Positions 1 to 64,000 of a stretch of DNA of 64,000 nt are shown here, one piece after another (within the stretch, counting starts at the first letter, position 1; each line of letters starts with the position of its first letter). Both the position numbers and the translations under genes were made by a program. This stretch comes from Candidatus Limnocylindria bacterium (lineage in GTDB: Bacteria > Chloroflexota > Limnocylindria > P2-11E): the NCBI GenBank assembly GCA_035708565.1, contig DASSSF010000058.1, forward strand, positions 2,704-66,703, in the 5' to 3' direction. Under the pieces are notes generated by a model. It worked only from the letters and a program-made list of their open reading frames with translations. It did not search any database and was not told the DNA's origin.

Positions 1-1228
1 CGAGGAACTGCGCCTGCGCGACGAGCGTCGTGAGCGGCGTCTTGAGGTCGTGCGCCGCGGCGGAGAGGAAGTCCTCCTTGAGGCGCGTCGCCTCCTCCTG
101 CGCGCGGACGCGCGCGGCCTCGTCGATGAGAGCACGGCTCTCGAGGATCACCGCGGCCTGCTCCGCGAGGAGCCTCGTCAGCTCCATGTCGCTCTCCGCG
201 AAGATCGGGGACCGCTCCGCGTAGACGGTCAGCACGCCGAGGCGCTCCGTCCCCGCGACGATCGGCGTGGCGATGACCGCGCCGACTCCGGCCTCCGCGT
301 ACTCGCGCGCGTGCTCCCGGTCGTCCTCGGCGGGCTGCGCCGTGAAGACGGTGCGCTGCTCGGTGAAGGCGCGGCCGGCGATGTACGCGTCCGACGGCCG
401 CTCGATCGGCTCCGCCTCGCCGGGCCGCTGGTACCGGAGCGTGCCGTGGCCGCTGAAGAGCCCGATGCGCGCCGAGGCGCCCACCGTCTTCCCGGCGCCT
501 TCCTCGAGCGCCGCGACGATCTCGGCCGTCGTCGGGAGGCGCGGCAGCTCGGCCGCCCGCGCGAGGAACGCGCGGAGCTCCGGCTCCTGCCACGCGCGCC
601 GGAGGATCGCCGGCGGGGCGAAGCCGACGTAGAACGCGAGCCCGGACAGGAGCGCGAGCAGCTGCGTCAGACCGGACGTGATGCCGCGCAGGTCCGGAGG
701 GAGCGTGAGGCCGAGGCCGGCGGTGACGATGGCGGCGGCGAGGAGCCCGCCGCCCGCGGCGATCGCCTCCATCCGCCGCCGCGTGACGCCCTGCGCGAGG
801 CGCGCGCGCCGGAGGAAGAGGAGCGACGCGTACGACGACACGACCGCGAAGTACGCGACGAGGGTGAGCGATGCCCAGAGGGGAGCGGGATCGAAGGCCG
901 CGATGAGCAGGACCGACACGAGGAGGCCGAGCTGCGCCGCGCGGCGGAGCCGCTCGGGGACGTGCGAGAAGTCGTCGTAGAGGCGGAGGAGCAGGTACGG
1001 CATCGCGACGATCAGCGAGGTGACCACGATGCCGACGATCCGCAGGTCCGGGAGGCCGAACCAGCCGGTGAGGCGCGTGCGGACGAAGGCGACCGTGATC
1101 GCGCCGAGGAACAGCGCCATGTCGACATGCGCGACGGTCGGCCGCCGGATCACCTTCCGGACGACCAGGACGAAGATCGCGAGGTACACGGCCTGCGTCG
1201 CGGCGGCGATCAGCTCGAGCGCGGTCAC
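1..1228 (-). CDS. Sensor histidine kinase, N-terminal part (TM segments, GAF domain, start of HisKA H-box 'EDFLSAAAHDLKTPL'). Partial: the C-terminus lies beyond the window start.
   Basis: My manual reverse-complement translation gives a GTG start at 1228 immediately after an in-frame TAG. The sequence runs from hydrophobic TM helices into a GAF-like region and then the phospho-acceptor His motif. It is not in the ORF track because no stop falls inside the window. Confidence 0.7.
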   Translation of the reverse strand, partial: MTALELIAAATQAVYLAIFVLVVRKVIRRPTVAHVDMALFLGAITVAFVRTRLTGWFGLPDLRIVGIVVTSLIVAMPYLLLRLYDDFSHVPERLRRAAQLGLLVSVLLIAAFDPAPLWASLTLVAYFAVVSSYASLLFLRRARLAQGVTRRRMEAIAAGGGLLAAAIVTAGLGLTLPPDLRGITSGLTQLLALLSGLAFYVGFAPPAILRRAWQEPELRAFLARAAELPRLPTTAEIVAALEEGAGKTVGASARIGLFSGHGTLRYQRPGEAEPIERPSDAYIAGRAFTEQRTVFTAQPAEDDREHAREYAEAGVGAVIATPIVAGTERLGVLTVYAERSPIFAESDMELTRLLAEQAAVILESRALIDEAARVRAQEEATRLKEDFLSAAAHDLKTPLTTLVAQAQFL

Positions 1229-1272
1229 GCGTGGCGGAGGCTACCAAGGCCCGGCGCTGCTAGCGTGACCGC

Positions 1273-2433
1273 GTGGACACCGGATCGGCGGCGGCCCTCC
1301 TCTTCTACGGCGACTCGTACCGGTTCCCGGACATCTTCCACACGACGCGGTTCCTCGCGCCGGACGCGTTCATCACGCTCGAGCACGGCGAGGAGCGGAT
1401 CGTCGTGATCAGCTCGCTCGAGTTCTCCCGTGCACGGAAGGAGTCGCGCGCGACGGCCGTGCGCAACGTCGACGAGTTCGGCGCGCGCGAGCTCACCGCC
1501 GCCGGCGTGCTGGGCGACGAGGCGACGGCGACCGTCATCGACCGCTTCCTCGCGGAGCGGACGCTGCGCGAGATCGCGGTGCCGCGGTACTTCCCGTTCG
1601 GCCTCGCCGAGGCGCTCCGCGCGCGCGGCGTGAGCCTCGTGCTCGCGAAGGATCTCGACGCGCGCCGCCGGGCGAAGCGGCCCGACGAGCTTGCCGCGAT
1701 CGAGGCCGCGCAGCGCGCGACGGAGGAGGCGTGGGAGAAGGGCGTGGACGCCGTCCGCCGCTCGACCGTGGGGAAGGACCGCGTTCTGATGCTCGAGGGC
1801 GAGCCGCTCACCGCGGAGCGCGTGCGCGCGATCGTCGAGGGCGCGCTCCTCGAGCGCGGGTGCCTCGCGGAGTCGACGATCATCGCGCCGGGCGCCTACG
1901 CGGCCGATCCGCACTCGATCGGCTCGGGACCGATCCACGCCGGCGAGGCCGTGGTGATGGACATCTTCCCCCAGCACAAGACCACGCGGTACTGGGCCGA
2001 CATGACGCGCACGGTCTCGAAGGGCGAGCCGAGCGCCGAGATCGTCCGGATGTACGAGGTCACGAAGCGAGCGCAGGACGCCGGCATCGCCGCGCTCCGC
2101 CCGGGGGTCACGGGGCGGGAGGTGCACGAGCTGGTCGAGGACATCATCTTCGAGGCCGGCTACGACACCCTCCGGCCGGGGCAGCAGCGCCGCCCGGGCG
2201 GTCCGCCGCGCGGCTTCATCCACGGCACCGGCCACGGCGTGGGGCTCGAGATCCACGAGGCGCCGTCCGTCGGCCGGGCGGGGACGAAGCCGCTCGAGCG
2301 CGGCGACGTCGTCACGGTCGAGCCCGGGATCTACGACCCCGAGGTCGGCGGCGTCCGCCTCGAGGACATGCTCGTCATCACGGCCGATGGCAGCAGGAAC
2401 CTCACGCGCGCCCCGCGCCAGCTCGTCGTCTGA
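1273..2433 (+). CDS. M24 family metallopeptidase (Xaa-Pro aminopeptidase / creatinase-like fold)
   Basis: 386-aa ORF with a GTG start. The C-terminal 'HGTGHGVGLEIHEAPSVG...VEPGIYDPEVGGVRLEDMLVIT' carries the M24 metal-ligand motifs. Confidence 0.85.
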   Translation: MDTGSAAALLFYGDSYRFPDIFHTTRFLAPDAFITLEHGEERIVVISSLEFSRARKESRATAVRNVDEFGARELTAAGVLGDEATATVIDRFLAERTLREIAVPRYFPFGLAEALRARGVSLVLAKDLDARRRAKRPDELAAIEAAQRATEEAWEKGVDAVRRSTVGKDRVLMLEGEPLTAERVRAIVEGALLERGCLAESTIIAPGAYAADPHSIGSGPIHAGEAVVMDIFPQHKTTRYWADMTRTVSKGEPSAEIVRMYEVTKRAQDAGIAALRPGVTGREVHELVEDIIFEAGYDTLRPGQQRRPGGPPRGFIHGTGHGVGLEIHEAPSVGRAGTKPLERGDVVTVEPGIYDPEVGGVRLEDMLVITADGSRNLTRAPRQLVV

Positions 2434-3293
2434 GTCCGCTTGCCGCCGGCCTCGGCGCCGCGATCGCGTGGGGCATCGCCGACTACGCGGGCGGCATCGC
2501 CTCGCGCCGCATCCCCGCGGTCTGGACGTCCATCGGGATGCAGGGCGTCGGGACGGTCCTCTACGCGGCGGGCCTCGCGCTCCTCGGGCGCTGGCCCGCG
2601 GTGGACGCGACGGTCGCGTACTGGTCGCTCGCGCTCGGCGCGCTCGGCGGCGTCTCGCTCCTCCTCCTGTACCGCGGGCTCGCGCTCGGGCCCATCGCCG
2701 TCGTGAGCCCGATCACCGCCGGGTACTCCGCGGTGACGGTCGTGCTCGTCGTGCTCTTCCTCGGCGAGCGGCTCTCGACCGCGGAGGCGATCGCGATCGC
2801 GGTCACGTTCCTCGGCGTGCTGCTCGCGTCGGCCGACCTGCGCGCGATCCGCCGGCTCGCGGGCCGGCCGCTCCCGGGCGTGGGCATCGCCTTCCTCGCG
2901 ATGCTCGGGTTCGGGATGTGGGGCGGGCTCATGACCGCGGCGACGCGCGAGGTCGAGCCGCTCGCGTTGATCCTCGGCGGCCGGGTCGCGGGGTTCGGCG
3001 CGATGCTCGCTGCCGCGCTCCTCCTCCGGAGCGGCGTGCCCGCCGACCGGCGGCCGCGCACGCTCGGGCTCGTGCTCGCCGCGGCGGTGTTCGACACGCT
3101 CGCGAACGTCCTGTTCGTGCTCGGCGTCGCGGCCGGCGAGGCCGCGATCGTCGCGACGGCGAGCGGCCTCTACCCCGTGCTGCCCGCGGTCCTCGCGATC
3201 GCGGTGCTGAAGGAGCGCCTCGCGCCGAACCAGTACGCCGGCGTCGCGATCCTTGTCGCGGGCCTCGTGGCCCTCGGATACGCCCGGGGCTAG
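2430..3293 (+). CDS. EamA/DMT superfamily transporter (10-TM drug/metabolite exporter family). The start is uncertain.
   Basis: Continuous hydrophobic helices 'LAAGLGAAIAWGIADYAGG...' begin right after the pepP stop. There is no in-frame ATG/GTG/TTG before TM1. A CTG sits at 2430 and the first ATG is at 2538 inside TM1. Confidence 0.7.
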   Translation: MSPLAAGLGAAIAWGIADYAGGIASRRIPAVWTSIGMQGVGTVLYAAGLALLGRWPAVDATVAYWSLALGALGGVSLLLLYRGLALGPIAVVSPITAGYSAVTVVLVVLFLGERLSTAEAIAIAVTFLGVLLASADLRAIRRLAGRPLPGVGIAFLAMLGFGMWGGLMTAATREVEPLALILGGRVAGFGAMLAAALLLRSGVPADRRPRTLGLVLAAAVFDTLANVLFVLGVAAGEAAIVATASGLYPVLPAVLAIAVLKERLAPNQYAGVAILVAGLVALGYARG

Positions 3294-4638
3294 AGCCGCG
3301 AGCGGAGCGTCGCGATCGCTGCGTCGAGCTGCGCGTCGCCCGCGTTCGGGTCCTGCGCGACGACCACGTCGGGCGCGACGCCGAGGCCCTGGCCGTTCAG
3401 CTCCTCGCCGGTCTTGGCGTCGATCATGCGCGCGACCGTGACGAGGAGGAGGCTGTCGTCCGGCAGGGTCCGGGGCTGGCCGATCCCGACGCAGCCCGCG
3501 GTGCGCGTCCCCACCAGGGTGCCCGACCCGTTCGCGCGGACCCCGGCGGCGACGATCTCGGAGCCTGACGCGCTCCGCTCGTTGACGAGCACCACGAGCG
3601 GCTTGGCCTCCGGCCAGTACCACTTGTCGTTCGTGCGGAGGGGGCGCTTCTCGCCGTCGCGCCCGATCTGCTGCACGAGCGTGCCCTTCGTGAAGATGCT
3701 GCCGATGTCCTGCGCCGCGGAGAGGTCGCCGCCCGGGTTGTTGCGCAGGTCGAGCACGATCGCCTGCACGCCGCCCGCGATGAGCGCGCGCACGGCCTCC
3801 GACGTCTGGCGCGTCACGTCACCGTTGAACGCGCTGATCGAGACATACCCGATCTTCCCGCTCTCGTAGTCCCGCATGATCACGCGCGGCGGCACCAGGC
3901 GCGCGCGCACGATCGGCACCGTGCGCTCCGCGCCCGCGCGCACGAGCACGAGCGTGACGGTCGTCCCTTCGGTCCCGCGGATCCGCGTCGCGACCTCTTC
4001 CGGCGTGAAGCCGTCGACGGGCACCCCGTCGACGCTCTTGATGCGGTCGCCCGAGCGGAGCCCCGCCCGCTCGGCCGGCGAGTTCGGGAAGACGGTCGCG
4101 ATCTCTGGGAGCGTGTCGCCCGCCCGCGCGGGCGAGATCTGCGCGCCGATGCCCGAGTACTCCTGCGGCGGCTGGTTGAACGTCTTCGCGCGGTCGGGCG
4201 GCAGGAAATACGTGTGGCACTCCTTGAGCGACTTCGCCATGCCGTCCGTCGCGACGCGCTCGAGCCACTTCGCGCGGTCGAGCCCTGCCTTTGTCTGCGG
4301 GTCGCTCGCCTGCGGGTACTTCTGCGCGAGCAGGTCGATCGTCGCCGCGAGCTTCGCCATGTCGCTCTGCTGTGAGCCGGTGAGCACGGGCCGGTCGTAG
4401 GCGGGCTCGATGCCCTCGGCCTTGATCGCGGCGTCGATCGCGTCGAGCGCGCCCGCGACGAGCTGCTTCGACGTCGGGCGATCCACGTGGCGCTCGATGA
4501 GCTGCGAGAGCGCCGCGTCCGCCACGCGGTACTGCGTCGCGGTCTGCCCGGGCAGGAGCTCGCGCGCGACCTCGGCCGGCAGGATCTCGCAGGCGGAGAG
4601 GATGACGGCGGCGAGGAGGGCGGCGGCCGCGCGCTTCA
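3290..4638 (-). CDS. S41 family C-terminal processing peptidase (tail-specific protease) with PDZ domain; lipoprotein signal 'MKRAAAALLAAVILSAC'
   Basis: Internal ATG of ORF 3290..4891. Carries the PDZ 'GDRIKSVDGVPV' and S41 'LVNERSASGSEIVAAG' / 'RNNPGGDLS' motifs. Confidence 0.85.
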
Positions 4639-4685
4639 TCGACCGAGAGTACGGGACGGCGGCTAAGGGAACGCTAAGACCTGCC

Positions 4686-5273
4686 TTACGCGGAGAGGTG
4701 CTCCTCCAGGAGCTTGCGCAGGCGGCCGAGCGCTCGGAACTGGAGCGCGCGGATCGCGCCCTCGTTCTTGCCGAGGATCTGCGCGACCTCGCGGCTCGAG
4801 AGGTCCTCGATGAAGCGGAGCACGAGGACCTCGCGCTGCTCGCCCGTGAGGTGGCCGATCGCGCCGCGGAGGGCGATGAGCTGCTCGCCACGGACGGCGT
4901 TGTCGTGGGCGGTCGGGCCCTCCTCGTGGAGGCCGTACGCGTCCTCGAGGTCCACGGTCGGGCGCTCGCGGCGGCGGCGGTCCGTCACGGCATTGCGCGC
5001 GATCGTGTAGAGCCACGCGAGGAACGACTTGCCCTGCCACTTGTAGCGGTGGATGTTCGCGAACGCCCGCGTGAAGACCTCGCTCGTCAGGTCCTCGGCG
5101 TCGCTGGGCTCGCGCACGCGGTAGAGGAGGTAGCGGTACACGCTGTCGACGTGCGCGTCGTACAGCTCGGCGAACGCGGCCTTGTCGCCCTTGCGGGCGC
5201 GCTCGATGACGTCGGGGACGGGCGCCAGGACCTCGACCGGGAGTGCTTCCGCCCGCACGTTCGCGATGGTCAC
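4686..5273 (-). CDS. ECF (sigma-70 family, group 4) RNA polymerase sigma factor
   Basis: 195 aa. Region 2 'ELYDAHVDSVYRYLLYRV' and region 4 'LSSREVAQILGKNEGAIRALQFRALGRLR' are present. A 'ggaggaag' SD lies 9 nt upstream of the GTG. Confidence 0.9.
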   Translation of the reverse strand: MTIANVRAEALPVEVLAPVPDVIERARKGDKAAFAELYDAHVDSVYRYLLYRVREPSDAEDLTSEVFTRAFANIHRYKWQGKSFLAWLYTIARNAVTDRRRRERPTVDLEDAYGLHEEGPTAHDNAVRGEQLIALRGAIGHLTGEQREVLVLRFIEDLSSREVAQILGKNEGAIRALQFRALGRLRKLLEEHLSA

Positions 5274-5480
5274 GTTCCCAACTTCCTCCGTGTCCTCACC
5301 GGACGATGGTGAACGTTAGGTGGACCGCGCAGCGGCGTCCACGGCTCGGTCGTACCGATCCGGTGGCACCACGTGCGGCATGCGCGCGACCGCCGTACGG
5401 TCGGCGAGTGATACGGGTCACGCGCGACGGCTCAGAGCGAGCGACCGAGCCACACGGCCTCGGATCCGCGCGCGTGCGGT

Positions 5481-6596
5481 CTAGGGGTACAGCTTCCCCT
5501 TCGCGATGAGGTCCTTGAGGATCCCGCTCGCGACCGCGACCGCGCTCGCGTCATCGGCCGGGACGTCCGGCGGGATGCCGACGTTGTTGTAGCGCGTGCC
5601 GGTGACGGCGCCGACGAACTCCTGCGACGTCACGAAGATCTGGCTCTTGTCGGGGAGCGGCGTCGGTGACGTCGCCCCGAGGCAGCCGATGGTCTTGCTG
5701 CCGACGATGACGGCGCGCTTGTTCTCCTTGAGCCCGAGCGTGAAGACCTCGGGCGACGAGCCGCCGCGGTCGTTGACGACGACCGCGACGGGGAGCTGGT
5801 ACTCGTCCGGCAGGCGCAGCTCCTTCTTTGCCGTCTGCGTCCCCGCCTGGCCCGTGCGCACCTCGATGCGCATCGTGGGCTCGCCATTCAGGAACCACGA
5901 CGTCATGGCCTGTGGCGGGTCGCCGCCGGCGTTCGCGCGGAGGTCGAAGAGCCACGCCTTCGCGCCCTGCGCGAGGAGCGTGTCGAGTCCCTTCTTCACG
6001 GCGTTCGTGATGCTGTACGTCCCGTGGGCGGCGAACTCGCGCCAGGTGAGGTAGCCGATGCTCCCGTCGATGAGCGCGTAGCGGAGGCCCGCCTCGTCGG
6101 GCGCGGTCGCGTTCGCGGGCGCCATCGCGGGCGTGCCGCGCGTCTGCTCGGGGCGCGAGCGCACGACGCCGCTCGGCGTGACCCAGTACGTGTGGCAGTC
6201 CGGGGTCGCGCGCATCATCGCCGTGATCGCGACCTCCGCGATGTTCGCCGCCGAGAGCTGCGGGTTCTTCCGCGCAAGCTCCTTCGCGGCCTCGGCGAAC
6301 CTGTTGAAGTCGGGGAGGATGACGTCGGCCTCGTCCTTGAACTCGGGCGTGGCGACGTCGTCCTTGCCGCCGCTCGACCGGGCGCGCTCCTTGAGCGCGT
6401 CGAGCGCCGCGACGAGGAGCTTCTTGCTCGAGACCTTGTGCACGTCCTGGTCGGCGAGCGCGACGTACGCGATGTCCATGAGCGACTGCTTGATGTCGAC
6501 GCTCGCCGCGGGCGTCGCGGTGGGCGCGGTCCCGCCCGGCGCGCCCGTGCACGCCGTGAGGAGGAGCGCGAAGGCGAGCGCGAGCGGCCGTCTCAT
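5481..6596 (-). CDS. S41-family peptidase-like lipoprotein, paralog of 3290..4638 (signal 'MRRPLALAFALLLTAC')
   Basis: Internal ATG of ORF 5481..7037. Shares 'DCHTYWV' versus 'ECHTYFL' and the 'DLRANAGGD' S41 core with the downstream paralog. Confidence 0.8.
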   Translation of the reverse strand: MRRPLALAFALLLTACTGAPGGTAPTATPAASVDIKQSLMDIAYVALADQDVHKVSSKKLLVAALDALKERARSSGGKDDVATPEFKDEADVILPDFNRFAEAAKELARKNPQLSAANIAEVAITAMMRATPDCHTYWVTPSGVVRSRPEQTRGTPAMAPANATAPDEAGLRYALIDGSIGYLTWREFAAHGTYSITNAVKKGLDTLLAQGAKAWLFDLRANAGGDPPQAMTSWFLNGEPTMRIEVRTGQAGTQTAKKELRLPDEYQLPVAVVVNDRGGSSPEVFTLGLKENKRAVIVGSKTIGCLGATSPTPLPDKSQIFVTSQEFVGAVTGTRYNNVGIPPDVPADDASAVAVASGILKDLIAKGKLYP

Positions 6597-6634
6597 CCCG
6601 CTAGAGAGGATACGGATGCGGCCGCGCCGCGGGA

Positions 6635-7828
6635 TCAGGCGGTGGCGTGCTGCGCTTCCCACTCCGCCGGGGAGGCGCAGAAGCCCTCGTAGTCGATGTA
6701 CTCGGTGATCGTCGGGCGCTCGCCGCACGCGGGGCACGCGGGGTCGCGCCGCAGCCGCACCTCGCGGAACGCTCCCTCGAGCGCGTCGAAGAGGAGGTAG
6801 CGCCCGATGAGCGGCTCGCCGATGCCGAGGAGGAGCTTGAGCGCCTCGTTCGCCTGGATCGTGCCGATGACGCCGGGGAGCACGCCGAGGACGCCCGCCT
6901 CCGCGCACGATGGCGCGAGCTCGGGCGGCGGCGGCTGGTGGAAGAGGCAGCGGTAGCAGGGGCCCTCGAACGGCTGGAATACCGTGACCTGGCCCTCGAA
7001 GCGGTAGATGCTCCCGTGGACCACCGGCTTCCGCCACTTCACGGACGCGTCGTTCACGAGGTAGCGCGTGGGGAAGTTGTCCGCCCCGTCGACGATGACG
7101 TCGTACTCGGGAAGGATCCGGTCGATGTTCGCGCTCGTGAGGCGCTCCTGGTACGCGACGACGTTCACGTCGGGGTTGAGGGCCTCGAGCGTGCGCTTCG
7201 CCGACGCGACCTTCGGCGTCCCGAGCCGCTCGGTCGAGTGGAGGATCTGCCGCTGGAGGTTCGTCGCGTCGACGACGTCGCTGTCGACGATGCCGAGCGT
7301 GCCCACGCCGGCCGCCGCGAGGTAGTACGCCGACGGCGAGCCGAGCCCGCCCGCGCCGATGAGCAGCACCTTCGAGTCGAGGAGCCTCCGCTGCCCCGCC
7401 TCGCCGACCTCGGGGATGAGCAGGTGCCGGCTGTACCGCTGGGCCTGCTCGGGCGTGAACTGCGCGGCGGGCAGCTGCACGGGCAGCCCCGCCTGCTTCC
7501 AGCGGTTGAACCCGCCCGCGACGCTGACGACGTCCGTGTAGCCGAGCTGCGTGAGGGTCGCCGCGGCCATCGCGGAGCGCACGCCTCCGGCGCAGTAGAG
7601 GATCGTCGGCGCTTCCTTGTTCGGGAGGCGGTCCTCAGCCCACTGCTCGAGGTAGGACTTCGGCACGAACACGGCGCCCGGGACGTGGCCCTCGTCCCAC
7701 TCGTTCTTCTCGCGCACGTCGCCGACCTGGGCGCCCGGCTGCCTCGCGAGCTCGGCCGCCTGCTCGGGGGTGACCTCGCGGACGTCCTTCTTGAGCCGCG
7801 CGAACCAGTCCCGATACGTGCTCCCCAT
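6635..7828 (-). CDS. Rhodanese domain fused to ThiF/MoeB-type E1-like adenylyltransferase (sulfur-carrier protein activation), C-terminal CxxC...CxxC
   Basis: N-terminal rhodanese with active-site loop 'LYCAGGVRS'. The ThiF Rossmann 'VLLIGAGGLGSPSAYYLAAAGVGTLGIVDSDVVDATNLQRQ' follows. Zn motif 'CYRC...CPAC'. Confidence 0.85.
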   Translation of the reverse strand: MGSTYRDWFARLKKDVREVTPEQAAELARQPGAQVGDVREKNEWDEGHVPGAVFVPKSYLEQWAEDRLPNKEAPTILYCAGGVRSAMAAATLTQLGYTDVVSVAGGFNRWKQAGLPVQLPAAQFTPEQAQRYSRHLLIPEVGEAGQRRLLDSKVLLIGAGGLGSPSAYYLAAAGVGTLGIVDSDVVDATNLQRQILHSTERLGTPKVASAKRTLEALNPDVNVVAYQERLTSANIDRILPEYDVIVDGADNFPTRYLVNDASVKWRKPVVHGSIYRFEGQVTVFQPFEGPCYRCLFHQPPPPELAPSCAEAGVLGVLPGVIGTIQANEALKLLLGIGEPLIGRYLLFDALEGAFREVRLRRDPACPACGERPTITEYIDYEGFCASPAEWEAQHATA

Positions 7829-7889
7829 GCGTCGAGGATAACCGGGCGCGGAGGTCGGGAATTCCTCGGAACGGTTACGGTCATGGCTC

Positions 7890-8369
7890 GTGAACGCGGA
7901 GGTCGTGACCTTCCAGGCGCTCGTCTTCGCGTACCACCTCGCGCTGGCCGTGATCGTCGGCGGCGGCCTCGCCCTCGGCGCGTTCGCCGCGCCCGCCCTC
8001 TTCAAGGAGCTGCCGCGGCCCGACGCGGCGACGGCCTTCGGCGAGGCGCTCCGGCGGTACGACGGCGCGGCGCTCGTCGCCGCGATCGTCGCGATCCTCA
8101 CCGCCTGGATCCGCGCGGTGAACTACGAGACCGTGGACGAGCGCCACTGGCTCCGGTTCGCCGCGCTCGTCGTGATGGCCGGCGCGACCGTCTACGCGAG
8201 CGCGTACGCGAACCCGGTAGCGCGGCAGTTCCGCCGCGCGACAGCGGGCTTCGACGACCTCCCCGAAGGCCATCCCGCGCGCCGCGAGTTCGCGAAGTTG
8301 CACGCGGCGTCCCGCCGCGCGGGCGCGCTCGCCGTCCTCGCGGGCCTCGTCGCGCTCTTCCTCAGTTGA
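7890..8369 (+). CDS. Small 4-TM membrane protein (DUF4149-like), hypothetical
   Basis: 159 aa with a GTG start and four hydrophobic helices. GC3-rich frame. Confidence 0.55.
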   Translation: MNAEVVTFQALVFAYHLALAVIVGGGLALGAFAAPALFKELPRPDAATAFGEALRRYDGAALVAAIVAILTAWIRAVNYETVDERHWLRFAALVVMAGATVYASAYANPVARQFRRATAGFDDLPEGHPARREFAKLHAASRRAGALAVLAGLVALFLS

Positions 8370-8431
8370 GGAGGAGGTCCGCGTCGCTCGACGACGCGCT
8401 CGCGGCGCACCGGGAGCGGCTTGCGCGCGCG

Positions 8432-9214
8432 CACCGCGTGCGCAACAAGGCCGGCCTCCTCGCGATGATCGACGACCTCGGCTTCTGCTTCGCGTTCACG
8501 CTCCGGACGGGCGACGCGCCGCTCCCGGCGGGCTTCGACCATCTCGCGACGACGGACGAGGGGAAGAAGTGGGAGTGGATGTGGGGCTGGAAGGACGAGA
8601 TCGCGGAGGCGAAGGAGGCGTACTACGGCGCGCTGCTCGTCCGCAAGCCCACGTTCGTGTCGAAGCGCCTGCTCCCCGCGTTCTACGCGACGTTCGGCCG
8701 CGCGGGCGAGCCCGACGATCACCTGGAGGACGTCCGCGCGGGCCGCCTCTCGGATCTCGGCAGGCGCGTCGTCGAGTTCCTCACGCAGAACGGCGAGACG
8801 CAGACGAAGCGCATGCGCGCGACGCTCGGCATCGTCTCGAAGGAGGGGAAGCGCGAGTACGACAAGGCCGTCGACGAGGTGCAGCGCCTCATGTACGTCT
8901 CGCTCGTCCGCGCGGTCGGCGAGACGCACGAGGACTACAACTACACGTACGACCTGTTCACGCGGCGCTACCCGGAGGCGGTGCGCGCCGCGGAGCGGCT
9001 CGCGTCGGCGGAGGCGGCCGAGGTGGTGCTCGGGCGCGCCCTCGAGCTCGCGGGCGCGATGACCCCGAAGCAGGCCGAGCGGCTCTTCGACTGGGAGGCC
9101 GACCGCGTCGCGCGCACGGCGGCGCGGCTCGAGCGTGCCGGGAGGCTCGCGCGCACCGGGACGGGCAAGGAAGCGCTCTTCGTGCTCGCGTCGCTCCTCG
9201 CGCGGAAGCCCTAG
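8432..9214 (+). CDS. Hypothetical protein (conserved-looking globular sequence 'KWEWMWGWKDEIAEAKEAYYGALLVRKP'). The start is uncertain: GTG 8432 or ATG 8462.
   Basis: This is the 3' part of spurious long ORF 6647..9214. The frame is open far upstream, so the start is chosen only by position relative to the upstream gene's stop. Confidence 0.45.
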   Translation, partial: HRVRNKAGLLAMIDDLGFCFAFTLRTGDAPLPAGFDHLATTDEGKKWEWMWGWKDEIAEAKEAYYGALLVRKPTFVSKRLLPAFYATFGRAGEPDDHLEDVRAGRLSDLGRRVVEFLTQNGETQTKRMRATLGIVSKEGKREYDKAVDEVQRLMYVSLVRAVGETHEDYNYTYDLFTRRYPEAVRAAERLASAEAAEVVLGRALELAGAMTPKQAERLFDWEADRVARTAARLERAGRLARTGTGKEALFVLASLLARKP

Positions 9215-9229
9215 GATCGATCGCGCCCC

Positions 9230-9967
9230 ATGGACATCCACCAGCTCCGCTCGTGGATCTTCGAGCTGTTCGAGCCGCTCGAGGACGACCGGCAGTACGT
9301 CGTGTTCGACGCCGACGCGGGGAACGTGATGATCGACGCGCCGGCGTTCAGCCAGCGCGCGCTCCGCATGATCCGCGGCACGGGCGACGCGTCCCTGCTC
9401 GTGCTCACGAACCGCGAGCGCGCGGCGGACGCCGCGCGGTTCCGCGACGCGCTCGGGGTGCAGATCGCTGCGCACGCCGACGACGCCGGGGCCATCGCGG
9501 GCGGGCCGGACATCACGCTCGGCGACGACCAGCGGCTCCGGCCGGGGATCCGCGCGATCCGCGTCAAGAGCGGAGCGCAGGGCGCGACCGTGCTGCTGCT
9601 CGGGAAGGCGGGCGGCGTGCTCGTCGCGGGCGATCTCGACCTGTCCGACCCGGCGGCACGGCCGCTCCTCGGCCTCGAGTTCTCGGCGATCCTGTGGTCG
9701 TCGCGCGGGCCGCAGTGGAGCGCCGGCAAGGAGACGCTCGGGCAGTTGCAGAACGAGCTGCCGAGGCCGAAGAAGCGGTTCGGGATCTTCCTTCCGGCGC
9801 CGTGGGACAGGGCGTATCGTGGCCGCCTCGAGGACCTCCAGACGCCGAGTCCCCTGATACCGACCGAGGAGACCGCACCGGTCGAGGCCGCGATGGGCCC
9901 GACGACGCTCGTCGTGTCGCAGACGACGCCCGCGAAGCAGGCCCGCGCGCCGAGGCCGGAGCGATGA
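9230..9967 (+). CDS. Degenerate metallo-beta-lactamase-fold protein (HxHxDH replaced by 'TNRERAAD'), hypothetical
   Basis: 245 aa. Its MBL-like sequence pattern is 'VVFDADAGNVMIDAP...LLVLTN...AHADDAGAIAGG...VLVAGD' without the His ligands. It has a 4-nt ATGA overlap with the downstream S9 peptidase. Confidence 0.6.
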   Translation: MDIHQLRSWIFELFEPLEDDRQYVVFDADAGNVMIDAPAFSQRALRMIRGTGDASLLVLTNRERAADAARFRDALGVQIAAHADDAGAIAGGPDITLGDDQRLRPGIRAIRVKSGAQGATVLLLGKAGGVLVAGDLDLSDPAARPLLGLEFSAILWSSRGPQWSAGKETLGQLQNELPRPKKRFGIFLPAPWDRAYRGRLEDLQTPSPLIPTEETAPVEAAMGPTTLVVSQTTPAKQARAPRPER

Positions 9968-11940
9968 GCGTCGACACGCCGCGGCGCCGCCCCCGAAGCT
10001 TCGAGGACGACTGGGCGTTCCACGGCACCACGACGCCGCCGACGACGATCGCGAACCCGCCGGAGATGGTCCGCCCCGAGGACCTGCCGCTGCGGCCCGC
10101 CCCGCTCGGCGGCCGCTGGAGCGACGTCCCGATCGAGGATCTCGTGGGCTCGCCGTACGTCGATCACCTGTGGGGCGGCCCGGACCTCTCGCCCGACGGC
10201 CGCGAGGTCGCGTTCTCCTGGGACCGGAGCGGCAACTTCGAGGTCTTCGTCGCGCCCCTCGTCGGCGAGCGGATCTACCAGCTGACGGACTCGCCGCAGC
10301 GGAGCGCCTGGCCACGCTGGTCGCCGGACGGCGCCGGGATCGCGTTCCTCCGCGACGCGGGCGGCGACGAGCGGTACCAGATCTGGCTCATGCGCCGCGA
10401 CGGCCGGCGCCAGCGCGCGCTCACCGGGGAGCCCGAGGTGACGCACCGGGAGATCGAGTGGTCGCCGGACGGCTCGCGGATCGCGTGCGCGTCCGTCGCG
10501 GCGGGGCGCGCGTCCGCGATCAGCGTGATCGACGTCGCGACGGGCGAGCGGCGCGAGCTCACCGACGGATCGTTCGCCGACGAGAAGCCGCGGTGGTCGC
10601 CCGACGGCCGCTGGATCGCGTTCCAGTCGCGCCGCGAGGACGACCGCACGATCGCCGACATCTACCTCGTCCCCTCGGGTGGCGGCGCGGCGCGGCGCCT
10701 CGAGACGAGGAACGGCGTGGCGGGGCAGTCGCTCGAGGTCGCGTGGTCGCCGTTCGGCGACGCGATCGCGTTCAGCACGGACGTCCGCGGGCGCTTTGAG
10801 ATCGCCGTCGCGCGCCTGGACGAGCGCCACGAGGTCGCGGAGGTCGAGCGCCTCACGAACACGCCGTTCGACTCGACCGAGCCGTGCTGGCGCGCCGACG
10901 GGCGCGCGATCCGCTACCTGCACAGCCGCGATGGCGAGACGAGCGTCCGCGAGGTGTTCGTGGCCTCCCACGCCGACCACGCCGCGCTCGACCTCCCCGG
11001 TGTGCACAAGTGGCCGCGTACCGGACCCGACAGCGCGACGGCGGCCGTCGTGTTCTCGAGCGCGCGCCGTCCCTGGGACGTGTGGGTGCGCGAGCCGCGC
11101 GCGGTGCGCGCGCGTCCGATCACGGCGTCGCTCCCCGCGTCGATCGACCCCGAGGTGCTCGTGGAGCCGCGGCACATCCGCTACCGCTCGTCCGACGGGC
11201 GCGAGATCCCGGCGTTCCTCTATCTGCCGCACGCCGAGGCCGTGCGCGGCGACGTGACGCCCGCGATCGTCCACATCCACGGCGGGCCGACGAGCCAGCA
11301 CTTTCGCTGGTGGGACTACCACTCGCAGTGGTTCGCGCACCGCGGCTACGCCGTGCTGGCGCCGAACATCCGCGGCTCGACCGGCTACGGACGCGAGTTC
11401 CAGGAGGCGAATCGCGGCGACTGGGGCGGCATGGACCTCGCCGACGTCGTCGCCGGCGTGGACTGGCTCGAGCGCGAGGGCGTCGCGCCCAAGGGGAAGG
11501 TCGGCGCCTACGGCGGCTCGTACGGTGGCTTCATGACGCTCTACGCGCTCGCGAAGGCGCCCGACCGCTTCGCGGCGGGCGTCTCCGTGGTCGGCGTCGT
11601 CTCGTGGCGGACGCTGCACGAGACGACGCGCGGCGACCTCCGGCTCATGCTCGAACGCGAGCTCGGCGACCCGAAGAAGGACCCCGAGCTCTACCGCGAC
11701 CGCTCGCCGCTCACGCACGTCCGGAGCATCAAGGCGCCGCTCCTCATCCTCCAGGGCGCGAACGACCCGCGTGCCCCGCTCTCCGAGGCCGAGGCCGTCG
11801 CGAACGCGCTCAAGCAGGAGGGCCGCACCCACGACTACCACGTCTACCAGGACGAGGGCCACGGCTTCCGCCAGAAGGCGCACCGCGTCGACGCGCTCCG
11901 CCGCGCGACGGAGTGGTTCGACAAGCACCTCCGCCGCTAG
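9964..11940 (+). CDS. S9 family serine peptidase (prolyl oligopeptidase / acylaminoacyl peptidase type) with N-terminal TolB-like beta-propeller
   Basis: Internal ATG of ORF 8569..11940. Repeated 'WSPDG' propeller blades. The catalytic serine 'GGSYGG' and the 'DEGHGF' His region are present. Confidence 0.85.
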   Translation: MSVDTPRRRPRSFEDDWAFHGTTTPPTTIANPPEMVRPEDLPLRPAPLGGRWSDVPIEDLVGSPYVDHLWGGPDLSPDGREVAFSWDRSGNFEVFVAPLVGERIYQLTDSPQRSAWPRWSPDGAGIAFLRDAGGDERYQIWLMRRDGRRQRALTGEPEVTHREIEWSPDGSRIACASVAAGRASAISVIDVATGERRELTDGSFADEKPRWSPDGRWIAFQSRREDDRTIADIYLVPSGGGAARRLETRNGVAGQSLEVAWSPFGDAIAFSTDVRGRFEIAVARLDERHEVAEVERLTNTPFDSTEPCWRADGRAIRYLHSRDGETSVREVFVASHADHAALDLPGVHKWPRTGPDSATAAVVFSSARRPWDVWVREPRAVRARPITASLPASIDPEVLVEPRHIRYRSSDGREIPAFLYLPHAEAVRGDVTPAIVHIHGGPTSQHFRWWDYHSQWFAHRGYAVLAPNIRGSTGYGREFQEANRGDWGGMDLADVVAGVDWLEREGVAPKGKVGAYGGSYGGFMTLYALAKAPDRFAAGVSVVGVVSWRTLHETTRGDLRLMLERELGDPKKDPELYRDRSPLTHVRSIKAPLLILQGANDPRAPLSEAEAVANALKQEGRTHDYHVYQDEGHGFRQKAHRVDALRRATEWFDKHLRR

Positions 11941-11996
11941 CTGCGACACGGCTCCGCGTGGGTGCTCCGGGCGGTCTGCGCTGCGATGCTGAGGTC

Positions 11997-12608
11997 ATGG
12001 ACGACCCGAAGGAGACGGTGCGGCGCGGGTACGACCGCGTGTCTCGCGCGTACCGAGCCGACGATGCCGCCGAGGGCCAGTACGCACCATGGCTGGACCT
12101 TCTGGAGAACCGGCTCGCCCCCGGTGCGGACGTGCTCGACCTCGGATGTGGCTGCGGCATCCCGGTCGCCCGCCGGCTGTCTCGACGCTATGCCGTCACC
12201 GGCGTCGACCTTTCACCGGTCCAGATCGAGCGCGCCCATGAGCTCGTCCCCGGCGCGACCTTCCTCTGTGCGGACATGAGCGCCGTGGAGTTCCCCGCGC
12301 AGAGCTTCGACGCCGTCGTCTGCCTCTACGCGCTCATCCATGTGCCGCTGGCCGAGCAGCCGGCCATCCTGCGTGCCGTCGCGACGTGGCTCCGACCCGG
12401 CGGGACCTTCATGGCCACGGTCGGCCACCAGGCCTGGACCGGGCTCGAGAAGAACTGGCTGGGTGTCGACGGCGGTGACATGTGGTGGAGCCACGCCGAT
12501 GCCGGGACGTACCGCGGCTGGTCGGCGGCCGCCGGACTGACCGTGGAGCTCGAGACCTTCGTACCGGAAGGAGCGGGAGGGCACACCTTCATCCTCGCTA
12601 CCCGCTAG
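11997..12608 (+). CDS. Class I SAM-dependent methyltransferase
   Basis: Motif I 'VLDLGCGCG'. ATG with a 'gaggt' SD. It is the C-terminal part of ORF 10884..12608. Confidence 0.85.
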   Translation: MDDPKETVRRGYDRVSRAYRADDAAEGQYAPWLDLLENRLAPGADVLDLGCGCGIPVARRLSRRYAVTGVDLSPVQIERAHELVPGATFLCADMSAVEFPAQSFDAVVCLYALIHVPLAEQPAILRAVATWLRPGGTFMATVGHQAWTGLEKNWLGVDGGDMWWSHADAGTYRGWSAAAGLTVELETFVPEGAGGHTFILATR

Positions 12609-12737
12609 CGCTGCAGGATGCGCGTCACCCGCGCCAGGCGCCGCGGCGGATCAGGCTCGCGGCCGCCGTACTGGCCACATCGGACGACCCGCGCGCGGCC
12701 GTGCCGAGTGCCAACACAGCAGGCGGCGGGGTCCCAG

Positions 12738-13940
12738 CTACCGCCTCGTCGCGGTCACCGTCGCGGCCGCCGCCGGGCTCGTCGCCGTGATCGTGTAGCG
12801 CCCGCGAGGCAGGTCACCGGGAACGGCCTCGAAGGCCGCGCCGAACGGCGAGACGGTGAGCATCCACTCCATCGCGGCGCGCGTGCCCTCGATCCGCACC
12901 GTCACGGGTGACGACGGCGGGAACCCGTGCACGAGGAACGCGGCGCGTGGCGCGCCCGCCGAGGTGGTCGCGACGACGCTCGGCCCGGGCGCGGGCGCCG
13001 CGATCCGCGCGGGGAGCCCGGCGAGGAAGGCGTCGAAGGACCTGCCCGTGAGCGCGGCGTACGCCTGGGCGACGCTCTCGCCGCGCGCGATCCGCTCGTA
13101 GACGCGCGCGATCGGCGAGGATCCGCCGACGTCCTCGCGGAGGAGCTCGACCGTGCGCGCGGCCTGCTGGTACTTGTAGTAGCCGGCCCAGTCGGTGAGC
13201 GAGTTCCACGCGTGCTGCGACACGAGGTCGCGCAGGGGGATGAGCGTGTCCGTGACGGCCATCGACGCGGCCTCGTACCGCACGCGCGCGAGGCGCCACT
13301 CGGATCCCGCGATGAGCGCCTCCGCGAGGCGGGCCTGCCCTTCGTTGAGCCACGCCGGAACGAGGTGGCAGTACCGGCCGCAGGCGTCGAGCGTCATGTC
13401 GTGCACGAGCTCGTGGCGGATCGACGCCACGGGCCGGCGCTCGCCCACCGCCTCCCAGTTCACGCCGATGATCCGCAGCGGCGGCTCGAAGAACGACACC
13501 GAGCTCTCGGCGATGAAGGTCGCGGTCGCGGGCGGGTAGCCGAAGATGCCCGCCATGCCGCGCGCGTAGCTCGCTGTCGTCGCGAACACGTAGACGACCG
13601 GCCGGTGCGCGAACGGCCGCGCGAACTCCCGCTCCACGTCCGCGATGTCGGACGCGACCTGCGCCCCGATCACCGCGCCGTCGTCGCGGCCGATCGCGGC
13701 CTCGACGAAGAGATCGGCGGCCGAGTCCACGGCCTCGAACTCGACGCCGCCGATCGTGCGCAGGACGCGCGGCGGCTCCGGGACCGCCGCGACGGCCGCG
13801 GTCGGCGCCGGCGCGGCGGTCGCCGCGGGTGCGGCGGTCCGGACGGCCGTCGCCTCGGGCGACGGGTCCGCGGGCGCCGTCGCCGCCGGGACGGTGGTGC
13901 AGGCGACGGTCAGGGCGAGCGCGAGCGCGGCGATCCGCAT
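12738..13940 (-). CDS. Putative secreted zinc metallopeptidase lipoprotein (HEXXH 'HELVH' + downstream 'NEGQA', peptidase MA-like), signal 'MRIAALALALTVAC'
   Basis: Internal ATG at 13940 of ORF 12738..14759. The HEXXH...E spacing is typical of MA clan / Peptidase_MA_2. Confidence 0.65.
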   Translation of the reverse strand: MRIAALALALTVACTTVPAATAPADPSPEATAVRTAAPAATAAPAPTAAVAAVPEPPRVLRTIGGVEFEAVDSAADLFVEAAIGRDDGAVIGAQVASDIADVEREFARPFAHRPVVYVFATTASYARGMAGIFGYPPATATFIAESSVSFFEPPLRIIGVNWEAVGERRPVASIRHELVHDMTLDACGRYCHLVPAWLNEGQARLAEALIAGSEWRLARVRYEAASMAVTDTLIPLRDLVSQHAWNSLTDWAGYYKYQQAARTVELLREDVGGSSPIARVYERIARGESVAQAYAALTGRSFDAFLAGLPARIAAPAPGPSVVATTSAGAPRAAFLVHGFPPSSPVTVRIEGTRAAMEWMLTVSPFGAAFEAVPGDLPRGRYTITATSPAAAATVTATRR

Positions 13941-13998
13941 CGCTCGATCGTCCACCTTCCCGCGCCGCGGCGGGTGGCGGTCCGCGATCAGCGATAGC

Positions 13999-15411
13999 GT
14001 GGCCGCCGTGGACGCCGTCGTCGTGGGCGCGGGCCCGAACGGCCTCGCGGCCGCGGTCGCCATCGCGCGCGCGGGCCGCGCGGTACGGGTCATCGAGGCG
14101 AACGACACGATCGGCGGCGGCTCCCGCTCCGCGGCGCTCACGCTCCCGGGCTTCGTCCACGACGTCTGCTCGGCGATCCATCCCCTCGCGGCGTCGTCGC
14201 CGTTCTTTCGCGAGCTCGGCCTCGAGGTGGACTGGATCCATCCGGAGATACCGCTCGCGCACCCGCTCGACGACGGCACCGCCGCGGTGCTCGCGCGATC
14301 GGTCGACGAGACCGCGTCGCGCCTCGGCCCCGACGGGGCCGCGTGGCGCCGGACGGTGGGGCAGGTCGCGCGCGAGTGGGAGCGCACCGAGGCCCTCCGG
14401 ACGGGCCCGATCGTGCATCTCCCGCGGCACCCGCTCGCCGAGGCGCGCTTCGGGCTCATGGCGCTCCAGCCCGCGACGCTCCTCGCGCGCGGCTTCCGGG
14501 GGACGGCCGCGCGCGCGCTCTTCGCGGGTTGCGCCGCGCACTCCTTCCTGCCACTCACCGCGCCCACGAGCGGCGCGTTCGCGCTCACGATCGCGGCCTC
14601 GGCCCACACGGTCGGCTGGCCGGTCGCGCGCGGGGGCTCCCAGCGGATCGCCGAGGCGCTCGCCGAGCGGCTCAGGTCGCTCGGCGGGACGATCGAGACC
14701 GGCCACCGCGTGCGCGAGCTCGAGGCCCTCCCTCGCGCGCGCGCGTACCTCCTCGACACGTCCCCTCGAGACGCGGACCGGATCGCGGGCCGCCGCCTGC
14801 CAGAGGGCTACCGGCGCGCGCTCCGCCGCTACCGCTACGGGCCGGGCGTCTTCAAGGTCGACTACGCCCTCGCGGGCCCGGTGCCGTGGCGGGCGGCGGA
14901 CTGCGCGCGGGCCGGCACGGTGCACGTGGGCGGCACGCTCGAGGAGATCGCCGCGGCGGAAGCGGAGGTCGCGCGCGGCGGGCATCCCGAGCGCCCGTTC
15001 GTGCTCGTCGGCCAGCAGAGCCTGTTCGATCCGTCGCGCGCGCCGGCGGGGAAGCACACGCTCTGGGTGTACTGCCACGTCCCGAACGGCTCGACCGTGG
15101 ACATGACCTCGCGCGTCGAGGCGCAGCTCGAGCGGTTCGCGCCGGGCTTCCGCGACCTCGTGCTCGCGCGCCGCGTCTTTGGCACCGCCGACGTCGAGCG
15201 TGAGAACGCGAACTACGTGGGCGGGGACATCTCGAACGGCGCGCACTCGGGCATGCAGCTGCTCGCGCGGCCGGTGCTGCGGGCGGTCCCCTACGCGACG
15301 CCCGCGCGCGACGTGTACCTCTGTTCGGCGGCGACGCCGCCGGGCGGTGGCGTCCACGGGATGTGCGGGTACCGGGCGGCGCGCGTCGCGCTCCGGCGCG
15401 CGCTCTCCTAG
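13999..15411 (+). CDS. Phytoene-desaturase-family (CrtI-like) FAD/NAD(P)-dependent oxidoreductase
   Basis: GTG start. Dinucleotide-binding 'VVVGAGPNGLAAAVAIARAG'. C-terminal 'GGGVHG' typical of the CrtI family. Confidence 0.85.
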   Translation: MAAVDAVVVGAGPNGLAAAVAIARAGRAVRVIEANDTIGGGSRSAALTLPGFVHDVCSAIHPLAASSPFFRELGLEVDWIHPEIPLAHPLDDGTAAVLARSVDETASRLGPDGAAWRRTVGQVAREWERTEALRTGPIVHLPRHPLAEARFGLMALQPATLLARGFRGTAARALFAGCAAHSFLPLTAPTSGAFALTIAASAHTVGWPVARGGSQRIAEALAERLRSLGGTIETGHRVRELEALPRARAYLLDTSPRDADRIAGRRLPEGYRRALRRYRYGPGVFKVDYALAGPVPWRAADCARAGTVHVGGTLEEIAAAEAEVARGGHPERPFVLVGQQSLFDPSRAPAGKHTLWVYCHVPNGSTVDMTSRVEAQLERFAPGFRDLVLARRVFGTADVERENANYVGGDISNGAHSGMQLLARPVLRAVPYATPARDVYLCSAATPPGGGVHGMCGYRAARVALRRALS

Positions 15412-16838
15412 GGCGAGAAGCTGCGCAGCGACAGCGGCCGCACGTACTCGCCCGCGGGCGTGCGGGCCCACCACGCGCCCGTCGCGCGCCGCTCGGCCGG
15501 CGTCGTGTAGCGGTAGAGGTAGAGGCGCGCGCGCACGAAGCGCGGCGGCCGGCCGTCGAACGGGTCGTGTCGGAGGAGCCGGAGCGTGGGGCGGTCCGCC
15601 GCGAGCAGTCTCGCGAGGAGCGGGACGAACCACTCGTAGTAGATGGCCGGACCCATCGCGGCGAACCACATGAGCCAGTCGAGGCGCAGGTGGTACGGCG
15701 CGAACTGACGCGGGCGGTAGCGGACGTCGCCGGGCTTGCCCTTGAACTCGTACTCGCGCCACTCCGTCGCGCCCGTCAGCACCGCGTCCGCCGTCCCCTC
15801 GATCACGACCTCGTAGCGCTCCTTCGTGACGCTCCCGAACGCGCCGTACGTGTTCACGAGATGCAGCGGGTCGAACGACGCGTTCATGAGCTGCCGCCGT
15901 GCCACGAGGTTGCGCGCGGGCCGGTACGAGAGGAAGAGGACGAGCGCGGTGTAGAGGACGACGAGCACGTCGAAGGGGAACGCGTGCGGGCCCGCCGCCG
16001 CGTCGAGCGGGAGGACCCCGCCGAGCGTCGCGTCGTCGAACGCGAAGACGGTCACGACGATCGTCGTCCAGTTGAGCCACGCGAAGTTCCCGGAGAGGAG
16101 CAGCCACGACTGCGTGCCGGCGATCGCCGCGCCGCCGATGACCGGGAACGGCGGCGGGAGGAAGAGCAGGAAGGGCATGACGAGCTGCGCGACGTGGTTG
16201 CCGAGCACCTCGAGGCGGTGGACGCGCTTCGCTAGGTGATGGAACCGCCACGACAGTGGGTTCGGCATGGGCTGCGTCTCGTGGTGGTGGTCGAGGCAGG
16301 TGAGGTCGCGCCAGCAGCGGTCGCCGCGCATCTTGATCATCCCCGCGCCGAACTCCACGCGGAACACGAGCCAGCGCGCCAGGATCACGAGGGGCAGCGG
16401 CACCGGCACCGTCGCGTTGCCGAGGAAGATCGCGAGGAAGCCCGCCTCGCAGAGCAGCGACTCCCAGCCGAACGCGTAGAAGGTCTGGCCGACGTTGACG
16501 ATCGAGAGGTAGAGCGCCCATAGGACGAGCCAGACGAGAACCGCGACGGTGAGGGGCACGCGGTCCGTCAGGCCGGCGAGCGCGAAGAGCGAGAGCGCGA
16601 TGCCCGTCCACGCGACGGCCGCGAGCAGGCGGTCGGAGTAGCGCCAGTGGAAGAGGCTCGGCGCGGAGCGGAACGGCACGACCGCCACGTAGTGCGGGAC
16701 CGGCAGGAGGCCGCGCTCGCCGAGCAGCGGGCGGAACTGGCGCAGCGCGACCACGAACGCCACGAGGTAGATGGCGGCGAGCCCGCGCTGGAACAGGAGC
16801 CGCGCGATGTCGTACTCGGACGTCCCGAGCCATTCCAT
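15408..16838 (-). CDS. Lipase maturation factor (LMF1-like) family integral membrane protein
   Basis: 476 aa with a multi-TM N-half and a conserved C-terminal domain 'HLRLDWLMWFAA...'. It has a 4-nt overlap with 13999..15411. Confidence 0.8.
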   Translation of the reverse strand: MEWLGTSEYDIARLLFQRGLAAIYLVAFVVALRQFRPLLGERGLLPVPHYVAVVPFRSAPSLFHWRYSDRLLAAVAWTGIALSLFALAGLTDRVPLTVAVLVWLVLWALYLSIVNVGQTFYAFGWESLLCEAGFLAIFLGNATVPVPLPLVILARWLVFRVEFGAGMIKMRGDRCWRDLTCLDHHHETQPMPNPLSWRFHHLAKRVHRLEVLGNHVAQLVMPFLLFLPPPFPVIGGAAIAGTQSWLLLSGNFAWLNWTTIVVTVFAFDDATLGGVLPLDAAAGPHAFPFDVLVVLYTALVLFLSYRPARNLVARRQLMNASFDPLHLVNTYGAFGSVTKERYEVVIEGTADAVLTGATEWREYEFKGKPGDVRYRPRQFAPYHLRLDWLMWFAAMGPAIYYEWFVPLLARLLAADRPTLRLLRHDPFDGRPPRFVRARLYLYRYTTPAERRATGAWWARTPAGEYVRPLSLRSFSP

Positions 16839-16876
16839 CGCCGCCTATGGTGCGGTCCGTGTGCCCGGGGCCGGCG

Positions 16877-17242
16877 CTAGACGCGGTGGAGGTGCGTGTC
16901 CATGAAGCGCGTGAAGGCGTACTTGAGGCCGTAGCCGAGCATCCGGTCGGCGCCGATGTGCGCGGCCCACACGAGCGCGACCGAGACGAGGAGCGCGGTG
17001 TCGGTGAGCGTACCGGCCACGCCGAGGGCCGCCGGGACCGCGTAGGTGTGGAAGAAGTTGTACATGGCGCTCCCGAGCCGCGATCCGCGCAGGTATCCGA
17101 GGATGCCGATGTCGGGCGCGACGATGAGGAGGGCGTACAGCGTCCAGTTGCCGTCCGTGCGCCAGAACAGGTACGTCGCGATCCCGAGCGCGAACGCCCC
17201 CTCGATCCGCAGCAGGGCGCCGGGGCGGGTGAGCGCGTACAC
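16877..17242 (-). CDS. DUF4260-family small membrane protein
   Basis: 121 aa with 3-4 TM. It is immediately upstream of the LMF gene on the same strand, with a 38-nt gap. Confidence 0.7.
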   Translation of the reverse strand: MYALTRPGALLRIEGAFALGIATYLFWRTDGNWTLYALLIVAPDIGILGYLRGSRLGSAMYNFFHTYAVPAALGVAGTLTDTALLVSVALVWAAHIGADRMLGYGLKYAFTRFMDTHLHRV

Positions 17243-17244
17243 GG

Positions 17245-20200
17245 CTAGACGCGCACGGCGAGCGCGTCGATCCGCGTGCGGAGCGCGATCGCGCCGAGCC
17301 GTTCCGCGATCGCCCGCGCCTCGTCGCGCTCCTTCGTTGCCTCCGCGGCGCGGCCGAGACGCTCGAGCGCGTCGGCGTGGTCGACGAGCGCGCAGGCGCG
17401 CTCGTGGTCCGCGCGCAGCGTGGCGAAGGCCTGGGTCGCGTCAAGGAGGAGCGCCTCGGCGCGCGCGTGCTCGCCCGCGCGGAGCGCGCGCAGGCCCTGC
17501 GCCTGCACGAGGTAGGCACGCCCGCGCGCGTAGCCGGCCCGCTCGACCTCGGCGGCGACGCGCTCCTCGAACGACGTGTCGTCGATGCCCCAGCGGACGG
17601 ACGCGACGACGATCATCGGTCCGAACAGCACGCGGTCGAACCGGCGGAGGCCCGCGCTGCGGAGCGCGTGGTACGCGCTCTCGCTCTCGCGCTGGCCGTA
17701 GTACGCGGCGAGGAAGTCCGCGCCCGCGAGCATCGCCGGGAACGTCTCCGACTCGACGAGCTTGTCGCGGAGCGTCTTCTCCTCGGGCGACGCGAGCGCC
17801 GCCGCGGCAGCCATCGCGTTCGCGAGGATCGCGGCCATCTTGTTGGCCGGCCACCCGAGCTGCTCGGCGCGCCGGGTGACCTCGAGCGCGCCCGGGAAGT
17901 CCGACGCGAGGAGGTGCGCGAGCGCCTCGATGTGGAGCGCCGCGAGGCCGAGGCGCGGCTTCTCGGTGGTGATCGCGATCTCGCGCGCCGTCGCGGCGTG
18001 GTCGGTCGCGGTCGGCAGGTCGCCGAGCACGACCGCGGACATCGACAGCATCGTGTACGCGTCGATCAGCTCGTCGTTGTCCTGGAGCGACTTCGCGATC
18101 GGCACCCGCCGCTCGTTCGCGGCGTAGGCCTCGCGGTAGCGGCCGAGCTCGCGGTACGCGAACCCGACGGCGTCGAGGCAGATCGACACCTCGCGGAGCG
18201 ATCCGAGCTCCTCCGCGATCGCGAGGGCCTGCCGCGCCGTCTCGAGCGCGTCCTCCCAGTCTGCGTCGGTGGAGCGGGGGAGCGTGCGCGGGAGGAACGC
18301 GCGGGCGGCGAGCAGGAGGACGCGCTCGCGCGAGCGCTCGTTGCCCACGAGGCCGAGGCCCTCCGCGATGAGGCCGTCGAGGTCCGGGTGCTTCGCGCCC
18401 CAGCGGGTCGCGAGCTCGGCCATGTGCGCGTAGAGGTTCGCGATCTCCTGGCGGTGGTCGCCGGGCTGCGCGACGAGGAGGCCGAGCGCGCGCTCGTAGG
18501 CCGCGAGCGCGGCGTCGTACTCGCCGCGCAGGCGGCGGATCCGCGCCACGAGGTGGAGCGCCTCGACGCTCTTCGCCGTCTCGCCGGCCTTCTCCCAGAG
18601 CTCGAGCGCCGTCTCCGCGAAGCGGAGCGCCTCGCCGTGCGCGTGGATCGAGATCGCGCGCTGCGCCGCCTTCCACGCGTACTTCGCGGCCTTGTCCGGC
18701 ACCTCGCCCATCAGGTAGTGGTGGGAGAGCGCCGGGTAGAACTCCTTGATCCCGTCGCCGAGGGCCTCCTCGAAGGCCGCGGCGACGCGCCGGTGCAGCT
18801 CGACGCGGCGCCGGACGAGGAGCGTGTTGTAGGCGACCTCCTGCGTGACCGCGTGCTTGAAGCGGTAGCGGCCCTCGCGCCGCTCGCCCGGCGCGGCCTC
18901 GAGCACGAGGTCCGCCGCGATCAGCGCGTCGACCGCGTCGGCGATGCGGTCGCCGCCCGCCGCGCGGAGGACGCGGTCGCCGAAGCGCTGGCCGATCACG
19001 GACGCGAGCTGGATGCACTCCTTCGCGAGCGGTGTGAGCCGGTCGATGCGCGCGGCGATGACCGCGTGGAGCGTCGCCGGCACCTCGAGGGCGGCCGGGC
19101 GCTCGCGCACGACCCACTCGCCCTCCTCGTCGCGCGCGACCGCGCCGGACTCGACGAGCGAGCGGATCGACTCCTCGATGAAGAAGGGGTTGCCCCCCGC
19201 CCGCGCGACGATGCGGTCGCGCAGCTCGGCGGGGGCCCACTGCACGACGGACTCGACGATGCGCGCCGCCTCCTCGTCGGGCAGCGGCTCGAGGACGAGC
19301 TGCGTGAAGTTCGTGCGGGTCGGCCGCGGCTCCGGGCTGCCGGGCCCGAGGCGTTGCGCGAGCAGGTAGAGCATCGGCACGCGCGACGCGCGCGCCGCCA
19401 CGAACCAGAGGAGGTCGAGCGACGCGGTGTCCGCGTAGTGGAGATCCTCGAGCACGACGAGGAGCGGCCGGTCGCGCGCGAGCGACGCGAGCACGTCGTA
19501 CACGACGACGAACATCTCCCGCTTCCGCTCCTCCGACCCCTCCTCGGCGGTCTCGGCCCCGGGCAGGTGGAGGAACTGCGAGAGGACCGGTCCGGCGCGC
19601 TCCGGCTCGCTGAAGCGGAGCTTCGTGAGGCTGCGCTCGCACTCGCGCGCGGCGTCGGGCGCGGCGGGGTCGATCCCGAGCTCGATGAGGATCGGCTCGA
19701 TGAACCCCGCGTACGAGCGCTGGTTGACGCGCGAGAACGTCCAGCGCATGACCCGCGGCCGGTCGGCGTCCTGCGCGCTCTCCTCGCCGGCGGCGAGGCC
19801 GATGAACTCGGACACGAGGCGGCTCTTCCCGATGCCCGGCTCGCCTGAGATGAGCACGACCTCGGTGCGGCCCACGCGCGACGACTGGTAGGCGAGGTCG
19901 AGGCGCGAGAGCTCCATCCACCGCCCGACGAGAGGCGCGTTGAGCTCGATCGACGGCCGCTTCTCGCTGCGCTCGCCCGTGAGGGCGTACGCGAGCACCT
20001 GCTGCTCCTTGCCCTTCATCTCGATCGGGCCGACCTCGCGGAAGGTGAACTCGCGCTGCGTGAGGCGGAAGGTCGCCTGCGTGACGTAGATCTCGCCCGG
20101 GCCGGCGGCCGTCTGGAGCCGCGACGCGATGTTCACCGTGTCGCCCATGACGCCGTACTGCGTCGCGACGCGGACGCCGCCCGCCACGACGAGCCCGGTG

Positions 20201-20544
20201 TGGATGCCGATGCGCAGGCCGAGCTCGATGCCGCGCTCCTTCTTCACGCGCGCCGCGTGGTCGGCGAAGACGCGCTGCATCGAGAGCGCGGTGCGCAGAG
20301 CGCGCTGCGGGTCGTCCTCGTGGGCGACCGGCGCGCCGAAGATCACGAAGATCGCGTCGCCGATGAACTTCTCGATCGTGCCGTCGTACTTCACCGCGAC
20401 CTCTGCCAGATCCTCGAAGATCCCGGAGACGAGCTGCTGCAGCTCCTCCGGGTCGAGCGACTCGGCGAGCGTCGTGAACCCGACGAAGTCGGCGAAGAGC
20501 ACCGTGACGAGCCGGCGCTCCTGCGCGTACGGGGCCTGCTCCAT
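17245..20544 (-). CDS. Class III adenylate/guanylate cyclase domain + AAA/STAND-type ATPase + TPR/helical repeats (1099 aa)
   Basis: N-terminal CHD 'LVTVLFADFVGFT...FIGDAIFVIFGAP'. Walker A 'GEPGIGKSRL'. Long helical repeat C-terminus. No HTH seen. Confidence 0.85.
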   Translation of the reverse strand: MEQAPYAQERRLVTVLFADFVGFTTLAESLDPEELQQLVSGIFEDLAEVAVKYDGTIEKFIGDAIFVIFGAPVAHEDDPQRALRTALSMQRVFADHAARVKKERGIELGLRIGIHTGLVVAGGVRVATQYGVMGDTVNIASRLQTAAGPGEIYVTQATFRLTQREFTFREVGPIEMKGKEQQVLAYALTGERSEKRPSIELNAPLVGRWMELSRLDLAYQSSRVGRTEVVLISGEPGIGKSRLVSEFIGLAAGEESAQDADRPRVMRWTFSRVNQRSYAGFIEPILIELGIDPAAPDAARECERSLTKLRFSEPERAGPVLSQFLHLPGAETAEEGSEERKREMFVVVYDVLASLARDRPLLVVLEDLHYADTASLDLLWFVAARASRVPMLYLLAQRLGPGSPEPRPTRTNFTQLVLEPLPDEEAARIVESVVQWAPAELRDRIVARAGGNPFFIEESIRSLVESGAVARDEEGEWVVRERPAALEVPATLHAVIAARIDRLTPLAKECIQLASVIGQRFGDRVLRAAGGDRIADAVDALIAADLVLEAAPGERREGRYRFKHAVTQEVAYNTLLVRRRVELHRRVAAAFEEALGDGIKEFYPALSHHYLMGEVPDKAAKYAWKAAQRAISIHAHGEALRFAETALELWEKAGETAKSVEALHLVARIRRLRGEYDAALAAYERALGLLVAQPGDHRQEIANLYAHMAELATRWGAKHPDLDGLIAEGLGLVGNERSRERVLLLAARAFLPRTLPRSTDADWEDALETARQALAIAEELGSLREVSICLDAVGFAYRELGRYREAYAANERRVPIAKSLQDNDELIDAYTMLSMSAVVLGDLPTATDHAATAREIAITTEKPRLGLAALHIEALAHLLASDFPGALEVTRRAEQLGWPANKMAAILANAMAAAAALASPEEKTLRDKLVESETFPAMLAGADFLAAYYGQRESESAYHALRSAGLRRFDRVLFGPMIVVASVRWGIDDTSFEERVAAEVERAGYARGRAYLVQAQGLRALRAGEHARAEALLLDATQAFATLRADHERACALVDHADALERLGRAAEATKERDEARAIAERLGAIALRTRIDALAVRV

Positions 20545-20679
20545 CCCGCGCCTAGTCTGAACGGCCCCGGAACGGGCCGGAACGGTATCCCGCGCTACAG
20601 AGGCTCGCTAGGTGCCGGGCGTGTGAGCGCGCAAGCCCGCCGCGGCGCGACGCGCTCCTCGAGGCACTGCTCGCGCGGC

Positions 20680-21885
20680 TCAGGTCGAGGAGGTGCGCGC
20701 TCCCGCGTGCACCGTGAGGTCCGCCGCCCACTTCGCGATGCGGTCGAGCGCGAGGCGCAGATCGTCGAGCGACGCCGCGTAGGAGAGACGCAGGTGGCCC
20801 TGGCCCATCTTCCCGAACGCGGTGCCGGCGAGCGTGGCCACGCCGGCCTCGTTGAGGATGCGCTCGGCGACCGTCGCGCTGTCGCCCGCGCCGAGGCCGC
20901 GGATGTTCGGGAAGACGTAGAACGCGCCGTGCGGCTCGCGGCAGGAGATGCCGTCGATGGCGTTGAGCCCCGCGACGACCACGTCCCGCCGCTCGCGGAA
21001 CGCGGCGACCATCTTGTCCACCTCGGGCGGACGCGACCGGAGCGCGGCGACGCCGGCGCGCTGGACGAACGTTGCGGTGCAGGAGACGGAGTTCGTCACG
21101 AGCTTGGTGACGGGCTCGACGAGCGGCCACGGGAACACGCCGTAGCCGAGCCGCCAGCCGGTCATCGCGTACGTCTTGCTGAAGCCGTCGAGGAGCACCG
21201 TGCGCTCGGCCATGCCGTCCTCGAGGAGCATCGAGCGGTGCGCGCCGTCGTACGCCGTCTCGCCGTAGATCTCGTCCGACAGCACCCACAGGTCCCGCGC
21301 GCGGGCCAGCATCGCGATCTCCCGGATCGCGCTGGGCGAGATCACGCCGCCGGTCGGGTTGTGCGGTGAGTTGAGGATGATGAGCTTCGTGCGGTCGGTC
21401 ACGAGCGACCGCAGCTCATCGAGGTCGGGCGCGAAGTCGTTCGACTCGCGGAGCGGGAGCGGAACGCCGCGCGCGCCCGAGAACGCGATCATCGACGAGT
21501 AGATCGGGAATCCGGGATCTGGGTAGATCGCCTCGTCGCCCTCCTCAAGCAGCGCGAGGAGCGCGAAGAACATGATCGGCTTCGCGCCGGGGGTCACGAC
21601 GACCTGGCCGGGATCTACGTCCACGCCGCGGGACGCGCCGAGCCACGACGCGATCGCCGCCTTCAGCTCGGGGATGCCCGCCGACGGCGTGTAGTGCGTC
21701 TCGCCGCGCCGGAGCGACGCGATCCCCTCCTCGACGATCTGCGCCGGCGTGTCGAAGTCGGGCTCGCCGATCTCGAGGTGCACGATGTGGCGGCCCTGGG
21801 CCTCGAGCGCGCGTGCCTTCGCGAGCACCTCGAACGCGGTCTCGGTGCCGAGCCTTGCGAGACGTCCCGCGAGCGGCTTCGTCAT
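20680..21885 (-). CDS. Pyridoxal-phosphate-dependent aminotransferase, class I (aspartate aminotransferase family)
   Basis: Internal ATG at 21885. 'SFSKTYAMTGWRLGY' lysine motif and 'LNSPHNPTG'. Confidence 0.9.
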   Translation of the reverse strand: MTKPLAGRLARLGTETAFEVLAKARALEAQGRHIVHLEIGEPDFDTPAQIVEEGIASLRRGETHYTPSAGIPELKAAIASWLGASRGVDVDPGQVVVTPGAKPIMFFALLALLEEGDEAIYPDPGFPIYSSMIAFSGARGVPLPLRESNDFAPDLDELRSLVTDRTKLIILNSPHNPTGGVISPSAIREIAMLARARDLWVLSDEIYGETAYDGAHRSMLLEDGMAERTVLLDGFSKTYAMTGWRLGYGVFPWPLVEPVTKLVTNSVSCTATFVQRAGVAALRSRPPEVDKMVAAFRERRDVVVAGLNAIDGISCREPHGAFYVFPNIRGLGAGDSATVAERILNEAGVATLAGTAFGKMGQGHLRLSYAASLDDLRLALDRIAKWAADLTVHAGARTSST

Positions 21886-22160
21886 CTCTGTTCCCCTTCG
21901 ATGCACGCCACGCCTTCGGGTCCGACGACCGCCGAGTGGCGCGTGCCGGGCGGCAGCACCAGGCGATCGCCGGCGCGGAGGTGCACGGTCCGTCCGTCGG
22001 CGAGGCGGAACTCGATGGACCCGCGTACGCACACGAGCGCCTTCGTGTAGGAGTGCTCGTGCTCGGCGTACACGTCGTGCGGTCCGTTCGACCATCCGTG
22101 CACGTCGTGCGCCTCGCGGCGGAGCGCCGCCTCGGCGGCCGCGACGTCCATCCGCCACAT
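21882..22160 (-). CDS. Cupin-domain small protein
   Basis: 92 aa with 'HEHSYTKALVCVRGSIEF...PPGTRHS'. It has an ATGA overlap with the aminotransferase start. Confidence 0.7.
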   Translation of the reverse strand: MWRMDVAAAEAALRREAHDVHGWSNGPHDVYAEHEHSYTKALVCVRGSIEFRLADGRTVHLRAGDRLVLPPGTRHSAVVGPEGVACIEGEQR

Positions 22161-22169
22161 ACTGGCCGA

Positions 22170-23075
22170 ATGCGCGTCGGCGCGGTGTTCCCTCAGCTGG
22201 AGATCGGCACCGATCCCGACGATCTCGTCCGGTACGCGCGGACGCTCGAGGACCTCGGCTTCGACCACCTCGTCATCTTCGACCACGTGCTCGGTGCCAC
22301 GCGCGACCGTCCGGGCGGCGACCGTTTCACCTACGACGAGCGCTCCACCTTCCACGAGCCCCTCGTGCTGTTCGGTCACCTCGCCGCCGTCACGACCCGA
22401 CTCGGCCTCGCGACCGCGGTCATCGTGCTGCCGCAGCGCCAGGCCGCGCTCGTCGCGAAGCAGGCGGCGGAGGTCGACCTCCTGTCGCGCGGCCGGCTCG
22501 TGCTCGGGGTCGGCGTCGGGTGGAACTTCGTCGAGTACGAGGCGCTCGGGATGCGCTTCACCGACCGCGGCCGCCGCATCGAGGAGCAGGTCGCGCTCAT
22601 GCGCCGCCTCTGGACGGAGCCGGTCGTCGAGATGAGCGGGCGCTGGCACCGCGTGGACCGCGCGGGCCTCGCGCCGCTTCCCGTCCAGCGCCCGATCCCG
22701 GTGTGGATGGGTGGCGGGTGGGACGCGCGCGAGAAGCGGATCGTCGAGCCCGCGGCGCGGCGCATCGCGCGCATCGCCGACGGCTGGTTCACGCACGTCC
22801 CCGCGACCGACGAGGGGCGGGCGGCCATGGAGGCGTTCCGCTCCTATCTCTTGGAAGCCGGGCGCGATCCGGACGCGTTCCCGGTCGAGGGCCGCGTCTA
22901 CGCGGCGCGCGGCGGGGTCGACGAGTGGCTCCGCTCCGCGCGCGCTCTCCGCGCGATGGGCATGACGAGCGTCGAGCTCACGACGATGGGCGCGGGCTAT
23001 CGCTCCCTGGACGAGCATCTCGCGGCGCTCGGAGCCTTCCGCTCCGGCCTGCGCGCGGAGGGGCTCGTCTCCTAG
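22170..23075 (+). CDS. LLM-class (luciferase-like) flavin/F420-dependent oxidoreductase
   Basis: ATG 22170. 'MRVGAVFPQLE...' TIM-barrel LLM pattern. Confidence 0.8.
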   Translation: MRVGAVFPQLEIGTDPDDLVRYARTLEDLGFDHLVIFDHVLGATRDRPGGDRFTYDERSTFHEPLVLFGHLAAVTTRLGLATAVIVLPQRQAALVAKQAAEVDLLSRGRLVLGVGVGWNFVEYEALGMRFTDRGRRIEEQVALMRRLWTEPVVEMSGRWHRVDRAGLAPLPVQRPIPVWMGGGWDAREKRIVEPAARRIARIADGWFTHVPATDEGRAAMEAFRSYLLEAGRDPDAFPVEGRVYAARGGVDEWLRSARALRAMGMTSVELTTMGAGYRSLDEHLAALGAFRSGLRAEGLVS

Positions 23076-25216
23076 CGCAGCGCCGTCGCGCTCACCGGAA
23101 CGCCGATCGAGGAGACCCGGACGCTCTCGCCGTCCGCGAGCGGCTGCACGAAGAGGCCCGCGGGCATCGCGACGTACGCGGCGCGGCCGTCGGGCGTCCA
23201 GCCGGCGAACCGTCCCGGCCAGCGCCCCGCGACCCTGGACGCGTTCAGGTCGCGCGCCTCCGCCGTGGCGTTCGAGACCGTGTACCCGAGGAGGCCGCTC
23301 GCCGGCGACCACGAGATGTCGGCCACGCTCGAGCCCGGCAGGTACGTCATGACCGCGCCGTCGGCGACGCGGACGACCGCGATCGCGACGCGGCTCGCGC
23401 CGCTCCGCGGCGAGACGTTGAGCCGGAACGAGGCGAACGCGCCGTCCGGTGGCGCCGTGAGCTGGCCCACGATCACGGACTGCGGATCCGTCGGGAACTC
23501 GCCCGCGGGGTCGCGCAGCACGCGGTCGAGCTCGACCACGGTGCGCGTGGTCGTCGGCGTGATGAGCTCGATCGCGCGGTCCGTCAGCAGGACGACGCCC
23601 GCGCGGGTCCACACCGCGTCGCGCGCGGGCACGGCCGGCCGGACGGCGCCGCCGTCGAGGCGGAGGAAGCGCGCCTCCAGCTCCGCGGACGTGCTGAAGC
23701 CGTCGATGCCGCGGCGGTCGACGATGACGACGAAAGCGTCGCCCTCTGGGGACCACGACGGGACGCCGATGGCCGCGCGGGCCTGGACGTGCCGCGTCAC
23801 GTTCCCATTTCGGTCGATCGTGACCGCGACGGGCGTGGAGGCGCCGATCCCCGGAAGCGCCTGCCCCGCGAGCTCGACGGTGAGCAGGCGCGAGCCGTCC
23901 GGCGACCACTGCGGGAGCGGGATGGTGCGCCGCCCGGTCTGCGGGCTCTTCGCGCGGAGGAACGACGCGACGCCGTCCGCGGTCATCGACCAGAGGTGGC
24001 CGCCGAGCGGCAGGGCGTACGTCGCCTGCGGGACCGCCGCGGGCGCGCGCGCCGCGGCGACCGGTGTGACGGCGCGCGGGTACCAGGCGTCGCCGCCGCC
24101 GACCTGGTCGAGCACGACGGTCGGCTTCGTCCAGCCGCTGCCCTGCGCGGGCTCTCGCGCGACGTCGAAGCGGATCATGCGCGACGAGCTGAAGCCGATC
24201 GCGCTGCGGCCGTCGAGCGAGAGCACCGCCCGCTCGACCGCCCCCGCGTCGATCGGGGGCACGGCGACGCTCTCCGAAATGAGCACCTGCGTCGAGCTCG
24301 CGCCGCGATGGCCGAGGTAGCGCCCGGGGCCGTAGCGCGCGTCGAGGCGTACGTCGTCGACGGCGGTCCGCGTCTCCTGGCGGAGGTCGGCGCCGTCCGC
24401 GGCCACGCTCCAGACGGTCGCGCCCGACGCGGTCAGGTACGGGAGCGTGCTGTCCCGGGGCGACGGCGTGACCGAGCCCGCGAGGAAGTGGATCCGGCCG
24501 TCGTCCGCGAGGATCGGCGATGTCGCCGACATCCCGACGAGCGGCCGGAGCGCGTTCTCGGCGCCGTCCACGCGCAGGACCGCGACGACGCCTCCGCCCG
24601 TGTTGACGAGGACCCGCGCGTCGTCGAGCCAGTCTGTCGCGAAGACGTCCTCGATGGTCGTGAGCCTGCGCATCTCGCGGTCGTCGGCCCGCGCCACGAA
24701 CACGTCGCTGCGCAGGTCCGCCCGTACCACGGTCGCGACGACGCTCGACCCGTCGGTGGACCAGCGGTGGTCGACGATCCGCACGTACCCCGCGGCGCGC
24801 GCGTCCGCCGGGATGCGGATCGCCGTGATCCCTCCGTCCACGTCCACGCGGACGAGCTCGGCTCCGCCGTCGACGTACACGACCGCGTCCCCCGTCGGCG
24901 TCCAGCGCGTGAGCGACGCGCGCCGGACCGACGCGAGACGCGTGACGGAGCGGCGCAGGGAGCCGTCGAGGTTGGCGACGAAGAGCTCCGCGCTCGCACC
25001 CGCCGGGTCGGTCCGCCAGTACGCGAGCCGGCCGCTGCGCGAGAGCTCGGGGCCGCTGCGCGGCGCCGGGGTCGCGCTTGGAGCGGCCTCGCGCGCCTCC
25101 CGCGCGGCACGCAGGTCGCGCACGTCGACCACGGCGAACGACAGCGCCACGGCGCTCGACGCCACCACGATGAGCGACGCGATCGCGTAGGGGAGCAGCG
25201 CCCGCGCCCGCTGCAT
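23072..25216 (-). CDS. Membrane-anchored TolB-like beta-propeller repeat protein (714 aa)
   Basis: Internal ATG at 25216. N-terminal TM 'LLPYAIASLIVVASSAVALSFAVV', then repeated 'W(S/T)PDG' style propeller blades. Confidence 0.75.
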   Translation of the reverse strand: MQRARALLPYAIASLIVVASSAVALSFAVVDVRDLRAAREAREAAPSATPAPRSGPELSRSGRLAYWRTDPAGASAELFVANLDGSLRRSVTRLASVRRASLTRWTPTGDAVVYVDGGAELVRVDVDGGITAIRIPADARAAGYVRIVDHRWSTDGSSVVATVVRADLRSDVFVARADDREMRRLTTIEDVFATDWLDDARVLVNTGGGVVAVLRVDGAENALRPLVGMSATSPILADDGRIHFLAGSVTPSPRDSTLPYLTASGATVWSVAADGADLRQETRTAVDDVRLDARYGPGRYLGHRGASSTQVLISESVAVPPIDAGAVERAVLSLDGRSAIGFSSSRMIRFDVAREPAQGSGWTKPTVVLDQVGGGDAWYPRAVTPVAAARAPAAVPQATYALPLGGHLWSMTADGVASFLRAKSPQTGRRTIPLPQWSPDGSRLLTVELAGQALPGIGASTPVAVTIDRNGNVTRHVQARAAIGVPSWSPEGDAFVVIVDRRGIDGFSTSAELEARFLRLDGGAVRPAVPARDAVWTRAGVVLLTDRAIELITPTTTRTVVELDRVLRDPAGEFPTDPQSVIVGQLTAPPDGAFASFRLNVSPRSGASRVAIAVVRVADGAVMTYLPGSSVADISWSPASGLLGYTVSNATAEARDLNASRVAGRWPGRFAGWTPDGRAAYVAMPAGLFVQPLADGESVRVSSIGVPVSATALR

Positions 25217-25238
25217 CGCGTCATCATCGCATCGCCAC

Positions 25239-26048
25239 GTGGACGCTCCGCTCGTCCGGGCCTTCCTCGACGCGCTCGCGCCGGCCGCTCCCGATCCGGA
25301 GCGGGTGCGGCGCTGCCTCGCCGCGCTCCAGCGGCCCGACATCCGATACCTCGTCGCCACCGTCGCCGGCCCCGGCGCCGGACGGGTCGCGCGCGTGATC
25401 CGCGGGGTCGTCGAGGCGGCCGGCGCCCCGACAGGCACCGTCGACGGGAGCGCGCGCCTCGGCGGCGCTCCGCTGGACGATCCGCTCGTCGCGAGCGCCG
25501 GCACGCTCCTCGCGGACGCGGCGCTCCTGCTCTCGCAGGAGGGGACCGAGCTCGTGCGCCGCGAGGCCGACGTGCTGCTCGCCCTCGTGGCGTTCGCGCA
25601 GGCGTCGCGCCGCGTCGCGCTCCTCGTGGATGAGGACGTGCGGACAGACGACCCGCTCCACGTGCCCGTTCCGGATCTCGTCGTCCTCTGCGGGCTCGAC
25701 GGCGAGCGGGCCGACCGCGCCCTGTCGCTCCTTCCAGACGCGCGGCCGGTCGTGGCCTGCGGCGCGGACGACCCCGCGCGCGAGCGGATCCTCGCGGTGA
25801 CCGGCGAACGGGGCCTGCCGCTCCTCCTCGCGGGACGCGACTTCGCCGCGACGGGCGACGGACCCGCGCTCGACGTGGAGGTCGCGGGCGAGCGCTACGC
25901 CGCGCTGCCGCGCGCTCCCGAGGTCACGCCCGACGAGCTCGCGACCGGCATCGCCGGCGCGCTCGCGCTCGGCGCGCTCGGCATTCGCATGCGCGAGGAG
26001 TGGGTGCACACGGGTGCGGCCGCCGCCCGTGCCACCATGGATGCGTGA
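25239..26048 (+). CDS. Hypothetical Ala-rich protein
   Basis: 269 aa in a GC3-rich frame, divergent 22 nt from 23072..25216. I recognised no motif. Confidence 0.5.
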   Translation: MDAPLVRAFLDALAPAAPDPERVRRCLAALQRPDIRYLVATVAGPGAGRVARVIRGVVEAAGAPTGTVDGSARLGGAPLDDPLVASAGTLLADAALLLSQEGTELVRREADVLLALVAFAQASRRVALLVDEDVRTDDPLHVPVPDLVVLCGLDGERADRALSLLPDARPVVACGADDPARERILAVTGERGLPLLLAGRDFAATGDGPALDVEVAGERYAALPRAPEVTPDELATGIAGALALGALGIRMREEWVHTGAAAARATMDA

Positions 26049-26377
26049 GCTCTCCGCTCGAAGCCGCGCATACGTTCATGGCCGCGCTCGAGGCGAAGGA
26101 CGCCGAGCGCGCGGCGTCCGTGTGCGCCGAGGACGTGACGATCGTGCTCCCGGGCGGCGAGACCGAGATCGAGGGACGCGAAGGGGCGAAGCGCCTCATC
26201 CGCATGGCGCCGCCGTTCGTGCGCATCGTCCGCGACGAGCGCGTCGAGGGGAACACCGTCATCCTCCAGGGGCTCACGCGGGCGCCGGGCCACTTCGCGA
26301 ACTACACGACGTGGACCTTCGAGACGGACGGCTCGCTCATCACGCACCTCTCCTTCGCCTGGAAGCCGGCGAACTAG
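26045..26377 (+). CDS. SnoaL-like / NTF2-fold small protein
   Basis: GTG start overlapping the upstream stop (GTGA). 'HTFMAALEAKDAERAASVCAEDVTIVLPGGE...' is typical of SnoaL-like domains. Confidence 0.6.
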   Translation: MSSPLEAAHTFMAALEAKDAERAASVCAEDVTIVLPGGETEIEGREGAKRLIRMAPPFVRIVRDERVEGNTVILQGLTRAPGHFANYTTWTFETDGSLITHLSFAWKPAN

Positions 26378-26413
26378 TCATCGCAGGGGGCTCCGCCGGG
26401 GCCTCCGCCCCCG

Positions 26414-26701
26414 CTACCCGACGTACCTGAAGGAGCGCGGGGTCTTCGCGAGGCCGTACGTCGCGACCGGCCGCGGCCTCGCGTAGCGCTTGACGGCGCT
26501 CACCGGCATGCGCGCCCCCGCCGCGTCGCGTCCCGCGACCTCTCCGAGCACGACCTCGCCGACGATCCCCTCGCGGGGCACGGCGAGGTAGGCCCGCGCC
26601 GGGAGGCGCGCCGGCGGGCGCGTCCGCGTCTCGACGCGGCGCTCGCCGGAGAGGAGGGCATCCGCGTTCTCACGCGTGACCGCGAGGACGATCCGCCGCA
26701 C
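26414..26701 (-). CDS. ASCH (PUA-like) domain small protein
   Basis: 'RIVLAVTRENADALLSGERRVETRTRPP' matches the ASCH N-terminal beta-strand pattern. GTG start. GC3-rich. 3' end of ORF 26414..27673. Confidence 0.55.
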   Translation of the reverse strand: MRRIVLAVTRENADALLSGERRVETRTRPPARLPARAYLAVPREGIVGEVVLGEVAGRDAAGARMPVSAVKRYARPRPVATYGLAKTPRSFRYVG

Positions 26702-26727
26702 GAAGAGTGGTACGGCTCCGCCTTGCG

Positions 26728-27315
26728 CTACGTGTCGTCGAGCCTCGCCACGCTCCGGTACTCGGGCCACTGCCGGCGCAGCCGCTCCGCGAACGCCGCG
26801 AGGTCCCCGTCGCTGAGACCGGCGAGCGTCCGCTCGTTGTCCGCGAGGAACTCGGGCTCCGTCCCGTAGCGCGCCGCGTCGTCGGGCCCGACGGCGCACG
26901 GCGCGGGCTCGACGGTCCATCCGGGCGCCGCGCGCGAGAACGCCCAGGCCGCGCGCGACATGTGGAACGGCGAGGTGACGAGCAGGAGCGGTCGCGGCGT
27001 CGCCCCGGCGAGGTAGCGCAGCGCGACGAGCACCGCGTTCCCGAGCGTGTCGAGAGACTCGTCCTCGAGCAGGATCCTCCGCCGGTCGACGCCCCGTTCG
27101 CGGAGGAGCGCGGCGATCTGCTCGGCCTCGCTCTCGCCGCCGCCGCCCACGCGCCCGCCGGACGCGACGATCGCCGCCCGCGGCCGCTCGCGGGCGAGCG
27201 CGGCCGCATGCTCGGCGCGGCGCGCCGTCGACGGATGCGTGGAGCGGTCGGGCAGGCGGCCGCCGCCGAGCACCACGATGACCTCCGGCGCGCCGCCGAG
27301 CGCGTCTTGCGTCAC
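26728..27315 (-). CDS. DUF218 / YdcF-ElyC-SanA family protein
   Basis: 195 aa with 'VIVVLGGG' and 'DTLGNAVL' motifs. Confidence 0.75.
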   Translation of the reverse strand: MTQDALGGAPEVIVVLGGGRLPDRSTHPSTARRAEHAAALARERPRAAIVASGGRVGGGGESEAEQIAALLRERGVDRRRILLEDESLDTLGNAVLVALRYLAGATPRPLLLVTSPFHMSRAAWAFSRAAPGWTVEPAPCAVGPDDAARYGTEPEFLADNERTLAGLSDGDLAAFAERLRRQWPEYRSVARLDDT

Positions 27316-27350
27316 GGCGCGAAGATACGCGCGCGCGAAGGAGGTCCTTC

Positions 27351-27755
27351 ATGTTCGAGGGCATCAGCTGGCTCGGCGTGGTCGCGGCGGTCGTCGCGTC
27401 GTTCGTGCTCGGATGGATCTGGTACACGTACCTCTTCCGCGACGCGTGGATGCGCGGCATCGGCCTGGATCCGACGAGGACGCCGCCGGGCGATCCGGGG
27501 CTCGCGCTCCTCATCCAGCTCGTCGCGACGATCGTGACGGCGGTCGTGCTCGCGATCGTCATCGAGCGGTTCGGGAGCGGCCCGCTGAACGGGCTCGTCG
27601 TCGGGCTCCTCGTCTCCGCCGGCTTCGTCGCGACGGCGAAGCTCGCGGATCTCGTGTTCTCGCGCCGGCTCACGACCGGCGTCTACTACATCGAGACGGC
27701 GAACCAGCTCGCGTCGTACGCGCTCATGGGGCTCGTCTACGGCCTCTTCGCCTAG
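27351..27755 (+). CDS. DUF1761-family membrane protein
   Basis: 134 aa with 4 TM. A strong 'gaaggagg' SD lies 7 nt upstream. Confidence 0.7.
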   Translation: MFEGISWLGVVAAVVASFVLGWIWYTYLFRDAWMRGIGLDPTRTPPGDPGLALLIQLVATIVTAVVLAIVIERFGSGPLNGLVVGLLVSAGFVATAKLADLVFSRRLTTGVYYIETANQLASYALMGLVYGLFA

Positions 27756-27760
27756 GTAAG

Positions 27761-27790
27761 GGGAAGGGGCGCCCTCGCGGGCGCCCCTTC
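27761..27790. terminator. GC-rich hairpin (13-bp stem ggaaggggcgccc/gggcgccccttcc, 4-nt loop) between convergent genes. Likely a bidirectional terminator.
   Basis: Perfect inverted repeat read directly from the sequence. It has no T-tract, which is common in high-GC genomes. Confidence 0.5.
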
Positions 27791-27812
27791 CGTGACGTTC
27801 GCGGTCCGTCCG

Positions 27813-29600
27813 CTACTTGCCGTAGAGCCTGCCGTCGAGGATGAGCTTGACGGCGAAGTTGTCGCCGCCGCCCTGCTGGTAGATCTTGTCGCCGTCCGGC
27901 GGCCACCCCGCCACGCGCTTCTGCGTGTTGAGCGGGTTGTTGCCGAGCCGCTCCCACAGCGGGATCGCGGGCAGGAGCTCGTTGTACGCGAGCGTGAGCT
28001 TCGTGACGATCGGCTTCTGCTTCTCGATGTCGCTGCCCTCGGCGGACTGGTCGAGCATCGCCTGCCAGTCGATCTCGCCGGCCGTCGTCGTCGTCGCCTT
28101 GAGCGGGTACTTCATGCCGCCGCCCGCCGGCGTGACGCTGTACTCCCGGATCGGCCGCACGAGCGACTGCTGCGGGTGCGGGTTCGCGATCCCCCACGCG
28201 TTGAGGGCGATCTGGAAGTTGCCGTTGTTGAAGTCCGTGAGCTGCTGGGCCCGCTGGGCGCCGCGCAGCGTGATCTTGATGCCGAACTCGTTGAGCGACT
28301 TCGAGGCGTGCTCCGCCGCGCTCGACCAGTCGGCGAAGTCGCTCGGGAAGTAGAGCTCGAACTCGAGCTTCTTCCCTTCCTTCGCGTAGATCCCGTCCGA
28401 GCCCTTCGCGTAGCCGGCCTCCCTCAGGAGCGAGTCCGCCTTCGCGCGGTCGAACGAGTACGAGTTGAGCTTGCCGCGGTCGGCGGACGAGATCCAGTTC
28501 TCCACGATGCCGTCGCTGTAGCCGGCCATGTACTTCGGCGCGCGAGCCGACTGGCCGTAGGCGATCGTGCCGCTCTCCTGCCGGTTGATCGCGTGCGCGA
28601 CAGCCTGGCGGAGACGCTTGTCCTGGAACTGCGGCGCCTTCTCCCAGTGCAAGTAGAGCGCCGGTCCCGTGAAGAGCGGGCCGCGGACGATGCGAAGCCC
28701 TGCGTCCTGCATCGCCTTGTCCGTGGCGACGGGGAAGCCGTGCGTCGCGTAGTCGACGTCGCCGGCGAGCACGAGCGGCGTGACCTCCGCGGTCTCGCCC
28801 TGGTAGACGACCACCTTGTCGAAGTTCACCTTGTCGGCGAAGAGGCCGCCGGGGTTCCGGACGAGCGTGACCTGCGACGCCGTGAGCGTCGAGTGGTCCA
28901 TCTTGTACGGGCCGGACGCGACGTAGACGGTCGGGCGGAGCGCCTGGAGCTCGGTGCGGACGGCCTTGACCTCGTCGGAGGCCGTCGTCTTGCCCTGCGC
29001 GAAGAGGTCGCCGGCCTTCTTGGCGATGGCGCCGTAGATGGAGTCGGGGCGGATCGAGTTGCGCAGGATGAGCCGCTCGCCGAGCGTCGTGAGCGTCTTG
29101 TACGTGAAGCGGACCGTGAGGTCGTCGACCGCCTCCACCTTGTCGATGTACGACCAGATGCCGAAGCCCTCCATGCGGCCGATCGTGTACGTCGTGACGA
29201 CGTCCTTCGACGACACGGCGGCGCCGTCCGACCACTTGAGGCCCGAGCGGAGCTTGACCTCGTAGGCGTTCCCGCTCGTCTTCGTGGACTCGGCGAGCAG
29301 GTACTCCCACTTGGCGTCGCCCCAGTTGTAGATGCCGAGGTTCGGCTGCATGAGGTCGACGTAGATGCTCGACGGCCCGAGGATCGCGGTCGCGCTGACG
29401 AAGCTGTTGAAGTGGTGCGCCGGCGGCAGCTGGTAGGGCCACGCGCCGTGGAACGCGCCGCCCTTCTTGACGGTGCCGCCCTGCGTCGCGGTGGGCGTGC
29501 TCGTGCCCGGCGCGCAGGACGCCGCGATCATGCCGACCGACACAAGGGTCGAGTCCCGGAGGAATCTGCGGCGGGAAACGCGGTACGCGGGTGCCTTCAT
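27813..29600 (-). CDS. ABC transporter substrate-binding protein, family 5 (oligopeptide/dipeptide/nickel type), Tat signal 'RRRFLRDS'
   Basis: 595 aa. It has an ATGA overlap with the upstream small ORF, whose 'caggagggga' acts as the SD. Confidence 0.9.
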   Translation of the reverse strand: MKAPAYRVSRRRFLRDSTLVSVGMIAASCAPGTSTPTATQGGTVKKGGAFHGAWPYQLPPAHHFNSFVSATAILGPSSIYVDLMQPNLGIYNWGDAKWEYLLAESTKTSGNAYEVKLRSGLKWSDGAAVSSKDVVTTYTIGRMEGFGIWSYIDKVEAVDDLTVRFTYKTLTTLGERLILRNSIRPDSIYGAIAKKAGDLFAQGKTTASDEVKAVRTELQALRPTVYVASGPYKMDHSTLTASQVTLVRNPGGLFADKVNFDKVVVYQGETAEVTPLVLAGDVDYATHGFPVATDKAMQDAGLRIVRGPLFTGPALYLHWEKAPQFQDKRLRQAVAHAINRQESGTIAYGQSARAPKYMAGYSDGIVENWISSADRGKLNSYSFDRAKADSLLREAGYAKGSDGIYAKEGKKLEFELYFPSDFADWSSAAEHASKSLNEFGIKITLRGAQRAQQLTDFNNGNFQIALNAWGIANPHPQQSLVRPIREYSVTPAGGGMKYPLKATTTTAGEIDWQAMLDQSAEGSDIEKQKPIVTKLTLAYNELLPAIPLWERLGNNPLNTQKRVAGWPPDGDKIYQQGGGDNFAVKLILDGRLYGK

Positions 29601-29863
29601 GTCTTCCCCTCCTGATGGTCCGTGCTGTTGTACCGTCCGCTCTCCGCCTTGTCACTCTGCGGAACGCGGTCGGCCGGTATCCGTGGCGTGCCGAGTCGGG
29701 CGAGCGCGGCGATGACCGCGATGAACAGCGCCCCGACGACGAGGCCCATGGCCGTTACGACGAACTCGGCCGACGCGCGGTCCTGCATCGGCAGGGTGAT
29801 GAGCGAGACGACGAAGATCAGCACGGCGACGCGGAATCCGCCCTGGAGGACCCGCGGGTCCAT
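29597..29863 (-). CDS. Small membrane protein (88 aa, 2 TM) embedded in the peptide ABC operon
   Basis: GC3-rich frame. Precisely coupled: its start overlaps the ATPase stop and its stop overlaps the SBP start. Confidence 0.55.
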   Translation of the reverse strand: MDPRVLQGGFRVAVLIFVVSLITLPMQDRASAEFVVTAMGLVVGALFIAVIAALARLGTPRIPADRVPQSDKAESGRYNSTDHQEGKT

Positions 29864-30868
29864 CTAGCGGGCGCCGAGCAGCTCGGCGGCGGGTGTCCGC
29901 TCGCGGACCGCCACGTGGCACGCCACGTCCCGCGTGCCCGGAAGCGGCAGGAGCTCGGGTACCTGGACGTCGCAGAGGCCCGGCTCCATCAGCGGGCAGC
30001 GCGGATGGAAGGAGCAACCGCTCGGCAGCGCGCTGAGGCTCGGCGCCTCCGCCGAGCGCAGCTTGACGCGGGTCTTCCCCCTCGTGATCTCGGGATCCGC
30101 CTCCGGCACGGCGCCGACGAGGGCGGCCGTGTACGGATGAGCGGGGTCCTCGACGAGCGCCTCGGTCGCCGCGAGCTCGACGACACGGCCGAGATACATG
30201 ACGGCCACGCGTCCCTCTCGGCCGAAGTAGCGCGCGACGGCGAGGTCGTGGGTGATGAGCACCGTCGCGACGCCGAACTCCGTCGCGAGCCCGTGCAGCA
30301 GGTCGAGGAGGCTGATGCGGATCGACACGTCGACCATCGACACGGCCTCGTCCGCGACGATCGCGCGCGGCTCCACGGTGAGCGCCCGCGCGATCGCGAC
30401 GCGCTGGCGCTGCCCGCCCGAGAGCTGGTGCGGGTACTTCGCCGCCATGTCCGGCGCGGGCGTCAGGCCGACCATCTCGAGCAGCTCGAGCGCGGTCGCG
30501 CGCGCGACGCGGCGGTCGCGCGTGCGATGGCGGAGGATCGGCGTCTCGAGCGTCTGCAGCACGGTGCGCGTCGGATTGAGCGAGGCGTACGGGTCCTGGT
30601 GGACGAGCTGGACGGAGCGGCGGAAGCGGGCGAAGAGCTCCCTCGGACCGCCCCAGACGTCCTGGCCCTCGAAGAGGAGCCGCCCGGCCGACGGACGCAG
30701 GAGCCCGGCGAGCATCTTCCCCGTCGTCGTCTTGCCGCAGCCGCTCTCGCCCACGATGCAGAGTGCCTCGCCCCTGTCCACGGCGAGCGACACGTCGTCG
30801 ACGGCGGTGATCGCGGCCGCGCCGGTGCCGAAGCGCCGCGTCGCGCGCTCGAGCGCGAGGAGGGTCAC
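29864..30868 (-). CDS. Peptide ABC transporter ATP-binding protein (OppF/DppF-like)
   Basis: GTG start. Walker A 'GESGCGKTT', signature 'LSGGQRQR', and the C-terminal oligopeptide-type extension 'CSFHPRCP'. Confidence 0.9.
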   Translation of the reverse strand: MTLLALERATRRFGTGAAAITAVDDVSLAVDRGEALCIVGESGCGKTTTGKMLAGLLRPSAGRLLFEGQDVWGGPRELFARFRRSVQLVHQDPYASLNPTRTVLQTLETPILRHRTRDRRVARATALELLEMVGLTPAPDMAAKYPHQLSGGQRQRVAIARALTVEPRAIVADEAVSMVDVSIRISLLDLLHGLATEFGVATVLITHDLAVARYFGREGRVAVMYLGRVVELAATEALVEDPAHPYTAALVGAVPEADPEITRGKTRVKLRSAEAPSLSALPSGCSFHPRCPLMEPGLCDVQVPELLPLPGTRDVACHVAVRERTPAAELLGAR

Positions 30869-31896
30869 GCGAGCTTCTCCGCCACGGCGCGCCGCTCGGT
30901 GCCGACGAGCTCGGCCACGGCCTTCCAGCGGATGCACCGCGCGTCGTGCTCGGGCGTGTCGACCGGAATGAGCGCGGGCTCCTCGCGCTTGCAGGCGTCG
31001 ATGACGAGCGGGCAGCGCGGGTGGTACGTGCAGCCGTGCGGGAGCCGGACGAGGTCGGGCGGCGAGCCCGGGATCGAGGCGACCGAGCCGAGCGCGCCGG
31101 AGACCCGCGGCACCGCGCGCAGGAGGCCCACGGAGTAGGGGTGCCGCGGCCGGTAGAAGAGATCGCTCACGCTCGCACGCTCCACGGCGCGGCCGGCGTA
31201 CATCGTGAGGACGCGGTCGGCGAGCTCCGCCGCGAGCGACAGGTCGTGGGAGATGAAGATCGTCGCGAAGCCGAGCTTCGCGCGGAGGTCCCGCAGGAGG
31301 TCGATGATCGCGCGCTGCGTGAGGATGTCGAGCGCCGTCGTCGGCTCGTCGAAGATGACGAGCTGTGGCCGGAGGAGCAGCGCCACGGCGATGCAGACGC
31401 GCTGGCGCATGCCGCCCGAGAGCTCGTGCGGGTACGCGCGCAGGACCCGGCCCGCGTCGAGATGCACGAGGTCGAGGAGCTCGCGGGCGCGGTCGCGGAC
31501 CTGGCGCGCGTCGCGCATGCCGTGCGCCCGCGCCGTGTCGAGGAACTGGTCCCAGATGGTGAGCACCGGGTTGAAGGAGTTGAGCGCCGCCTGGAACACC
31601 ATCGCGCACTCGCGCCAGCGCCAGCGGCGCAGCTCGTCCGGCTCCATCGTCCGCACGTCCTCGGTGCTCCCGTCCGCCGCCGTGTACAGGATCCGCCCGC
31701 TCGTGACGTGCGCGGCGCGCGAGAGCCCGATGAGCGCGACGGCCAGCGTCGTCTTCCCGGATCCGCTCTCGCCGATGATCGCGAGCGTCTCGCCGCGCGA
31801 GACCGTGAAGGAGACCTCGCGCACCGCGCGGGCCGGTCCGCGCCGCGTCGGGTACTCGACGGAGAGGTCGTCGACGGCGAGGACGGGCGCGGTCAC
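30865..31896 (-). CDS. Peptide ABC transporter ATP-binding protein (OppD/DppD-like)
   Basis: Walker A 'GESGSGKTT', 'LSGGMRQR', C-terminal 'CTYHPRCP'. Confidence 0.9.
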   Translation of the reverse strand: MTAPVLAVDDLSVEYPTRRGPARAVREVSFTVSRGETLAIIGESGSGKTTLAVALIGLSRAAHVTSGRILYTAADGSTEDVRTMEPDELRRWRWRECAMVFQAALNSFNPVLTIWDQFLDTARAHGMRDARQVRDRARELLDLVHLDAGRVLRAYPHELSGGMRQRVCIAVALLLRPQLVIFDEPTTALDILTQRAIIDLLRDLRAKLGFATIFISHDLSLAAELADRVLTMYAGRAVERASVSDLFYRPRHPYSVGLLRAVPRVSGALGSVASIPGSPPDLVRLPHGCTYHPRCPLVIDACKREEPALIPVDTPEHDARCIRWKAVAELVGTERRAVAEKLA

Positions 31897-32795
31897 GAGC
31901 GGCGCAGGCGCGGGTCGAAGATGTCCTCGAGCGCGGACACGAAGAACACGAGCGACAGCTGGAAGAGGACGATCATCGCGATCGGGCTCGCGATCGACAA
32001 GAACGAGTCGCGGAAGTACAGGGCTCCCTGGTTCACCGCGAAGTAGATCGTGATCGCCCAGTTCTTCCCGGAGAGCGGCACGAGGCCGAGCACGACGAGC
32101 CCGACGATCAGGTAGATCGCCGCGGTCACGCCGAGGATGAAGTGGATGACGATGTACGAGCGCATGTTCGGGAGGATCTCGCGGAAGACGATGTGCGGGA
32201 GGCCGAGGTCGAGCGCGCGCGCCGCCTCGATGTAGTCGCGCTCCCGGAGCGAGAGGACCTGCGCGCGGATCTGCCGCAGGAGCGCCGACCACGTGAGCGC
32301 CGCGAGGAGCAGCGCGAGGACGACCACGCCGTCCGGGCGCAGCAGCGCGGCCGCGACCACGAGCACGGGGAAGTGGGGGATCGTGAGGACGACGTCGTTG
32401 ACCGCGACGATCACGGCGTCGACCTTGCCGCCGACGGTCGCGGCGATCGCGCCGAGCGCGACGGCGGTGAGCGTGGAGAGGAAGCCCGTGAGCGCCGCGG
32501 TGACGAGGATCTCCCTCCCGCCGTGCACGAGCTGGTTGAGCACGTCGCGTCCCGCGTAGTCGGTGCCGAGCGGGTGCGCCGCGGACGGCCCCTGGTACAC
32601 GGCGGTCACGTCCGTCGCGTCGAGGACCGGGACGAAGACCGGCACGACGAGCGCGAACAGGATGAAGAAGACGATCCCGGCGAGGCCGAGGAGCCCGACC
32701 GGGCGGCGGGAGAGGAGCCGGAGGAAGTCGACGGTCGACTCGACCCAGCCGGGGAGCGCGCGAGCGGCGCCGATGCCGGCGGCCGCCGCGGTCAT
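31893..32795 (-). CDS. Peptide ABC transporter permease (OppC/DppC-like)
   Basis: Internal ATG. EAA-like loop 'YIEAARALDLG'. Confidence 0.9.
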   Translation of the reverse strand: MTAAAAGIGAARALPGWVESTVDFLRLLSRRPVGLLGLAGIVFFILFALVVPVFVPVLDATDVTAVYQGPSAAHPLGTDYAGRDVLNQLVHGGREILVTAALTGFLSTLTAVALGAIAATVGGKVDAVIVAVNDVVLTIPHFPVLVVAAALLRPDGVVVLALLLAALTWSALLRQIRAQVLSLRERDYIEAARALDLGLPHIVFREILPNMRSYIVIHFILGVTAAIYLIVGLVVLGLVPLSGKNWAITIYFAVNQGALYFRDSFLSIASPIAMIVLFQLSLVFFVSALEDIFDPRLRRS

Positions 32796-33901
32796 CCGGA
32801 CGCACCCCCCGGCCGGCCGATCCGCGGGTCGATCTTGCTGTAGACGAGGTCCGCCACGAGGTTCGCGACCACGACGGAGGCCGTGATGACGAGGAGGATG
32901 CCCTGCATCACCGGGTAGTCGCGCTGGGCGATCGCGCGGTCGAGGCGGTAGCCGACGCCCGGATAGACGAGCAGCGTCTCGATGAGGATCGAGCCGCCCA
33001 CGATGAACCCGGCCGCGATGGCGAGCTGCTGGACGAGGGGGAGGATCGCGTTGCGGCCGACGTAGGCCGTGGTGATCCGCGCGTCGGACAGCCCGCGGGC
33101 GCGCGCGGCGGCGACGTAGTCCTCCTCGAGCGAGCCGAGGGTCGCGCTCTTCATCGAGAGGACCCAGTGTCCGATGTGGACGAGGAAGAACATCAGGATC
33201 GGCAGCGAGGCGTGGTACAGGACGTCGCCGATGAACTCGAGCGTGAAGCCCGGCGCGATCCCGGGCGTGGTCGCGCCCCGCATCTGCGCGACCGGCAGCC
33301 AGCGCAGCTGCACGCCGAAGACGACGATGATCATGACCGCGAGCAGGTACGGCTGGATCGACGAGACGATCGACGAGCCGGTCACGAAGAGGTTGTCGAA
33401 CCAGCCGCCGCGGCGGTACGCCGCGACGAGCCCGATGAGCACGCCGACGATGAACGAGAGGAACGTCCCCACGCCCACCGCGAGGATGGTCCACGGGAGG
33501 ACGGCGAGGATGATCGAGGACACCGACGTGCCCGACGAGAGGAACGAGGCGCCGAGGTCGCCGCGCGCGAGGTGCTCGAGGAACGAGAGGTACTGCTCGT
33601 GGACGGGCGCGTCGAGGTCGATCGCGATGAGCGCGCCGACCATGCCGCGCGCCTCCTCGTAGGTCATCGCGCCGTCGCGGGTGAGCTCCTCGATCTTGAT
33701 GTCCACGGGGCTTCCCGGCATGAGACGGATCAGGCCGAACGTGAGCGTCGTCGTGATCCAGATCGTGAGCACGGCCTTCGTGAGCGCCCGCATCGCCGGC
33801 GACCGCCAGGTGCGGCCCAGCCAGCGGCCCGCGGTGCGATAGCGACCGTACGGGAACGTCTGGGCATCGAGCCTCGCACCGGCGGGGCCCGCGGTCGTCA
33901 C
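32792..33901 (-). CDS. Peptide ABC transporter permease (OppB/DppB-like). An alternative start is at 33793.
   Basis: BPD_transp_1 core 'EDYVAAARARGLS'. GTG at 33901 gives a 4-nt overlap with the HAD gene. Confidence 0.85.
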   Translation of the reverse strand: MTTAGPAGARLDAQTFPYGRYRTAGRWLGRTWRSPAMRALTKAVLTIWITTTLTFGLIRLMPGSPVDIKIEELTRDGAMTYEEARGMVGALIAIDLDAPVHEQYLSFLEHLARGDLGASFLSSGTSVSSIILAVLPWTILAVGVGTFLSFIVGVLIGLVAAYRRGGWFDNLFVTGSSIVSSIQPYLLAVMIIVVFGVQLRWLPVAQMRGATTPGIAPGFTLEFIGDVLYHASLPILMFFLVHIGHWVLSMKSATLGSLEEDYVAAARARGLSDARITTAYVGRNAILPLVQQLAIAAGFIVGGSILIETLLVYPGVGYRLDRAIAQRDYPVMQGILLVITASVVVANLVADLVYSKIDPRIGRPGGASG

Positions 33902-34563
33902 GCCCCGGAGGTTAGCGCCACGAGGTCCTCGATCCGGAGGTCGGCAAGCGAGGACACGCGCAGGTCCGCCGGCGAGAGGTCGAGGCGTGCGGTGAGCGCG
34001 TTCGGCACGGCGACCACGCGCATCCCCGCCGCCTTCGCGGCGAGGACGCCGTTACGGGAGTCCTCGAGCGCGACGGCTTCGTGGGCCGCGACGCCGAGCG
34101 CGGCGAGCGCGGCGAGGTAGAGGTCGGGGGCGGGCTTCGCCCGCATCCCCTCCTCCCGGCAGACGATCGCGTCCCAGTGCTCGCGGAAGCCGAACCGGTC
34201 GAGGTGGCCGCACACCCACGCGTCCGACGAGCTCGACGCGACCCCGAGCCGAAGGCCGCGGCCGCGCGCGGCGTCCACGAGCTCGCGCACGCCGGGCATG
34301 AGGTCGAGGCGCAGGATCATCTCGGTCCGCCGCGCGTTCCGGCGCGCGCGGATCGCCTCCCAGTCGTGGTCGCCGGCGACGCGCTCGCGCAGGTAGGCGA
34401 GCGCGTCGAACCAGCCGCCCTCGCGTCCCAGGTAGTCGAACCACTTGTCGAGCGGGAGCTCCTCGCCGTGCTCCCGGTAGATCTCGGCCCAGGCCGTGTA
34501 GGACGGCGTCTCCGTCTCGAGGAGGAGCCCGTCGAAGTCGAAGACGAGCGCGCGCAGGCTCAC
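33898..34563 (-). CDS. HAD-IA family hydrolase (beta-phosphoglucomutase / phosphatase-like)
   Basis: GTG start. Motif I 'LVFDFDGLL', motif III/IV 'ALEDSRNGVLAAKAAGM'. Confidence 0.8.
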   Translation of the reverse strand: MSLRALVFDFDGLLLETETPSYTAWAEIYREHGEELPLDKWFDYLGREGGWFDALAYLRERVAGDHDWEAIRARRNARRTEMILRLDLMPGVRELVDAARGRGLRLGVASSSSDAWVCGHLDRFGFREHWDAIVCREEGMRAKPAPDLYLAALAALGVAAHEAVALEDSRNGVLAAKAAGMRVVAVPNALTARLDLSPADLRVSSLADLRIEDLVALTSGA

Positions 34564-35910
34564 CGCTGCGTCGCGTACCCCCGGTAGAGGCGCGCCGTCG
34601 CGCGCAGCGCCTTCCGGTAGTTCGCGAGGACGATGTGCTCGTTCGGCGCGTGCGCGCCCGCGCCGGGGTGGGCCATGCCGAGCGTCACGTTCGCGAGCCC
34701 GCCGCGGTGGCAGACCTCCCACATCGGGCTCGTCCCGCCGCTCGTGGGCACGAGCATCGCCTCCTTCCCGTACGCCTCCTCGGCGGCCGCCTTCGCCGCG
34801 CGCACGAGCGGGTCGTCCCGGCGCCCGCGGTACGGGCGCGTGCCTTCCTTGCCCTCCACCTCGACGTCGCCGAAGCCGCGCCGGTCGAGGTGCGCGCGGA
34901 GGAGCGCCTTCACGCGGGCCGGGTCCTGGTCGGGCACGAGGCGGAAGTCGATCTTGCACGACGCGACCGACGGGAGGACCGTCTTCGTGCCGTCGCCCGT
35001 GAAGCCGCTCACGATCCCGTCGATGTTGCACGTTGGCTCGAACTGCGCGCGGATCCGCGCCTCGCCGTCCGCGATCCCGAAGGCGAACCGCTCGATGCCG
35101 AAGATGCGCTTGATCTCCTCGGCCTCGAACGGGAGCGACGCGACGTGCGCGCGCTCCTCGGCCGTCGGCTCGCGCACGTCGTCGTAGAAGCCGTCGATGA
35201 GGATCCGCCCGCGCTCGTCCATGAGCGTCGAGAGGGCGTTCACGAGGCGCCAGGCCGCGTTCGGGAGGTACGTCGCGCCGCCGGAGTGCGCGTCGACCGC
35301 GAGCGTCCGCACGCGCAGCTCGACGTAGCAGATCCCCTTTCCGCCGAGGAGGAGCTGGGGCCGGCCGGTGCTGTCGATGCCGCCGCCCTCTTTCAGAGCG
35401 GCTGTCCCATCCGTCAGCCGAGGATCGCTCTGGAGCATGCGTGCGAGGTTCGGGCTCCCCGACTCCTCCTCGCCCTCGATGAGGAACCGCACGCGTATGC
35501 CGAGGTCGCCGAACGCGGCGCGGTGGGCCTCGAGCGCCTGGATGCGCAGGAGCAGGTGCCCCTTGTTGTCGTCCGCGCCGCGCGCGTAGAGCGCGCCGTC
35601 GCGGACGGCCGGCTCGTACGGCGGCGTGCGCCAGAGCTCGAGCGGGACGGCGGGCTGCACGTCGTAGTGCTGCACGCAGATGAGCGTCCGCTGCCCGGCG
35701 CCGATCTCGCCGACGACGAGCGGTGGGACGCCGTCCACGCGGATGAGGCGCGCCTCCGCGCCCGCTGCGCGCAGCCGCTCCGCGCACCAGGCCGCCGCGG
35801 ACTCGAGCGCGGCGGGAGCGTCCGCCTCGGACGGGATCGCGCAGAGATCGCGCAGCTCGTCCGTGTAGCGCTCTCTCCGCTCGTCGATGAAGCGCGCCAG
35901 GGCATCCGTC
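34560..35910 (-). CDS. M20 family metallopeptidase (dipeptidase / carboxypeptidase type)
   Basis: GTG at 35910 with a 'gggagggg' SD. Metal site 'ADDNKGHLL' and 'EGEEESGSPN'. Confidence 0.85.
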
Positions 35911-35939
35911 ACGTACCCACCCCTCCCTAGACTGCCGCC

Positions 35940-38900
35940 ATGCCGGAGGAGCGCAAGTTGGCGACCATCCTCTTCGCCGACATCGTCGGCTCGACCGAGA
36001 CCGGCGCGGCCCACGATCCCGAGGTCGTCCGCCGCGAGCTGTCGCGCGCGTTCGCGGAGATGAGACAGATCCTCGAGCGGCACGGCGGGACGGTGGAGAA
36101 GTTCATCGGCGACGCCGTCATGGCGGTGTTCGGCGTCCCCGTGGCGCACGACGACGACGCCGACCGCGCCGTCCGTGCCGCCTTCGCGCTCCGTGACCGG
36201 ATCGCGGCGCTCAGCGCCGGCGGCCGGATCCCCCTCGAGCTGCGGCTCGGCCTGAACACGGGGCAGGTCGTCGCGGGCACTGGTGGCGAGACGCTCGTCA
36301 CCGGTCCCGCGGTGAACGAGGCCGCGCGCCTGCAGCAGGCCGCGGCGTCGGGTGAGATCCTCGCGGGTGCGCTCACGCGCCGGCTGACCTCCGGCGGCGT
36401 CGAGTACGGACCGGTGCGCCGCGTCGAGGCGAAGGGTGTCGGCGAGCTGGAGGTCGCGCCGGCGGAGCGGCTCGCCTCGGCGGTCCCCGAGCAGCATCGC
36501 GGCATCGCGGGCCTCCAGGCGCCGCTGATCGGTCGCGACGAGGAGCTGCGCCTGCTGGTCGACGCGTACCGGAAGGTCGAGCGGGAGGAACGCGCGAGCC
36601 TTGTGACGATCTACGGCGACGCCGGTGTCGGCAAGTCGCGCCTCGTGCGGGAGCTCGTGGAGGCGCTCGGCGACGCCCGCGTGCGAAGAGGCCGCTGCCT
36701 GCCGTACGGCGAGGGCATCACCTTCTGGCCCGTCGTCGAGATCCTCCGCGCTGACGCCGGTATCACCGCGCAGGACACGTACGAGCAGGCGACGCTCAAG
36801 CTCCGCGCGGCGGTGCTCGCGGCGTTCGGCGAGGCGACCGACGACGCCGACGCCGTCGCGCGGCGGCTCGCCGTCCTCGCCGGCATCGCGCGGGCCGAGG
36901 ACGCCCTGCCCGAGGTCGCGGCCGACGGCGTACCGAACGAGCTTCGCTGGGGCCTCCGGCGCTACGTCGAGCTCCGGGCCGCCGACGAGCCGCTGACGCT
37001 CGTGTTCGACGACATCCAGTGGGCCGAGCCCGCGCTCTACGGGCTCATCGAGCACCTGGCCGAATGGACGCGCGCGCCCGCGTTCCTTGTCTGCCTCGCG
37101 CGTCCCGAGATGCGTGAGCGGCGGCCGGGATGGGGAGGCGGCCTCCTCAACGCGGCGGCGATCCGGCTCGATCCGCTGTCCGAGGACGAGTCGCGCCGGC
37201 TCATCGCCCGGCTGCTCGACATCGACGACCTTCCCGAGGGCGTTCGCGCGGAGGTCGTGCGGCGAGCGGAGGGCAACCCGCTCTACGTCGAGGAGTTCCT
37301 GCGCATGCTCATCGACGCCGGAGGCGTGGCCCGGCGCGGGGGCCGGTTCGTCGCCACGGCGTCCCTCGCGGAGCTCGAGGTCCCGCCGACGCTCCGTGGC
37401 CTCATCGCCGCGCGTCTCGACGCCGCACCGGCGGCGGTGAAGCACGCGCTGCAGCGGGCCTCGGTCGTGGGCAAGGTCTTCTGGCCGGAGGCCGTGGCCG
37501 CGCTCGGCGGGGTCGAGGGCCGGGCCGACGACGTCCTCCTCGAAGCCGCGCGCCGCGAGCTCGTCGCCGAGCTGGACGAGCGTGGCCCCGGCGGCGGCCG
37601 CGCCTGGACGTTCAGGCACATCCTCGTCCGCGACGTCGCCTATGTGTCCCTACCGAAGGAGGAGCGTTCGCGCGCGCACGACTTGTTCGGCCGCTGGCTC
37701 GAGGCCGCAGCCGGGGCGCGCCTGGATGAGTACGCGGACATCGTGGCCTACCACGCGGAGCAGGCGTTCCTCCTCGCCCACGAGCTCGGCGACCCCGCCG
37801 CCGCCGACCTCGGACGCCGCGCGCTCGAGGGGCTCATGGCGGCCGGACGAAAGGCGCGGCAGCGCGCCGACGCGCATGCGTCGCTCGCGTTCCACCGCCG
37901 CGCCCAGGCGATCGCGCAGGCGACCGCCGCGCCGGCGGCCGAGCGCGTGGCGGCGGCCGGCCTCGCCGCGTCGGCGCGTCTCCAGATCGAGAGCAGCGAC
38001 GAGGCGCTCGCGGAAGTGCGGGCGCTGCTCCCCGAGGCGCGGGCCGCGGGTCCGAGCGAGGCGCTCGTGGCCCTGCTCGTCGACACGAGCTTCCGCACGT
38101 TCGACGACAAGGAGCAGGCGTTCGCGCTCGATCGCGAGGCCGTGGAGGTCGCGCGTGCGCTCCGTGACCCGGAGACGATCGCGTTCGCCCTGTTCCAGTC
38201 GTCTTGGACGCCATGGGGCGTGGGCGATCTCGACATGCAGCGGCGCTGTCTGCTCGACGCCCTCGAGCACATGCGCGCGAGCGGGGCACGCCGCATGGAG
38301 TTCGGGTGCCTCGCCTGGCTCGCGAACAACGGGTACATGCGTGGCGACTTCGCGGCCGCGCACGCGTACCACGAGGAGGCGGCGCGGCGTGTCGCCGAGG
38401 GCAGCTCGCCGCTGCAGCGGATGTTCCTCACGCGGCAGCGCGGGGGATGGGCGTTGTCGAGGGGCGATCTCGCGACGGCCGCTTCGCTCGAGCGCGACCA
38501 GCTCCGCCAGGCGCAGGACCTCGGGCTACGGAGCCAGATCGGCGTCGCCCACATGTGGCTCGCGAGGGTGCTCCGGGACTCCGGCGACCTCGCCGCCGCC
38601 CGCGCCGCGCTCGAGAGCGCGGTGGCGATGCTCGCTCCTGCCGCGGAAGTGGCGTTCCGCGCCGAGGCCCGCGCGCAGCTCGCCCGGGTGTGCGTCGCGA
38701 TGGGCGACCTCGAGGAGGCGCGCGCGCAGGCGGATACGGCGCGTGCCGAGGTCGAGGCGGATGACGCGTTCACGCAGTGCACGAGCCGGAGCGCGCTCGC
38801 ACAGGTACGCGCGTTCGAAGGTCGGGCCGTCGAGGCCGAGGGTCTGTTCCGGGAGGCGCTCGAAGGCATCGCGCGGACGGGCTACCGCGCGCTCCACGCG

Positions 38901-39077
38901 GAGTACCGGCGCGACTACGGCGCCTTCCTTCTCGACCAGGGACGCGTCGCGGAAGCGCGCCGGGAGCTCGAGGCCGTGCGCGCGTTCTTCGGCTCGGACC
39001 TCGTCGCGCTCGAGCGGGACAAGACCGACGCGCTCCTCCGTCGTGCGGCGGAGGCCGAGAAGGCGGCTCGTCGCTAG
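35940..39077 (+). CDS. Class III adenylate/guanylate cyclase domain + AAA/STAND ATPase + TPR/helical repeats (1045 aa). Paralog of 17245..20544.
   Basis: 'LATILFADIVGST...FIGDAVMAVFGVP' CHD. Walker A 'GDAGVGKSRL'. Confidence 0.85.
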   Translation: MPEERKLATILFADIVGSTETGAAHDPEVVRRELSRAFAEMRQILERHGGTVEKFIGDAVMAVFGVPVAHDDDADRAVRAAFALRDRIAALSAGGRIPLELRLGLNTGQVVAGTGGETLVTGPAVNEAARLQQAAASGEILAGALTRRLTSGGVEYGPVRRVEAKGVGELEVAPAERLASAVPEQHRGIAGLQAPLIGRDEELRLLVDAYRKVEREERASLVTIYGDAGVGKSRLVRELVEALGDARVRRGRCLPYGEGITFWPVVEILRADAGITAQDTYEQATLKLRAAVLAAFGEATDDADAVARRLAVLAGIARAEDALPEVAADGVPNELRWGLRRYVELRAADEPLTLVFDDIQWAEPALYGLIEHLAEWTRAPAFLVCLARPEMRERRPGWGGGLLNAAAIRLDPLSEDESRRLIARLLDIDDLPEGVRAEVVRRAEGNPLYVEEFLRMLIDAGGVARRGGRFVATASLAELEVPPTLRGLIAARLDAAPAAVKHALQRASVVGKVFWPEAVAALGGVEGRADDVLLEAARRELVAELDERGPGGGRAWTFRHILVRDVAYVSLPKEERSRAHDLFGRWLEAAAGARLDEYADIVAYHAEQAFLLAHELGDPAAADLGRRALEGLMAAGRKARQRADAHASLAFHRRAQAIAQATAAPAAERVAAAGLAASARLQIESSDEALAEVRALLPEARAAGPSEALVALLVDTSFRTFDDKEQAFALDREAVEVARALRDPETIAFALFQSSWTPWGVGDLDMQRRCLLDALEHMRASGARRMEFGCLAWLANNGYMRGDFAAAHAYHEEAARRVAEGSSPLQRMFLTRQRGGWALSRGDLATAASLERDQLRQAQDLGLRSQIGVAHMWLARVLRDSGDLAAARAALESAVAMLAPAAEVAFRAEARAQLARVCVAMGDLEEARAQADTARAEVEADDAFTQCTSRSALAQVRAFEGRAVEAEGLFREALEGIARTGYRALHAEYRRDYGAFLLDQGRVAEARRELEAVRAFFGSDLVALERDKTDALLRRAAEAEKAARR

Positions 39078-39080
39078 GAC

Positions 39081-40505
39081 CTAGAGCTTCTTCACTTCCG
39101 CGACGAGCTGGGTGAGCACCTCTTTCGCGTCGCCGAAGACCATCTGCGTCTTCGGGTCGAGGTAGAGCTCGTTGTCGATGCCGGCGAAGCCCGGCCGCAT
39201 GCTGCGCTTGACGACGAGGACGTTCTCGGCCTTGTCGACGTCGAGGATCGGCATCCCGTAGATCGGGCTGCTCTTGTCGGCGCGCGCCGCGGGGTTCGTC
39301 ACGTCGTTCGCCCCGATGACGAGCGCGACGTCGGTCCGCGGGAACTCGGGGTTGATGTCGTCCATCTCGACGAGCTGCTCGTACGGCACGTTCGCCTCCG
39401 CGAGGAGCACGTTCATGTGGCCCGGCATGCGGCCCGCGACCGGATGGATCGCGTACTTCACCGTGGCGCCCTTCTCCTGGAGGAGGTCCGCGAGCTCGCG
39501 CACGCCGTGCTGCGCCTGCGCGACCGCGAGCCCGTAGCCCGGGACGATGACCACCTGCCGCGCGTACGCGAGGAGCGCGGCCGCGTCCTCGGGCGTCGCG
39601 GTGCGCGACGTCCTGCCGTCGTCCGCCCGGCCGGCCGAGCCCGCGGCGGCCGCCGCGCCGAACGCGCCGAAGAGCACGTTCCCGAGCGACCGGTTCATCG
39701 CCTTCGACATGAGGCGCGTGAGGATCGTGCCGGACGCGCCGACGAGCGTCCCCGCGATGATCAGGAGCTGGTTCCCGAGGACGAACCCGGCCGCCGCGAC
39801 CGCGAGGCCGGTGTACGCGTTGAGGAGCGAGATGACGACGGGCATGTCCGCGCCGCCGATCGGCAGCACGAGCGTGACGCCGAAGATGAGCGCGAGCACG
39901 AGCGCGGCCCAGAGGAGCGTCTGGCCCGGCAGCACCTCGGTGCCGAACGCGACGCCCCAGAGGATGAGGATCGCGGCGAGGAGCATGCCGCCGAACACGA
40001 TGGCCGTGAGGGCGCGCTGGAACGGGTAGCGGTACGCGCGCGGGTCGATGACGCCCTGGAGCTTCGAGAACGCGACGAGCGATCCCGAGAACGAGACGGC
40101 GCCGATCATCAGCGCCAGCAGGATGCTGATCGGCACCCCGATGCCCTCGAAGCCGTGCCCGGTCGACGGGTCGGTGTCGTGGAGGAACTCGAGGATCGAG
40201 ACGACGGCCGCGGACCCGCCGCCCGCGCCGTTGAAGAGGGCGACCATCTGCGGCATCGCGGTCATCGGGACGGCCCGCGCGCCGTAGACGCCGATCGCCG
40301 TGCCCACGGCCATCCCCGCGACCACGACGGCCCAGTTCACGTTCTCGAGGACGAAGAACGTCGCGGCGAGCGCGAGGAGCATGCCCGCGGCCGCGATGCG
40401 GTTGCCGAGCACGGCCGTCTTCGGCCCGGAGAGGCCCTTGAGGCCGAGGATGAACGTCACCGCGGCGACGAAGTACGCGATCGCGACGAGCGTCTCCCGG
40501 TCCAT
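39081..40505 (-). CDS. pntB: NAD(P) transhydrogenase subunit beta
   Basis: 474 aa with a multi-TM N-terminus and the NADP(H)-binding domain III 'GYGLAVAQAQH...GANDVTNP'. Confidence 0.9.
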   Translation of the reverse strand: MDRETLVAIAYFVAAVTFILGLKGLSGPKTAVLGNRIAAAGMLLALAATFFVLENVNWAVVVAGMAVGTAIGVYGARAVPMTAMPQMVALFNGAGGGSAAVVSILEFLHDTDPSTGHGFEGIGVPISILLALMIGAVSFSGSLVAFSKLQGVIDPRAYRYPFQRALTAIVFGGMLLAAILILWGVAFGTEVLPGQTLLWAALVLALIFGVTLVLPIGGADMPVVISLLNAYTGLAVAAAGFVLGNQLLIIAGTLVGASGTILTRLMSKAMNRSLGNVLFGAFGAAAAAGSAGRADDGRTSRTATPEDAAALLAYARQVVIVPGYGLAVAQAQHGVRELADLLQEKGATVKYAIHPVAGRMPGHMNVLLAEANVPYEQLVEMDDINPEFPRTDVALVIGANDVTNPAARADKSSPIYGMPILDVDKAENVLVVKRSMRPGFAGIDNELYLDPKTQMVFGDAKEVLTQLVAEVKKL

Positions 40506-40795
40506 CAGCGCTTCGGCCTCCGGCCGAACATCTGGAGCATCCGGTCGGTCACGACGAAGCCGCCGACGACGTTCACCGTGCCGAGGACGACGCCGAGGAA
40601 TCCGAGGAGCGTCCCGAGCGGGCCCGGCACGGCCGACGCGACGAGGAGCGCGCCGATGACGATGATCCCGTGGATCGCGTTCGCTCCGGACATGAGCGGC
40701 GTGTGGAGCGTCGACGGCACCTTCGAGATCACCTCGAAGCCCACGAAGACCGCGAGGACGAAGATGTACGCGCCGAGGAGCGCCGTCTCGCTCAT
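40505..40795 (-). CDS. pntAB: NAD(P) transhydrogenase subunit alpha part 2 (membrane domain)
   Basis: 96 aa with 3 TM and 'HTPLMSGANAI' conserved. TGATG coupling to pntB. Confidence 0.85.
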   Translation of the reverse strand: MSETALLGAYIFVLAVFVGFEVISKVPSTLHTPLMSGANAIHGIIVIGALLVASAVPGPLGTLLGFLGVVLGTVNVVGGFVVTDRMLQMFGRRPKR

Positions 40796-41904
40796 GCCTT
40801 CTCCACGACGCCGCGGACCTGCTCGTTGACGATCTTCCCCTCGTGCGTGACGAAGGCGCCCTTCGCGATCTCGTCCGCGAGGTCCACCTTCAGCGCCCCG
40901 TCCTTCATGAGGTACTGGAGGAGCGACGTCACGTTGCGCGAGTAGAGCTGGCTCGCGTGGTAGGGGACCGTGCTCGGGAGGTTGGTCTCTCCGACGAGCG
41001 TGACCCCGTCCTTCACCACGACCTTGCCCGCCTCCGTGCCCTCGACGTTCCCGCCGGCCTCGGCGGCCATGTCGACGATCACGCTGCCCGGCCTCATCGC
41101 GCGGACGGTGTCCGCGGTGACGAGGACGGGAGCCTTCCGTCCGGGCACGAGCGCCGTCGTGATCACGACGTCCGCGGCGCGCACGCGCTCGGCCATGAGC
41201 TCGCGCTGCTTCTGCTGCTCCTCCGGCGTGAGCTCGCGCGCGTAGCCGCCGCTGCCCTCGGCCTTGATGTCGATCTCGATGAACTTCGCGCCGAGGCTCT
41301 GGACCTGCTCCTTCACGACGGGGCGCGTGTCGAACGCCTCGACGACCGCGCCGAGGCGCCGCGCGGTCGCGATCGCCTGGAGCCCCGCGACGCCCGCGCC
41401 GATGACGAACACGCGGGCCGGCGTCACGGTGCCGGCGGCCGTGGTGAGCATCGGGAAGAAGCGCGGCAGGTGCTCGGCCGCGAGGAGCACCGCTTTGTAG
41501 CCGCCGATGTTGCTCTGCGACGACAGCGCGTCCATCGGCTGGGCGCGGGTCGTGCGCGGGATCGTCTCCATCGCGATCGCCGTCACGCCCTTCTGCGCGA
41601 GCGTTCGCACGAGCGCGTGCTGCGTGAGGGGCTGGAGGAGGCCGATGAGCGTGACGCCCGAGCCGAGGCGTTCCATCTCGGCGTCGGTCGGCCGCTGGAC
41701 CTTCGCGACGATCTCAGCCGCGTACGGATCGCCGATCGTCGCGCCCGCCTGCTCGTACTCCGCGTCGGTGAAGCCCGCCGAGGTCCCGGCAGCGCGCTCG
41801 ACGACCAGGTCGAGCCCCGCGCGCTTCAGGTCGCGGATCGATCCGGGCACGACGGCGACACGCCGTTCGCCGGGCATGGTCTCTCGGGGGACGCCGATCC
41901 TCAT
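40792..41904 (-). CDS. pntAA: NAD(P) transhydrogenase subunit alpha part 1 (NAD(H)-binding, AlaDH-like)
   Basis: 'MRIGVPRE...' and Rossmann 'VFVIGAGVAGLQA'. Confidence 0.9.
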   Translation of the reverse strand: MRIGVPRETMPGERRVAVVPGSIRDLKRAGLDLVVERAAGTSAGFTDAEYEQAGATIGDPYAAEIVAKVQRPTDAEMERLGSGVTLIGLLQPLTQHALVRTLAQKGVTAIAMETIPRTTRAQPMDALSSQSNIGGYKAVLLAAEHLPRFFPMLTTAAGTVTPARVFVIGAGVAGLQAIATARRLGAVVEAFDTRPVVKEQVQSLGAKFIEIDIKAEGSGGYARELTPEEQQKQRELMAERVRAADVVITTALVPGRKAPVLVTADTVRAMRPGSVIVDMAAEAGGNVEGTEAGKVVVKDGVTLVGETNLPSTVPYHASQLYSRNVTSLLQYLMKDGALKVDLADEIAKGAFVTHEGKIVNEQVRGVVEKA

Positions 41905-41965
41905 TGGGTGCGACGAACGCTAGCAGGGATGCGCCGCGCGCGTTCGGTCGCGCCCGCGCGCTCTC

Positions 41966-43840
41966 TTAGCCGACGAGCCCGAGCGCGCGCCAGAAGGGGA
42001 TCGCCACGACGATCGCGGCGAGCCGGATCGCGAGGAGCGCCGCGCCCATGACCGTGCCCTGCCGGTCGTCGAACGCCTCGCGCCCCGTCGCCTCCCGGTA
42101 CATCAGGTACTCGAGGCCCTGGTAGGGGAGGATCCACATGTTCGCCATGAGGAGCACGACGATCCCCGCGACCCACCCGCTGATCCCGAGCGCCGGCGCG
42201 GCCGGAACGAACGCGAGGATGAGGAGGAACATCGTCGGCCTGCTCGGGAGCACGATGCGGCTCACGGCGGTGACGAGCGCGATCGCGATGACCGACACCT
42301 CCGGGCCAAGGGCCGCGACCGGCGCGATGCCGCCGGCGACCCACTTGTCGACGCCGCTCCGGCCGAGGACCTCGCCGGAGCCGAGGAGCACGCCGAAGAG
42401 GATGAGGAAGCCCCAGTCGATCCCGGTGCGGAACTGCGTCCGGTCGAGGACCGTGCCGGTGACGACGACGAGCGCGGCGAGCGCGACCCACGCGGGCTCG
42501 ATGCCGAGCGCGCGCTGCGCGGCGAGCCCCGCGATGAGCACGGCGACGGCCGCCGCCGTGACGACCTCGCCGCGGGTGATCGGACCGAGCACGGCGCGCT
42601 GGCGCGCGAGCGCGTCTCCGCGGATGGTGCCCTCGCGCTCCGGGCGGAACAGGAAGAGGAGCACGACGAGGCTGCCCGCGAAGCACGCGACGCCGACGGG
42701 TGCCGCCGCGACGAGCCACGTCGTCCAGTCGAACCGGGCGCGCTCCGCCGGCGTGAGCAGGTCGAGCAGGTAGAAGTTCGTCGCGAAGCCGGTCAGGAAG
42801 ATGTTGCTGAAGTACCAGTAGCCGATGAGGCCGGCGAAGGCGAGGCCGGCGCTGCCGCGCGAGCGCGCCTCGTAGCCGAAGGCCTGTCCGAGCTCGCGCG
42901 TCACGCGCGCGATCGCCGCCACGCGCGCGACGGAGACCGGCACGAGGGGCGTGATGACCGCTCCGCCCGCGAGGAGCGCGAGCACCTGGCCGCGGTAGGT
43001 CGCCGGGAACGCGCGGAGCGATGTGAGCGCCGCGCGGAAGAGCAGACCCGTACCGGCCATCGCCGCGGCGACGGCGAGGACGCCGAGCACGAGGAGCCAC
43101 GAGGTGCTCGTGAACCCGGCGAAGACCACGGCGGCCGGAGCGAGGCCGAGCACGCCCCACGCGGTCGCGAGCGCGACCGCGACGGCGAAGTCGGGGATCA
43201 CGTCCACGGTCCACGCGATCGACGCGCCGCCCAGGACCAGGAGCGCGTGCCAGCCCTCCGTCGAGAGGCCCGCCGGCGCCGGGAGCGCCCAGAGGAGCGC
43301 CGGCACCGCGAAGGACAGCGCGGCCGCGGCCGCGCGCCGGCGCGAGCCGCCGCGCCCCCGGGATGACGCAGTGACGACGGGCCTGCTCTCCGTGGTCGGG
43401 AGCGGCGCGCCGATGAGCCCGCGCTGCCGGCGGTCGAGGAGCTCGGCGAGGGAGCGCGCGACGACGAGCCCGACGTCGGGGCGCTCGCGCACCAGGTCCT
43501 CGAAGCGCGCGCGCGGGAGACGCCAGAGGAGCGCGTCGGTCGACGTGCGCGCGGTCGCCGTGCGGCGGTCGAGGAGCATGCCGAGCTCGCCGAACTGCGC
43601 CGGCGCTTCGACCTCGGCGACCTGGACGTCGCCGTCCTCCGACGCGATCGTGAGCGTCACGCAGCCCTGCGCGAGGAGGTAGAGCGCGTCGGCGGCCTCG
43701 CCCTCCTTCATCACGAGCGCGCCGCCCGGCACGTGCCGCTCCTCGAGCGCGCCGGCGAGCCGCGCGAGCGTCACGCGGTCGAGCCCGCTGAAGAAGGGGA
43801 CGGTGCGGAGGAGGTCCTCGGGCGCGACGGCGGAGGCTAT
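41966..43840 (-). CDS. Cyclic-nucleotide-binding domain fused to a multi-TM anion/ion-transporter-superfamily (DASS/ArsB/CitMHS-like) permease. The start is uncertain.
   Basis: In-frame reading of ORF 41966..45502. CNB 'LLRTVPFFSGLD...FGELGML...RTATARTSTDALLWRL', then about 12 TM. There is no ATG/GTG/TTG before the CNB. ATA at 43840 overlaps the upstream TAG stop (ATAG). Confidence 0.7.
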   Translation of the reverse strand: MASAVAPEDLLRTVPFFSGLDRVTLARLAGALEERHVPGGALVMKEGEAADALYLLAQGCVTLTIASEDGDVQVAEVEAPAQFGELGMLLDRRTATARTSTDALLWRLPRARFEDLVRERPDVGLVVARSLAELLDRRQRGLIGAPLPTTESRPVVTASSRGRGGSRRRAAAAALSFAVPALLWALPAPAGLSTEGWHALLVLGGASIAWTVDVIPDFAVAVALATAWGVLGLAPAAVVFAGFTSTSWLLVLGVLAVAAAMAGTGLLFRAALTSLRAFPATYRGQVLALLAGGAVITPLVPVSVARVAAIARVTRELGQAFGYEARSRGSAGLAFAGLIGYWYFSNIFLTGFATNFYLLDLLTPAERARFDWTTWLVAAAPVGVACFAGSLVVLLFLFRPEREGTIRGDALARQRAVLGPITRGEVVTAAAVAVLIAGLAAQRALGIEPAWVALAALVVVTGTVLDRTQFRTGIDWGFLILFGVLLGSGEVLGRSGVDKWVAGGIAPVAALGPEVSVIAIALVTAVSRIVLPSRPTMFLLILAFVPAAPALGISGWVAGIVVLLMANMWILPYQGLEYLMYREATGREAFDDRQGTVMGAALLAIRLAAIVVAIPFWRALGLVG

Positions 43841-44748
43841 GCGCCCTCGCGGCGCTGGACATGGCGCGGATCCAGCGCGTCCCGAAGGCCGTCGCCGATG
43901 AAGTTGATCGAGACGACCGCGAGGAAGATCGCGAGCCCTGGGAAGACGGCGAGCCAGGGGGCCTTGTCCATGTCGCTCGTCGCGTCGCGCAGCATGTTCC
44001 CCCACGACGGCGTCGGCGGCTGGATGCCGAGGCCGAGGAACGACAGCGTGCTCTCGCTGATGATCGCGCTCGCGACGCCGAGCGTCGCCGCCACGATGAT
44101 CGGGGCGAGCGAGTTCGGCAGCAGGTGGCGCAGGATGATGCGCCGGTCGCCCGCGCCGATCATCCGCGCCGCGACGACGAACTCGCGCTCCTTGAGGGAC
44201 AGGAACTGCGCCCGCACGAGGCGCGACGTCGTCATCCAGGAGAGCAGCCCGAGGACGATCACGACCACGGTCACCGTCATGCCCTTGAAGAAGACGCCGA
44301 AGAGGATGAGCAGGAACAGGCGCGGGAAGGAATACATCATGTCGACGAGCCGCATGAGGACGGAGTCGATCCAGCGCCCGTAGTACCCCGCGACCATCCC
44401 GACGAACGTCCCGAACGAGATCGCGACCGTGACCGCGAGGAACCCGACCGCGAGCGAGACGCGGCCTCCGTAGAGGATGCGCGTCGCGAGGTCGCGCCCG
44501 AGGCTGTCCGTGCCGAACGGGTGCACCGGCGACGGCGGCTCGTAGATGTCGAGGAGCCGCGTGCGCTCGGGGTCGTACGGCGAGACGAGCGGCGCGGCGG
44601 CGGCGAGCAGCGCGAGCGCGACGAGCACGAAGATGCTGACGAGCGCGAGGCGGTGCGCCATGAACCGCTCCGCAGCCAGCCGCCACTGGCTTCGCGGCTT
44701 CGCGACCGGTGCCGCGAGGGCTCCTGGCTTGAGAGCGATGTCCGCCAT
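43837..44748 (-). CDS. Peptide ABC transporter permease (DppC/OppC-like)
   Basis: 303 aa with the 'EFVVAARMIGAG' EAA loop. Confidence 0.9.
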   Translation of the reverse strand: MADIALKPGALAAPVAKPRSQWRLAAERFMAHRLALVSIFVLVALALLAAAAPLVSPYDPERTRLLDIYEPPSPVHPFGTDSLGRDLATRILYGGRVSLAVGFLAVTVAISFGTFVGMVAGYYGRWIDSVLMRLVDMMYSFPRLFLLILFGVFFKGMTVTVVVIVLGLLSWMTTSRLVRAQFLSLKEREFVVAARMIGAGDRRIILRHLLPNSLAPIIVAATLGVASAIISESTLSFLGLGIQPPTPSWGNMLRDATSDMDKAPWLAVFPGLAIFLAVVSINFIGDGLRDALDPRHVQRREGA

Positions 44749-44751
44749 GGC

Positions 44752-45705
44752 TCAGCTGAACCTGATCCGCGGGTCGAGGTAGCCGTAGAGGACGTCCGCC
44801 ACGAGGTTCGACAGCACGATGAGCGTGCTCGAGACCGCGAGGATCCCCTGGAGCACCGGGTAGTCGGAGCGCGTCGCCGCGTCCCAGAACAGCCGGCCCA
44901 TGCCGGGCCAGCCGAAGATCTGCTCGGTCACGAGCGCGCCGACGAAGAGCTCGGGCAGGTCCAGGGCGACGATCGTCACGAGCGGGATCGCCGCGTTCTT
45001 GAGCGCGTGCCGCAGCACGAGGACGCGCTCCGAGAGCCCCTTCGCCCGCGCGGTGCGCATGAAGTCCTGGCCGATCGTCTCGAGCATCGACGCGCGCAGG
45101 TAGCGCACGTGGCCGCCGACCTGGACGAGCGAGAGCGTCATCACCGGGAGGATCAGATGCCGCACGCGGTCCCCGATGTCCTGCTCGAGCCCCGGAGTGC
45201 TCATGCCGCCGAGCGGCAGCCAGCGGAGCTGCAGGCCGAACACGATGATCAGCAGCAGCCCGAGCCAGAACGTGGGCGTGGACAGGAACGCGAACGTCGC
45301 GCCCGTGACCGCGTGATCGAAGACCGAGTACTGCTTCACGGCGGTCATCACGCCGATCGGGATCGCGAGCAGCAGCACGACGACGAACACCGTGCCCATG
45401 AGGTAGATCGTGTTCGGCAGGCGCTCGCCGATGAGCTGGAGCACCGGCTGGTGGCTCGCGAACGAGTAGCCCCAGTCGAGCCGCAGGAAGTTGCCGATCC
45501 ACGCGAGGTACTGGACCGGGAGCGGCTGGTCGAGGCCGAACGCCTTCTCGAGCCGGAGGCGGTCCGCCTCGGTGAAGTCGGGGTTGCCCTCGTACGCGGC
45601 GAGGGGCCCTCCCGGGGTGAACTTGAGGATCGCGAACGAGACGACGCTGATCGCGAAGAGCAGCGGCAGCGCCTGGATCAGCCGCCTGACCACGTACCGA
45701 CCCAT
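44752..45705 (-). CDS. Peptide ABC transporter permease (DppB/OppB-like)
   Basis: 317 aa with 'FMRTARAKGLSER'. Confidence 0.9.
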   Translation of the reverse strand: MGRYVVRRLIQALPLLFAISVVSFAILKFTPGGPLAAYEGNPDFTEADRLRLEKAFGLDQPLPVQYLAWIGNFLRLDWGYSFASHQPVLQLIGERLPNTIYLMGTVFVVVLLLAIPIGVMTAVKQYSVFDHAVTGATFAFLSTPTFWLGLLLIIVFGLQLRWLPLGGMSTPGLEQDIGDRVRHLILPVMTLSLVQVGGHVRYLRASMLETIGQDFMRTARAKGLSERVLVLRHALKNAAIPLVTIVALDLPELFVGALVTEQIFGWPGMGRLFWDAATRSDYPVLQGILAVSSTLIVLSNLVADVLYGYLDPRIRFS

Positions 45706-45736
45706 GGCGCTGCCGCTCCCTGCTACTTCTTCTTCG

Positions 45737-47440
45737 CTATTTCTTGAGGTACCAGTCCTCGGTGTTCCAGGTGAATCGCTGCCACGTATTGGCCTTCCAG
45801 CCGCGGAGCTCGACGCTGCGCGCGTCGAGGTCCTGCCGGTCGTACAGCCACACGATCACGTACGCCGCGTTGAGCTGCTTCATTGCCGTCGCGTACGCCT
45901 GCTTCCGCTTGTCCTGGTCGAGCGTCGCGCCGGCCTCCTCGATCGCCTTGTCGGCGACCGGGTCCTTGAACCGCGTGTAGTTCTGGCCGGAGCAGTCCGC
46001 GCGCGTCGGGATGTTCTTCGAGTGGTAGCGCGGGAAGATCGTCGAGTGCGGGTCGATGCCCGGCGACGAGGCGTAGATGAGCATGTCGAACGTCCCGAGC
46101 TTGCGCGGGTCCTTGCCGGTGCACGAGCCCGACAGGATCACGCTCGACGGCTGGTTCTGGATCTTCACCTCGATGCCGATGGCCTTGTACTCGTCCACGA
46201 GCACCTGCTGCACGCGCTCGCGCAGCTGGTTGCCCGAAGTGGTCGCGAGCGTGAGGGACGCGCGGACCCCGCCCTTCGAGCGGATGCCGTCCCCGCCCTT
46301 CGCCCAGCCCGCCTTGTCGAGCGTCTCGTTCGCCTTCTTCTGGTCGTAGGCCTCCTGCGGCTCGCGGTACGCCGCCCAGCCCTGCGAGACCGGGGACGTG
46401 CCCGGCTTGCCCTTGCCGAAGAGGAGCTTGTCGATGAGCTGCTGCTTCGGCGTCGCGTAGAGGATCGCCTTGCGGACCTCGATGTCACCGAGGACCGGGT
46501 GGACGCTGTTCGGGTCGGTGAACTCCTCGTTCTTCGCGGTGTTCAGCTCCATGCGCTCGACGCTCGGGCCGGGGACGGCCTGGAGCGCGAGCTTGGGCTC
46601 CTTCTCGACCTCGGGCGTCTGGGACTCGGTGAGGTTCCACATCGCGTGGACCTCGCCGGCCTTGAGCTGCGCGATCGCGACCTCGCTCGACGGCACGCTC
46701 TTGAACACGATCTTGTCGAGGTATGGCTTGTCGGGCGCGCCGCGGTAGTTCGGGTTCTTCTCGAGCGTGATCGAGTCGCCGGCCTTGAAGTCGGCGACCT
46801 TGAACGGGCCGGTGCCGATCGGCTTGCGGACGTACTCGGTCTTCGAGATGTCCGCTTCCTTCTCGAGGAGGTGCTTCGGCATGAGCGCGGGGCTCGTGCC
46901 CCCGAAGTTCAGCGGGTACGGGGCGTAGATCGACTTGTAGTGGACGACCGCCGTCAGCTCGTTCGGCGTGTCGATCGACTCGATCTCCGAGAAGCCCGTC
47001 CGGTTGTTCACCTTGGGGTCCTTCATCGTGATCTCCCAGGTGAACTTGATGTCGGCGCTCGTCACCGGGGCGCCGTCCGACCACTTGAGGCCGGGCTTGA
47101 GCTCCCACGTGACGTCGAGCTTCGTTCCCTTCACGACCGCGCCGCCGTTCCCGACCGTCGGGATCCGCGTCGCGAGCGTCGGCACGTACTCGCCCTCGTT
47201 CGTGGTCTCGGCCAGGCCCTCGAGGACGCCGTAGTTCACGATGTCGGTGACCGTCTGGTTCGCGTAGTGCGGGGCGAGCGTGGATGGCTCCTGCCAGATC
47301 GCGACGATCGCGGTGCCTCCCCTGACCGGCGCTTCCGCCGGGCCGGTCGGCGCGCCGGTGGCGCCCCCACCGGTCGGCGCCGGCGCGCATGCGGACGCGG
47401 CGAACGCCAATGCCGAGATAAGAGCGAGCGCCCTCTTCAT
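45737..47440 (-). CDS. ABC transporter substrate-binding protein, family 5, lipoprotein ('MKRALALISALAFAASAC')
   Basis: ATG 47440 with 'ggaggg' 4 nt upstream. SBP_bac_5 fold pattern. Confidence 0.9.
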   Translation of the reverse strand: MKRALALISALAFAASACAPAPTGGGATGAPTGPAEAPVRGGTAIVAIWQEPSTLAPHYANQTVTDIVNYGVLEGLAETTNEGEYVPTLATRIPTVGNGGAVVKGTKLDVTWELKPGLKWSDGAPVTSADIKFTWEITMKDPKVNNRTGFSEIESIDTPNELTAVVHYKSIYAPYPLNFGGTSPALMPKHLLEKEADISKTEYVRKPIGTGPFKVADFKAGDSITLEKNPNYRGAPDKPYLDKIVFKSVPSSEVAIAQLKAGEVHAMWNLTESQTPEVEKEPKLALQAVPGPSVERMELNTAKNEEFTDPNSVHPVLGDIEVRKAILYATPKQQLIDKLLFGKGKPGTSPVSQGWAAYREPQEAYDQKKANETLDKAGWAKGGDGIRSKGGVRASLTLATTSGNQLRERVQQVLVDEYKAIGIEVKIQNQPSSVILSGSCTGKDPRKLGTFDMLIYASSPGIDPHSTIFPRYHSKNIPTRADCSGQNYTRFKDPVADKAIEEAGATLDQDKRKQAYATAMKQLNAAYVIVWLYDRQDLDARSVELRGWKANTWQRFTWNTEDWYLKK

Positions 47441-47483
47441 CTGTCCCTCCACAGCCCTCGTGGCAGGCGGCCATTATTGACCG

Positions 47484-48035
47484 GTGATCCGCGACCTAGA
47501 AGGGGCGGAGACGAGCGGCCGGAACCCCCCGAGGTGGCTGCTTCCGGCCGGTAGCGCCGCGTGCGTGGGCGCGTTCATCGTCGCGCTCCTTACATTTCGC
47601 CCTGCGCCGCCCCCGGAAGTCGCCTCTCCCGGTGAGTTGATGCTTGGTCCCTCGGTCATCGCGCAGGTCACGCCCGCGCCCGCGCGCCCCGTGGGCCCGT
47701 CGCTCGAGCTCCCGCAGGGAGCGTTCACGGCGGTAACGCGTCTCAACCTGTCCGGGATCACGGGGCTCGTGCCAGCGAGCGCCGCGGAGGCGGGCGTGCA
47801 GCTGCGCTACCGCCTTTCCGACGGACGCTCGCTCCTGCTCACGCGATCGCGCGACGCGCTCGCGGCGCCCGGCCTGCCGACGCCGGTCCAGGTGCGGGGA
47901 CGATCCGGTCACCTCGTCGCGACCCCGGGTCAGCCGCTCAGCCTCATCTGGAACGAGGCGCCGTTCCACTACGCGCTCGCGTCGAGCGCGCACTCGGGAT
48001 CCGAGCTCGTCGCGATCGCGGAGCGCCTCCGCTGA
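47484..48035 (+). CDS. Hypothetical single-TM protein
   Basis: 183 aa with moderately GC3-rich codons. The antisense ORF 47496..48158 is R-rich junk. Confidence 0.4.
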   Translation: MIRDLEGAETSGRNPPRWLLPAGSAACVGAFIVALLTFRPAPPPEVASPGELMLGPSVIAQVTPAPARPVGPSLELPQGAFTAVTRLNLSGITGLVPASAAEAGVQLRYRLSDGRSLLLTRSRDALAAPGLPTPVQVRGRSGHLVATPGQPLSLIWNEAPFHYALASSAHSGSELVAIAERLR

Positions 48036-48139
48036 GGCCGCGGCCGCCGCGCGCGGTCGTTCGCGCGTACTCGCGCTTCCACGCGTGGCTCCTCGGCGCG
48101 ACCCGCGGCCGGATCGGCGGGCGGCTCGGACGGACACGC

Positions 48140-48466
48140 GTGCTCCTGCTCGAGACACGCGGCAGGAAGAGCGGCGAGGCGCGCCGCACGCCGGTGTACT
48201 TCGTGCGCGACGGCGCCGACGTGATCGTCGTCGCGTCGAACTGGGGCCGCGACGACGATCCGGCCTGGTACCGCAACCTCATGGCGCGGCCGGACGACGC
48301 CGCGATGGTCGTCGACGGGCGGCGCACGGCGGTGCGGCCCGAGGCCGTCGCGCACGCGGACCGCGAACGCGTCTGGAAGGCCGCGGACGCCGCGTACCCG
48401 CAGTACGCGGACTACCGCAAGTGGACGCGGCGCGAGATCCCGCTCGTGCGCCTCATGCCGCGCTAG
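48140..48466 (+). CDS. Deazaflavin (F420H2)-dependent nitroreductase-family (DDN-like, PPOX-class split barrel)
   Basis: 'LLLETRGRKSGEARRTPVYFVRDGADVIVVASNWG...PAWYRNL...YPQYADYRKWTRREIPLVRL' is the DDN family pattern. The homologous N-terminus continues in-frame upstream to about 48040 with no canonical start. Confidence 0.75.
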   Translation: MLLLETRGRKSGEARRTPVYFVRDGADVIVVASNWGRDDDPAWYRNLMARPDDAAMVVDGRRTAVRPEAVAHADRERVWKAADAAYPQYADYRKWTRREIPLVRLMPR

Positions 48467-49587
48467 GCGGGTGCCCGCTCCTTCAGCGCGATCACGTTGA
48501 ATGCCGGGATCGGACGCGTGAGGCCCTTGAGCTCGAGATCCGGCAGGCGCTCACACTCGACCTGATCCTCGACCGCGGCGTGCACGCGCTGGCTGATCAC
48601 GATCTGGCCGTCCTTCGCCTGCCCCGCGAGCCGCGCGCCGAGGTTCGTGACCGCGCCGACCGCTCCGTAGTCGAAGCGGCCCTCGAAGCCGATCCGCCCG
48701 AGCGTCGCGTACCCGAGCGAGATCCCGACGCCGAAGCCGAGCGTGTAGCCCTTCTTCTTCCACGGCCGCGAGATCTCGCCGAAGCGCTCGCGCATCGCGA
48801 CGGCCATCCGAACGGCCCGGAGCGGCGCGTCCTCCTGCGTGATCGGGTCGTTGAAGAACGTCATGAACCCGTCGCCGGCGAAATGCTCGAGCGTGCCCTC
48901 GTGCCGGAACACGAGCTCGCCCATCGCCGCGTGGTACGTGCGGAGGACGGCGAGCGCCTCCTCGGGCTCGGAGGTGTCGGTGAAGGCGGTGTACCCGCGC
49001 AGGTCGCAGAACGCGACCGTGATCTCGCGCCGGTGCGGCTCGAGCGCCGACTCCGCGCCCTGCGACGTCACCATCTCCGCGATCTGCGGCGACAGGAAGT
49101 GGCGGAGCCGGCCGAGGCGCGCGAGCTCGTCGACCTGGTCGCGCACGCGTGCCTCGAGCGTCTGGTTCCAGTGCTCGAGCTCGCCGCGCTGGCGCTCGAC
49201 CGTGTCGTGGTACCGCTTCACGCGCAGGAGCGAGCGCACGCGAGTGAGGAGCTCGGTCTGGTCCCACGGCTTCGGGAGGAAGTCGTCCGCGCCGGCCTCG
49301 ACCGCCTTCTTCTTCTCCGGCAGGTCGCTCGCCGTGACCATGACGATCGGCAGGAACTGCGTCGCGGGGTCCGCGCGGACGCGGCGGCAGACCTCATAGC
49401 CGTCGATGCCGGGCAGCATGATGTCGAGGAGGACGAGGTCCGGCTTCTCGGTCAGCACCTTGAGGAGCGCGTCCTCGCCCGTCGCCGCCGTGACGACCGT
49501 GTAGCCCTGCGGCGCGAGGACGGCCTCGAGGAGCCGCAGGTTCTGCGGCACGTCGTCGACGGCGAGGATCTTCGCGGGCTCGGTCAC
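48463..49587 (-). CDS. Response regulator (receiver domain) fused to class III adenylate/guanylate cyclase
   Basis: REC 'ILAVDDVPQNLRL...LVLLDIMLPGIDG'. CHD 'ITVAFCDLRGYTAF...FAGDGFMTFF'. Confidence 0.9.
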   Translation of the reverse strand: MTEPAKILAVDDVPQNLRLLEAVLAPQGYTVVTAATGEDALLKVLTEKPDLVLLDIMLPGIDGYEVCRRVRADPATQFLPIVMVTASDLPEKKKAVEAGADDFLPKPWDQTELLTRVRSLLRVKRYHDTVERQRGELEHWNQTLEARVRDQVDELARLGRLRHFLSPQIAEMVTSQGAESALEPHRREITVAFCDLRGYTAFTDTSEPEEALAVLRTYHAAMGELVFRHEGTLEHFAGDGFMTFFNDPITQEDAPLRAVRMAVAMRERFGEISRPWKKKGYTLGFGVGISLGYATLGRIGFEGRFDYGAVGAVTNLGARLAGQAKDGQIVISQRVHAAVEDQVECERLPDLELKGLTRPIPAFNVIALKERAPA

Positions 49588-49955
49588 GCCCGCAGGTAGC
49601 CTCGCACCTGGTCGGGGAACACCTTGATGTCGATCGGCTTCGCGATGAAGCCGTCGAAGCCCGCCTTGTCGAAGCGCTCGCGGTCGTTCGCCATGACGGA
49701 GGCGGTGAGCGCGACGACGGGGATCTTCGACGTCGCGGCGTCCTTGCGGATCCGCTCGAACGCGGTGATCCCGTCGATCCCCGGCATCTGGATGTCCATG
49801 AGCACGAGGTCGGGCTGGTGCTCGCTCGCCATGCGGATCCCGGTCTCGCCGTCCGTCGCCTCGACGGTGCGGAAGCCCGCGAACCGGAGCACGTCGCGCG
49901 CGAGCTTCATGTTCTTCTCGTTGTCCTCGACGATGAGGATCAGCTCGTTCGCCAT
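49584..49955 (-). CDS. Single-domain CheY-like response regulator
   Basis: 123 aa with 'LILIVEDNEKN...LVLMDIQMPGIDG...KPI'. Confidence 0.9.
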   Translation of the reverse strand: MANELILIVEDNEKNMKLARDVLRFAGFRTVEATDGETGIRMASEHQPDLVLMDIQMPGIDGITAFERIRKDAATSKIPVVALTASVMANDRERFDKAGFDGFIAKPIDIKVFPDQVRGYLRA

Positions 49956-52900
49956 CTACCTCTTCGCGTCCCCCTTCAAGAGCGGCAGCGCGAACGTGAA
50001 GGTACTGCCCTTGCCGACCTCGCTGTCGACCCAGATACGCCCGCCGTGGAGCTCGACGAACTTCTTCGAGAGCGTGAGCCCGAGGCCGGTGCCCTCGCGC
50101 GCACGGCCCTCGCTCGTCGCGGCCTGGTGGAACTCCTCGAAGATCTTCTCGCGCTCGGCCTCCGGGATCCCGATGCCCGTGTCGTGCACGGCGACGCGGA
50201 CCTCGCCGTCGTCGCGATGTGCCTCGACCGCTACGTGGCCGCCGTCCGGCGTGAATTTCACGGCGTTCGAGAGGAGGTTGTAGACGATCTGTTTTACCTT
50301 CCGCTCGTCCGCGCGCACGCGGTCGACCTTCCCTCTGACCCTGAGGTCGACCTTGATGCCGTGCCGCGCGGCGCGCTCGCGCACCATCGTGACGCCGTTC
50401 TCGAGCGCCTCCTTGAGCGAGAACTCGCCGACTTCGAGCTCCATGCGGCCGGCCTCGACCTTCGAGAGGTCAAGGATGTCGTTGATGAGCGAGAGGAGGT
50501 GCCGACCCGACGAGAGGATGTCCTCGAGGTACTCCTTCTGCCGCGCGTTGGGCTCGCCGAACATGCCCTGCGCGAGGACCTCGCTGAAGCCGATGATCGC
50601 GTTGAGCGGCGTGCGCAGCTCATGGCTCATGTTCGCGAGGAACTCGCTCTTGTGCTGGTTCGCGAGCTCGAGCTGGCGCGACTTCTCCTGCGTCTCGCTG
50701 AAGAGGCGCGCGTTCTCGATTGCGATGACCGCCTGGTCCGCGAAGGTCTCGACGAGCCCGATCTGCTCACGGCTGAACGGCCGCGGCTCCGTCCGCCACA
50801 TCGCGATGACGCCGAGCGCCTTGCCCTCGTGCAGCAACGGCACGGAGAGGAGCGTCCGGAAGCCCCCCAGCTTCTGCGCGTCCAGGTACGTGTAGGTCTC
50901 GTCGGTGAGGACGTCGTGGATGTGGACCGTGCGACGCCCGATGAACGCGCGGCCGGTGGACGACCCCGCGTCGTCCGCCGCGATCGGATGCGCTCGCTGC
51001 CACTCGTGCATCACCTCGGCCTTCGTGCCGATGGCGGCGACCATCCGCAGGACCGGCCCCTCGGCGCGGTAGATGAAGCCGTTCTCCGCGCCGGCCAGGC
51101 GCGTCGCGTGCGCCACGACCGTGTTGAGCACGCCCGCGAGGTCTAGGCCCGAGCTCGTGATCTGGTTCAGGACCTCGGCGGTCGCGGTCTGCCGCGCGAG
51201 GGCGTCCTTCGTCTCGTTGAAGAGGCGTACGTTCTCCATCGCGATGGCGGCCTGATCCGCGAACGTCTCGACCAGGCGCATCTCCCGCTCCGTGAACGGA
51301 CGCACGTCGGTGTGGAAGACCATGAGCGTGCCGATCGCGCGGCCCTCGCGCATGAGTGGCACTGCGAGCCGTGTCAGCGGACCGTCCTGGGGCAGCTCCG
51401 GCCGCGTGCGCACATCCGCCACGTACTGCCGTCGCCCTGTGCGGATGCTGAGCGCGGCCAGCGTGGTGCCGCCGAGGCGCGCGTAGCCGGGGCGCGGGCT
51501 CCCGTCGGGCAACGCGGGGGCGAAGAGCGGGCCGTTGCCGGCGAGCCAGCGGATCTCATCCCCGTCGACCCGTCCGAGCTGCGCCGAGTCCGCGCCGCTG
51601 AGCGCTACCGCACGCTCGACGATCGTCTTGAGGACCGTGTCGAGGTCGAATGCCGAGCGGCTGATCGATGCGAGCACATCGGCGACCGCCGTCTGCTGCT
51701 CCAGCGCCTCTCTCGTCTCATTGAACAGGCGCACGTTCTCCATCGCGATCGCGGCCTGGTCGGCGAAGGTCGTCACGATGGCGACGTCGGCGTCCGTGAA
51801 CGGCTGCACGTGCGTTCGCCAGAGCGACAGCACGCCGACGACGCGGCCATCTCTCAGCAGCGGCACGCCGAGCATCGACCGCAGGTTGCCGACGCGCTGG
51901 TGCTCGCGCAGCGCGTAATCGGGATCGGCGCTCGCGTCGTCGATGCGGACCGCGCGACCCTCGGCCGTGACGCGTCCGGTCAGGCTGCCGCGGTCGTTCG
52001 GGGCGATCGGATGCTCCTCGTTCAGCCGGCGCAGCTCCTCCGGGATCTCGTACCCCGCGGCGATGCGCAGGAAGCCGTCGTCGTCCACGCGGTAGATCAC
52101 GCCATGCGCGGCGCGGCACAGCCGCGCCGCGCGCTCGATCACCGTGTTGAGGAGCGTCGGGAGATCGAAGGCGGAGCGTCCGATGGCGGCGAGCACCTCG
52201 CTGACGGCGGTCTGCTGCTCCAGCGCGTCCCTCGTCTCGTTGAAGAGGCGCACGTTCTCGATCGCGATGACCGCTTGATCGGCGAACGTCCGCAGGAGGT
52301 CGAGCTGCCGGTCGGCGAAGGGACCTGGTACGGAGCGCCGGAGCAGGATCGCGCCGATCGCCTTCCCCTCACGCATGAGCGGCATCGCGGCGGCGGCGCG
52401 ATGACCCGTTCGCCTCGCGAACTCGAGGGTGATCGGATAGTCGGCCGCGGCTGACGGTTCCTGGATGTCGGGGACGTGGACGAGCGCTCCGTCGACGATG
52501 GCGCGTCCCGTCATCGACGTGCGGTCCACGGGCCAGACCGCCTCGCGCTCCGCGTAGACGGGCCCCTCGTGTGCGACGGCGCGGAAGTGCCGGCCTTCGA
52601 CGAGGAGGACCGCCGCGTCCTCGGCGCCACAGAAGCGCACCGCGTTCCGGGCGATCGCGTCGAGCACGGGCTGGTCGCTCGTGGGCGAGCCCGCGATGGC
52701 GCGGAGGACCTCACCGGTCGCGGTCTGTCGCTCGAGCGCCTCTCTCGTCTCGTTGAAGAGCCGCACGTTCTCGATCGCGATCGCGGCCTGGTCCGCGAAC
52801 GTGCGGAGCAGCCCGATCTGCTTCTCGGTGAACGGGCGTACCTCCGTCCGGCGGAGCGTGATCGCGCCGAGCGGAACGCCTTCCCGGAGGAGCGGCGCGG

Positions 52901-55865
52901 CGAGGACCGTCCGCAGGCCGAGCTCTCGCGCGCCGCGCACGCCGGTCGGCCACTCCTCCTCGCTCTCGGCGGCCATGTCGTGCACGTGGATGACCTCCCG
53001 GTCGACGATCGCCCGGCCACGGACGGAGCCGCGGTCGATCTTCCACGGCGGGAGCGACCGCGCGATCGGGCCGTGCCGGGCGACCTGCTCGAAGAGGCCG
53101 TCGGCCCGGATGAGCCCGACGCCACAGTCCTCTGCCGCGCAGTAGCGGGCCGCGCTCCGCGCGATCGCGTCGAGCACGGGCTGGATGTCGCCGGGGGAGC
53201 TCGAGATGACCTGGAGGATCTCGCTGATCGCGGTCTGCTGCTCAAGCGACTCCTTCGTCTCGTTGAACAGCCGTACGTTCTCGATCGCGATCACCGCCTG
53301 GTCGGCGAACGTCCGGGCGAGGTCGATCTGCCGCTCGGTGAAGGGGCGCACCTCGGCCCGCCGCATGACGATCGCACCGACGGCCGTGCCCTGGCGGAGC
53401 AGCGGCGCGGCGAGCGTCGTGCGATGCCCGAACTTCGTCGCGAGCTCCTGGGTGCGCGGGTACGTGTCGTCCGCGAGCGGATCCTCGACCTGGAGCACGC
53501 GTGACTCGAGGATCGCCCGCCCGGCGATCGCTCCGGGCTCGATCGCGACGACCGTCGGGCGGGCGCTGTCGTGGCCGGAGACGATGGTCCCCGCGTGCGC
53601 TCGGGACACGAGCCGATCACCCTCGCGCAGCAGCACGATCACGTCCTCCGCGGCGCAGAACCGCTGCGCGCTCTCCGCGATCGCGTCGAGGACCGGCTGG
53701 AGCTCCGTCGGCGACGTGGACATGACGCGGAGGATCTCGGCGGTCGCGGTCTGCCGCTCGAGCGCCTCCTTCGTCTCGTTGAAGAGCCGGACGTTCTCGA
53801 TCGCGATCGCGGCCTGGGCCGCGAGCTGCTCGACGAGCCCCACCTCGCTCTCCCTGAACCCGCCGGGGCGAGCTCGGCCGAGGCGGATGGCGCCGATCGG
53901 CTGGCCGTCCTGGAAGACAGGCACCGAGAGCCGACTGCGGCTCCACGTCTCGTGCTCGGGCTGCGCCCCTTCCATGAGCGACGCGTCCGTGGCGAAGTCC
54001 GGGGTCTGGTGCGATCGGCCGTCGAGGATCGCCCGCCCGGGCAGCGTGCCGAAGTCCAGGCCGAACCTCCAGCCGAGCGGGACCCCTTCCGGCGGCGGCG
54101 GCCAGTTGCCGGCGCGCGCCTCGCTCAGGATCTCTTGACCGGCCCTGCGGTAGAACGCCGCCTGCTCCGCGCCGCACAGCCGCATCGCCGCTTCGAGGAT
54201 CACGGTGAGGACGGGCGCGACATCGCCCCGGGCCGCGGCGATCGCACTGTGGATCTCCGCCGTGGCAGTCTGCCGCTCGAGGGCGGCCTTGGTCTCGTTG
54301 AACAGACGCACGTTCTCGATCGCGATCACCGCCTGGTCGGCGAACGTCCGGGCCAGGTCGATCTGCCGCTCGGTGAAGTGGCGCACCTCGGCCCGCCGCA
54401 TGACGATCGCGCCGACCGCGACACCTTGGCGCAGCAAGGGGGCCGCGAGCGTGGTGCGGTGGCCGTACCGCTCCGCGAGCTCGCGGGAGCGCGGGTACGA
54501 GTCGTCGGCGAGCGGGTCCTCCACCTGAAGGACCTGCGACTCGAGGATGGCGCGTCCGGCGATGGCTCCGGGCTCGATCGTGACGACAGTGGGGCGGGCG
54601 CTGTCGAGGCTTGTGACGATGGTCCCCGCGTGCGCTCGGGACACGAGCTGATCGCCCTCGCGCAGCAGCACGACCACGTCCTCCGCGGCGCAGAACCGCT
54701 GCGCGCTCTGGGCGATCGCGTCGAGGACCGGCTGGAGCTCCGTCGGCGACGTGGACATGACGCGGAGGATCTCCGCGGTCGCGGTCTGCCGATCGAGCGC
54801 TTCGGCCAGCTCACGCCGGCGACGCACGGTCCGCTCGCCGAGCCTACCCAGCGCGACGCTGCCGGCGAGCAGCGCGGCGAGCAGCGCGACGCGCAGTGCG
54901 CGATCGACGGCGAGGGTGCGTTGGAGCTCCGCTCGTTCCGCCGCGGGATCGATCGCGGCGATCACGCGCCATCCCGTATCGCCGACCGGTGCGGCGGCGG
55001 CGATGCGAGGCGAGCGTGCGATCGGGTCGTCGCGCTCGACGGCGCCGGCAGCGGTGAGCGCTGGATCGGCCGTCAGATCCGCGCCGCTGATCGGTGGCTC
55101 GAGCGCTCTCGCGGCGAGGATCCCAGCGCCGTCCGTTAGGTACAGGTCGTCGGGCGCGGATGCGTGGGGGCGAAGCAGCTCGGCGAGCGGTGCGTTGGTC
55201 ACTTCGACGACGAACGCGCCGGCGAACGGCGTGAGCCCACCCGGGATCGGCGCGACCATCTGGATCGCGGGTCCGGCGCTCGGGCCGACCGATCGTTCTA
55301 CGTACCCGTACTCAGGCCTGCCAGACGATGGCCCGCCTGCCGTCGCCAGGCGTTTCGCGCGGAGGAATGTGGGCAGGTCCGTCACGGCGGGCCCCGGGAT
55401 CCGGCCTGCGCCCGTACCTCCTGCACCCTGTCCCCCAGGGCCAGATCCAACGCCTGCGCCGACGCCGACCGGCCGACCGTCGGCGTCCACGAACCACATG
55501 CTCGAGCCGCCAGCGTCCAGTCGCGCCCCGCCGACCGGACGGAGCGCGCGCAGTGTTGTCTCGAACGCGCGCTCGAGAGTCGCCGTGTCGCGCGCGGTCA
55601 CCGCCGCCCGGACCACGGGATCGTTCGCGGTAACGAGCGCGATGTTTCCGATCTCGCGGAGCCAGGCGTTCGCGACACCCGCGCCGCGGCGTGCCGACTG
55701 CTCCGCTCGCTCCCGCAGCGACGCCTCGAGACGCTCCTTCGCGTCGGCAGCCGCCACCTCGTCCAGTACGGCGATCGGCAGCGCGATGACGAGCGCGGTG
55801 AGCAGTGGCACGTACCACCACCGCGCGAACAGGCGCTCGACGACAGGCGCGAGCTCCCGGCGCAA
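49956..55865 (-). CDS. Giant sensor histidine kinase (1969 aa): TM, extracytoplasmic sensor domain, TM, eight tandem GAF domains, HisKA, HATPase_c
   Basis: Eight 'ENVRLFNET(K/R)...LE(R/Q)QTA(T/V)...' linker-GAF units. H-box 'FLANMSHELRTPLNAI'. G-boxes 'HDTGIGI', 'GTGLGLTL'. Confidence 0.9.
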   Translation of the reverse strand: MRRELAPVVERLFARWWYVPLLTALVIALPIAVLDEVAAADAKERLEASLRERAEQSARRGAGVANAWLREIGNIALVTANDPVVRAAVTARDTATLERAFETTLRALRPVGGARLDAGGSSMWFVDADGRPVGVGAGVGSGPGGQGAGGTGAGRIPGPAVTDLPTFLRAKRLATAGGPSSGRPEYGYVERSVGPSAGPAIQMVAPIPGGLTPFAGAFVVEVTNAPLAELLRPHASAPDDLYLTDGAGILAARALEPPISGADLTADPALTAAGAVERDDPIARSPRIAAAAPVGDTGWRVIAAIDPAAERAELQRTLAVDRALRVALLAALLAGSVALGRLGERTVRRRRELAEALDRQTATAEILRVMSTSPTELQPVLDAIAQSAQRFCAAEDVVVLLREGDQLVSRAHAGTIVTSLDSARPTVVTIEPGAIAGRAILESQVLQVEDPLADDSYPRSRELAERYGHRTTLAAPLLRQGVAVGAIVMRRAEVRHFTERQIDLARTFADQAVIAIENVRLFNETKAALERQTATAEIHSAIAAARGDVAPVLTVILEAAMRLCGAEQAAFYRRAGQEILSEARAGNWPPPPEGVPLGWRFGLDFGTLPGRAILDGRSHQTPDFATDASLMEGAQPEHETWSRSRLSVPVFQDGQPIGAIRLGRARPGGFRESEVGLVEQLAAQAAIAIENVRLFNETKEALERQTATAEILRVMSTSPTELQPVLDAIAESAQRFCAAEDVIVLLREGDRLVSRAHAGTIVSGHDSARPTVVAIEPGAIAGRAILESRVLQVEDPLADDTYPRTQELATKFGHRTTLAAPLLRQGTAVGAIVMRRAEVRPFTERQIDLARTFADQAVIAIENVRLFNETKESLEQQTAISEILQVISSSPGDIQPVLDAIARSAARYCAAEDCGVGLIRADGLFEQVARHGPIARSLPPWKIDRGSVRGRAIVDREVIHVHDMAAESEEEWPTGVRGARELGLRTVLAAPLLREGVPLGAITLRRTEVRPFTEKQIGLLRTFADQAAIAIENVRLFNETREALERQTATGEVLRAIAGSPTSDQPVLDAIARNAVRFCGAEDAAVLLVEGRHFRAVAHEGPVYAEREAVWPVDRTSMTGRAIVDGALVHVPDIQEPSAAADYPITLEFARRTGHRAAAAMPLMREGKAIGAILLRRSVPGPFADRQLDLLRTFADQAVIAIENVRLFNETRDALEQQTAVSEVLAAIGRSAFDLPTLLNTVIERAARLCRAAHGVIYRVDDDGFLRIAAGYEIPEELRRLNEEHPIAPNDRGSLTGRVTAEGRAVRIDDASADPDYALREHQRVGNLRSMLGVPLLRDGRVVGVLSLWRTHVQPFTDADVAIVTTFADQAAIAMENVRLFNETREALEQQTAVADVLASISRSAFDLDTVLKTIVERAVALSGADSAQLGRVDGDEIRWLAGNGPLFAPALPDGSPRPGYARLGGTTLAALSIRTGRRQYVADVRTRPELPQDGPLTRLAVPLMREGRAIGTLMVFHTDVRPFTEREMRLVETFADQAAIAMENVRLFNETKDALARQTATAEVLNQITSSGLDLAGVLNTVVAHATRLAGAENGFIYRAEGPVLRMVAAIGTKAEVMHEWQRAHPIAADDAGSSTGRAFIGRRTVHIHDVLTDETYTYLDAQKLGGFRTLLSVPLLHEGKALGVIAMWRTEPRPFSREQIGLVETFADQAVIAIENARLFSETQEKSRQLELANQHKSEFLANMSHELRTPLNAIIGFSEVLAQGMFGEPNARQKEYLEDILSSGRHLLSLINDILDLSKVEAGRMELEVGEFSLKEALENGVTMVRERAARHGIKVDLRVRGKVDRVRADERKVKQIVYNLLSNAVKFTPDGGHVAVEAHRDDGEVRVAVHDTGIGIPEAEREKIFEEFHQAATSEGRAREGTGLGLTLSKKFVELHGGRIWVDSEVGKGSTFTFALPLLKGDAKR
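53290..53830. repeat. Direct repeat copy B (GAF3-coding) of an internal duplication within the kinase gene. About 90% nt identity to 54320..54830.
   Basis: Compared by eye: for example, 53641..53800 is nearly identical to 54670..54830. Confidence 0.7.
54320..54830. repeat. Direct repeat copy A (GAF1-coding), partner of 53290..53830
   Basis: The protein segments 'ERQTATAEILRVMSTSPTELQPVLDAIA(Q/E)SAQRFCAAEDV...' are about 90% identical between GAF1 and GAF3. Confidence 0.7.
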
Positions 55866-55985
55866 GGCCGCCCTCCTCTACCTCAGGCGGCGAGTATCCG
55901 CGCGCACGCTTCGTAACGGAAGCGTCGGGCGCACAACGCCCCCGACGTTGCGGCGGCGACGCGCCCGTCCTTACCCTTCGGCGCC

Positions 55986-58127
55986 ATGGCCGAGCCGGAG
56001 GGGATCTGGGAGACGCTGCGGCAGCGGCTCGACTACGCCTCGTTCGTCCCGCGCCTCGTCCCCGATCTCGTGCGCTCCGACCTGCGCACGCGTGCGGGCG
56101 AGCCCTACGTCGTCATCAAGAACCCCCACGGCGACAAGGGCGCGGGCACGTACCTCCGCCTCGAGGCCGCGGACGCGGCGCTCCTCGAGCTGATGGACGG
56201 GAAGCGCACGATGCAGGAGATCCTCGTCGAGCACCTCGAGCGGACCGGCTCGTTCGCGCTCGACCGCCTCGCGCGGCTGACGAGCGCCCTGCGCATGAAC
56301 GGCTTCTTCGGCGAGGAGCCGCCGCTCGTCTACGAGAAGCTCCGCGCGCGCCGCCGTCCGCTCCTCGACCGGCTCTCTCTGCTCATGCGCCGGCTGATCC
56401 TCTGGGACGTCGCGCGGTGGGAGAACGCCGAGGCCGTGGTCGACGTCGTGTACCGCCTCGGCGGCCGGCTCTTCTTCACGCGGCTCGGCGCCCTCGTCGC
56501 GGTCGCCTTCAGCGCGTACGGCCTGTGGCTCTGGGCGCAGGAGGTCCGCGCGCCGCGGCACGACCTCGTGAGCCAGGACGGCTCGTACACGCTCGGGATC
56601 CTCATCCTCGTCGTGCTCCAGGTGATCTCGATCTCCGTGCACGAGGCGGGGCACGCGCTCGCGATCCGCCACTACGGCCGGCGCGTGCGTCGGCTCGGCT
56701 TCGCGATCTACTACCTCTTCCCGTGCTTCTACGTGGACGCGACGGACATGACGCTCGCGTCGCGCCGCGAGCGCGTGGTCGTGTCGCTCGCCGGTCCCGT
56801 CGGGGGGCTGCTCACGGCGGCGGTCTGCGCGGTCGTGACCGCCACCGCCGGCGACTCGCTCGCGGCCTCCCTCGCGTTCAAGGCGGCGAGCCTGTTCGTC
56901 TTCCAGTTCTTCCTGAACCTGCTGCCGATCCTCGACCTCGACGGCTACAACATCCTCGTCGACGCGCTCGACATCCCGCTGCTGCGCCAGCGGGCGGTCG
57001 GCTTCGTCCGCGGGCGCGCGATCCGCAAGATCCGCCGCCGCGAGAAGTGGACGCGCGGGGAGGTCGGCCTCGCGGCGTTCGGCGGCTCGGCGATCCTCAT
57101 CTCCTTCCTCATGCTCTTCATCGCGCTCTGGCTGTGGCAGACGCGAGTGCAGGCCGCGACCAGCGAGCTCGTCGCGATCGGGCCCGTGGGACTCCTCGGC
57201 CTCGCCCTCATCGTCCTCGTCTTCGTCGGTCCGCTGCTCGTGGCGCTCGCGGGCCGCGTGCTCGGGCTCGGCCGCGTCGCGACGAGGTCGTTCACGTCGC
57301 GCCGCCGGAAGGCGAAGCAGCTCGAGATGGAGGAGCGGATCACGACGCTCGGCCGCATCCGCTTCCTCAACGGCCTCCCGCGCACCGCGCTCGCCGCCAT
57401 CGCGTCGCACCTCGAGGTGCACGACGTGGAGGCCGGCGAGGCGGTCTTCAGCGCGGGCGACGTCGGCGACCGCTTCTACATCGTCCGCTCGGGACGCGTC
57501 GAGGCGGTCTCGCCGGAGGGGCAGGTGCTCAACGTGATCATCCCGGGCGAAGGCTTCGGCGAGCTCGCGCTCCTCGACCGCGCGACGCGGAGCGCGACCG
57601 TGCGCGCGACGGAGCCGACGGTGCTGTGGTCGCTCGACCGCGGCCACTTCGAGCGCTGGGTCGCGGAGCGCTACGAGATCGCCGCGCGGATCCGCGCGTC
57701 GCGCGAGGAGCGCGACCGGCTCGTGCGCCTGCCCTTCTTCAGCGGGCTCTCGCGGCAGCAGCTCGAGCGGATCCTCCCGCGCATGCGCACCGTCCGAGCG
57801 AGCGCGGGCGAGGAGGTCGTGCGCGCCGGCGAGCCCGGCGACAGGTACTTCGTCATCCATACGGGGACGGCGCGCGTGACGCTCCCCGACGGCACGCACG
57901 TGCGCGACCTCGGACCGGGCGACGGCTTCGGCGAGCTCGCGCTCCTCTTCGGCGGCCCGCGGACGGCGACCGTGACCGCCACGAGCGACATGACCCTCGG
58001 CGCCCTCGGCCGTCGCGACTTCGCCGAGCTCGTGAAGCAGTCGGGCGAGACCGCCGGCACGTTCCGCCGGCGCACCGCGCACTATGTCGGCGCCGGCATC
58101 GGTGCCACGGTGGCGAGGGGGTCGTAG
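55986..58127 (+). CDS. Multi-domain membrane protease: N-terminal PqqD/RRE-like domain, site-2-protease (M50) domain with HEXXH 'HEAGH', and two cyclic-nucleotide-binding domains (713 aa)
   Basis: 'YLRLEAADAALLELMDGKRTMQEILVEHL' matches the PqqD pattern (xLNxTAxxIWxLLDGxRTxxEI). TM helices surround 'VHEAGHALAIRHYG' and a later 'DLDGYN' (LDG). Two CNB domains 'FGELALL...RSATVRA' and 'FGELALLFGGPRTATVTA'. Confidence 0.85.
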   Translation: MAEPEGIWETLRQRLDYASFVPRLVPDLVRSDLRTRAGEPYVVIKNPHGDKGAGTYLRLEAADAALLELMDGKRTMQEILVEHLERTGSFALDRLARLTSALRMNGFFGEEPPLVYEKLRARRRPLLDRLSLLMRRLILWDVARWENAEAVVDVVYRLGGRLFFTRLGALVAVAFSAYGLWLWAQEVRAPRHDLVSQDGSYTLGILILVVLQVISISVHEAGHALAIRHYGRRVRRLGFAIYYLFPCFYVDATDMTLASRRERVVVSLAGPVGGLLTAAVCAVVTATAGDSLAASLAFKAASLFVFQFFLNLLPILDLDGYNILVDALDIPLLRQRAVGFVRGRAIRKIRRREKWTRGEVGLAAFGGSAILISFLMLFIALWLWQTRVQAATSELVAIGPVGLLGLALIVLVFVGPLLVALAGRVLGLGRVATRSFTSRRRKAKQLEMEERITTLGRIRFLNGLPRTALAAIASHLEVHDVEAGEAVFSAGDVGDRFYIVRSGRVEAVSPEGQVLNVIIPGEGFGELALLDRATRSATVRATEPTVLWSLDRGHFERWVAERYEIAARIRASREERDRLVRLPFFSGLSRQQLERILPRMRTVRASAGEEVVRAGEPGDRYFVIHTGTARVTLPDGTHVRDLGPGDGFGELALLFGGPRTATVTATSDMTLGALGRRDFAELVKQSGETAGTFRRRTAHYVGAGIGATVARGS

Positions 58128-58131
58128 GTAG

Positions 58132-58347
58132 ATGGACTGTTTCATCTGCGAGAAGACGGCGGTCGGCGCGTGCCGCTTCTGCGGCCGCGGCGCCTGCCGC
58201 GAGCACGCCCGGACGCACCCGTTCCTCCTGGACGTCTTCCGGGGAGACCGGCACAAGGTCCTGCGGGCGCTCGTCGTCGAGGACGCGATCCACTGTGGCG
58301 TCTGCAAGCCGAGGGGCGAGCCCGTGGAGCTTCCTGAGCTCGAGTAG
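58132..58347 (+). CDS. DUF2180-like Cys-rich zinc-ribbon small protein (71 aa)
   Basis: 'CFICEKT...CRFCGRGACREH...HCGVCKP' gives 8 Cys. It lies 4 nt after the protease stop, so it is translationally coupled. Confidence 0.65.
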   Translation: MDCFICEKTAVGACRFCGRGACREHARTHPFLLDVFRGDRHKVLRALVVEDAIHCGVCKPRGEPVELPELE

Positions 58348-58472
58348 GCCGTCTCTGTAACGCCGGCTTCCCTCGGAGGTCGGCGCGATGACGCTCGGGC
58401 GTGCCCGATCCCATCGACCGCCGCCGCGGACGCGCGCAGGGTCCGCCCTAAGACGAGCATGGAGGTAGGGCG

Positions 58473-58832
58473 ATGAGCGACAAGATGGACGTGAGCGGGA
58501 GCGTGGCGACGGGCAAGGCGCTCGACGACGTCCGGCTCGGGGCGGCCATCCCCGCCGGGGACCCCACCGCCGTGTCGGCGGCGGAGGCGTGGCCGGAGCA
58601 CGCGCTGGCTCGGCTGAACGAGGCGCAGGGGGCGGCGGAGCTCGATGCCTCTGCGGCGGCCCAGTGGCCGGAGCACGCGATCACGCGCGTCTCGGCGGCG
58701 GAGGCCGGGTCCCGCGAGGGCGACGCGTACCTGACGGCGGACGAGGCCGGCCGCGACGCGGGCACGGAGTCCCTGGCCGACGACCTCGTGATCGTCGACG
58801 TGCCGGTGTGCGAGCAGTCACTCGAGCTCTAG
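58473..58832 (+). CDS. Small acidic hypothetical protein (119 aa) with an internal 'WPEHA' duplication and a C-terminal 'GDAYLTADEAGRD' motif
   Basis: GGAGG SD 8 nt upstream. Followed by an intrinsic terminator. Confidence 0.55.
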   Translation: MSDKMDVSGSVATGKALDDVRLGAAIPAGDPTAVSAAEAWPEHALARLNEAQGAAELDASAAAQWPEHAITRVSAAEAGSREGDAYLTADEAGRDAGTESLADDLVIVDVPVCEQSLEL

Positions 58833-58844
58833 GAACGGGCCCGA

Positions 58845-58883
58845 GGGAGCGGTCGAGCGGAAGACGCGGACCGCTCCCTTTTT
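58845..58883 (+). terminator. Rho-independent terminator (stem gggagcggtc/gaccgctccc, 14-nt loop, TTTTT)
   Basis: Perfect 10-bp GC-rich inverted repeat plus a T5 run 12 nt after the stop of 58473..58832. Confidence 0.75.
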
Positions 58884-59043
58884 CGTCGCCGGCGGCGTAC
58901 AGTTCGCGCTTCGCAAGGGCAGGGGAGGGAAACGTTCGAAGGATCACAGTCCAGGCGTTCGCCGGCCGAACGTTGCCGCGCGCGTCCGGGAGGACGCTTC
59001 CCCCCAACAGCCCGGTAGGGCGAAAGGAACGGTTCAGGGAGAT

Positions 59044-60249
59044 ATGAGCAAGCAGGCACTAGGGCAGGTCGTGCAGCGCGCGATCAGTGACGCCGCCTTC
59101 CGGCGTCAGCTCCAGAGCGACCCGACGGGCGCGCTCAAGGGCTTCGACCTCACGGCGGACGAGCGCGCGGCGCTCCGCGCCGGCGACGCGTCCAAGCTCT
59201 CCTCGCTCGGCGTCGACCAGCGCATGAGCAAGGCGTTCGCGCTCGGCGAGGCGAGCCAGGTCTCGCGGGCCCCGAGCGCCGACACGCGTCTCGCCTCGGC
59301 GACCGACGGGGGCGGATCCGACAACGCGGAGGCAGGGATCTGGGGCGACCAGTCCGGCGCGCGCGCGGCCTCGGCCTCGGACGCGACGAGCGACTCCCAG
59401 GCGCGCCTCGCGGACATCGACGCGAAGATCAGCGGCATCCCGAGCGGCACCGAGAACTGGCGCGCGGCCGACGTCGAGGGCTCGCCGGAAGCGGCGCGCT
59501 CCGCGATGGACGCCGCGGCGGGCAGCGACTCCCAGGCGCGCCTCGCGGACATCGACGCGAAGATCAGCGGCACCCCGAGCGGCACCGAGAACTGGCGCGC
59601 GGCCGACGTCGAGGGCTCGCCGGAAGCGGCGCGCTCCGCGATGGACGCCGCGGGCGGCAGCGACTCGCAGGCGCGTCTCGCGGACATCGACGCGCGCTTC
59701 AACACGGCCGACGCCGCGGACGGCAGCGACTCGAGCGCCGGCACGGCGTACGTGACGGCGGACGAGGCCGGCCGCGACGCGACCGGCATCGCGGGCGGGC
59801 GTCCGCTCTTCGCGACCTCGAGCGCCGAGGCCCAGGACGGCTCCGGCGGCAGCTTCTCGATCTCGGCCGACGAGCAGGGCCGCGGCGACGCGACGGCGGT
59901 CGCGGGCAGCGACTCGAACGCGACCTCGGCGCAGATCACGGCGGACGAGTTCGGCCGCAGGGCCGCGGCTTCCGCCGGCGACAGCGACGCCGCGGGCGGC
60001 ACGGCGTACATCACGGCCGACGAGGCCGGTCGCGACTCCAGCGCGCTCCGCTCGAGCGACGTGGCTGCCCGCGAGGGCGACGCGTTCCTCACGGCGGACG
60101 AGGCCGGCCGCGACTACGTCCCCGAGGGCGGTTCCCTCTCGCGCAACATGGCGACGGACTCGGCGGACATCCAGCGCGAGATGCTCGAGGGCGGCAGCGG
60201 TGGCGGCTCGCCCGAGCACTCGAGCGACGGACCCGAGATCCAGCCCTAG
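59044..60249 (+). CDS. Acidic repeat protein (401 aa) with an NHLP/Nif11-type leader-like N-terminal domain, 45-aa tandem repeats and recurring 'A[YF][LVI]TADEAGRD' motifs
   Basis: N-terminal 'ALGQVVQRAISDAAFRRQLQSDPTGALKGFDLTADE' matches the nitrile-hydratase-leader-peptide pattern (A..D..F(K/R)..L..DP..AL). 'aggga' SD. No signal peptide. Confidence 0.7.
   Translation: MSKQALGQVVQRAISDAAFRRQLQSDPTGALKGFDLTADERAALRAGDASKLSSLGVDQRMSKAFALGEASQVSRAPSADTRLASATDGGGSDNAEAGIWGDQSGARAASASDATSDSQARLADIDAKISGIPSGTENWRAADVEGSPEAARSAMDAAAGSDSQARLADIDAKISGTPSGTENWRAADVEGSPEAARSAMDAAGGSDSQARLADIDARFNTADAADGSDSSAGTAYVTADEAGRDATGIAGGRPLFATSSAEAQDGSGGSFSISADEQGRGDATAVAGSDSNATSAQITADEFGRRAAASAGDSDAAGGTAYITADEAGRDSSALRSSDVAAREGDAFLTADEAGRDYVPEGGSLSRNMATDSADIQREMLEGGSGGGSPEHSSDGPEIQP
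59392..59700 (+). repeat. 135-bp tandem repeat x about 2.3 (copies 59392..59526 and 59527..59661 differ at about 3 nt; a diverged partial third copy follows) inside CDS 59044..60249
   Basis: Read directly from the sequence. It encodes '..DSQARLADIDAKISG(I/T)PSGTENWRAADVEGSPEAARSAMDAA(A/G)GS'. Confidence 0.85.
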
Positions 60250-60271
60250 ACGCGGCATCCTCTCTGTCCCG

Positions 60272-60305
60272 GAAGCGCGGCCCCCACCCCCGGGGGCCGC
60301 GCTTC
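60272..60305. terminator. Bidirectional terminator hairpin (14-bp stem gaagcgcggccccc/gggggccgcgcttc) between convergent genes, followed by a T-rich tract
   Basis: Perfect inverted repeat 22 nt after the stop of 59044..60249 and immediately after the Crp stop. Confidence 0.7.
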
Positions 60306-60310
60306 TTCCT

Positions 60311-60985
60311 TTAGTAGCGGATGTCCTTCTGGAGGGCCGCCGGGTCGAGGATCTCGATGTGGCGGCGGCCGATGCGGATCGCGTTCCGTTTTTCGAGGTC
60401 GGCGAGCGCCCGGTTCACGGACACGCGCGTCGCGCCGACGAACGCGGCGAGGTCCTCCTGCGTCATGTCGAGCTGGCGCTTCCCGCCCGAGAGCTCCGAG
60501 ATGTCGAGGAGGCACTTCGCGACGCGGCCGCCCAGGTCGAGGAAGACGAGGTCCTCGACGCGGCCGCTGGACCGGCGAACCGTGCGCGCGAGGTGGGCGA
60601 GCATCTCGCGCATCGCGGCCGGGTAGCGCTCGAGCGCGGCGAGGAAGTCCTGCCGGCCGAGCGTCAGCACCTCGGTCTCGGTGATGGCCGTGACGGTCGC
60701 CGACCGCGGCGCGTCGTCGAACAGCGCGAGGTCGCCGAAGATGTCGCCGCCGCGCTGGATGCCGACGACGACCTCGCGACCGTTCTCATCGGGGAGCGAG
60801 ATCTTCACCGTGCCGGCGACGATCACGAAGAGGTGCGCCGCGGGGTCGTCGCGGTGGAAGATGACCTCGTCGCGAGCGAAGCGCCGCGGCCGCATGCGTC
60901 CGGCGAGCGCGACGCGCTCGTGCGGAGGCAGGGCGGCGAAGAGCGGCGTGATCGAGAGGTGCTCGGCGAGCGCGTTCGTGTCCAT
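60311..60985 (-). CDS. Crp/Fnr family transcriptional regulator (cNMP-binding + C-terminal HTH)
   Basis: 224 aa with 'GDIFGDLALF...RSATVTA' and HTH 'MTQEDLAAFVGATRVSVNRAL'. Confidence 0.9.
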   Translation of the reverse strand: MDTNALAEHLSITPLFAALPPHERVALAGRMRPRRFARDEVIFHRDDPAAHLFVIVAGTVKISLPDENGREVVVGIQRGGDIFGDLALFDDAPRSATVTAITETEVLTLGRQDFLAALERYPAAMREMLAHLARTVRRSSGRVEDLVFLDLGGRVAKCLLDISELSGGKRQLDMTQEDLAAFVGATRVSVNRALADLEKRNAIRIGRRHIEILDPAALQKDIRY

Positions 60986-61030
60986 GGCCGGTGAGCCTCC
61001 CTGTGTCCCGGCGGGAGACTAGCCCTCGCG

Positions 61031-61980
61031 CTACGCCTTGACGAGCGCCTCGAGGCGGGGCTTCACCTCGCGCATCAGGCGCTCGGCGCTCTCGCGGTCG
61101 AAGGGCGCGCCCATGCCGAAGATGAAGCCGCGGGCGCCGGCCTCCCACTGCTGCCGAAGCCGCTCGACCCACGCGTCGACGTTCGGGACGCCGGGAAGCG
61201 GCGAGGCGGGCGCGTTCCCGGCGGGATGGCGGTGGCGGCCCTGGAGCTGCCGCAGGCGCTCGCGCAGGTCGCCCTCGCTCTCGCGGATGAGGATCGTGCC
61301 GCCCGTCGTCGGGAGGATCTCGCCCGGGTCGCGCCCGACGTCGGCGCAGTGCCGCTTCAGCGCGCCGATCTTCCGCGCGATCACCTCGGGCGTCCCGAAC
61401 CCGTGCCACATGTCCGCGTAGCGCGCGGTGATCCGCAGCGTCACCTGCTCGCCGCCACCGCCGATGAGGATCGGGAGCGCCTTCTGCACGGGCCGCACGC
61501 CGAGGCGCGCGTCGCTGAGCTCGTAGTGCTTGCCCGCGAACGAGGTCCGCTCGCGGCGGAGCAGCGACCGCGCGACGCGCGCCGCTTCGCGGAGCTTCGC
61601 GAGGCGGATCGGTGCCGTGTCGAACGGGATCCCGTACATGCGGTGCTCGCCCTCGTGCCAGGCCGCGCCGAGCCCGAGGATCGCGCGGCCGCCGCTGATG
61701 TTGTCGAGCGTCGCCGCCATGTTCACCAGCACGGCGGGGTGGCGGTACGTGTTCCCCGTGACGAGCATCCCGATCCTCACCCGCTTCGTCACCGCGCCCC
61801 ACGCCGCGAGGACCTGCCAGCCTTCGAGGTTCGGGCCGCCGACGTCGCCGTACAGCGGGACGAAGTGGTCCCAGGTCATGAGGGAGTCGTAGCCGAGCGA
61901 GTCGACGACGAGGCCGAAGTCGCGGAGCTCGTCCCAGGTGCAGTGCTGCGGGTGGAGCTGGATCCCGAAGTGGATGGGTA
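61031..61980 (-). CDS. LLM-class F420/flavin-dependent oxidoreductase. Its N-terminus lacks a canonical start.
   Basis: The ORF-track ATG at 61879 ('MTWDHF') truncates the conserved N-terminus. In-frame 'RIPIHFGIQLHPQH...LVVDSLGYDSL' continues up to the upstream gene's TAG with no ATG/GTG/TTG. ATA is at 61980 and ATC at 61974. Confidence 0.65.
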
Positions 61981-62005
61981 TGCGGCCGAGGGTAAGCGAA
62001 GCCGC

Positions 62006-63009
62006 CTACGTCGTGGCGGCGGCGACCTCCTTCAGCGCGGGGATGACCTCGCGTCCGTAGACCTCGAGGATCCGGTCCTCGTCGCCGCTCATCAGGTAGA
62101 GGTTGAACTGGCTCACCCCGGCCCTCGCGAGCTCGCGGAGCTTCGCGACGTGCGCGTCCACCTCTCCCACGACCCCGAAGCGGTCGACGGACTCGTCGTC
62201 CACGAACGCGGCGTTCGACGAGCCCGACTCCGCGTGGTGGCGGTAGTCGTAGCCGGGCCGGCCGCGCACGTAGGCCGTCAGGTCCTCCGGCAGGCCCTTC
62301 TCGCCGTACCGCGCGACGAGGTCGACGACGTGGTTGCTGACGAGCGCGGGGAACCAGCGGACCCGCTCGCGCACGGCCTCGGGCTTGCCGATGTGGGCCG
62401 GCGCCGCGCACATGACCCGCACCGCCTTCGGGTCGCGGCCCGCGGCGACCGCTCCGTCGCGGAGGAGCCCGACGCACCAGCGGACGAGGCTCGGGTCGGC
62501 GATCTGGATGACGGCGCCGTCGGCGATGCGCCCGGTGAGCGCGAGCGCCCTCGGGCCGTACCCCGCGATCCACACGGGCAGGCGGTACGGCTCCGCCCAG
62601 GTGAGCTGGAGCGGCACGCCGTCGCGTTCGGTGCGGCGGCCCTCGCACAGGTCGCGGATGAGCGTGGTCGCGGCCTCGAGGTCCTCGAGCGTCGTCGGAC
62701 GCTGGCCGATCACGCGGCGCGCCGAGTCGCCGCGCCCGATGCCGAGGTCCATGCGTCCTTTGGAGAGGATCTGGAGCACCGCGAGCGAGCTCGCGGTCAC
62801 CGTCGGGTCGCGCGTCGCGGGATTCGTGACGCACGTGCCGAGGCGCATGCGCTCGGTGCTCTGCGCCATGAGCGTGAGGAGGGGGTACGGCTCCTTCCAC
62901 AGGACGTGGCTGTCGAAGATCCAGCCGTACGTGAACCCGTGCTTCTCGGCGAAGCGCGTGAGCGCGACGAGGCGGTCGAGCGGCCAGTCGGGCTTGAGCG
63001 TGAAGCCGA
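62006..63009 (-). CDS. LLM-class F420/flavin-dependent oxidoreductase. The probable start is CTG ('MEFGFTLKPDWP...').
   Basis: The ORF-track ATG at 62869 truncates the N-terminus. The in-frame 'LEFGFTLKPDWPLDRLVALTRFAEKHGFTYGWIFDSHVLW' is a typical LLM N-terminus. It follows a TAG at 63035-63037 with no canonical start. Confidence 0.65.
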
Positions 63010-63071
63010 ATTCCAGGCGGCGGAGCGTAGCAGCGCGGTGCTAGCGTGCGGGCACGAGGGAGGTGCCCGGG

Positions 63072-63911
63072 ATGACGAAGGTGAAGGCGGCGCTCGCGCA
63101 GGTCGCCTGGACCGGTGACAAGCGCTCGATGGTCGAGAAGCACGTGAAGTACATCGAGCAGGCCGCGAAGGACGGCGCGCAGGTGATGTGCCTGCAGGAG
63201 CTCTTCTACGGCCCGTACTTCTGCCAGGTGCAGGACACGAAGCACTACTCGTACACGGAGCGCATCCCGGACGGCCCCACGACCACGCTCATGCGGGAGC
63301 TCGCGAGGAAGCACCGCATCGTGCTCGTCGTCCCGATGTACGAGGAGGACCAGACGGGCATCTACTACAACACCGCCGCCGTCATCGACGCCGACGGGAA
63401 GTACCTCGGCAAGTACCGGAAGACGCACATCCCGCACGTGAGCGGCTTCTGGGAGAAGTTCTACTTCCGCCCCGGGAACCTGGGCTACCCGGTCTTCGAC
63501 ACCGCGGTCGGGAAGGTCGGCGTGTACATCTGCTACGACCGCCACTTCCCCGAGGGCGCGCGCATGCTCGGGCTCAACGGCGCGGAGATCGTCTTCATCC
63601 CGTCCGCGACCTCACGCGGGCTCTCGATGCACCTCTGGAAGATCGAGCAGACCGCGCACGCGATCGCGAACGGCTACTGGGTCGGCACGATCAACCGCGT
63701 CGGCAAGGAGGCCGAGTTCGGGCCGAACGACTACTACGGCACGTCCTACTTCGCCGATCCGCGCGGGAAGATCGTCGCCGAGGCCTCGGACAAGGACGAG
63801 CAACTCCTCTGTGCGGAGCTCGACCTCGACCTCATCCGCGAGGTCCGCAACACCTGGCAGTTCTACCGGGACCGCCGTCCCGACATGTACGAGGACCTCG
63901 TCAGGCCCTAG
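63072..63911 (+). CDS. Carbon-nitrogen hydrolase (nitrilase superfamily; N-carbamoylputrescine amidase / beta-ureidopropionase-like)
   Basis: ATG 63072, 9 nt after a 'gggagg' SD (the ORF-track GTG 63063 has no spacing). Catalytic E-K-C pattern: 'CLQELF', 'YRKTHIP', 'VGVYICYDRHFPE'. Confidence 0.85.
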   Translation: MTKVKAALAQVAWTGDKRSMVEKHVKYIEQAAKDGAQVMCLQELFYGPYFCQVQDTKHYSYTERIPDGPTTTLMRELARKHRIVLVVPMYEEDQTGIYYNTAAVIDADGKYLGKYRKTHIPHVSGFWEKFYFRPGNLGYPVFDTAVGKVGVYICYDRHFPEGARMLGLNGAEIVFIPSATSRGLSMHLWKIEQTAHAIANGYWVGTINRVGKEAEFGPNDYYGTSYFADPRGKIVAEASDKDEQLLCAELDLDLIREVRNTWQFYRDRRPDMYEDLVRP

Positions 63912-63923
63912 GGAGGTACCGCG

Positions 63924-64000
63924 ATGAGCACCGTGATCGACCGGCCCGCTACGGCGTCGTCCACGCGGGCGAAGATGCTGATCGGCGGCGAGTGGGTCGA
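63924..64000 (+). CDS. Probable aldehyde dehydrogenase family protein, N-terminal fragment (continues beyond the window)
   Basis: 'gggaggtaccgcg' SD then ATG. 'KMLIGGEWV' is the typical ALDH N-terminal motif. Confidence 0.5.
   Translation, partial: MSTVIDRPATASSTRAKMLIGGEWV

Follow-up and report, generated by a model that had tools for sequence, protein, structure and literature searches.

Our analysis of a 64 kb stretch of DNA from a Candidatus Limnocylindria bacterium (the window) favours, as a reasonably probable explanation, a cyclic nucleotide (cNMP)-regulated DASS transporter that was inserted into a split peptide supercluster, beside an ABC importer that shares its ATPases with a sister system, and whose translation is coupled to that of the preceding gene from a non-canonical start. 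In this explanation, a gene for a single protein, in which a long C-helix and a flexible linker rich in Arg connect the cNMP-binding (CNB) part to the DASS part, would have been placed in one Limnocylindria sub-clade between the OppC2 and M20 genes of a supercluster for the uptake and catabolism of peptides. cAMP or cGMP from neighbouring cyclases would bind to the phosphate-binding cassette, and the bound nucleotide would allosterically alter the transport by the DASS dimer. Translation of CNB-DASS would be coupled to OppC2 termination, from ATA (GTA in relatives) over the TAG stop, so that production of the transporter, probably low, would require translation of the ABC operon.

The operon is encoded on the reverse strand and begins with SBP2 (45737..47440), a predicted family-5 (peptide/nickel/opine type) substrate-binding lipoprotein gene, which is the first gene of an ATPase-less ABC unit. 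It is followed by the permease genes OppB2 (44752..45705; Pfam BPD_transp_1, 146 bits, and BPD_transp_1_N) and OppC2 (43837..44748; Pfam BPD_transp_1 and OppC_N) and, directly after OppC2, by the CNB-DASS gene, the full conserved frame of which comprises 624 codons (41966..43840). The first-pass annotation had given the same order of a substrate-binding protein, two permeases and a CNB-transporter on one strand, and Pfam matches confirm each of these genes. The SBP2 open reading frame (45737-47452) matches SBP_bac_5 (PF00496) with 270.9 bits. The ATG at 47440, already chosen in that annotation, is a better start than the frame end at 47452 and is followed by a lipobox-like AASAC; the N-terminus of SBP2 is MKRALALISALAFAASAC. 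The score of OppC2 against NCBIfam Opp4C (365 bits) is above the cut-off of 350, and the combination of a family-5 SBP with permeases of OppB and OppC type (Pfam, NCBIfam) is that of an Opp/Dpp-type importer.

The N-terminal CNB domain and anion-permease part that had been read from the sequence of the last gene correspond to Pfam matches of its product (41966-43840) to cNMP_binding (residues 35-119, 61.3 bits) and Na_sulph_symp (residues 174-622). Among the permease families proposed earlier for HMM assignment, Na_sulph_symp scores best (109.9 bits), followed by CitMHS (54.7 bits), and no ArsB family is found among Pfam matches at E<=0.01. The match of the predicted transporter domain (41969..43354; residues ~163-624) to Na_sulph_symp (PF00939) exceeds the cut-off of 27 and covers positions 8-471 of the 472 of the model, while the score against TIGR00785 'dass' (92.6 bits) is under the NCBIfam cut-off of 198.6. 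By these matches, the CNB-DASS transporter is a divergent branch of the DASS family. An AlphaFold2 model of the protein (pLDDT 84.7, pTM 0.80) indicates an Arg-rich linker of low confidence between the two domains, with pLDDT below 50 in its core residues 150-162. In a Foldseek search of the PDB with the predicted structure, the best solved folds were those of AtDiT2.1 (9mcu; TM-score 0.85, rmsd 3.0), NaCT (TM-score 0.82-0.83) and VcINDY (0.79-0.84), so that the predicted fold of the transporter domain is of SLC13/INDY type, in which a scaffold is combined with a transport domain with two re-entrant hairpins; a phmmer comparison to DiT1 gave E 2.9e-9. ArsB (10tp) ranked 35th in the fold search, with an rmsd of 8.3. 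Hence, of the earlier 'DASS/ArsB-superfamily' assignment, the DASS part can be retained and the ArsB part cannot.

Residues N355 and N567, invariant among 41 homologues, lie in the stretches 'FLTGFATNF' and 'MANMW' that align to the DiT1 stretches 'FLTAMAANP' and 'LSNLM', with the flanking Ser/Thr replaced. The canonical motif at both hairpin tips is Ser-Asn-Thr, as in VcINDY. Since these motifs read T-N-F and A-N-M here, CNB-DASS may transport something other than a classical dicarboxylate. Taken by sequence and predicted fold, the transporter is probably a DASS-family elevator-type anion or carboxylate carrier, closest to DiT and INDY.

The predicted cytoplasmic CNB domain (43412..43819; residues ~8-143) comprises N-terminal helices, a beta-barrel and a long C-helix, with strands within residues 33-109 and flanking helices in the AlphaFold2 model. 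Its PF00027 score of 61.3 bits is well above the cut-off of 27.5, and among solved structures its sequence is matched best by PKA regulatory subunits (E 4.6e-16) and by proteins of CRP type. The putative phosphate-binding cassette, F83-G84-E85...R92-R93-T94-A95-T96-A97 (43550..43594), contains the Gly-Glu and Arg-(Ser/Thr)-Ala elements of such cassettes; F83, G84, R92 and R93 are invariant in the 41 homologues, and E85 and T94 are conserved in at least 90% of them. The 'RRTA' sequence does not discriminate cAMP from cGMP, as exemplified by the HCN, CNG and PKG cassettes.

Cyclase genes occur near CNB-DASS in L001, L004, L006, L018, L035, L036, L039 and L087, and genes of CNB proteins are its divergent neighbours in L002, L010, L013 and L016. 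In the window, a class III cyclase-AAA-TPR protein (Pfam Guanylate_cyc, AAA_16 and TPR) is encoded on the forward strand (35940..39077). Its homologues are recurrent CNB-DASS neighbours: those 61-72% identical are encoded convergently, immediately after CNB-DASS, in L001, L004 and L006, and those 32-33% identical divergently, upstream of CNB-DASS, in L036 and L039. The pntAA-pntAB-pntB transhydrogenase genes (39081..41904, reverse strand; Pfam), which separate CNB-DASS from the cyclase gene, have no match in any related locus and are thus a window-specific insertion. Upstream of SBP2, also on the reverse strand, Pfam identifies genes of a histidine kinase with eight GAF domains (49956-55865), a response regulator (49584-49955) and a response regulator-cyclase (48463-49587). 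L094 has the same trio upstream of SBP2, and L095 has the cyclase gene of the trio there, both loci being without CNB-DASS. The intact, conserved cassette and the recurring nearby cyclase genes make the cNMP regulation of the transporter plausible.

CNB-DASS proteins form a large and diverse family, normally encoded by stand-alone genes. Among 1.84 billion cluster representatives, 427 matched at E<=1e-30, many of them as full-length CNB+DASS proteins down to 24% identity, and both domains were present in all ten representatives sampled, so that the earlier view of such fusions as uncommon has to be abandoned. Xanthobacteraceae are named as the source of one cluster member. More than 120 homologues of 55-60% identity all contain PF00027 and PF00939. 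Neither a description of the CNB-DASS fusion nor a characterised member of the family was found in the literature searched, and the alternative raised in the first-pass annotation, a CNB-fused clade of defined function, did not come to light.

OppC2 precedes CNB-DASS in L004, L005, L006, L089, L096 and L097, as do OppB2 and SBP2 on contigs long enough to include them. The position of CNB-DASS between OppC2 and the M20 dipeptidase gene is confined to a sub-clade of at least 67% identity. No OppB or OppC genes are found upstream of the stand-alone homologues in L002, L003 and L007-L086 (about 80 loci), and the genes called in L087 and L088 include none either. The coupling of a gated transporter to peptide uptake, as proposed in the first-pass annotation, therefore finds no support as a property of the family; the link to the ABC operon is seen in one sub-clade only. 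Even there the adjacency might be incidental, if an independent cNMP-regulated carboxylate transporter had landed in a peptide cluster with co-transcription as the sole link. Consistent with this, the family stands alone in those loci among varied neighbours (MarR, TetR, fatty-acid oxidation and MFS genes), and the region downstream of CNB-DASS varies within the sub-clade (M20-HAD, the convergent cyclase gene, or pnt genes). However, the insertion was retained in at least seven independent assemblies at 67-78% protein identity, and CNB-DASS, having lost a canonical start of its own and overlapping the stop of OppC2, now depends on the operon for its expression. We regard incidental adjacency as possible but clearly the less likely interpretation.

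The sole real oddity of the CNB-DASS locus is a gene without a normal start codon. In all 35 stand-alone homologues compared, an ATG or GTG is located 10-14 codons upstream of the LLR motif, and in none of the seven sub-clade loci is there a canonical start within 60 codons upstream of this motif. The position of the stand-alone start is occupied by GTA in six of these loci and by ATA in the window (43838..43840), 10 or 9 codons upstream of LLR, making this codon a candidate non-canonical start coupled to OppC2 termination. The first codon of the conserved CNB-DASS frame shares bases with the OppC2 TAG stop (43839-43837), which fixes the third base of this codon as A. A Shine-Dalgarno-like GAGG (43845..43848) is present 4 nt upstream of the ATA, and GGAG 9 nt upstream of the GTA in the six other loci. 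Thus, the overlap geometry and the Shine-Dalgarno-like motif are in place, with no ATG, GTG or TTG overlapping or adjoining the OppC2 stop in the seven loci. In E. coli, initiation at AUA reaches ~1-2% of the AUG level, and that at codons beyond the near-cognate ones, GUA among them, 0.1-1% (bioRxiv 10.1101/063800), so that the proposed start would be weak or would require a lineage-specific mechanism.

The deposited protein (P0001, 'SLC13 family permease [Candidatus Limnocylindria bacterium]'; 602 aa, 100% match) begins at GTG 43774, and the conserved reading frame extends beyond it, to 43840. In a comparison of 25 codons, the CNB frame has a pN/pS of 0.21, vs. 2.5 and 6.0 for the two other frames, and the variable columns of the N-terminal stretch number 6, 3 and 20 at the first, second and third codon position, respectively; the conserved N-terminus of CNB-DASS is under purifying selection. 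These results make it unlikely that translation begins inside the frame, at whichever canonical codon comes first (GTG 43774 here), and yields a truncated, possibly non-responsive CNB domain with an effectively constitutive transporter. Gene callers do assign sub-clade proteins of 579-603 aa to such internal codons, and the protein so started in the window would retain an intact Pfam beta-barrel core (residues 35-119). Yet the first canonical codon is placed differently between loci, and in L004 and L096 its use would remove the first barrel strands. Moreover, the upstream stretch is selected at the codon level in the CNB frame only, varies in length between loci by a whole codon, and forms the predicted helices 7-12 and 22-31 of the N-terminal helical segment.

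A programmed -1 ribosomal frameshift near the OppC2 end would yield an OppC2-CNB-DASS fusion polypeptide, with the secondary transporter and the ABC permease physically linked. The CNB frame is indeed -1 relative to OppC2 in all seven loci, with the canonical start absent, and the C-terminus of OppC in type I ABC permeases lies in the cytoplasm, where the CNB domain also has to be. We nevertheless find this highly improbable: the 57-nt segment bounded by the in-frame TGA of L089 contains no X_XXY_YYZ slippery site in the seven junctions, the loci do not agree in the codons that precede the stop (AAG, ACG, GCA), no conserved downstream RNA structure was found (RNAalifold covariation term +2.61, only two pairs with compensatory changes), and the same -1 relation exists at the ancestral OppC2/M20 junction, TAGTG.

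The ABC unit lacks OppD/OppF-type ATPase genes (ABC_tran and oligo_HPY), in agreement with the first-pass annotation (tblastn, Pfam), and the ATPase pair reported there as the only one nearby (29864..31896) is the sole pair in 64 kb, at 29864-31920. A tblastn search of the whole window with the two Opp ATPases as queries revealed no ABC ATPase genes besides OppF1 (29864-30901) and OppD1 (30865-31920), both on the reverse strand and with ABC_tran and oligo_HPY domains. As the SBP2-B2-C2 operon is more than 16 kb from both window ends, ATPase genes just outside the window, envisaged earlier, could not belong to it. SBP2-B2-C2 is the head of a split supercluster, the second half of which (27813..35912, reverse strand; Pfam, NCBIfam) starts with an M20 dipeptidase-like gene (34560-35912) at the head of the ATPase-containing operon, followed by a HAD gene (33898-34620), and includes OppB1, OppC1, OppD1, OppF1 and SBP1 (27813-29600). 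OppD1/OppF1, of the same ancestral supercluster, are now 12 kb from SBP2-B2-C2 and are its candidate ATPases in trans, although the permeases B1/C1 and B2/C2 are only 30-33% identical.

Related loci without CNB-DASS are arranged as SBP2-B2-C2-M20 (L094, L095), as SBP2-B2-C2-M20-SBP1 (L090), or as SBP2-B2-C2 with B1-C1-D1-F1-SBP1 about 5 kb downstream (L092, L093). M20 directly follows OppC2 in L094, L095 and L090, and directly follows CNB-DASS, on the same strand, in L005, L089 and L097, with HAD next in L089. The search for orphan opp/dpp operons in related genomes thus yielded ATPase-less units in L090, L092/93 and L094/95, and their maintenance fits the earlier suggestion of an orphan importer that borrows ATPases in trans. 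Since these fusion-less relatives also have no ATPase genes in the operon, the lack of ATPases is older than the CNB-DASS insertion. No ATPase gene was found within 10 kb in L090, a locus which shows that partner ATPases can be encoded elsewhere.

The SBP encoded in the equivalent position shares 76-82% identity with SBP2 in L005, L090, L094 and L095 (51% in L092), OppB2 is 84-94% identical to its counterparts in L004, L005, L090, L094 and L095 (73% in L092), and OppC2 77-88% identical to more than 100 homologues. The 73-94% identity of OppB2/OppC2 across loci indicates a functional unit under selection. That the operon, holding no ATPase genes, is a decaying remnant which lost them is extremely improbable and already contradicted by these conservation data, as all three genes are intact in many assemblies (SBP2 51-82%, OppB2 73-94%, OppC2 77-88% identity) and the absence of ATPase genes is likewise a conserved trait, seen in five or more different contexts. 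SBP2-B2-C2 is most likely a functional importer served by OppD1/OppF1 of the sister system, the evidence for this sharing being synteny.

The Pfam match and the predicted fold are common to CNB-DASS and the DASS family (TC 2.A.47 / SLC13), including DiT1, DiT2.1, VcINDY, LaINDY and NaCT, and N355 and N567 fall in stretches aligned to the DiT1 hairpin motifs. Unlike these transporters, CNB-DASS scores below the TIGR00785 cut-off and does not conserve the Ser/Thr beside the hairpin Asn, and its N-terminal cNMP-binding domain is absent from all solved DASS transporters. As in the channels MloK1 and SthK, the CNB domains of which match that of CNB-DASS at E ~1e-8 to 1e-5, a CNB domain and a membrane transport protein share one polypeptide. 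However, in MloK1 and SthK, which form tetrameric K+ channels, the CNB domain is C-terminal, while in CNB-DASS, a predicted secondary transporter that is presumably dimeric and of elevator type, it is N-terminal. The yeast Pho90 and Pho87 proteins likewise carry an N-terminal cytoplasmic sensor on a dimeric transporter of SLC13 fold, and Pho90 appeared at ranks 24, 34 and 40 of the Foldseek search of the PDB. These are eukaryotic phosphate carriers, and their sensor is not a CNB but an SPX domain, which binds inositol pyrophosphates. The genome of Mycobacterium tuberculosis contains genes of MFS and ABC proteins with CNB domains. Fusions of MFS transporters to CNB domains have been noted in a review (PMC10710835). 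Such CNB-MFS and CNB-ABC proteins follow the same 'plug-in' regulatory logic in a transporter superfamily different from that of CNB-DASS.

In classic stop/start coupling (ATGA, GTGA, TAATG), as at the OppC2/CNB-DASS junction, a four-base overlap is accompanied by a Shine-Dalgarno-like motif inside the upstream gene, but the overlapping codon is ATG or GTG and not GTA or ATA. The use of ATPases encoded outside the transporter cluster is established for sugar ABC importers, as in the case of MsiK, MsmX and Clo1313_2554, which serve ATPase-less importer clusters like the one described here (PMC9601137). The MsiK/MsmX-type cases concern mostly sugar (CUT1) systems and a single homodimeric ATPase, whereas for the peptide-type system of the window the ATPase would have to be an OppD/OppF heterodimer, which it apparently shares with the distantly similar permeases of its sister.

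The window has a G+C content of about 72%. On its minus strand, the gene of SBP2 (45737-47440; Pfam SBP_bac_5, with a lipoprotein-like N-terminus) is followed by the permease genes OppB2 (44752-45705; recognized by Pfam and NCBIfam) and OppC2 (43837-44748; NCBIfam Opp4C, 365 bits vs. a cut-off of 350), and then by the gene of CNB-DASS, which in its conserved frame spans 41966-43840 and encodes a cNMP-binding domain (cNMP_binding, residues 35-119) joined to a DASS/SLC13 transporter (Na_sulph_symp, residues 174-622, with an overlapping CitMHS match). The Pfam and NCBIfam assignments agree with the first-pass annotation, which had placed a cNMP-domain permease gene behind SBP2, OppB2 and OppC2 on the same strand. 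The transhydrogenase genes pntAA-pntAB-pntB (39081-41904, minus strand) begin 61 nt past the CNB-DASS stop codon; they occur at this position in none of the related loci and are, therefore, an insertion specific to the window. Between SBP2 and the upstream response regulator-cyclase gene, a plus-strand ORF (47484-48035) without a Pfam or NCBIfam match shares only 34% identity with its positional counterpart in locus L094. A promoter and terminator scan of the region 38800-48600 was uninformative, with no promoter-like sites and with terminator-like matches at chance level, and no known RNA elements of Rfam were detected in 27000-59000.

The CNB-DASS homologues of 53-60% identity are stand-alone genes with varied neighbours. 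OppB/OppC genes were found upstream of none of them among 80 metagenome loci (scanned with an alignment query) and 3 genome loci (contig scan with a single-protein query), nor among the called genes of L087 and L088. OppC2 lies directly 5' of CNB-DASS only at an identity of at least 67%, namely, in the window and in L004, L005, L006, L089, L096 and L097, referred to here as the sub-clade. The placement of CNB-DASS in the peptide operon is, thus, a sub-clade-specific insertion, and the first-pass interpretation holds in part only: a possible coupling of the transporter to peptide uptake is not supported for the family as a whole, its adjacency to the operon being confined to one sub-clade.

The most unusual feature of the locus is the conserved absence of a canonical start codon. 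In the window, OppC2 ends with TAG (43839-43837) and the deposited start of CNB-DASS is GTG 43774; the CNB frame between them is open and contains no ATG, GTG or TTG. Its translation reads ...APEDLLRTVPFFSGLDR, which corresponds to the N-terminal helix conserved in the CNB domain. The same open, start-less stretch occurs in the six other loci of the sub-clade, which come from at least five datasets. All seven loci have CNB-DASS in the -1 frame of OppC2 and TAG as the OppC2 stop codon, which is overlapped by GTA in six of them and by ATA in the window. As a control, we inspected stand-alone homologues, 35 of 35 of which have ATG or GTG 10-14 codons (mostly 11) before the LLR motif. None of the seven sub-clade loci has ATG or GTG within 60 codons upstream, and their GTA or ATA, 10 or 9 codons before the motif, occupies the position homologous to the stand-alone starts. 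For 25 codons around this stretch, the CNB frame has a pN/pS of 0.21 vs. 2.5 and 6.0 in the remaining frames, and the variable columns number 6, 3 and 20 by codon position; the stretch upstream of the canonical codons appears, therefore, to be translated and under selection. The first canonical codon is at differing positions between loci, which explains the annotated lengths of 579-603 aa. The missing start already matters for annotation, as gene calls place the starts of the sub-clade proteins inconsistently and omit 21 to 45 residues.

With modest confidence, we favour the possibility that CNB-DASS translation is initiated at the NTA codon and coupled to OppC2 termination. GGAG precedes GTA by 9 nt in 6/6 loci, and GAGG precedes ATA by 4 nt in the window; in relatives without the insertion, the GTG start of the dipeptidase-like M20 gene overlaps the OppC2 stop as TAGTG. 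A -1 frameshift that would fuse OppC2 and CNB-DASS is unlikely, since neither a slippery heptamer nor an RNA structure supported by covariation was found. A canonical start farther upstream, inside OppC2, is ruled out by L089, where an in-frame TGA is followed by no ATG, GTG or TTG, and by L005 and L096, where no such start occurs. A sequencing or assembly frameshift, for which an ATG at 43862 in another frame might be invoked, is ruled out because the junction geometry recurs in all seven loci, which derive from five or more independent datasets. As regards initiation at NTA, the third position of the codon is held at A by the TAG that overlaps it; a one-base reversion to GTG would, thus, abolish the stop codon. 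In E. coli, initiation at AUA reaches about 1-2% of that at AUG and at the remaining non-cognate codons 0.1-1% (bioRxiv 10.1101/063800); at such rates, either CNB-DASS would be weakly expressed or some lineage-specific feature would be required. If confirmed, a conserved GTA/ATA first codon fixed by TAG would represent an unusual case of natural non-canonical initiation.

The CNB-DASS protein is 100% identical to an NCBI entry, 'SLC13 family permease [Candidatus Limnocylindria bacterium]', encoded by a 71-kb MAG contig. In a sequence search of solved structures, its transporter part matched best the chloroplast transporters DiT1 (E 2.9e-9) and DiT2.1 (E 4.3e-7). An AlphaFold2 model built with 41 homologues as input (pLDDT 84.7, pTM 0.80) gave, in a fold search, TM-scores of 0.85 on target with AtDiT2.1, 0.82-0.83 with NaCT and 0.79-0.84 with VcINDY, and ArsB did not appear before rank 35. 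The predicted structure, thus, assigns the transporter part to the DASS fold and not to that of ArsB. The anion-type permease recognized in the first-pass annotation is upheld; the HMM and fold searches place it in DASS, and an ArsB or CitMHS identity was dropped in view of Pfam, the solved-structure sequence search and the fold search. The TIGR00785 score (92.6 bits) is under the cut-off of 198.6, and while the hairpin Asn residues N355 and N567 are invariant, the flanking Ser and Thr are not kept. CNB-DASS is, by these measures, a divergent DASS transporter.

Matches to the N-terminal domain include PKA regulatory subunits (E 4.6e-16), CRP proteins and MloK1. Its phosphate-binding cassette, FGE...RRTAT, is fully or almost fully conserved throughout the family. 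In the model, two helices (residues 7-12 and 22-31) precede a beta-barrel, from which a long helix (121-143) and a low-confidence linker (150-162) lead to the membrane domain. By the topology of VcINDY, the DASS N-terminus is presumably cytoplasmic, which is the side required for a cNMP sensor. Control of CNB-DASS transport by cNMP is plausible.

Our first homology search returned over 120 proteins of about 626 aa and 55-60% identity, all with both Pfam domains and mostly originating from metagenomes of soil and from MAGs of Limnocylindria or Chloroflexota. A wide search of 1.84 billion cluster representatives (50% identity) gave 427 matches at E<=1e-30, many of them full-length (query residues about 8-623), with identity as low as 24%; cNMP_binding and Na_sulph_symp were both present in 10/10 sampled representatives, and the organism named for one cluster member is a Xanthobacteraceae MAG. 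On the scale of metagenomes, the view that such fusions are uncommon is, thus, incorrect. Architecture variants among the sampled representatives include a TPR linker between the CNB and DASS parts (the distant members P0247 and P0248, about 900 aa) and an extra C-terminal Peripla_BP_6 domain (P0296, 1005 aa), which would sit on the correct side of the membrane if the DASS C-terminus is periplasmic, as we assume from VcINDY. No paper describing or characterizing a CNB-DASS/SLC13 fusion was found in a literature search whose incomplete coverage makes this no proof of absence; the family is populous yet uncharacterized. To our knowledge, direct cyclic-nucleotide control of bacterial secondary active transporters is essentially unstudied. 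This large family, present in at least two phyla, offers a simple test case for such control, as its members consist of a single polypeptide, are predicted to fold much like the DASS transporters of solved structure, and retain the cNMP-binding motif intact. The CNB-transporter fusions covered by a 2023 review are of the MFS type only (PMC10710835).

Two class III cyclase genes are present in the window. One, encoding a response regulator-cyclase (48463-49587, minus strand), lies downstream of genes for an eight-GAF histidine kinase of 1969 aa and a single-domain response regulator, the trio (48463-55865, minus strand) being upstream of SBP2. L094, with this trio before SBP2, and L095, with the cyclase gene there, both lack a CNB-DASS gene. 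The other, cyclase-AAA-TPR (35940-39077, plus strand), whose product has a TOMM_kin_cyc-like match of 216 bits, under the cut-off, is an immediate convergent neighbour of CNB-DASS in L001, L004 and L006; a homologue of 32-33% identity is its immediate divergent neighbour in L036 and L039, and other cyclase genes occur in L018, L035 and L087. Divergent genes of small, possibly Crp-like CNB proteins directly adjoin the stand-alone transporter gene on its upstream side in L002 (826-1497), L010 (3569-3973), L013 (658-1062) and L016 (1494-1898). As a raw count, this recurrence supports a possible regulation of CNB-DASS by a locally made cyclic nucleotide. A second CNB protein of the window is an M50 (site-2 protease-like) membrane protein (55917-58127, plus strand) with two C-terminal cNMP-binding domains and an NCBIfam 'daptide biosynthesis intramembrane metalloprotease' match of 138.7 bits, below the cut-off; L010 has a homologue of 61% identity some 2.7 kb 5' of its stand-alone CNB-DASS gene.

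In a tentative and rather improbable scheme, two layers of control could act on CNB-DASS, which would be an elevator-type DASS secondary transporter gated by cyclic nucleotides. In the first, its synthesis would depend on translation of the peptide ABC operon, by way of the start-codon-less overlap with the OppC2 TAG of GUA/AUA, a natural, clade-conserved, non-canonical initiation codon fixed by that stop. In the second, cAMP or cGMP made by the neighbouring circuit of histidine kinase, response regulator and cyclase would govern its activity.

A tblastn search of the whole window with its two Opp ATPases revealed ABC ATPase genes only at 29864-30901 and 30865-31920, which bears out their absence from the SBP2 operon. 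A search from OppC2 indicated the order SBP2-B2-C2-M20 in L094 and L095, the former with the kinase-regulator-cyclase trio 5' of SBP2, the latter reaching the cyclase gene of the trio only. The order is SBP2-B2-C2-M20-SBP1 in L090, with no ATPase gene within 10 kb, and in L092 and L093 SBP2-B2-C2 is followed about 5 kb on by B1-C1-D1-F1-SBP1, 60-71% identical to the second peptide operon of the window. In L005, L089 and L097, M20 follows CNB-DASS on the same strand, with a HAD hydrolase gene next in L089; in the window, the second operon begins with M20 and HAD. By these gene orders, the two operons are halves of one ancestral supercluster, comprising two SBPs, two permease pairs, the dipeptidase-like M20, the HAD hydrolase and one OppD/OppF pair, and the ATPase-less SBP2-B2-C2 unit is older than the CNB-DASS insertion and more widespread. 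The supercluster has three splits in the window, which are due to CNB-DASS, pntAA-AB-B and the cyclase-AAA-TPR gene. The M20 start (GTG 35912) is just 27 nt from the divergent cyclase ATG 35940 (window 35910-35942). Transcription of the second half must, therefore, begin in this very short gap or inside the cyclase gene.

The permeases of the SBP2-B2-C2 unit are 73-94% identical across the compared loci; the unit is, thus, not in decay but under selection. The absence of operon ATPases is ancestral, and their probable supply in trans from the sister half of the split supercluster explains it best; the most economical reading is that OppD1/OppF1 also energize B2/C2. The B1/C1 and B2/C2 pairs are only 30-33% identical. 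The idea of an orphan importer that borrows its ATPases fits the ATPase-less units in L090 and L092-L095, from which we infer the sharing. In sugar ABC importers, the sharing of ATPases encoded outside the cluster is established (PMC9601137); the locus described here shows that genes of a peptide-type importer can be kept stably without ATPase genes of their own, with OppD1/OppF1 as a specific candidate partner pair.

Follow-up and report, generated by a model that had tools for sequence, protein, structure and literature searches.

In a Candidatus Limnocylindria MAG (soil Chloroflexota), three adjacent minus-strand genes encode a multi-GAF sensor histidine kinase (49956-55865), a single-domain receiver (49584-49955) and a receiver fused to a class III nucleotidyl cyclase (48463-49587). 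With a probability of about 0.7, their sequences can be read as one translationally coupled two-component operon with a cyclic-nucleotide output. The genes lie in a stretch of 64,000 nucleotides with a GC content of 72 %, the whole of which is referred to as the window. The first-pass annotation had located the three ORFs at exactly these positions, and the domain content it had proposed, a multi-GAF kinase, a CheY-like regulator and a receiver-cyclase, agrees with Pfam. The codon-position GC of the three ORFs (GC3 0.91-0.98) is typical of real genes in a window of this composition.

Gene layout and conservation of the trio

The junctions had been described as 4-nt ATGA-type overlaps throughout. 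The length is right for the receiver/cyclase junction, although the overlap reads GTGA (49584-49587) and the cyclase accordingly starts with GTG and not with ATG. At the kinase/receiver junction, the TAG stop codon (49956-49958) is immediately followed by the ATG of the receiver (49955-49953), leaving a gap of 0 nt without overlap, and the sequence GAAGAGG is found just upstream of this ATG within the 3' end of the kinase gene. These same-strand junctions of 0 and -4 nt are conserved across phyla. Downstream, the putative operon is bounded at its 3' end by a convergent plus-strand gene for an F420H2-dependent quinone reductase (48140-48466), whose stop codon overlaps that of the cyclase. Upstream, the kinase gene is separated from a divergent M50/cNMP gene by an intergenic region of 120 nt (55866-55985), the size given previously, in which both divergent promoters presumably lie. 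A scan of positions 47900-56300 for sigma-70 promoters and intrinsic terminators returned no match in either direction, but such a scan is uninformative at 72 % GC in Chloroflexota.

Across at least six phyla, spanning Chloroflexota, Actinomycetota, Alphaproteobacteria, Desulfobacterota, Methylomirabilota and Armatimonadota, 77 related loci have a GAF-containing kinase encoded directly ahead of the receiver-cyclase. An extra receiver, free or fused to a neighbour, lies between the two in 76 of these 77 loci. The order kinase, receiver, receiver-cyclase occurs in 37 loci and the same order with a hybrid kinase in about 30, while the free receiver is fused to the C-terminus of the kinase in seven loci, to the cyclase in one, and missing in one only. 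Because of this recurrence, the arrangement is not due to chance. The trio, which the first-pass annotation had called a module, is thus genuine and conserved, though a fairly ordinary putative signalling operon.

Putative signal path and cyclase domain

The kinase comprises 1969 AA and is not a hybrid. Its gene starts with TTG at position 55865, with GGAGG located 6-7 nt upstream. In the N-terminal part, two transmembrane segments (aa 15-42 and aa 322-342) flank an extracytoplasmic region of about 280 AA that is weakly similar to dCache. It is followed by an array in which Pfam detects eight GAF stretches (aa 346-1725; 50691-54830, minus strand), arranged as units of about 170 AA that each carry ENVRLFNET at their end. 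Units 1 (54291-54830) and 3 (53256-53771) are 86 % identical at the protein and 85 % at the DNA level, which indicates a recent internal duplication. The NKFDE motif of cNMP-binding GAF domains is absent from all eight units, and a role of the array as a cNMP-binding feedback sensor is therefore unsupported, if conceivable. The kinase core (49980-50651, minus strand) contains HisKA (aa 1739-1806; 84.3 bits against a Pfam cutoff of 26.9) and HATPase_c (aa 1853-1962; 114.8 bits). All boxes are present, namely the H box SHELRTPLN at 1748, the N box NLLSNAVKFT, the G1 box DTGIGI, the F box FEEF and the G2 box GTGLGL, so that the protein is predicted to be a HisKA-type sensor histidine kinase.

The free receiver (123 AA, Response_reg 96 bits in Pfam) carries the phospho-acceptor set E10, D11, D54, T84 and K106, which is near-invariant across 74 aligned sequences including the query, and its best solved relative is DivK from Caulobacter (E 3.6e-26). 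The receiver domain of the 374 AA cyclase protein (aa 7-118, Response_reg 98 bits) carries D11, D12, D55, T85 and K106, which are invariant in all 121 sequences (120 homologues and the query), and its closest solved structure is PleD (E 2e-41). Both receivers thus hold an acidic pair, a phospho-acceptor Asp, a Thr/Ser and a Lys, and on these residue grounds both should be able to accept phosphate, as phosphotransfer to both, foreseen in the first-pass annotation, would demand. The alpha1 docking helices of the two share the pattern N-(L/M)-(K/R)-L.

From these features, we infer the following phosphotransfer steps and direction of regulation. The membrane kinase would integrate extracytoplasmic signals through its Cache-like domain with cytoplasmic signals through the eight GAF domains and autophosphorylate on His1748. 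The phosphoryl group would pass to Asp55 in the PleD-like receiver domain of the cyclase protein, and the signal would run via the long alpha5/linker helix and the helices that immediately precede the catalytic domain. Two cyclase domains may thereby be aligned as an active head-to-tail dimer, by analogy with CyaC and receiver-diguanylate cyclases. The DivK-like receiver could be a second substrate of the same kinase, akin to a detached receiver of a hybrid kinase, and might act as a phosphoryl sink by which the signal is sharpened or brought to an end, or exert DivK-style feedback on the kinase.

The cyclase protein consists of the receiver, a continuous helix (aa 110-162), short helices (aa 167-185) and the cyclase domain (aa 186-368). 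The AF2 model (pLDDT 81.9) likewise predicts a receiver followed by a 53-residue helix and a cyclase fold. With 59.6 bits for Guanylate_cyc (PF00211) against a cutoff of 21.9, the domain belongs to the class III nucleotidyl cyclases. Its closest solved relatives are the cyclase domains of CyaB (3r5g, E 9e-34) and Cya2 (2w01, E 6e-30), and it is also homologous to that of CyaC (1wc0, E 6e-19). In gap-free alignment to these three, the metal-binding D195 and D239 and the transition-state N315 and R319 are retained, as is the phosphate-binding K354. The loss of catalytic residues considered in the first-pass annotation is thus not observed, and the domain would be catalytically competent judging by its metal Asp pair and transition-state Asn and Arg. 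Within the family, all 86 members share the metal Asp pair and the transition-state Arg, and a Lys or Arg at the phosphate-binding position is nearly invariant. The transition-state Asn is kept in 72 of 86 members, and 13 of 86, which form a sister subclade, have Ile instead.

The base-specifying pair is non-canonical. Adenylate cyclases carry Lys at the first and Asp (Thr in class IIIb) at the second position, and guanylate cyclases carry Glu at the first and Cys, Ser, Thr, His, Ala or Gly at the second (PMC4215837). The window cyclase has His235 and Gly308 instead, a pair that fits neither class, although Gly at the second position is compatible with a guanylate cyclase, as in Cya2. For this reason, the label of adenylate/guanylate cyclase given previously is not assignable, and cAMP and cGMP cannot be told apart as products from the sequence. 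The first position is occupied by Arg in 57 and by His in 24 of the 86 family members (81 of 86, or 82 of 87 with the window protein), and neither Lys nor Glu was seen there in any of the 86. Since these defining residues are absent and Asn is replaced by Ile in 13 of 86 members, the activity could be low or atypical.

The divergent protease cassette and alternative readings

The gene across the intergenic region (55986-58127, plus strand) had been taken for a cNMP-gated protease, and it indeed combines Peptidase_M50 with two C-terminal cNMP_binding domains. This intramembrane M50-type metalloprotease carries HEAGH at aa 219 and NLLPILDLDG at aa 311, and the PBC motifs of its cNMP-binding domains are RSA and RTA. 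It is invariably followed by a conserved Cys-rich small protein of 71 AA (58132-58347, plus strand). A candidate substrate for this protease is a protein of 401 AA (59044-60249, plus strand), whose N-terminal domain is leader-like and of the Os1348/NHLP clan (Frankia_peptide) and whose C-terminus is repetitive. The final gene of the conserved cassette encodes a Crp/Fnr-family regulator (60311-60985, minus strand) with cNMP_binding and HTH_Crp_2 domains. An ORF of 119 AA at 58473-58832, for which neither tblastn against the related loci nor a family search gave a match, is unlikely to be a gene. The phosphate-binding cassettes of the protease and Crp (RSA, RTA and RSA) were also considered as indicators of a cAMP or cGMP preference and are too weak to be used.

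The product of the cyclase is probably read in this lineage by the adjacent protease and the Crp-family regulator. The protease is a candidate receptor, and its linkage to the module is confined to a single clade, which is Limnocylindria-like and comprises the window and eight related loci (L001, L002, L004, L007-L009, L013 and L081). The first-pass annotation had combined kinase, cNMP synthesis and cNMP-gated proteolysis or Crp into a single signalling island. This linkage holds in the Limnocylindria-like clade; elsewhere, the module was found without the cassette and the cassette beside another, STAND-type cyclase. Six loci (L086-L091) contain the cassette without the module, and in L086-L088 and L091 it lies beside a different cyclase. 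As the window also encodes two further class III cyclases, a specific wiring of the protease to the cyclase described here does not necessarily follow. A metagenome scan with the single M50/cNMP protein yielded six close loci only, too few for a broad census of neighbours.

It is possible, if rather doubtful, that the operon and the divergent cassette of M50/cNMP protease, small protein, NHLP-clan protein and Crp regulator are functionally unrelated neighbours. The absence of the cassette from the module in most phyla, the cassettes without the module and the several cyclases in the genome would fit this explanation. It does not readily account for the adjacency, which is kept in all seven Limnocylindria-like loci with sufficient upstream sequence and also in L081, where a rearrangement has brought the protease gene to the position just after the cyclase gene, on the same strand. 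In addition, four of the six cassettes without the module still adjoin some class III cyclase, and the cassette itself encodes three cNMP-binding domains without including a cyclase. It could also be that the cyclase domain does not make cAMP or cGMP at all. It could instead be a weak enzyme or pseudo-enzyme, serving as a phosphorylation-dependent scaffold or heterodimer partner, or it could form another nucleotide product. Besides the Arg and His residues described above, the transition-state Asn position is Ile in 76 of 121 aligned sequences (the 120 closest homologues and the query), and in L001 the receiver-cyclase gene directly adjoins that of a second cyclase, of the STAND type. Nevertheless, we regard this as improbable, since the invariant metal Asp pair and Arg and the nearly invariant phosphate-binding Lys or Arg indicate selection for catalysis, the window protein retains the Asn, cNMP-binding proteins recur as neighbours, and Ma1120 is active with Ala in place of the Asn (PMC4215837).

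The path of the phosphoryl group could also differ from direct transfer, in that a linear phosphorelay would lead from the kinase to the free receiver, on to an Hpt protein encoded elsewhere and finally to the cyclase receiver. The free receiver does resemble those of hybrid kinases, its best NCBIfam match being the BarA receiver (2.5e-29), and besides the seven loci in which it is fused to the kinase, many actinobacterial kinase orthologues are true hybrid kinases. However, neither the kinase nor the hybrid orthologues nor any of the approximately 35 window ORFs scanned yielded an Hpt domain, which makes a His-Asp-His-Asp relay unlikely. Furthermore, kinase and receiver-cyclase are directly linked at every locus, and the resemblance between the alpha1 helices of the two receivers fits docking of both on one kinase. 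The shuttle is therefore considered very unlikely; of the two roles suggested for the extra CheY in the first-pass annotation, that of a sink is plausible, whereas a shuttle would require an Hpt protein. Direct phosphorylation of both receivers by the kinase is the reading retained here.

Significance and comparison with known systems

The window represents a large, phylum-spanning and apparently uncharacterised family, in which the genes for kinase, extra DivK-like receiver and receiver-cyclase always occur together. Orthologous cyclases occur in at least 542 species-level genomes, and literature searches found no study and no experimental data for any member of the cyclase family. The family offers a clean system for studying how a single-domain receiver shapes second-messenger output and what an Arg or His base-specifying residue selects. 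In Limnocylindria, the module points to a cNMP-binding intramembrane protease as a candidate target, which, if confirmed, would belong to an uncommon type of cNMP effector. Since the family lacks Lys and Glu at the first base-specifying position and carries Arg or His there in 81 of 86 members, a product other than cAMP is conceivable, either a non-canonical cNMP or cGMP that is recognised in a new way. In Limnocylindria, this product may gate the M50/cNMP protease and through it the maturation of an NHLP-type RiPP-like protein. This proposal is a long shot; if true, it would place second-messenger-gated intramembrane proteolysis under a DivK/PleD-style switch.

Receiver-fused class III cyclases are present in surveys of bacterial signalling proteins, and to our knowledge their biochemistry is available essentially only for cyanobacterial CyaC. 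This class IIIb adenylate cyclase from Spirulina platensis and Anabaena has the same inventory of GAF domains, HisKA/HATPase, two receivers and a class III cyclase. CyaC is a single polypeptide with two GAF domains and a canonical Lys/Thr pair, whereas the window encodes these parts in three separate genes, with a membrane-bound kinase, eight GAF domains and a His/Gly pair. The cyclase of CyaC is described as activated via phosphorylation of the adjacent, proximal receiver (PMC3009899, citing Kasahara & Ohmori 1999).

In the DivJ-PleC/DivK/PleD system, a single-domain receiver gene is likewise paired with a receiver-nucleotide-cyclase gene. In Caulobacter and Agrobacterium, divK and pleD form one operon, and both products are phosphorylated by the same kinases (PMC7003649). 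This operon is without kinase genes, whereas the window trio includes its kinase. In PleD, two receivers are joined to a GGDEF diguanylate cyclase producing c-di-GMP, while the window output is a class III cyclase in which Pfam finds no GGDEF match, so that the likeness does not extend beyond the receivers and the pairing of the genes. DivK exerts allosteric feedback on its kinase, which for the window receiver would be hypothetical.

The Pil-Chp/PilG-PilH/CyaB/Vfr system of Pseudomonas aeruginosa follows the same logic of kinase, CheY-like receivers, class III cyclase and Crp-family reader, but it uses a CheA-type kinase, and CyaB has a Lys/Thr pair, no receiver domain and indirect control. 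The guanylate cyclase Cya2 of Synechocystis shares Gly at the second base-specifying position with the window protein, yet it lacks a receiver. In Cya2, the first position is Glu, and a Tyr enhances the guanylate-cyclase activity (PMC4215837); the window protein has His and Ala at these two sites. Finally, the gcy-cgrA cluster of Rhodospirillum centenum also combines cyclase-related genes with a Crp-family reader of the product (PMC4681086); it has neither two-component control nor a protease, and its product is known to be cGMP.

Gene layout and conservation of the module

The three minus-strand ORFs described in the first-pass annotation, a multi-GAF kinase (49956-55865), a free receiver (49584-49955) and a receiver-cyclase fusion (48463-49587), match the ORF listing exactly. 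In a window with an overall GC content of about 72 %, their GC content at the third codon position is 0.91-0.98, and since such values are the signature of genuine genes here, all three are regarded as real. The domain content assigned to them also holds, as Pfam detects eight GAF domains, HisKA and HATPase_c in the kinase (1969 aa), Response_reg in the free receiver (123 aa), and Response_reg and Guanylate_cyc in the fusion (374 aa). The described 4-nt overlap of all junctions applies to receiver and cyclase, which share a GTGA, but not to kinase and receiver, where the TAG stop codon is directly followed by the ATG (0-nt gap, no overlap). Two of the three genes have non-ATG starts, TTG for the kinase and GTG for the cyclase, and a GGAGG lies at the proper distance upstream of the kinase start at 55865. 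The divergent spacer between the kinase and its neighbour indeed measures 120 nt, as described. Beyond the cyclase, the stop codon of a convergent F420H2-dependent quinone reductase gene overlaps with that of the cyclase, and therefore the module ends there.

A protein from a Candidatus Limnocylindria MAG (Chloroflexota) matches the cyclase with 100 % identity. Three metagenomic relatives with 70-75 % identity each carry the full neighbourhood of the window, namely Crp, an NHLP-like protein, a small protein and an M50/cNMP protease, divergent from the multi-GAF kinase, receiver and receiver-cyclase. In species-representative genomes, at least 542 relatives were found, and 80 loci were kept, which were analysed by tblastn with the window proteins and ORF tracing. 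A homologous kinase core with 46-78 % identity is located directly upstream on the same strand in 77 of the 77 loci retaining both regions. The order kinase, receiver, receiver-cyclase occurs in 37 loci, and a hybrid kinase precedes receiver and receiver-cyclase in about 30, mainly from Actinomycetota such as Microbacterium and Mycobacterium. The free receiver is fused to the kinase in seven loci and to the cyclase in one, and it is missing in a single locus only. Together with the constant upstream kinase, this identifies the trio as a conserved module spanning phyla, of which the extra receiver is an integral part. In the orthologous module of Actinomycetota, the cyclase is immediately followed by a fourth, conserved gene for a peptide-ligase-like protein with ATP-grasp (IQCH-like) and PGM1_C domains (L020, 11331-13070; L080, 11394-13082; L055, 11114-12688).

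Kinase, receivers and cyclase

Hydrophobic segments at aa 15-42 and aa 322-342 of the kinase enclose a stretch of about 280 aa that weakly resembles dCache. Its GAF array comprises eight units of about 170 aa apiece, all of which terminate in ENVRLFNET. Units 1 (54291-54830) and 3 (53256-53771) are 86 % identical on protein and 85 % on DNA level, whereas the remaining unit pairs share 34-56 % identity, which indicates a recent internal duplication. With 3 to 10 GAF units per kinase in close orthologues, the array is expanding and contracting quickly. Across the orthologous kinases, the count is one in Xanthobacteraceae, two in Actinomycetota, and eight to nine in Chloroflexota and Armatimonadota, and at least one GAF adjoins HisKA in every orthologue checked. 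No NKFDE motif is present in the kinase GAF units, so nothing marks them as cNMP-binding. The kinase core has an H-box (SHELRTPLN) as well as the N, G1, F and G2 boxes, and neither a receiver nor an Hpt domain was found in this protein with Pfam. In the related locus L004, an insertion-sequence remnant (DUF772, DDE_Tnp_1; 6052-7135) separates the M50/cNMP gene from a shortened kinase of 773 aa with three GAF units. The kinase of L005 also has 773 aa, and the upstream sequence of this locus is too short to reveal such a remnant.

Both receivers possess the full set of phospho-acceptor residues. Among solved structures, the free receiver is closest to DivK (E-value 3.6e-26) and the cyclase's receiver to PleD (E-value 2e-41). 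The alpha1 helices of the two receivers have a common N-(L/M)-(K/R)-L pattern, which is found family-wide and is compatible with docking of both receivers on one kinase. In the AlphaFold2 model of the receiver-cyclase (pLDDT 81.9), the receiver has the canonical fold, and its alpha5 runs on as a single helix (aa 110-162) that is followed by two short helices and the cyclase fold. As modelled, the protein thus has the usual layout of receiver, signalling helix and catalytic dimer.

Catalytic residues were placed by gap-free HMMER alignments to CyaB of P. aeruginosa, Cya2 of Synechocystis and CyaC of Spirulina. The metal-binding aspartates (D195, D239), the transition-state pair (N315, R319) and the phosphate-binding lysine (K354) are all present, and the catalytic machinery of the window protein is therefore intact. 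At the two positions specifying the purine base, the window cyclase has His235 and Gly308, CyaB and CyaC have Lys and Thr, and Cya2 has Glu and Gly. Lys-Asp is the adenylate cyclase pair, and Glu with a variable second residue, Glu-Gly in Cya2, denotes guanylate cyclases (PMC4215837). For the earlier designation as adenylate/guanylate cyclase, the class III catalytic residues are thus in place, but the His/Gly pair permits no substrate call from sequence.

In an alignment of the query and its 120 closest homologues (121 sequences), His occupies the first base-specifying position 107 times and Arg 13 times, and the second position is taken by Gly (101 sequences) or Ala (20 sequences). A set of 86 family members from metagenome contigs and species-representative genomes contains 57 with Arg and 24 with His at the first position; neither Lys nor Glu occurs there. 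The metal-binding aspartates and the transition-state Arg are invariant in these 86 members, and the transition-state Asn is kept in 72. In the 121-sequence alignment, 76 sequences have Ile instead of this Asn. These belong to a Limnocylindria subclade (among relatives P0003-P0120; loci L001-L013, L068 and L081), in which all remaining catalytic residues are invariant; the window protein retains the Asn. Loss of the Asn alone does not imply an inactive cyclase, because Ma1120 naturally has Ala at this position and is still active, and restoring the Asn reduced its activity (PMC4215837). In L001, the receiver-cyclase stop codon is also where a STAND-type cyclase gene (11113-14157) begins, which raises the possibility of cyclase heterodimers where the receiver-cyclase does not have the Asn.

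The divergent cassette and the proposed signalling island

The product of the gene divergent from the kinase is an intramembrane metalloprotease of the M50 type. It carries the motifs HEAGH and NxxPxxxxDG as well as two cNMP-binding domains (about aa 455-713). Its best NCBIfam matches, all below cutoff, are intramembrane proteases of RiPP maturation of the daptide and YydH/LiaK types. It is followed by a conserved Cys-rich protein of 71 aa, a 401-aa NHLP-like protein whose N-terminus matches an Os1348/NHLP-clan model above cutoff, and a Crp-family regulator. By these matches, the divergent cassette (55986-60985) looks like a RiPP-type maturation set. The NHLP-like protein has a repetitive C-terminal region of variable length (293-401 aa among relatives); its gene contains a 135-nt tandem repeat (59389-59694; 2.3 copies, 97 % matches) and a looser 39-nt repeat (59936-60113). 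A further ORF of 119 aa (58473-58832, plus strand) has a good codon bias, but with no family match and no tblastn match in related loci it is unlikely to be a conserved gene.

Module and cassette had been proposed to form a single signalling island. The cassette adjoins the module in L001, L002, L004, L007-L009 and L013, and also in the rearranged L081, in which the protease gene comes immediately after the cyclase and shares its strand. This adjacency was not found in other phyla, nor in two more distant Chloroflexota/Armatimonadota loci. The four-gene cassette is kept as a block in six more metagenomic loci (L086-L091), and four of the six cassettes without the module adjoin another class III cyclase; the cyclases of L086-L088 have the canonical Lys/Thr pair, and that of L086 is recognisably a STAND-type enzyme. 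Thus, the cassette seems to need a nearby cyclase, not specifically that of the module. One-to-one wiring of cyclase and cNMP receptor is further weakened by the cyclase-rich genome, with two additional STAND-type class III cyclases (Guanylate_cyc, AAA_16, TPR) in the window at 17245-20544 (minus strand) and 35940-39077 (plus strand). The island is plausible for the Limnocylindria-like clade on the grounds of adjacency; elsewhere, cassette and module each occur apart.

At 3290-5273 on the minus strand, a sigma-70 family sigma factor gene (regions 2 and 4) is followed by an overlapping PDZ and S41 peptidase gene, possibly a proteolysis-linked signalling pair unrelated to the module.

Proposed signalling scheme and relation to known systems

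Two routes for the phosphoryl group can be considered. The divK and pleD genes of Caulobacter and Agrobacterium share an operon, and DivJ/PleC phosphorylate DivK and PleD alike (PMC7003649). The cyclase of CyaC becomes active when the intrinsic kinase of this protein phosphorylates the proximal receiver (PMC3009899). Given these precedents, the DivK and PleD relationships and the common alpha1 pattern, a branched scheme is favoured, in which the kinase would transfer phosphoryl to the cyclase's receiver, switching the cyclase on, and would also phosphorylate the free receiver, which may serve as a sink or in feedback on the kinase. The less likely route is a linear phosphorelay through an Hpt, since none of the scanned proteins, among them the kinase, the hybrid orthologues and about 35 window ORFs, gave an Hpt match.

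A literature search for papers on the family of this module found none, and several of its elements are already known individually. These include receiver-controlled class III cyclases such as CyaC (PMC3009899), the operon pairing of a single-domain receiver with a receiver-cyclase in DivK-PleD (PMC7003649), and cyclase genes clustered with a Crp-family reader in R. centenum (PMC4681086). The domain inventory of CyaC (REC-GAF-GAF-kinase-REC-cyclase) equals that of the trio, but CyaC is one polypeptide. The family differs from its characterised relatives in this split across three genes and in having Arg or His in place of Lys or Glu.

Follow-up and report, generated by a model that had tools for sequence, protein, structure and literature searches.

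A conserved Limnocylindria gene module centred on an RRE-M50 intramembrane protease with tandem cNMP-binding domains

The genome of a soil Chloroflexota (Limnocylindria) encodes an intramembrane protease that joins a RiPP recognition element (RRE) to two cyclic-nucleotide-binding domains (CNBs), next to a small zinc-ribbon protein and acidic proteins, one of which carries a leader and repeats. In the window, i.e., the whole 64-kb stretch of DNA analysed, the locus consists of four ORFs on the + strand at positions 55986-58127 (713 aa), 58132-58347 (71 aa), 58473-58832 (119 aa), and 59044-60249 (401 aa), with GC3 values of 0.93-0.98, similar to those of genuine neighbouring genes. The DNA confirms the arrangement described in the first-pass annotation: the protease stop and the ATG of the 71-aa gene are separated by 4 nt (GTAG), the 119-aa gene follows a 125-nt gap with a Shine-Dalgarno-like GGAGG 7 nt before its start, and a GGGAG lies upstream of the 401-aa gene. 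The terminator proposed after the 119-aa gene was also recovered, as an intrinsic-terminator-like hairpin on the + strand (58845-58883; GGGAGCGGTC...GACCGCTCCC followed by TTTTT) with a 10-bp GC stem, a T5 tract, and an RNA folding energy of -33.9 kcal/mol (z = -2.0), which a simple terminator scan did not flag because of the loop length.

The three-part architecture proposed for the 713-aa protein is upheld by ORF, Pfam, and NCBIfam analyses. The PqqD-like winged helix of the RRE occupies residues ~21-110 (56046-56315), and Pfam PqqD is annotated on homologues of the protease. The polytopic M50/site-2 protease (S2P) core, with ~6 transmembrane (TM) segments (56463-57281), is delimited by motif positions, hydropathy, and the helices of a full-length model, and matches Peptidase_M50 (PF02163) above the gathering threshold (34.4 bits vs GA 27.2), with HEAGH at residues 219-223 (56640-56654) and NLLPILDLDG at residues 311-320 (56916-56945). 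The two cNMP-binding domains (57381-57725 and 57753-58055; 146 bits summed in Pfam) form a tandem similar to that of the PKA regulatory subunit, and each has an intact phosphate-binding cassette (PBC; FGE...R[ST]A), GEGFGELALLDRATRSATV at residue 521 and GDGFGELALLFGGPRTATV at residue 645. Both cassettes are retained, according to a regular expression, in 104 of 120 protease homologues. The domain identities, the RRE fold, and the intact catalytic and cNMP-binding motifs are features of the protein itself. The RRE and the CNBs are predicted to both face the cytoplasm, because the number of TM segments given by hydropathy and the model helices is even (~6). The architecture is shared by 392 homologues, labelled at JGI as "putative peptide zinc metalloprotease protein", and bare RRE-M50 relatives, 430-490 aa long, are plentiful.

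The 71-aa protein (58132-58347) is a zinc ribbon, as had been proposed, but its eight conserved ligands are seven Cys and His25 rather than eight Cys, and its similarity to DUF2180 is sub-threshold (17.1 bits vs GA 22.2), as are its matches to C5HCH and B-box. The ribbon lies directly 3' of the protease in all 79 related loci, and some distant protease homologues also precede it. In one of them (L093), the ribbon is 66% identical while the protease is just 34% identical, and in another (L096) a ribbon homologue follows a protease of the 1169-aa class.

The 401-aa protein (59044-60249; GC3 0.96) is acidic (D+E 16%, K+R 8%) and Cys-free. Its leader (residues 1-69, 59044-59250, ending in ...LGVDQRMSKAFALGE) was detected with NF038399, a model of the NHLP clan, at 62.3 bits (curated cutoff 40). 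The NHLP/Nif11-type leader suggested by the first-pass annotation is therefore retained at the level of this clan, but not as NHLP proper, since TIGR03793 reaches just 12.8 bits, below threshold. PF14407, which ECOD places together with Nif11 and NHase-alpha, likewise stays under its gathering threshold (30 bits vs GA 48). Among 53 leader proteins, the leader is ~80-90% conserved through ...MSKAF-x-x-GG, after which conservation collapses; the GG is not invariant and is GE in the protein of the window. The bodies that follow are acidic, poor in Lys, and devoid of Cys, and none of the leader proteins contains a TM segment (KD19 does not exceed 1.2). The body of the 401-aa protein is indeed built of repeats: TRF recovered a 135-nt unit present 2.3 times with 97% matches (59389-59694; SDSQARLADIDAKISG..VEGSPEAARSAMDAA), whose VEGSPE motif is common to 21 of the 53 family members, and a 39-nt array that coincides with five [ST]AD[EQ]xGR motifs found by regular expression at residues 238, 274, 299, 324, and 350 (59740-60114). 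A C-terminal box, DSAD[VI]QRE[ML]L (60157-60186), corresponds to invariant alignment columns and is found in nine of the 53 proteins.

The A[YF][LVI]TADEAGRD motif is shared by the two acidic proteins, as reported, with one copy in the 119-aa protein and three exact plus two degenerate copies in the 401-aa protein. As a hallmark of the module it fails, being specific to a lineage or subclade: TADE[AM]G is confined to four of the 53 leader proteins, and other subclades have different acidic motifs. The 119-aa protein (58473-58832; GC3 0.97), with its single AYLTADEAGRD, had likewise been taken for a likely substrate. It is leaderless, has no family match in Pfam or NCBIfam profile searches and no homologue in 70 related loci, and its gene shares a 47-nt stretch (96% identity) with the 401-aa gene. 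It thus represents a lineage-specific duplication product rather than a conserved substrate.

The pairing of the protease with a leader-bearing acidic protein is far more stable. Such a protein follows the protease in 70 of 70 Limnocylindria-type loci, with 2-3 tandem paralogues in some. The pairing recurs in other lineages at 33-37% protease identity (L092, L093, and L095), where architectural homologues from other Chloroflexota, Acidimicrobiia, and an unassigned forest-soil contig stand beside NF038399 peptides of 68-88 aa (48-59 bits, cutoff 40). The proposed Crp context also stood: a Crp/Fnr-family regulator (CNB + HTH_Crp_2 in Pfam/NCBIfam; 60311-60985, - strand), convergent with the module and a conserved part of it, is found on the opposite strand in 39 of the 41 loci with at least 3.5 kb of downstream sequence. 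The divergent operon (48463-55865, - strand), identified with Pfam, encodes a multi-GAF histidine kinase (49956-55865), a receiver (49584-49955), and a receiver-class III cyclase (48463-49587). It is adjacent as described, but only as an accessory of a subclade: it is syntenic in four loci (L001, L003, L004, and L011) and has no counterpart upstream in L008 or in the majority of metagenome loci. In L008, the module, including Crp, persists despite the different upstream context. Across the whole class, the module keeps its synteny with housekeeping genes and behaves as vertically inherited core genome. Together, these gene neighbourhoods support a functional module of co-travelling genes within and across lineages.

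We infer a mechanism covering leader binding, the cleavage site, nucleotide gating, the role of the zinc ribbon, and what becomes of the acidic product and what it does. A site-2-type M50 zinc protease, with an N-terminal RRE and a C-terminal CNB tandem in the cytoplasm, would dock through the RRE the ~65-aa NHLP-clan leader of the adjacent acidic protein, by analogy with the RREs of lasso-peptide, PQQ, and daptide pathways. The HExxH/NxxPxxxxDG site in the membrane would then cut near the leader/core boundary, at about residues 65-70 after ...GVDQRMSKAF-x-x-(GG), and release a long, Cys-free, acidic, repeat-rich disordered body. Binding of cAMP or cGMP to both CNBs may modulate access or activity, and the same nucleotide may act on the convergent Crp-family regulator, so that transcription and processing would answer one signal; in this genome, the divergent GAF-kinase to receiver-cyclase operon could be its source. 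The zinc ribbon, presumably translationally coupled, may be a dedicated protease subunit (adaptor, lid, or regulator). We give this reading, RRE-docked leader cleavage modulated by cAMP/cGMP through the CNBs with a signal shared with Crp, a probability of roughly 0.6, and most likely the protease cleaves leaders under the direction of its RRE and with modulation by cNMP. In its favour, the protease possesses every part that such a mechanism calls for, and its neighbour bears the corresponding recognition tag. Several observations weigh against it: the window has no tailoring enzyme, exporter, or immunity gene; the 330-aa disordered "core" is far beyond normal RiPP cores; the NF041824 and NF058609 protease models, as well as the PF14407 and TIGR03793 leader models, fall below their cutoffs, the first two by far; the leader-end GG is variable; no enrichment of Crp-type sites was found; no NF038399/PF14407 gene was called near the distant homologues L094 and L096; and L009/L010 have NF038399 peptides without the protease.

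The same genes could instead serve signalling proteolysis, a possible reading that we hold to be on the unlikely side, in which the NHLP-type leader now serves, by co-option, as a degron or tag for recruitment, and a change in cNMP leads to the destruction or inactivation of tagged regulators. The acidic disordered protein would then be an inhibitor or sequestering factor (e.g., of a DNA-binding protein, Crp being one candidate) instead of a secreted product. Anti-sigma factors are classic substrates of S2P proteases, and the L093 operon (protease, zinc ribbon, M16 peptidase, ECF sigma, 152-aa protein, short NF038399 peptide) encodes a 152-aa protein that joins an anti-sigma zf-HC2/NF052375-like N-terminus to an NF038399/PF14407 domain (36.9 and 22 bits, full profile). 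The anti-sigma and NF038399 matches are under curated cutoffs, however, in a single such locus, and the window has no sigma/anti-sigma pair. The fixed presence of a transcription factor, Crp, in the Limnocylindria module, the absence of exporter and tailoring genes from the window, and the resemblance of the acidic, Lys-poor, Cys-free bodies to DNA-mimic or IDP regulators fit this reading, but repeat bodies that are hypervariable and occur as 2-3 paralogues suggest diversifying products more than a conserved regulator.

The leader clan and the nearest named protease families, which are RiPP leader peptidases, could also point to a RiPP or bacteriocin cluster in which TADEAGRD-type units of the 401-aa and 119-aa precursors are excised as small bioactive peptides, perhaps after modification by enzymes encoded elsewhere, much as in cyanobactin or graspetide precursors with several cores. 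The definition of PF14407 comes from a survey of ATP-grasp-modified peptides (PMC8939145), Thr occurs together with Asp/Glu in the repeated motif as it does in the cores of graspetides, and some loci have multi-copy precursors. Nevertheless, the module is not a canonical RiPP cluster, because tailoring enzymes, C39/ABC exporters, and immunity genes are all missing from the window; ATP-grasp, rSAM, YcaO, LanM, other tailoring enzymes, and exporters are absent from the related loci as well. The repeat motifs differ between subclades and are not accompanied by repeated protease recognition sites, and the module looks vertically inherited as core genome of the class, which makes this explanation improbable. 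That the acidic proteins are unrelated neighbours, with the protease substrates unlinked, is more doubtful still: the 119-aa protein is not conserved and no NF038399 gene lies close to some of the distant homologues, but the 70/70 co-occurrence, its survival when the flanks change, and its recurrence at 33-37% identity argue for a link, and an RRE and an NHLP-clan leader are by precedent a matched recognition pair. A Pycsar- or CBASS-like anti-phage role, with the CNB membrane protein as effector of a nucleotide made by the cyclase upon infection, is scarcely credible, since matches do not go beyond the generic domains (CNB and class III cyclase), the cyclase is fused to a receiver, placed under a histidine kinase, and missing from most loci, the synteny with housekeeping genes is class-wide, and Pycsar has nothing that corresponds to the RRE, the NF038399 partner, or Crp.

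Among known systems, the putative leader protease is closest to MpaP, the leader peptidase of daptides, in which an RRE precedes an intramembrane S2P in one polypeptide and which is described as RRE-dependent (10.1101/2023.03.08.531785). The first-pass annotation regarded the RRE-M50-CNB fusion as undescribed; the RRE-M50 part was thus already known, and the CNB extension stands as new. The MpaP model daptide_HExxH (NF041824) is the top NCBIfam match of the 713-aa protein (residues 51-414 aligned to profile positions 23-372 of 379), at 139 bits against a cutoff of 300. In contrast to daptide loci, the window lacks MpaB/C/D/M genes, and the precursors lack the invariant C-terminal Thr and the ELExMEAP leader, while the protease adds two CNBs and a zinc-ribbon partner and is paired with NHLP-clan leaders and very long cores. 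The epipeptide protease family EpeP/YydH-LiaK and the pearlin proteases TglG/TmoG are likewise membrane M50 proteases associated with RiPPs, each acting on a precursor from a neighbouring gene (PMC10885120). The LiaK model (NF058609) aligns with residues 204-330 at 76 bits, under the cutoff of 225, but the module has neither a radical-SAM epimerase nor TglHI-type partners, and none of those proteases is described with CNBs. The NHLP/Nif11 C39-ABC systems share the leader superfamily, and TIGR03896 ("bacteriocin-type transport-associated protein"), a 2xCNB family tied to leader-peptide systems, matches the CNBs weakly (36-57 bits, cutoff 161); here, however, the CNBs are fused to M50 instead of forming a separate protein beside an exporter. 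Among the S2Ps of regulated intramembrane proteolysis, SpoIVFB carries an ATP-binding CBS domain, and RseP and RasP act on anti-sigma factors. The module resembles them in combining an S2P core with a cytoplasmic small-molecule sensor, in the potential use of proteolysis as a signalling step, and in the sigma/anti-sigma-like pair of L093, but its sensor is a tandem CNB, not CBS or PDZ, and its substrate appears to be chosen through RRE and leader, not as a TM segment left after site-1 cleavage. Novelty is thus confined to the CNB extension, the zinc-ribbon partner, and the long acidic cores. The constant company of this protease with a zinc ribbon and a leader-tagged acidic protein suggests an uncharacterised, widespread form of a known peptide-maturation system that is under second-messenger control.

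The four ORFs lie on the forward strand, exactly at the positions the first-pass annotation had assigned to them: a 713-aa protease (55986-58127), a 71-aa zinc ribbon (58132-58347), a 119-aa acidic protein (58473-58832) and a 401-aa leader-bearing protein (59044-60249). Their GC3 of 0.93-0.98, in a sequence of 72 % GC, equals that of neighboring genes with strong family matches and differs from that of the overlapping alternative frames. The DNA-level features previously proposed were also borne out by the sequence and by RNA folding. The protease stop and the zinc-ribbon ATG are 4 nt apart (GTAG), the 119-aa ORF follows a 125-nt gap and has GGAGG upstream, GGGAG precedes the 401-aa ORF, and a terminator-like hairpin is found 3' of the 119-aa ORF at 58845-58883, its 10-bp GC stem preceding a T5 run (-33.9 kcal/mol, z = -2.0). 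This hairpin was overlooked by a simple terminator scan because of its loop length and was recovered by RNA folding. No promoter was found with the simple promoter/terminator scan, and the Crp consensus TGTGA-N6-TCACA was not enriched (five sites with at most two mismatches vs 6.2 expected); a Crp-consensus-like site at 58807-58822 is not significant.

The architecture earlier attributed to the 713-aa protein, an RRE followed by an M50/S2P core and two CNB domains, proved correct according to Pfam, motifs and structural modeling. Residues 210-300 match Peptidase M50 (PF02163) with 34.4 bits, above the gathering score (GA) of 27.2, and the motifs HEAGH (219-223) and NLLPILDLDG (311-320), which fit HExxH and NxxPxxxxDG, are invariant in our alignment A5. 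About six hydrophobic segments, helical in the AF2 model, are distributed over residues 162-430. By its domain and motifs, the protein is a candidate Zn-dependent intramembrane protease. The two cNMP-binding domains (PF00027) score above GA and contain a phosphate-binding cassette with conserved Glu and Arg; the pattern FGELAL...R[ST]ATV is kept in both of them, likewise in 104/120 homologues. The number of membrane helices is even, and the RRE and the CNB domains would therefore be located on one side of the membrane, the cytoplasmic one.

The nature of the N-terminal domain was settled by structure prediction, Pfam PqqD and a profile against PDB sequences having given nothing: PF05402 does not match the window protease at E<=1, and the profile of the domain retrieved only noise from the PDB sequences. 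Homologues do match PqqD at this position, with 21 bits in the protein P0186 and precomputed PF05402 matches in P0339, P0361 and P0363. The AlphaFold model of the domain (22 homologues) reaches a pLDDT of ~90 over residues 21-110 and displays the order beta-beta-beta-alpha-alpha-alpha of an RRE, forming a winged helix like those of solved RREs (a three-stranded sheet, then three helices); Foldseek agrees with this assignment. At the level of its predicted fold, the N-terminal domain is thus an RRE, as first claimed.

The zinc ribbon encoded 4 nt downstream stands, although not as the eight-Cys, DUF2180-like protein that had been described. It has seven Cys, the eight ligand positions conserved in four aligned homologues (C3, C6, C14, C17, C22, H25, C56 and C59) including a His, and its match to DUF2180 (PF09947) covers only residues 1-28 with a sub-threshold score (17.1 bits vs a GA of 22.2). 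The homologue found in the distant locus L093 is also under this threshold (20.7 bits).

Residues 4-62 of the 401-aa protein match the full NF038399 profile ("Os1348 family NHLP clan protein") with 62.3 bits, the cutoff being 40, and its relatives and distant partners score 48-61 bits. The protein is below the cutoffs of TIGR03793 (12.8 vs 50.9 bits) and PF14407 Frankia_peptide (30.2 vs 48 bits). Judged from these profile scores, its tie to NHLP proper or to Frankia_peptide is at the clan level only; of the NHLP/Nif11-type leader proposed previously, the NHLP-clan part holds and the TIGR03793 assignment does not. PF14407 is said to originate from the work of Iyer et al. in 2009. In ECOD, it is grouped with the Nif11, NHase-alpha and LigA-like leader domains (PMC12353581). 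In a comparison of 53 distinct sequences, leader conservation is 80-90 % through ...LGVDQRMSKAF and then collapses; this stretch is usually followed by x-x-GG, with GG in most relatives and GE in the window. Our leader-alignment search returned mostly short read-level fragments. Outside the module, an 81-aa stand-alone NF038399 peptide (P0166) is located beside RNase Y at L009 (275-520) and L010 (1090-1335) with no protease nearby, and the leader family therefore also exists independently of it.

The bodies that follow the leader are 120-480 aa long and rich in A/G/D/S/T (D+E 12-18 %), with no Cys, 0.6 % Lys and no hydrophobic segment. That of the window protein is acidic, Cys-free and repetitive: its gene contains a 135-nt unit repeated 2.3 times at 97 % identity, and the protein array has five [ST]AD[EQ]xGR motifs, with three exact copies of A[YF][LVI]TADEAGRD. 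This last motif is indeed common to both acidic proteins, the 119-aa protein carrying one copy (14/15 residues identical to the 401-aa protein), and the two genes share a 47-nt stretch of 96 % DNA identity. Nevertheless, presenting the 119-aa protein and TADEAGRD as features of the system was an overstatement. The 119-aa protein has no family match, and no counterpart of its gene was found in any related locus examined; because it lacks both a leader and orthologues, this putative second substrate was rejected as a conserved part of the module. The acidic motifs differ by subclade, with VEGSPE in 21/53 sequences (the window among them), DEG[QE]L and GDDWKF in 14/53 each, HDDP[DN]GF in 12/53 and TADE[AM]G in only 4/53, and TADEAGRD is therefore a local feature rather than a signature of the system.

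The final residue of the leader proteins varies (P, S, A, T, G and others). Their extreme C-termini (L001-L091; window 59251-60249) recur as ...PEI[QST][PA], ...PNITP, ...GQ[IL]TP, ...HHEPDIPT, ...GGHPS or ...DEHSWG, a sequence pattern suggesting that the tail is functionally constrained. Two or three leader-bearing paralogues with unlike acidic bodies occur in tandem at L059 (4601-7732) and L075 (5161-6718), and at L059 the Crp gene lies between them.

The window protease is identical to a protein from a Candidatus Limnocylindria (Chloroflexota) MAG. Hundreds of protease homologues of ~710 aa, with 60-70 % identity and the same architecture, are found under generic database names ("cyclic nucleotide-binding domain-containing protein" or "putative peptide zinc metalloprotease protein"). 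We examined 91 loci with such a homologue, taking neighbor counts only from those with enough downstream DNA. The zinc ribbon directly follows the protease in 79/79 loci, a protein with the same leader comes after it in 70/70, and a Crp-family regulator on the opposite strand, as in the window (60311-60985), is present in 39/41, which substantiates the gene-neighborhood conservation of the module. At L008, the genes for the protease, zinc ribbon, leader protein and Crp stay together although the upstream genes are wholly different. The behavior of the module is that of a vertically inherited part of the core genome. In contrast, the divergent operon of multi-GAF kinase, receiver and receiver-cyclase adjoins the protease in a subclade only, and the link initially drawn to the GAF kinase and cyclase was too strong. 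A scan of the genome contigs with the single protease yielded three loci, one of which, L007, holds an M50 protease rejected as small and unrelated.

The kinase of this operon (1969 aa, 49956-55865, reverse strand) contains ~9 GAF modules in tandem, with an almost identical linker of 32 residues between them, and the number of modules varies widely among its relatives (787-1635 aa), suggesting rapid expansion and contraction of the array by recombination. Three cyclases are encoded in the 64 kb, including the receiver-cyclase (48463-49587); two large class III cyclase-AAA_16-TPR proteins of the STAND type are located at 35940-39077 (+) and 17245-20544 (-). On the reverse strand, a CNB-like stretch lies near 43382-43843, and an 810-aa ORF (23072-25504) has a coding-type GC3 of 0.96 and no Pfam match at E<=1e-4.

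With the RRE and M50 region as the query, an exhaustive search at E<1e-30 recovered 275 clusters (50 % identity), whose alignments cover almost all of that region. By length, they form three classes: RRE-M50 alone (430-490 aa), RRE-M50 with two CNBs (700-760 aa) and ~1100 aa with an insert and two CNBs. Among the ten examined, many carry tandem CNBs. The named members belong to Solirubrobacterales, Anaerolineae, other Chloroflexota, Acidoferrales, Thermodesulfobacteriota and Acidimicrobiia, and the family spans Chloroflexota, Actinomycetota, Acidobacteriota and Thermodesulfobacteriota. In three distant neighborhoods with proteases at 33-37 % identity, the partners recur. A 78-aa NF038399 peptide follows the protease in L092 (Chloroflexota), and a divergent 68-aa one adjoins a haem-oxygenase-like gene in L095 (Acidimicrobiia). 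In L093 (9211-12141), the genes after the protease encode, in order, a zinc ribbon of 71 aa, an M16 peptidase, an ECF sigma factor, a protein of 152 aa and an NF038399 peptide of 88 aa. The 152-aa protein has an N-terminus like the anti-sigma zf-HC2, joined to an NF038399/PF14407-like domain. The L093 zinc ribbon is 66 % identical to that of the window, whereas the protease is just 34 % identical. At L096/L097 (7001-10757), an 1169-aa protease, with an insert of ~400 aa of no assigned fold before the CNBs, precedes a 70-aa homologue of the window zinc ribbon; 3.5 kb upstream there is an M16 peptidase, and gene calling gave no NF038399 member within 7 kb. Neither partner was found in the L094 neighborhood. 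The recurrence of the partners in distant neighborhoods shows that the pairing of the protease with the zinc ribbon and that with an NHLP-clan leader both predate Limnocylindria, the oddity of this group being the very long acidic "core".

Taken together, our analyses favor an RRE-directed leader protease as the best-supported reading. The RRE would dock the NF038399 leader, and the M50 site would cut the leader-bearing protein near residue 65-70. The CNB tandem could couple this cleavage to cAMP or cGMP, with Crp answering the same nucleotide, and the zinc ribbon would be a subunit of the protease. Alternatively, the leader may be a recruitment tag on regulatory proteins, in a system devoted to signaling rather than to product maturation. 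The L093 operon suggests this, its 152-aa fusion hinting that regulatory proteins can carry the leader as a tag, but we consider it rather improbable. On this reading, the most novel one, leader/RRE recognition would have been co-opted into a previously undescribed pathway, where a cNMP-gated intramembrane protease and its obligate zinc-ribbon subunit would process leader-tagged proteins alongside Crp, the targets being acidic disordered proteins in Limnocylindria and the anti-sigma-like fusion in L093. Several features speak against a canonical RiPP cluster: neither the 64-kb window nor the related loci were found to encode a tailoring enzyme, an exporter or an immunity gene, the length of the cores is far too great, the GG of the leader end is not invariant and the module looks like vertically inherited core genome. 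Finally, a Pycsar-like anti-phage role is unlikely, as PADLOC reports only the generic domain-level similarity of CNB and class III cyclase, and the cyclase of the window is receiver-fused and not conserved beside the protease.

If the RRE-directed leader protease model is true, cAMP/cGMP would for the first time be tied to the activity of a site-2 protease, and a second messenger would for the first time directly control a RiPP-style leader peptidase. The module is a simple, testable pair of protease and leader-tagged substrate without tailoring enzymes, and could therefore serve to study how substrates reach an intramembrane active site by way of an RRE. A ligand-switchable leader protease for RiPP engineering could also come from it. 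In these abundant soil bacteria, the hypervariable, long and Cys-free acidic bodies may represent a new class of disordered proteins that undergo processing.

Regarding known systems, the closest likeness is to MpaP, the daptide peptidase, which carries an RRE at the N-terminus of an intramembrane site-2 protease and removes the leader (10.1101/2023.03.08.531785). Its family (NF041824) is the best NCBIfam match of the window protease, across RRE and core; however, the score of 139.3 bits is far below the equivalog cutoff of 300, the window lacks the DUF-RRE (MpaB), oxidative decarboxylase, aminotransferase and methyltransferase, and the invariant C-terminal Thr of daptide precursors is missing from the leader proteins. 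Similarly, the epipeptide protease family YydH/LiaK (NF058609) matches with 75.9 bits vs a cutoff of 225, and the window contains no rSAM gene. EpeP and TglG/TmoG are further M50 proteases with a link to RiPPs (PMC10885120); neither these nor MpaP are described with CNB domains. In contrast to NHLP/Nif11 systems, the window leader ends in GE and no C39/ABC exporter is present in the window, and, in contrast to graspetides, from which PF14407 originates, there is no ATP-grasp ligase in the window or in L001-L011. Literature searches (site-2 protease/cNMP, cNMP/RiPP protease, daptide/M50, Franean1_4349) found no description of the RRE-M50-CNB architecture. The novelty initially claimed does not extend to the RRE-M50 fusion, already known from MpaP, and resides in the tandem cNMP sensors, the dedicated zinc ribbon and the long acidic cores. 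The finding is genuine: these proteins form a large, cross-phylum and uncharacterized RRE-M50 family with tandem cNMP sensors and a dedicated zinc ribbon, whose Limnocylindria members are paired with leader-tagged acidic disordered proteins.
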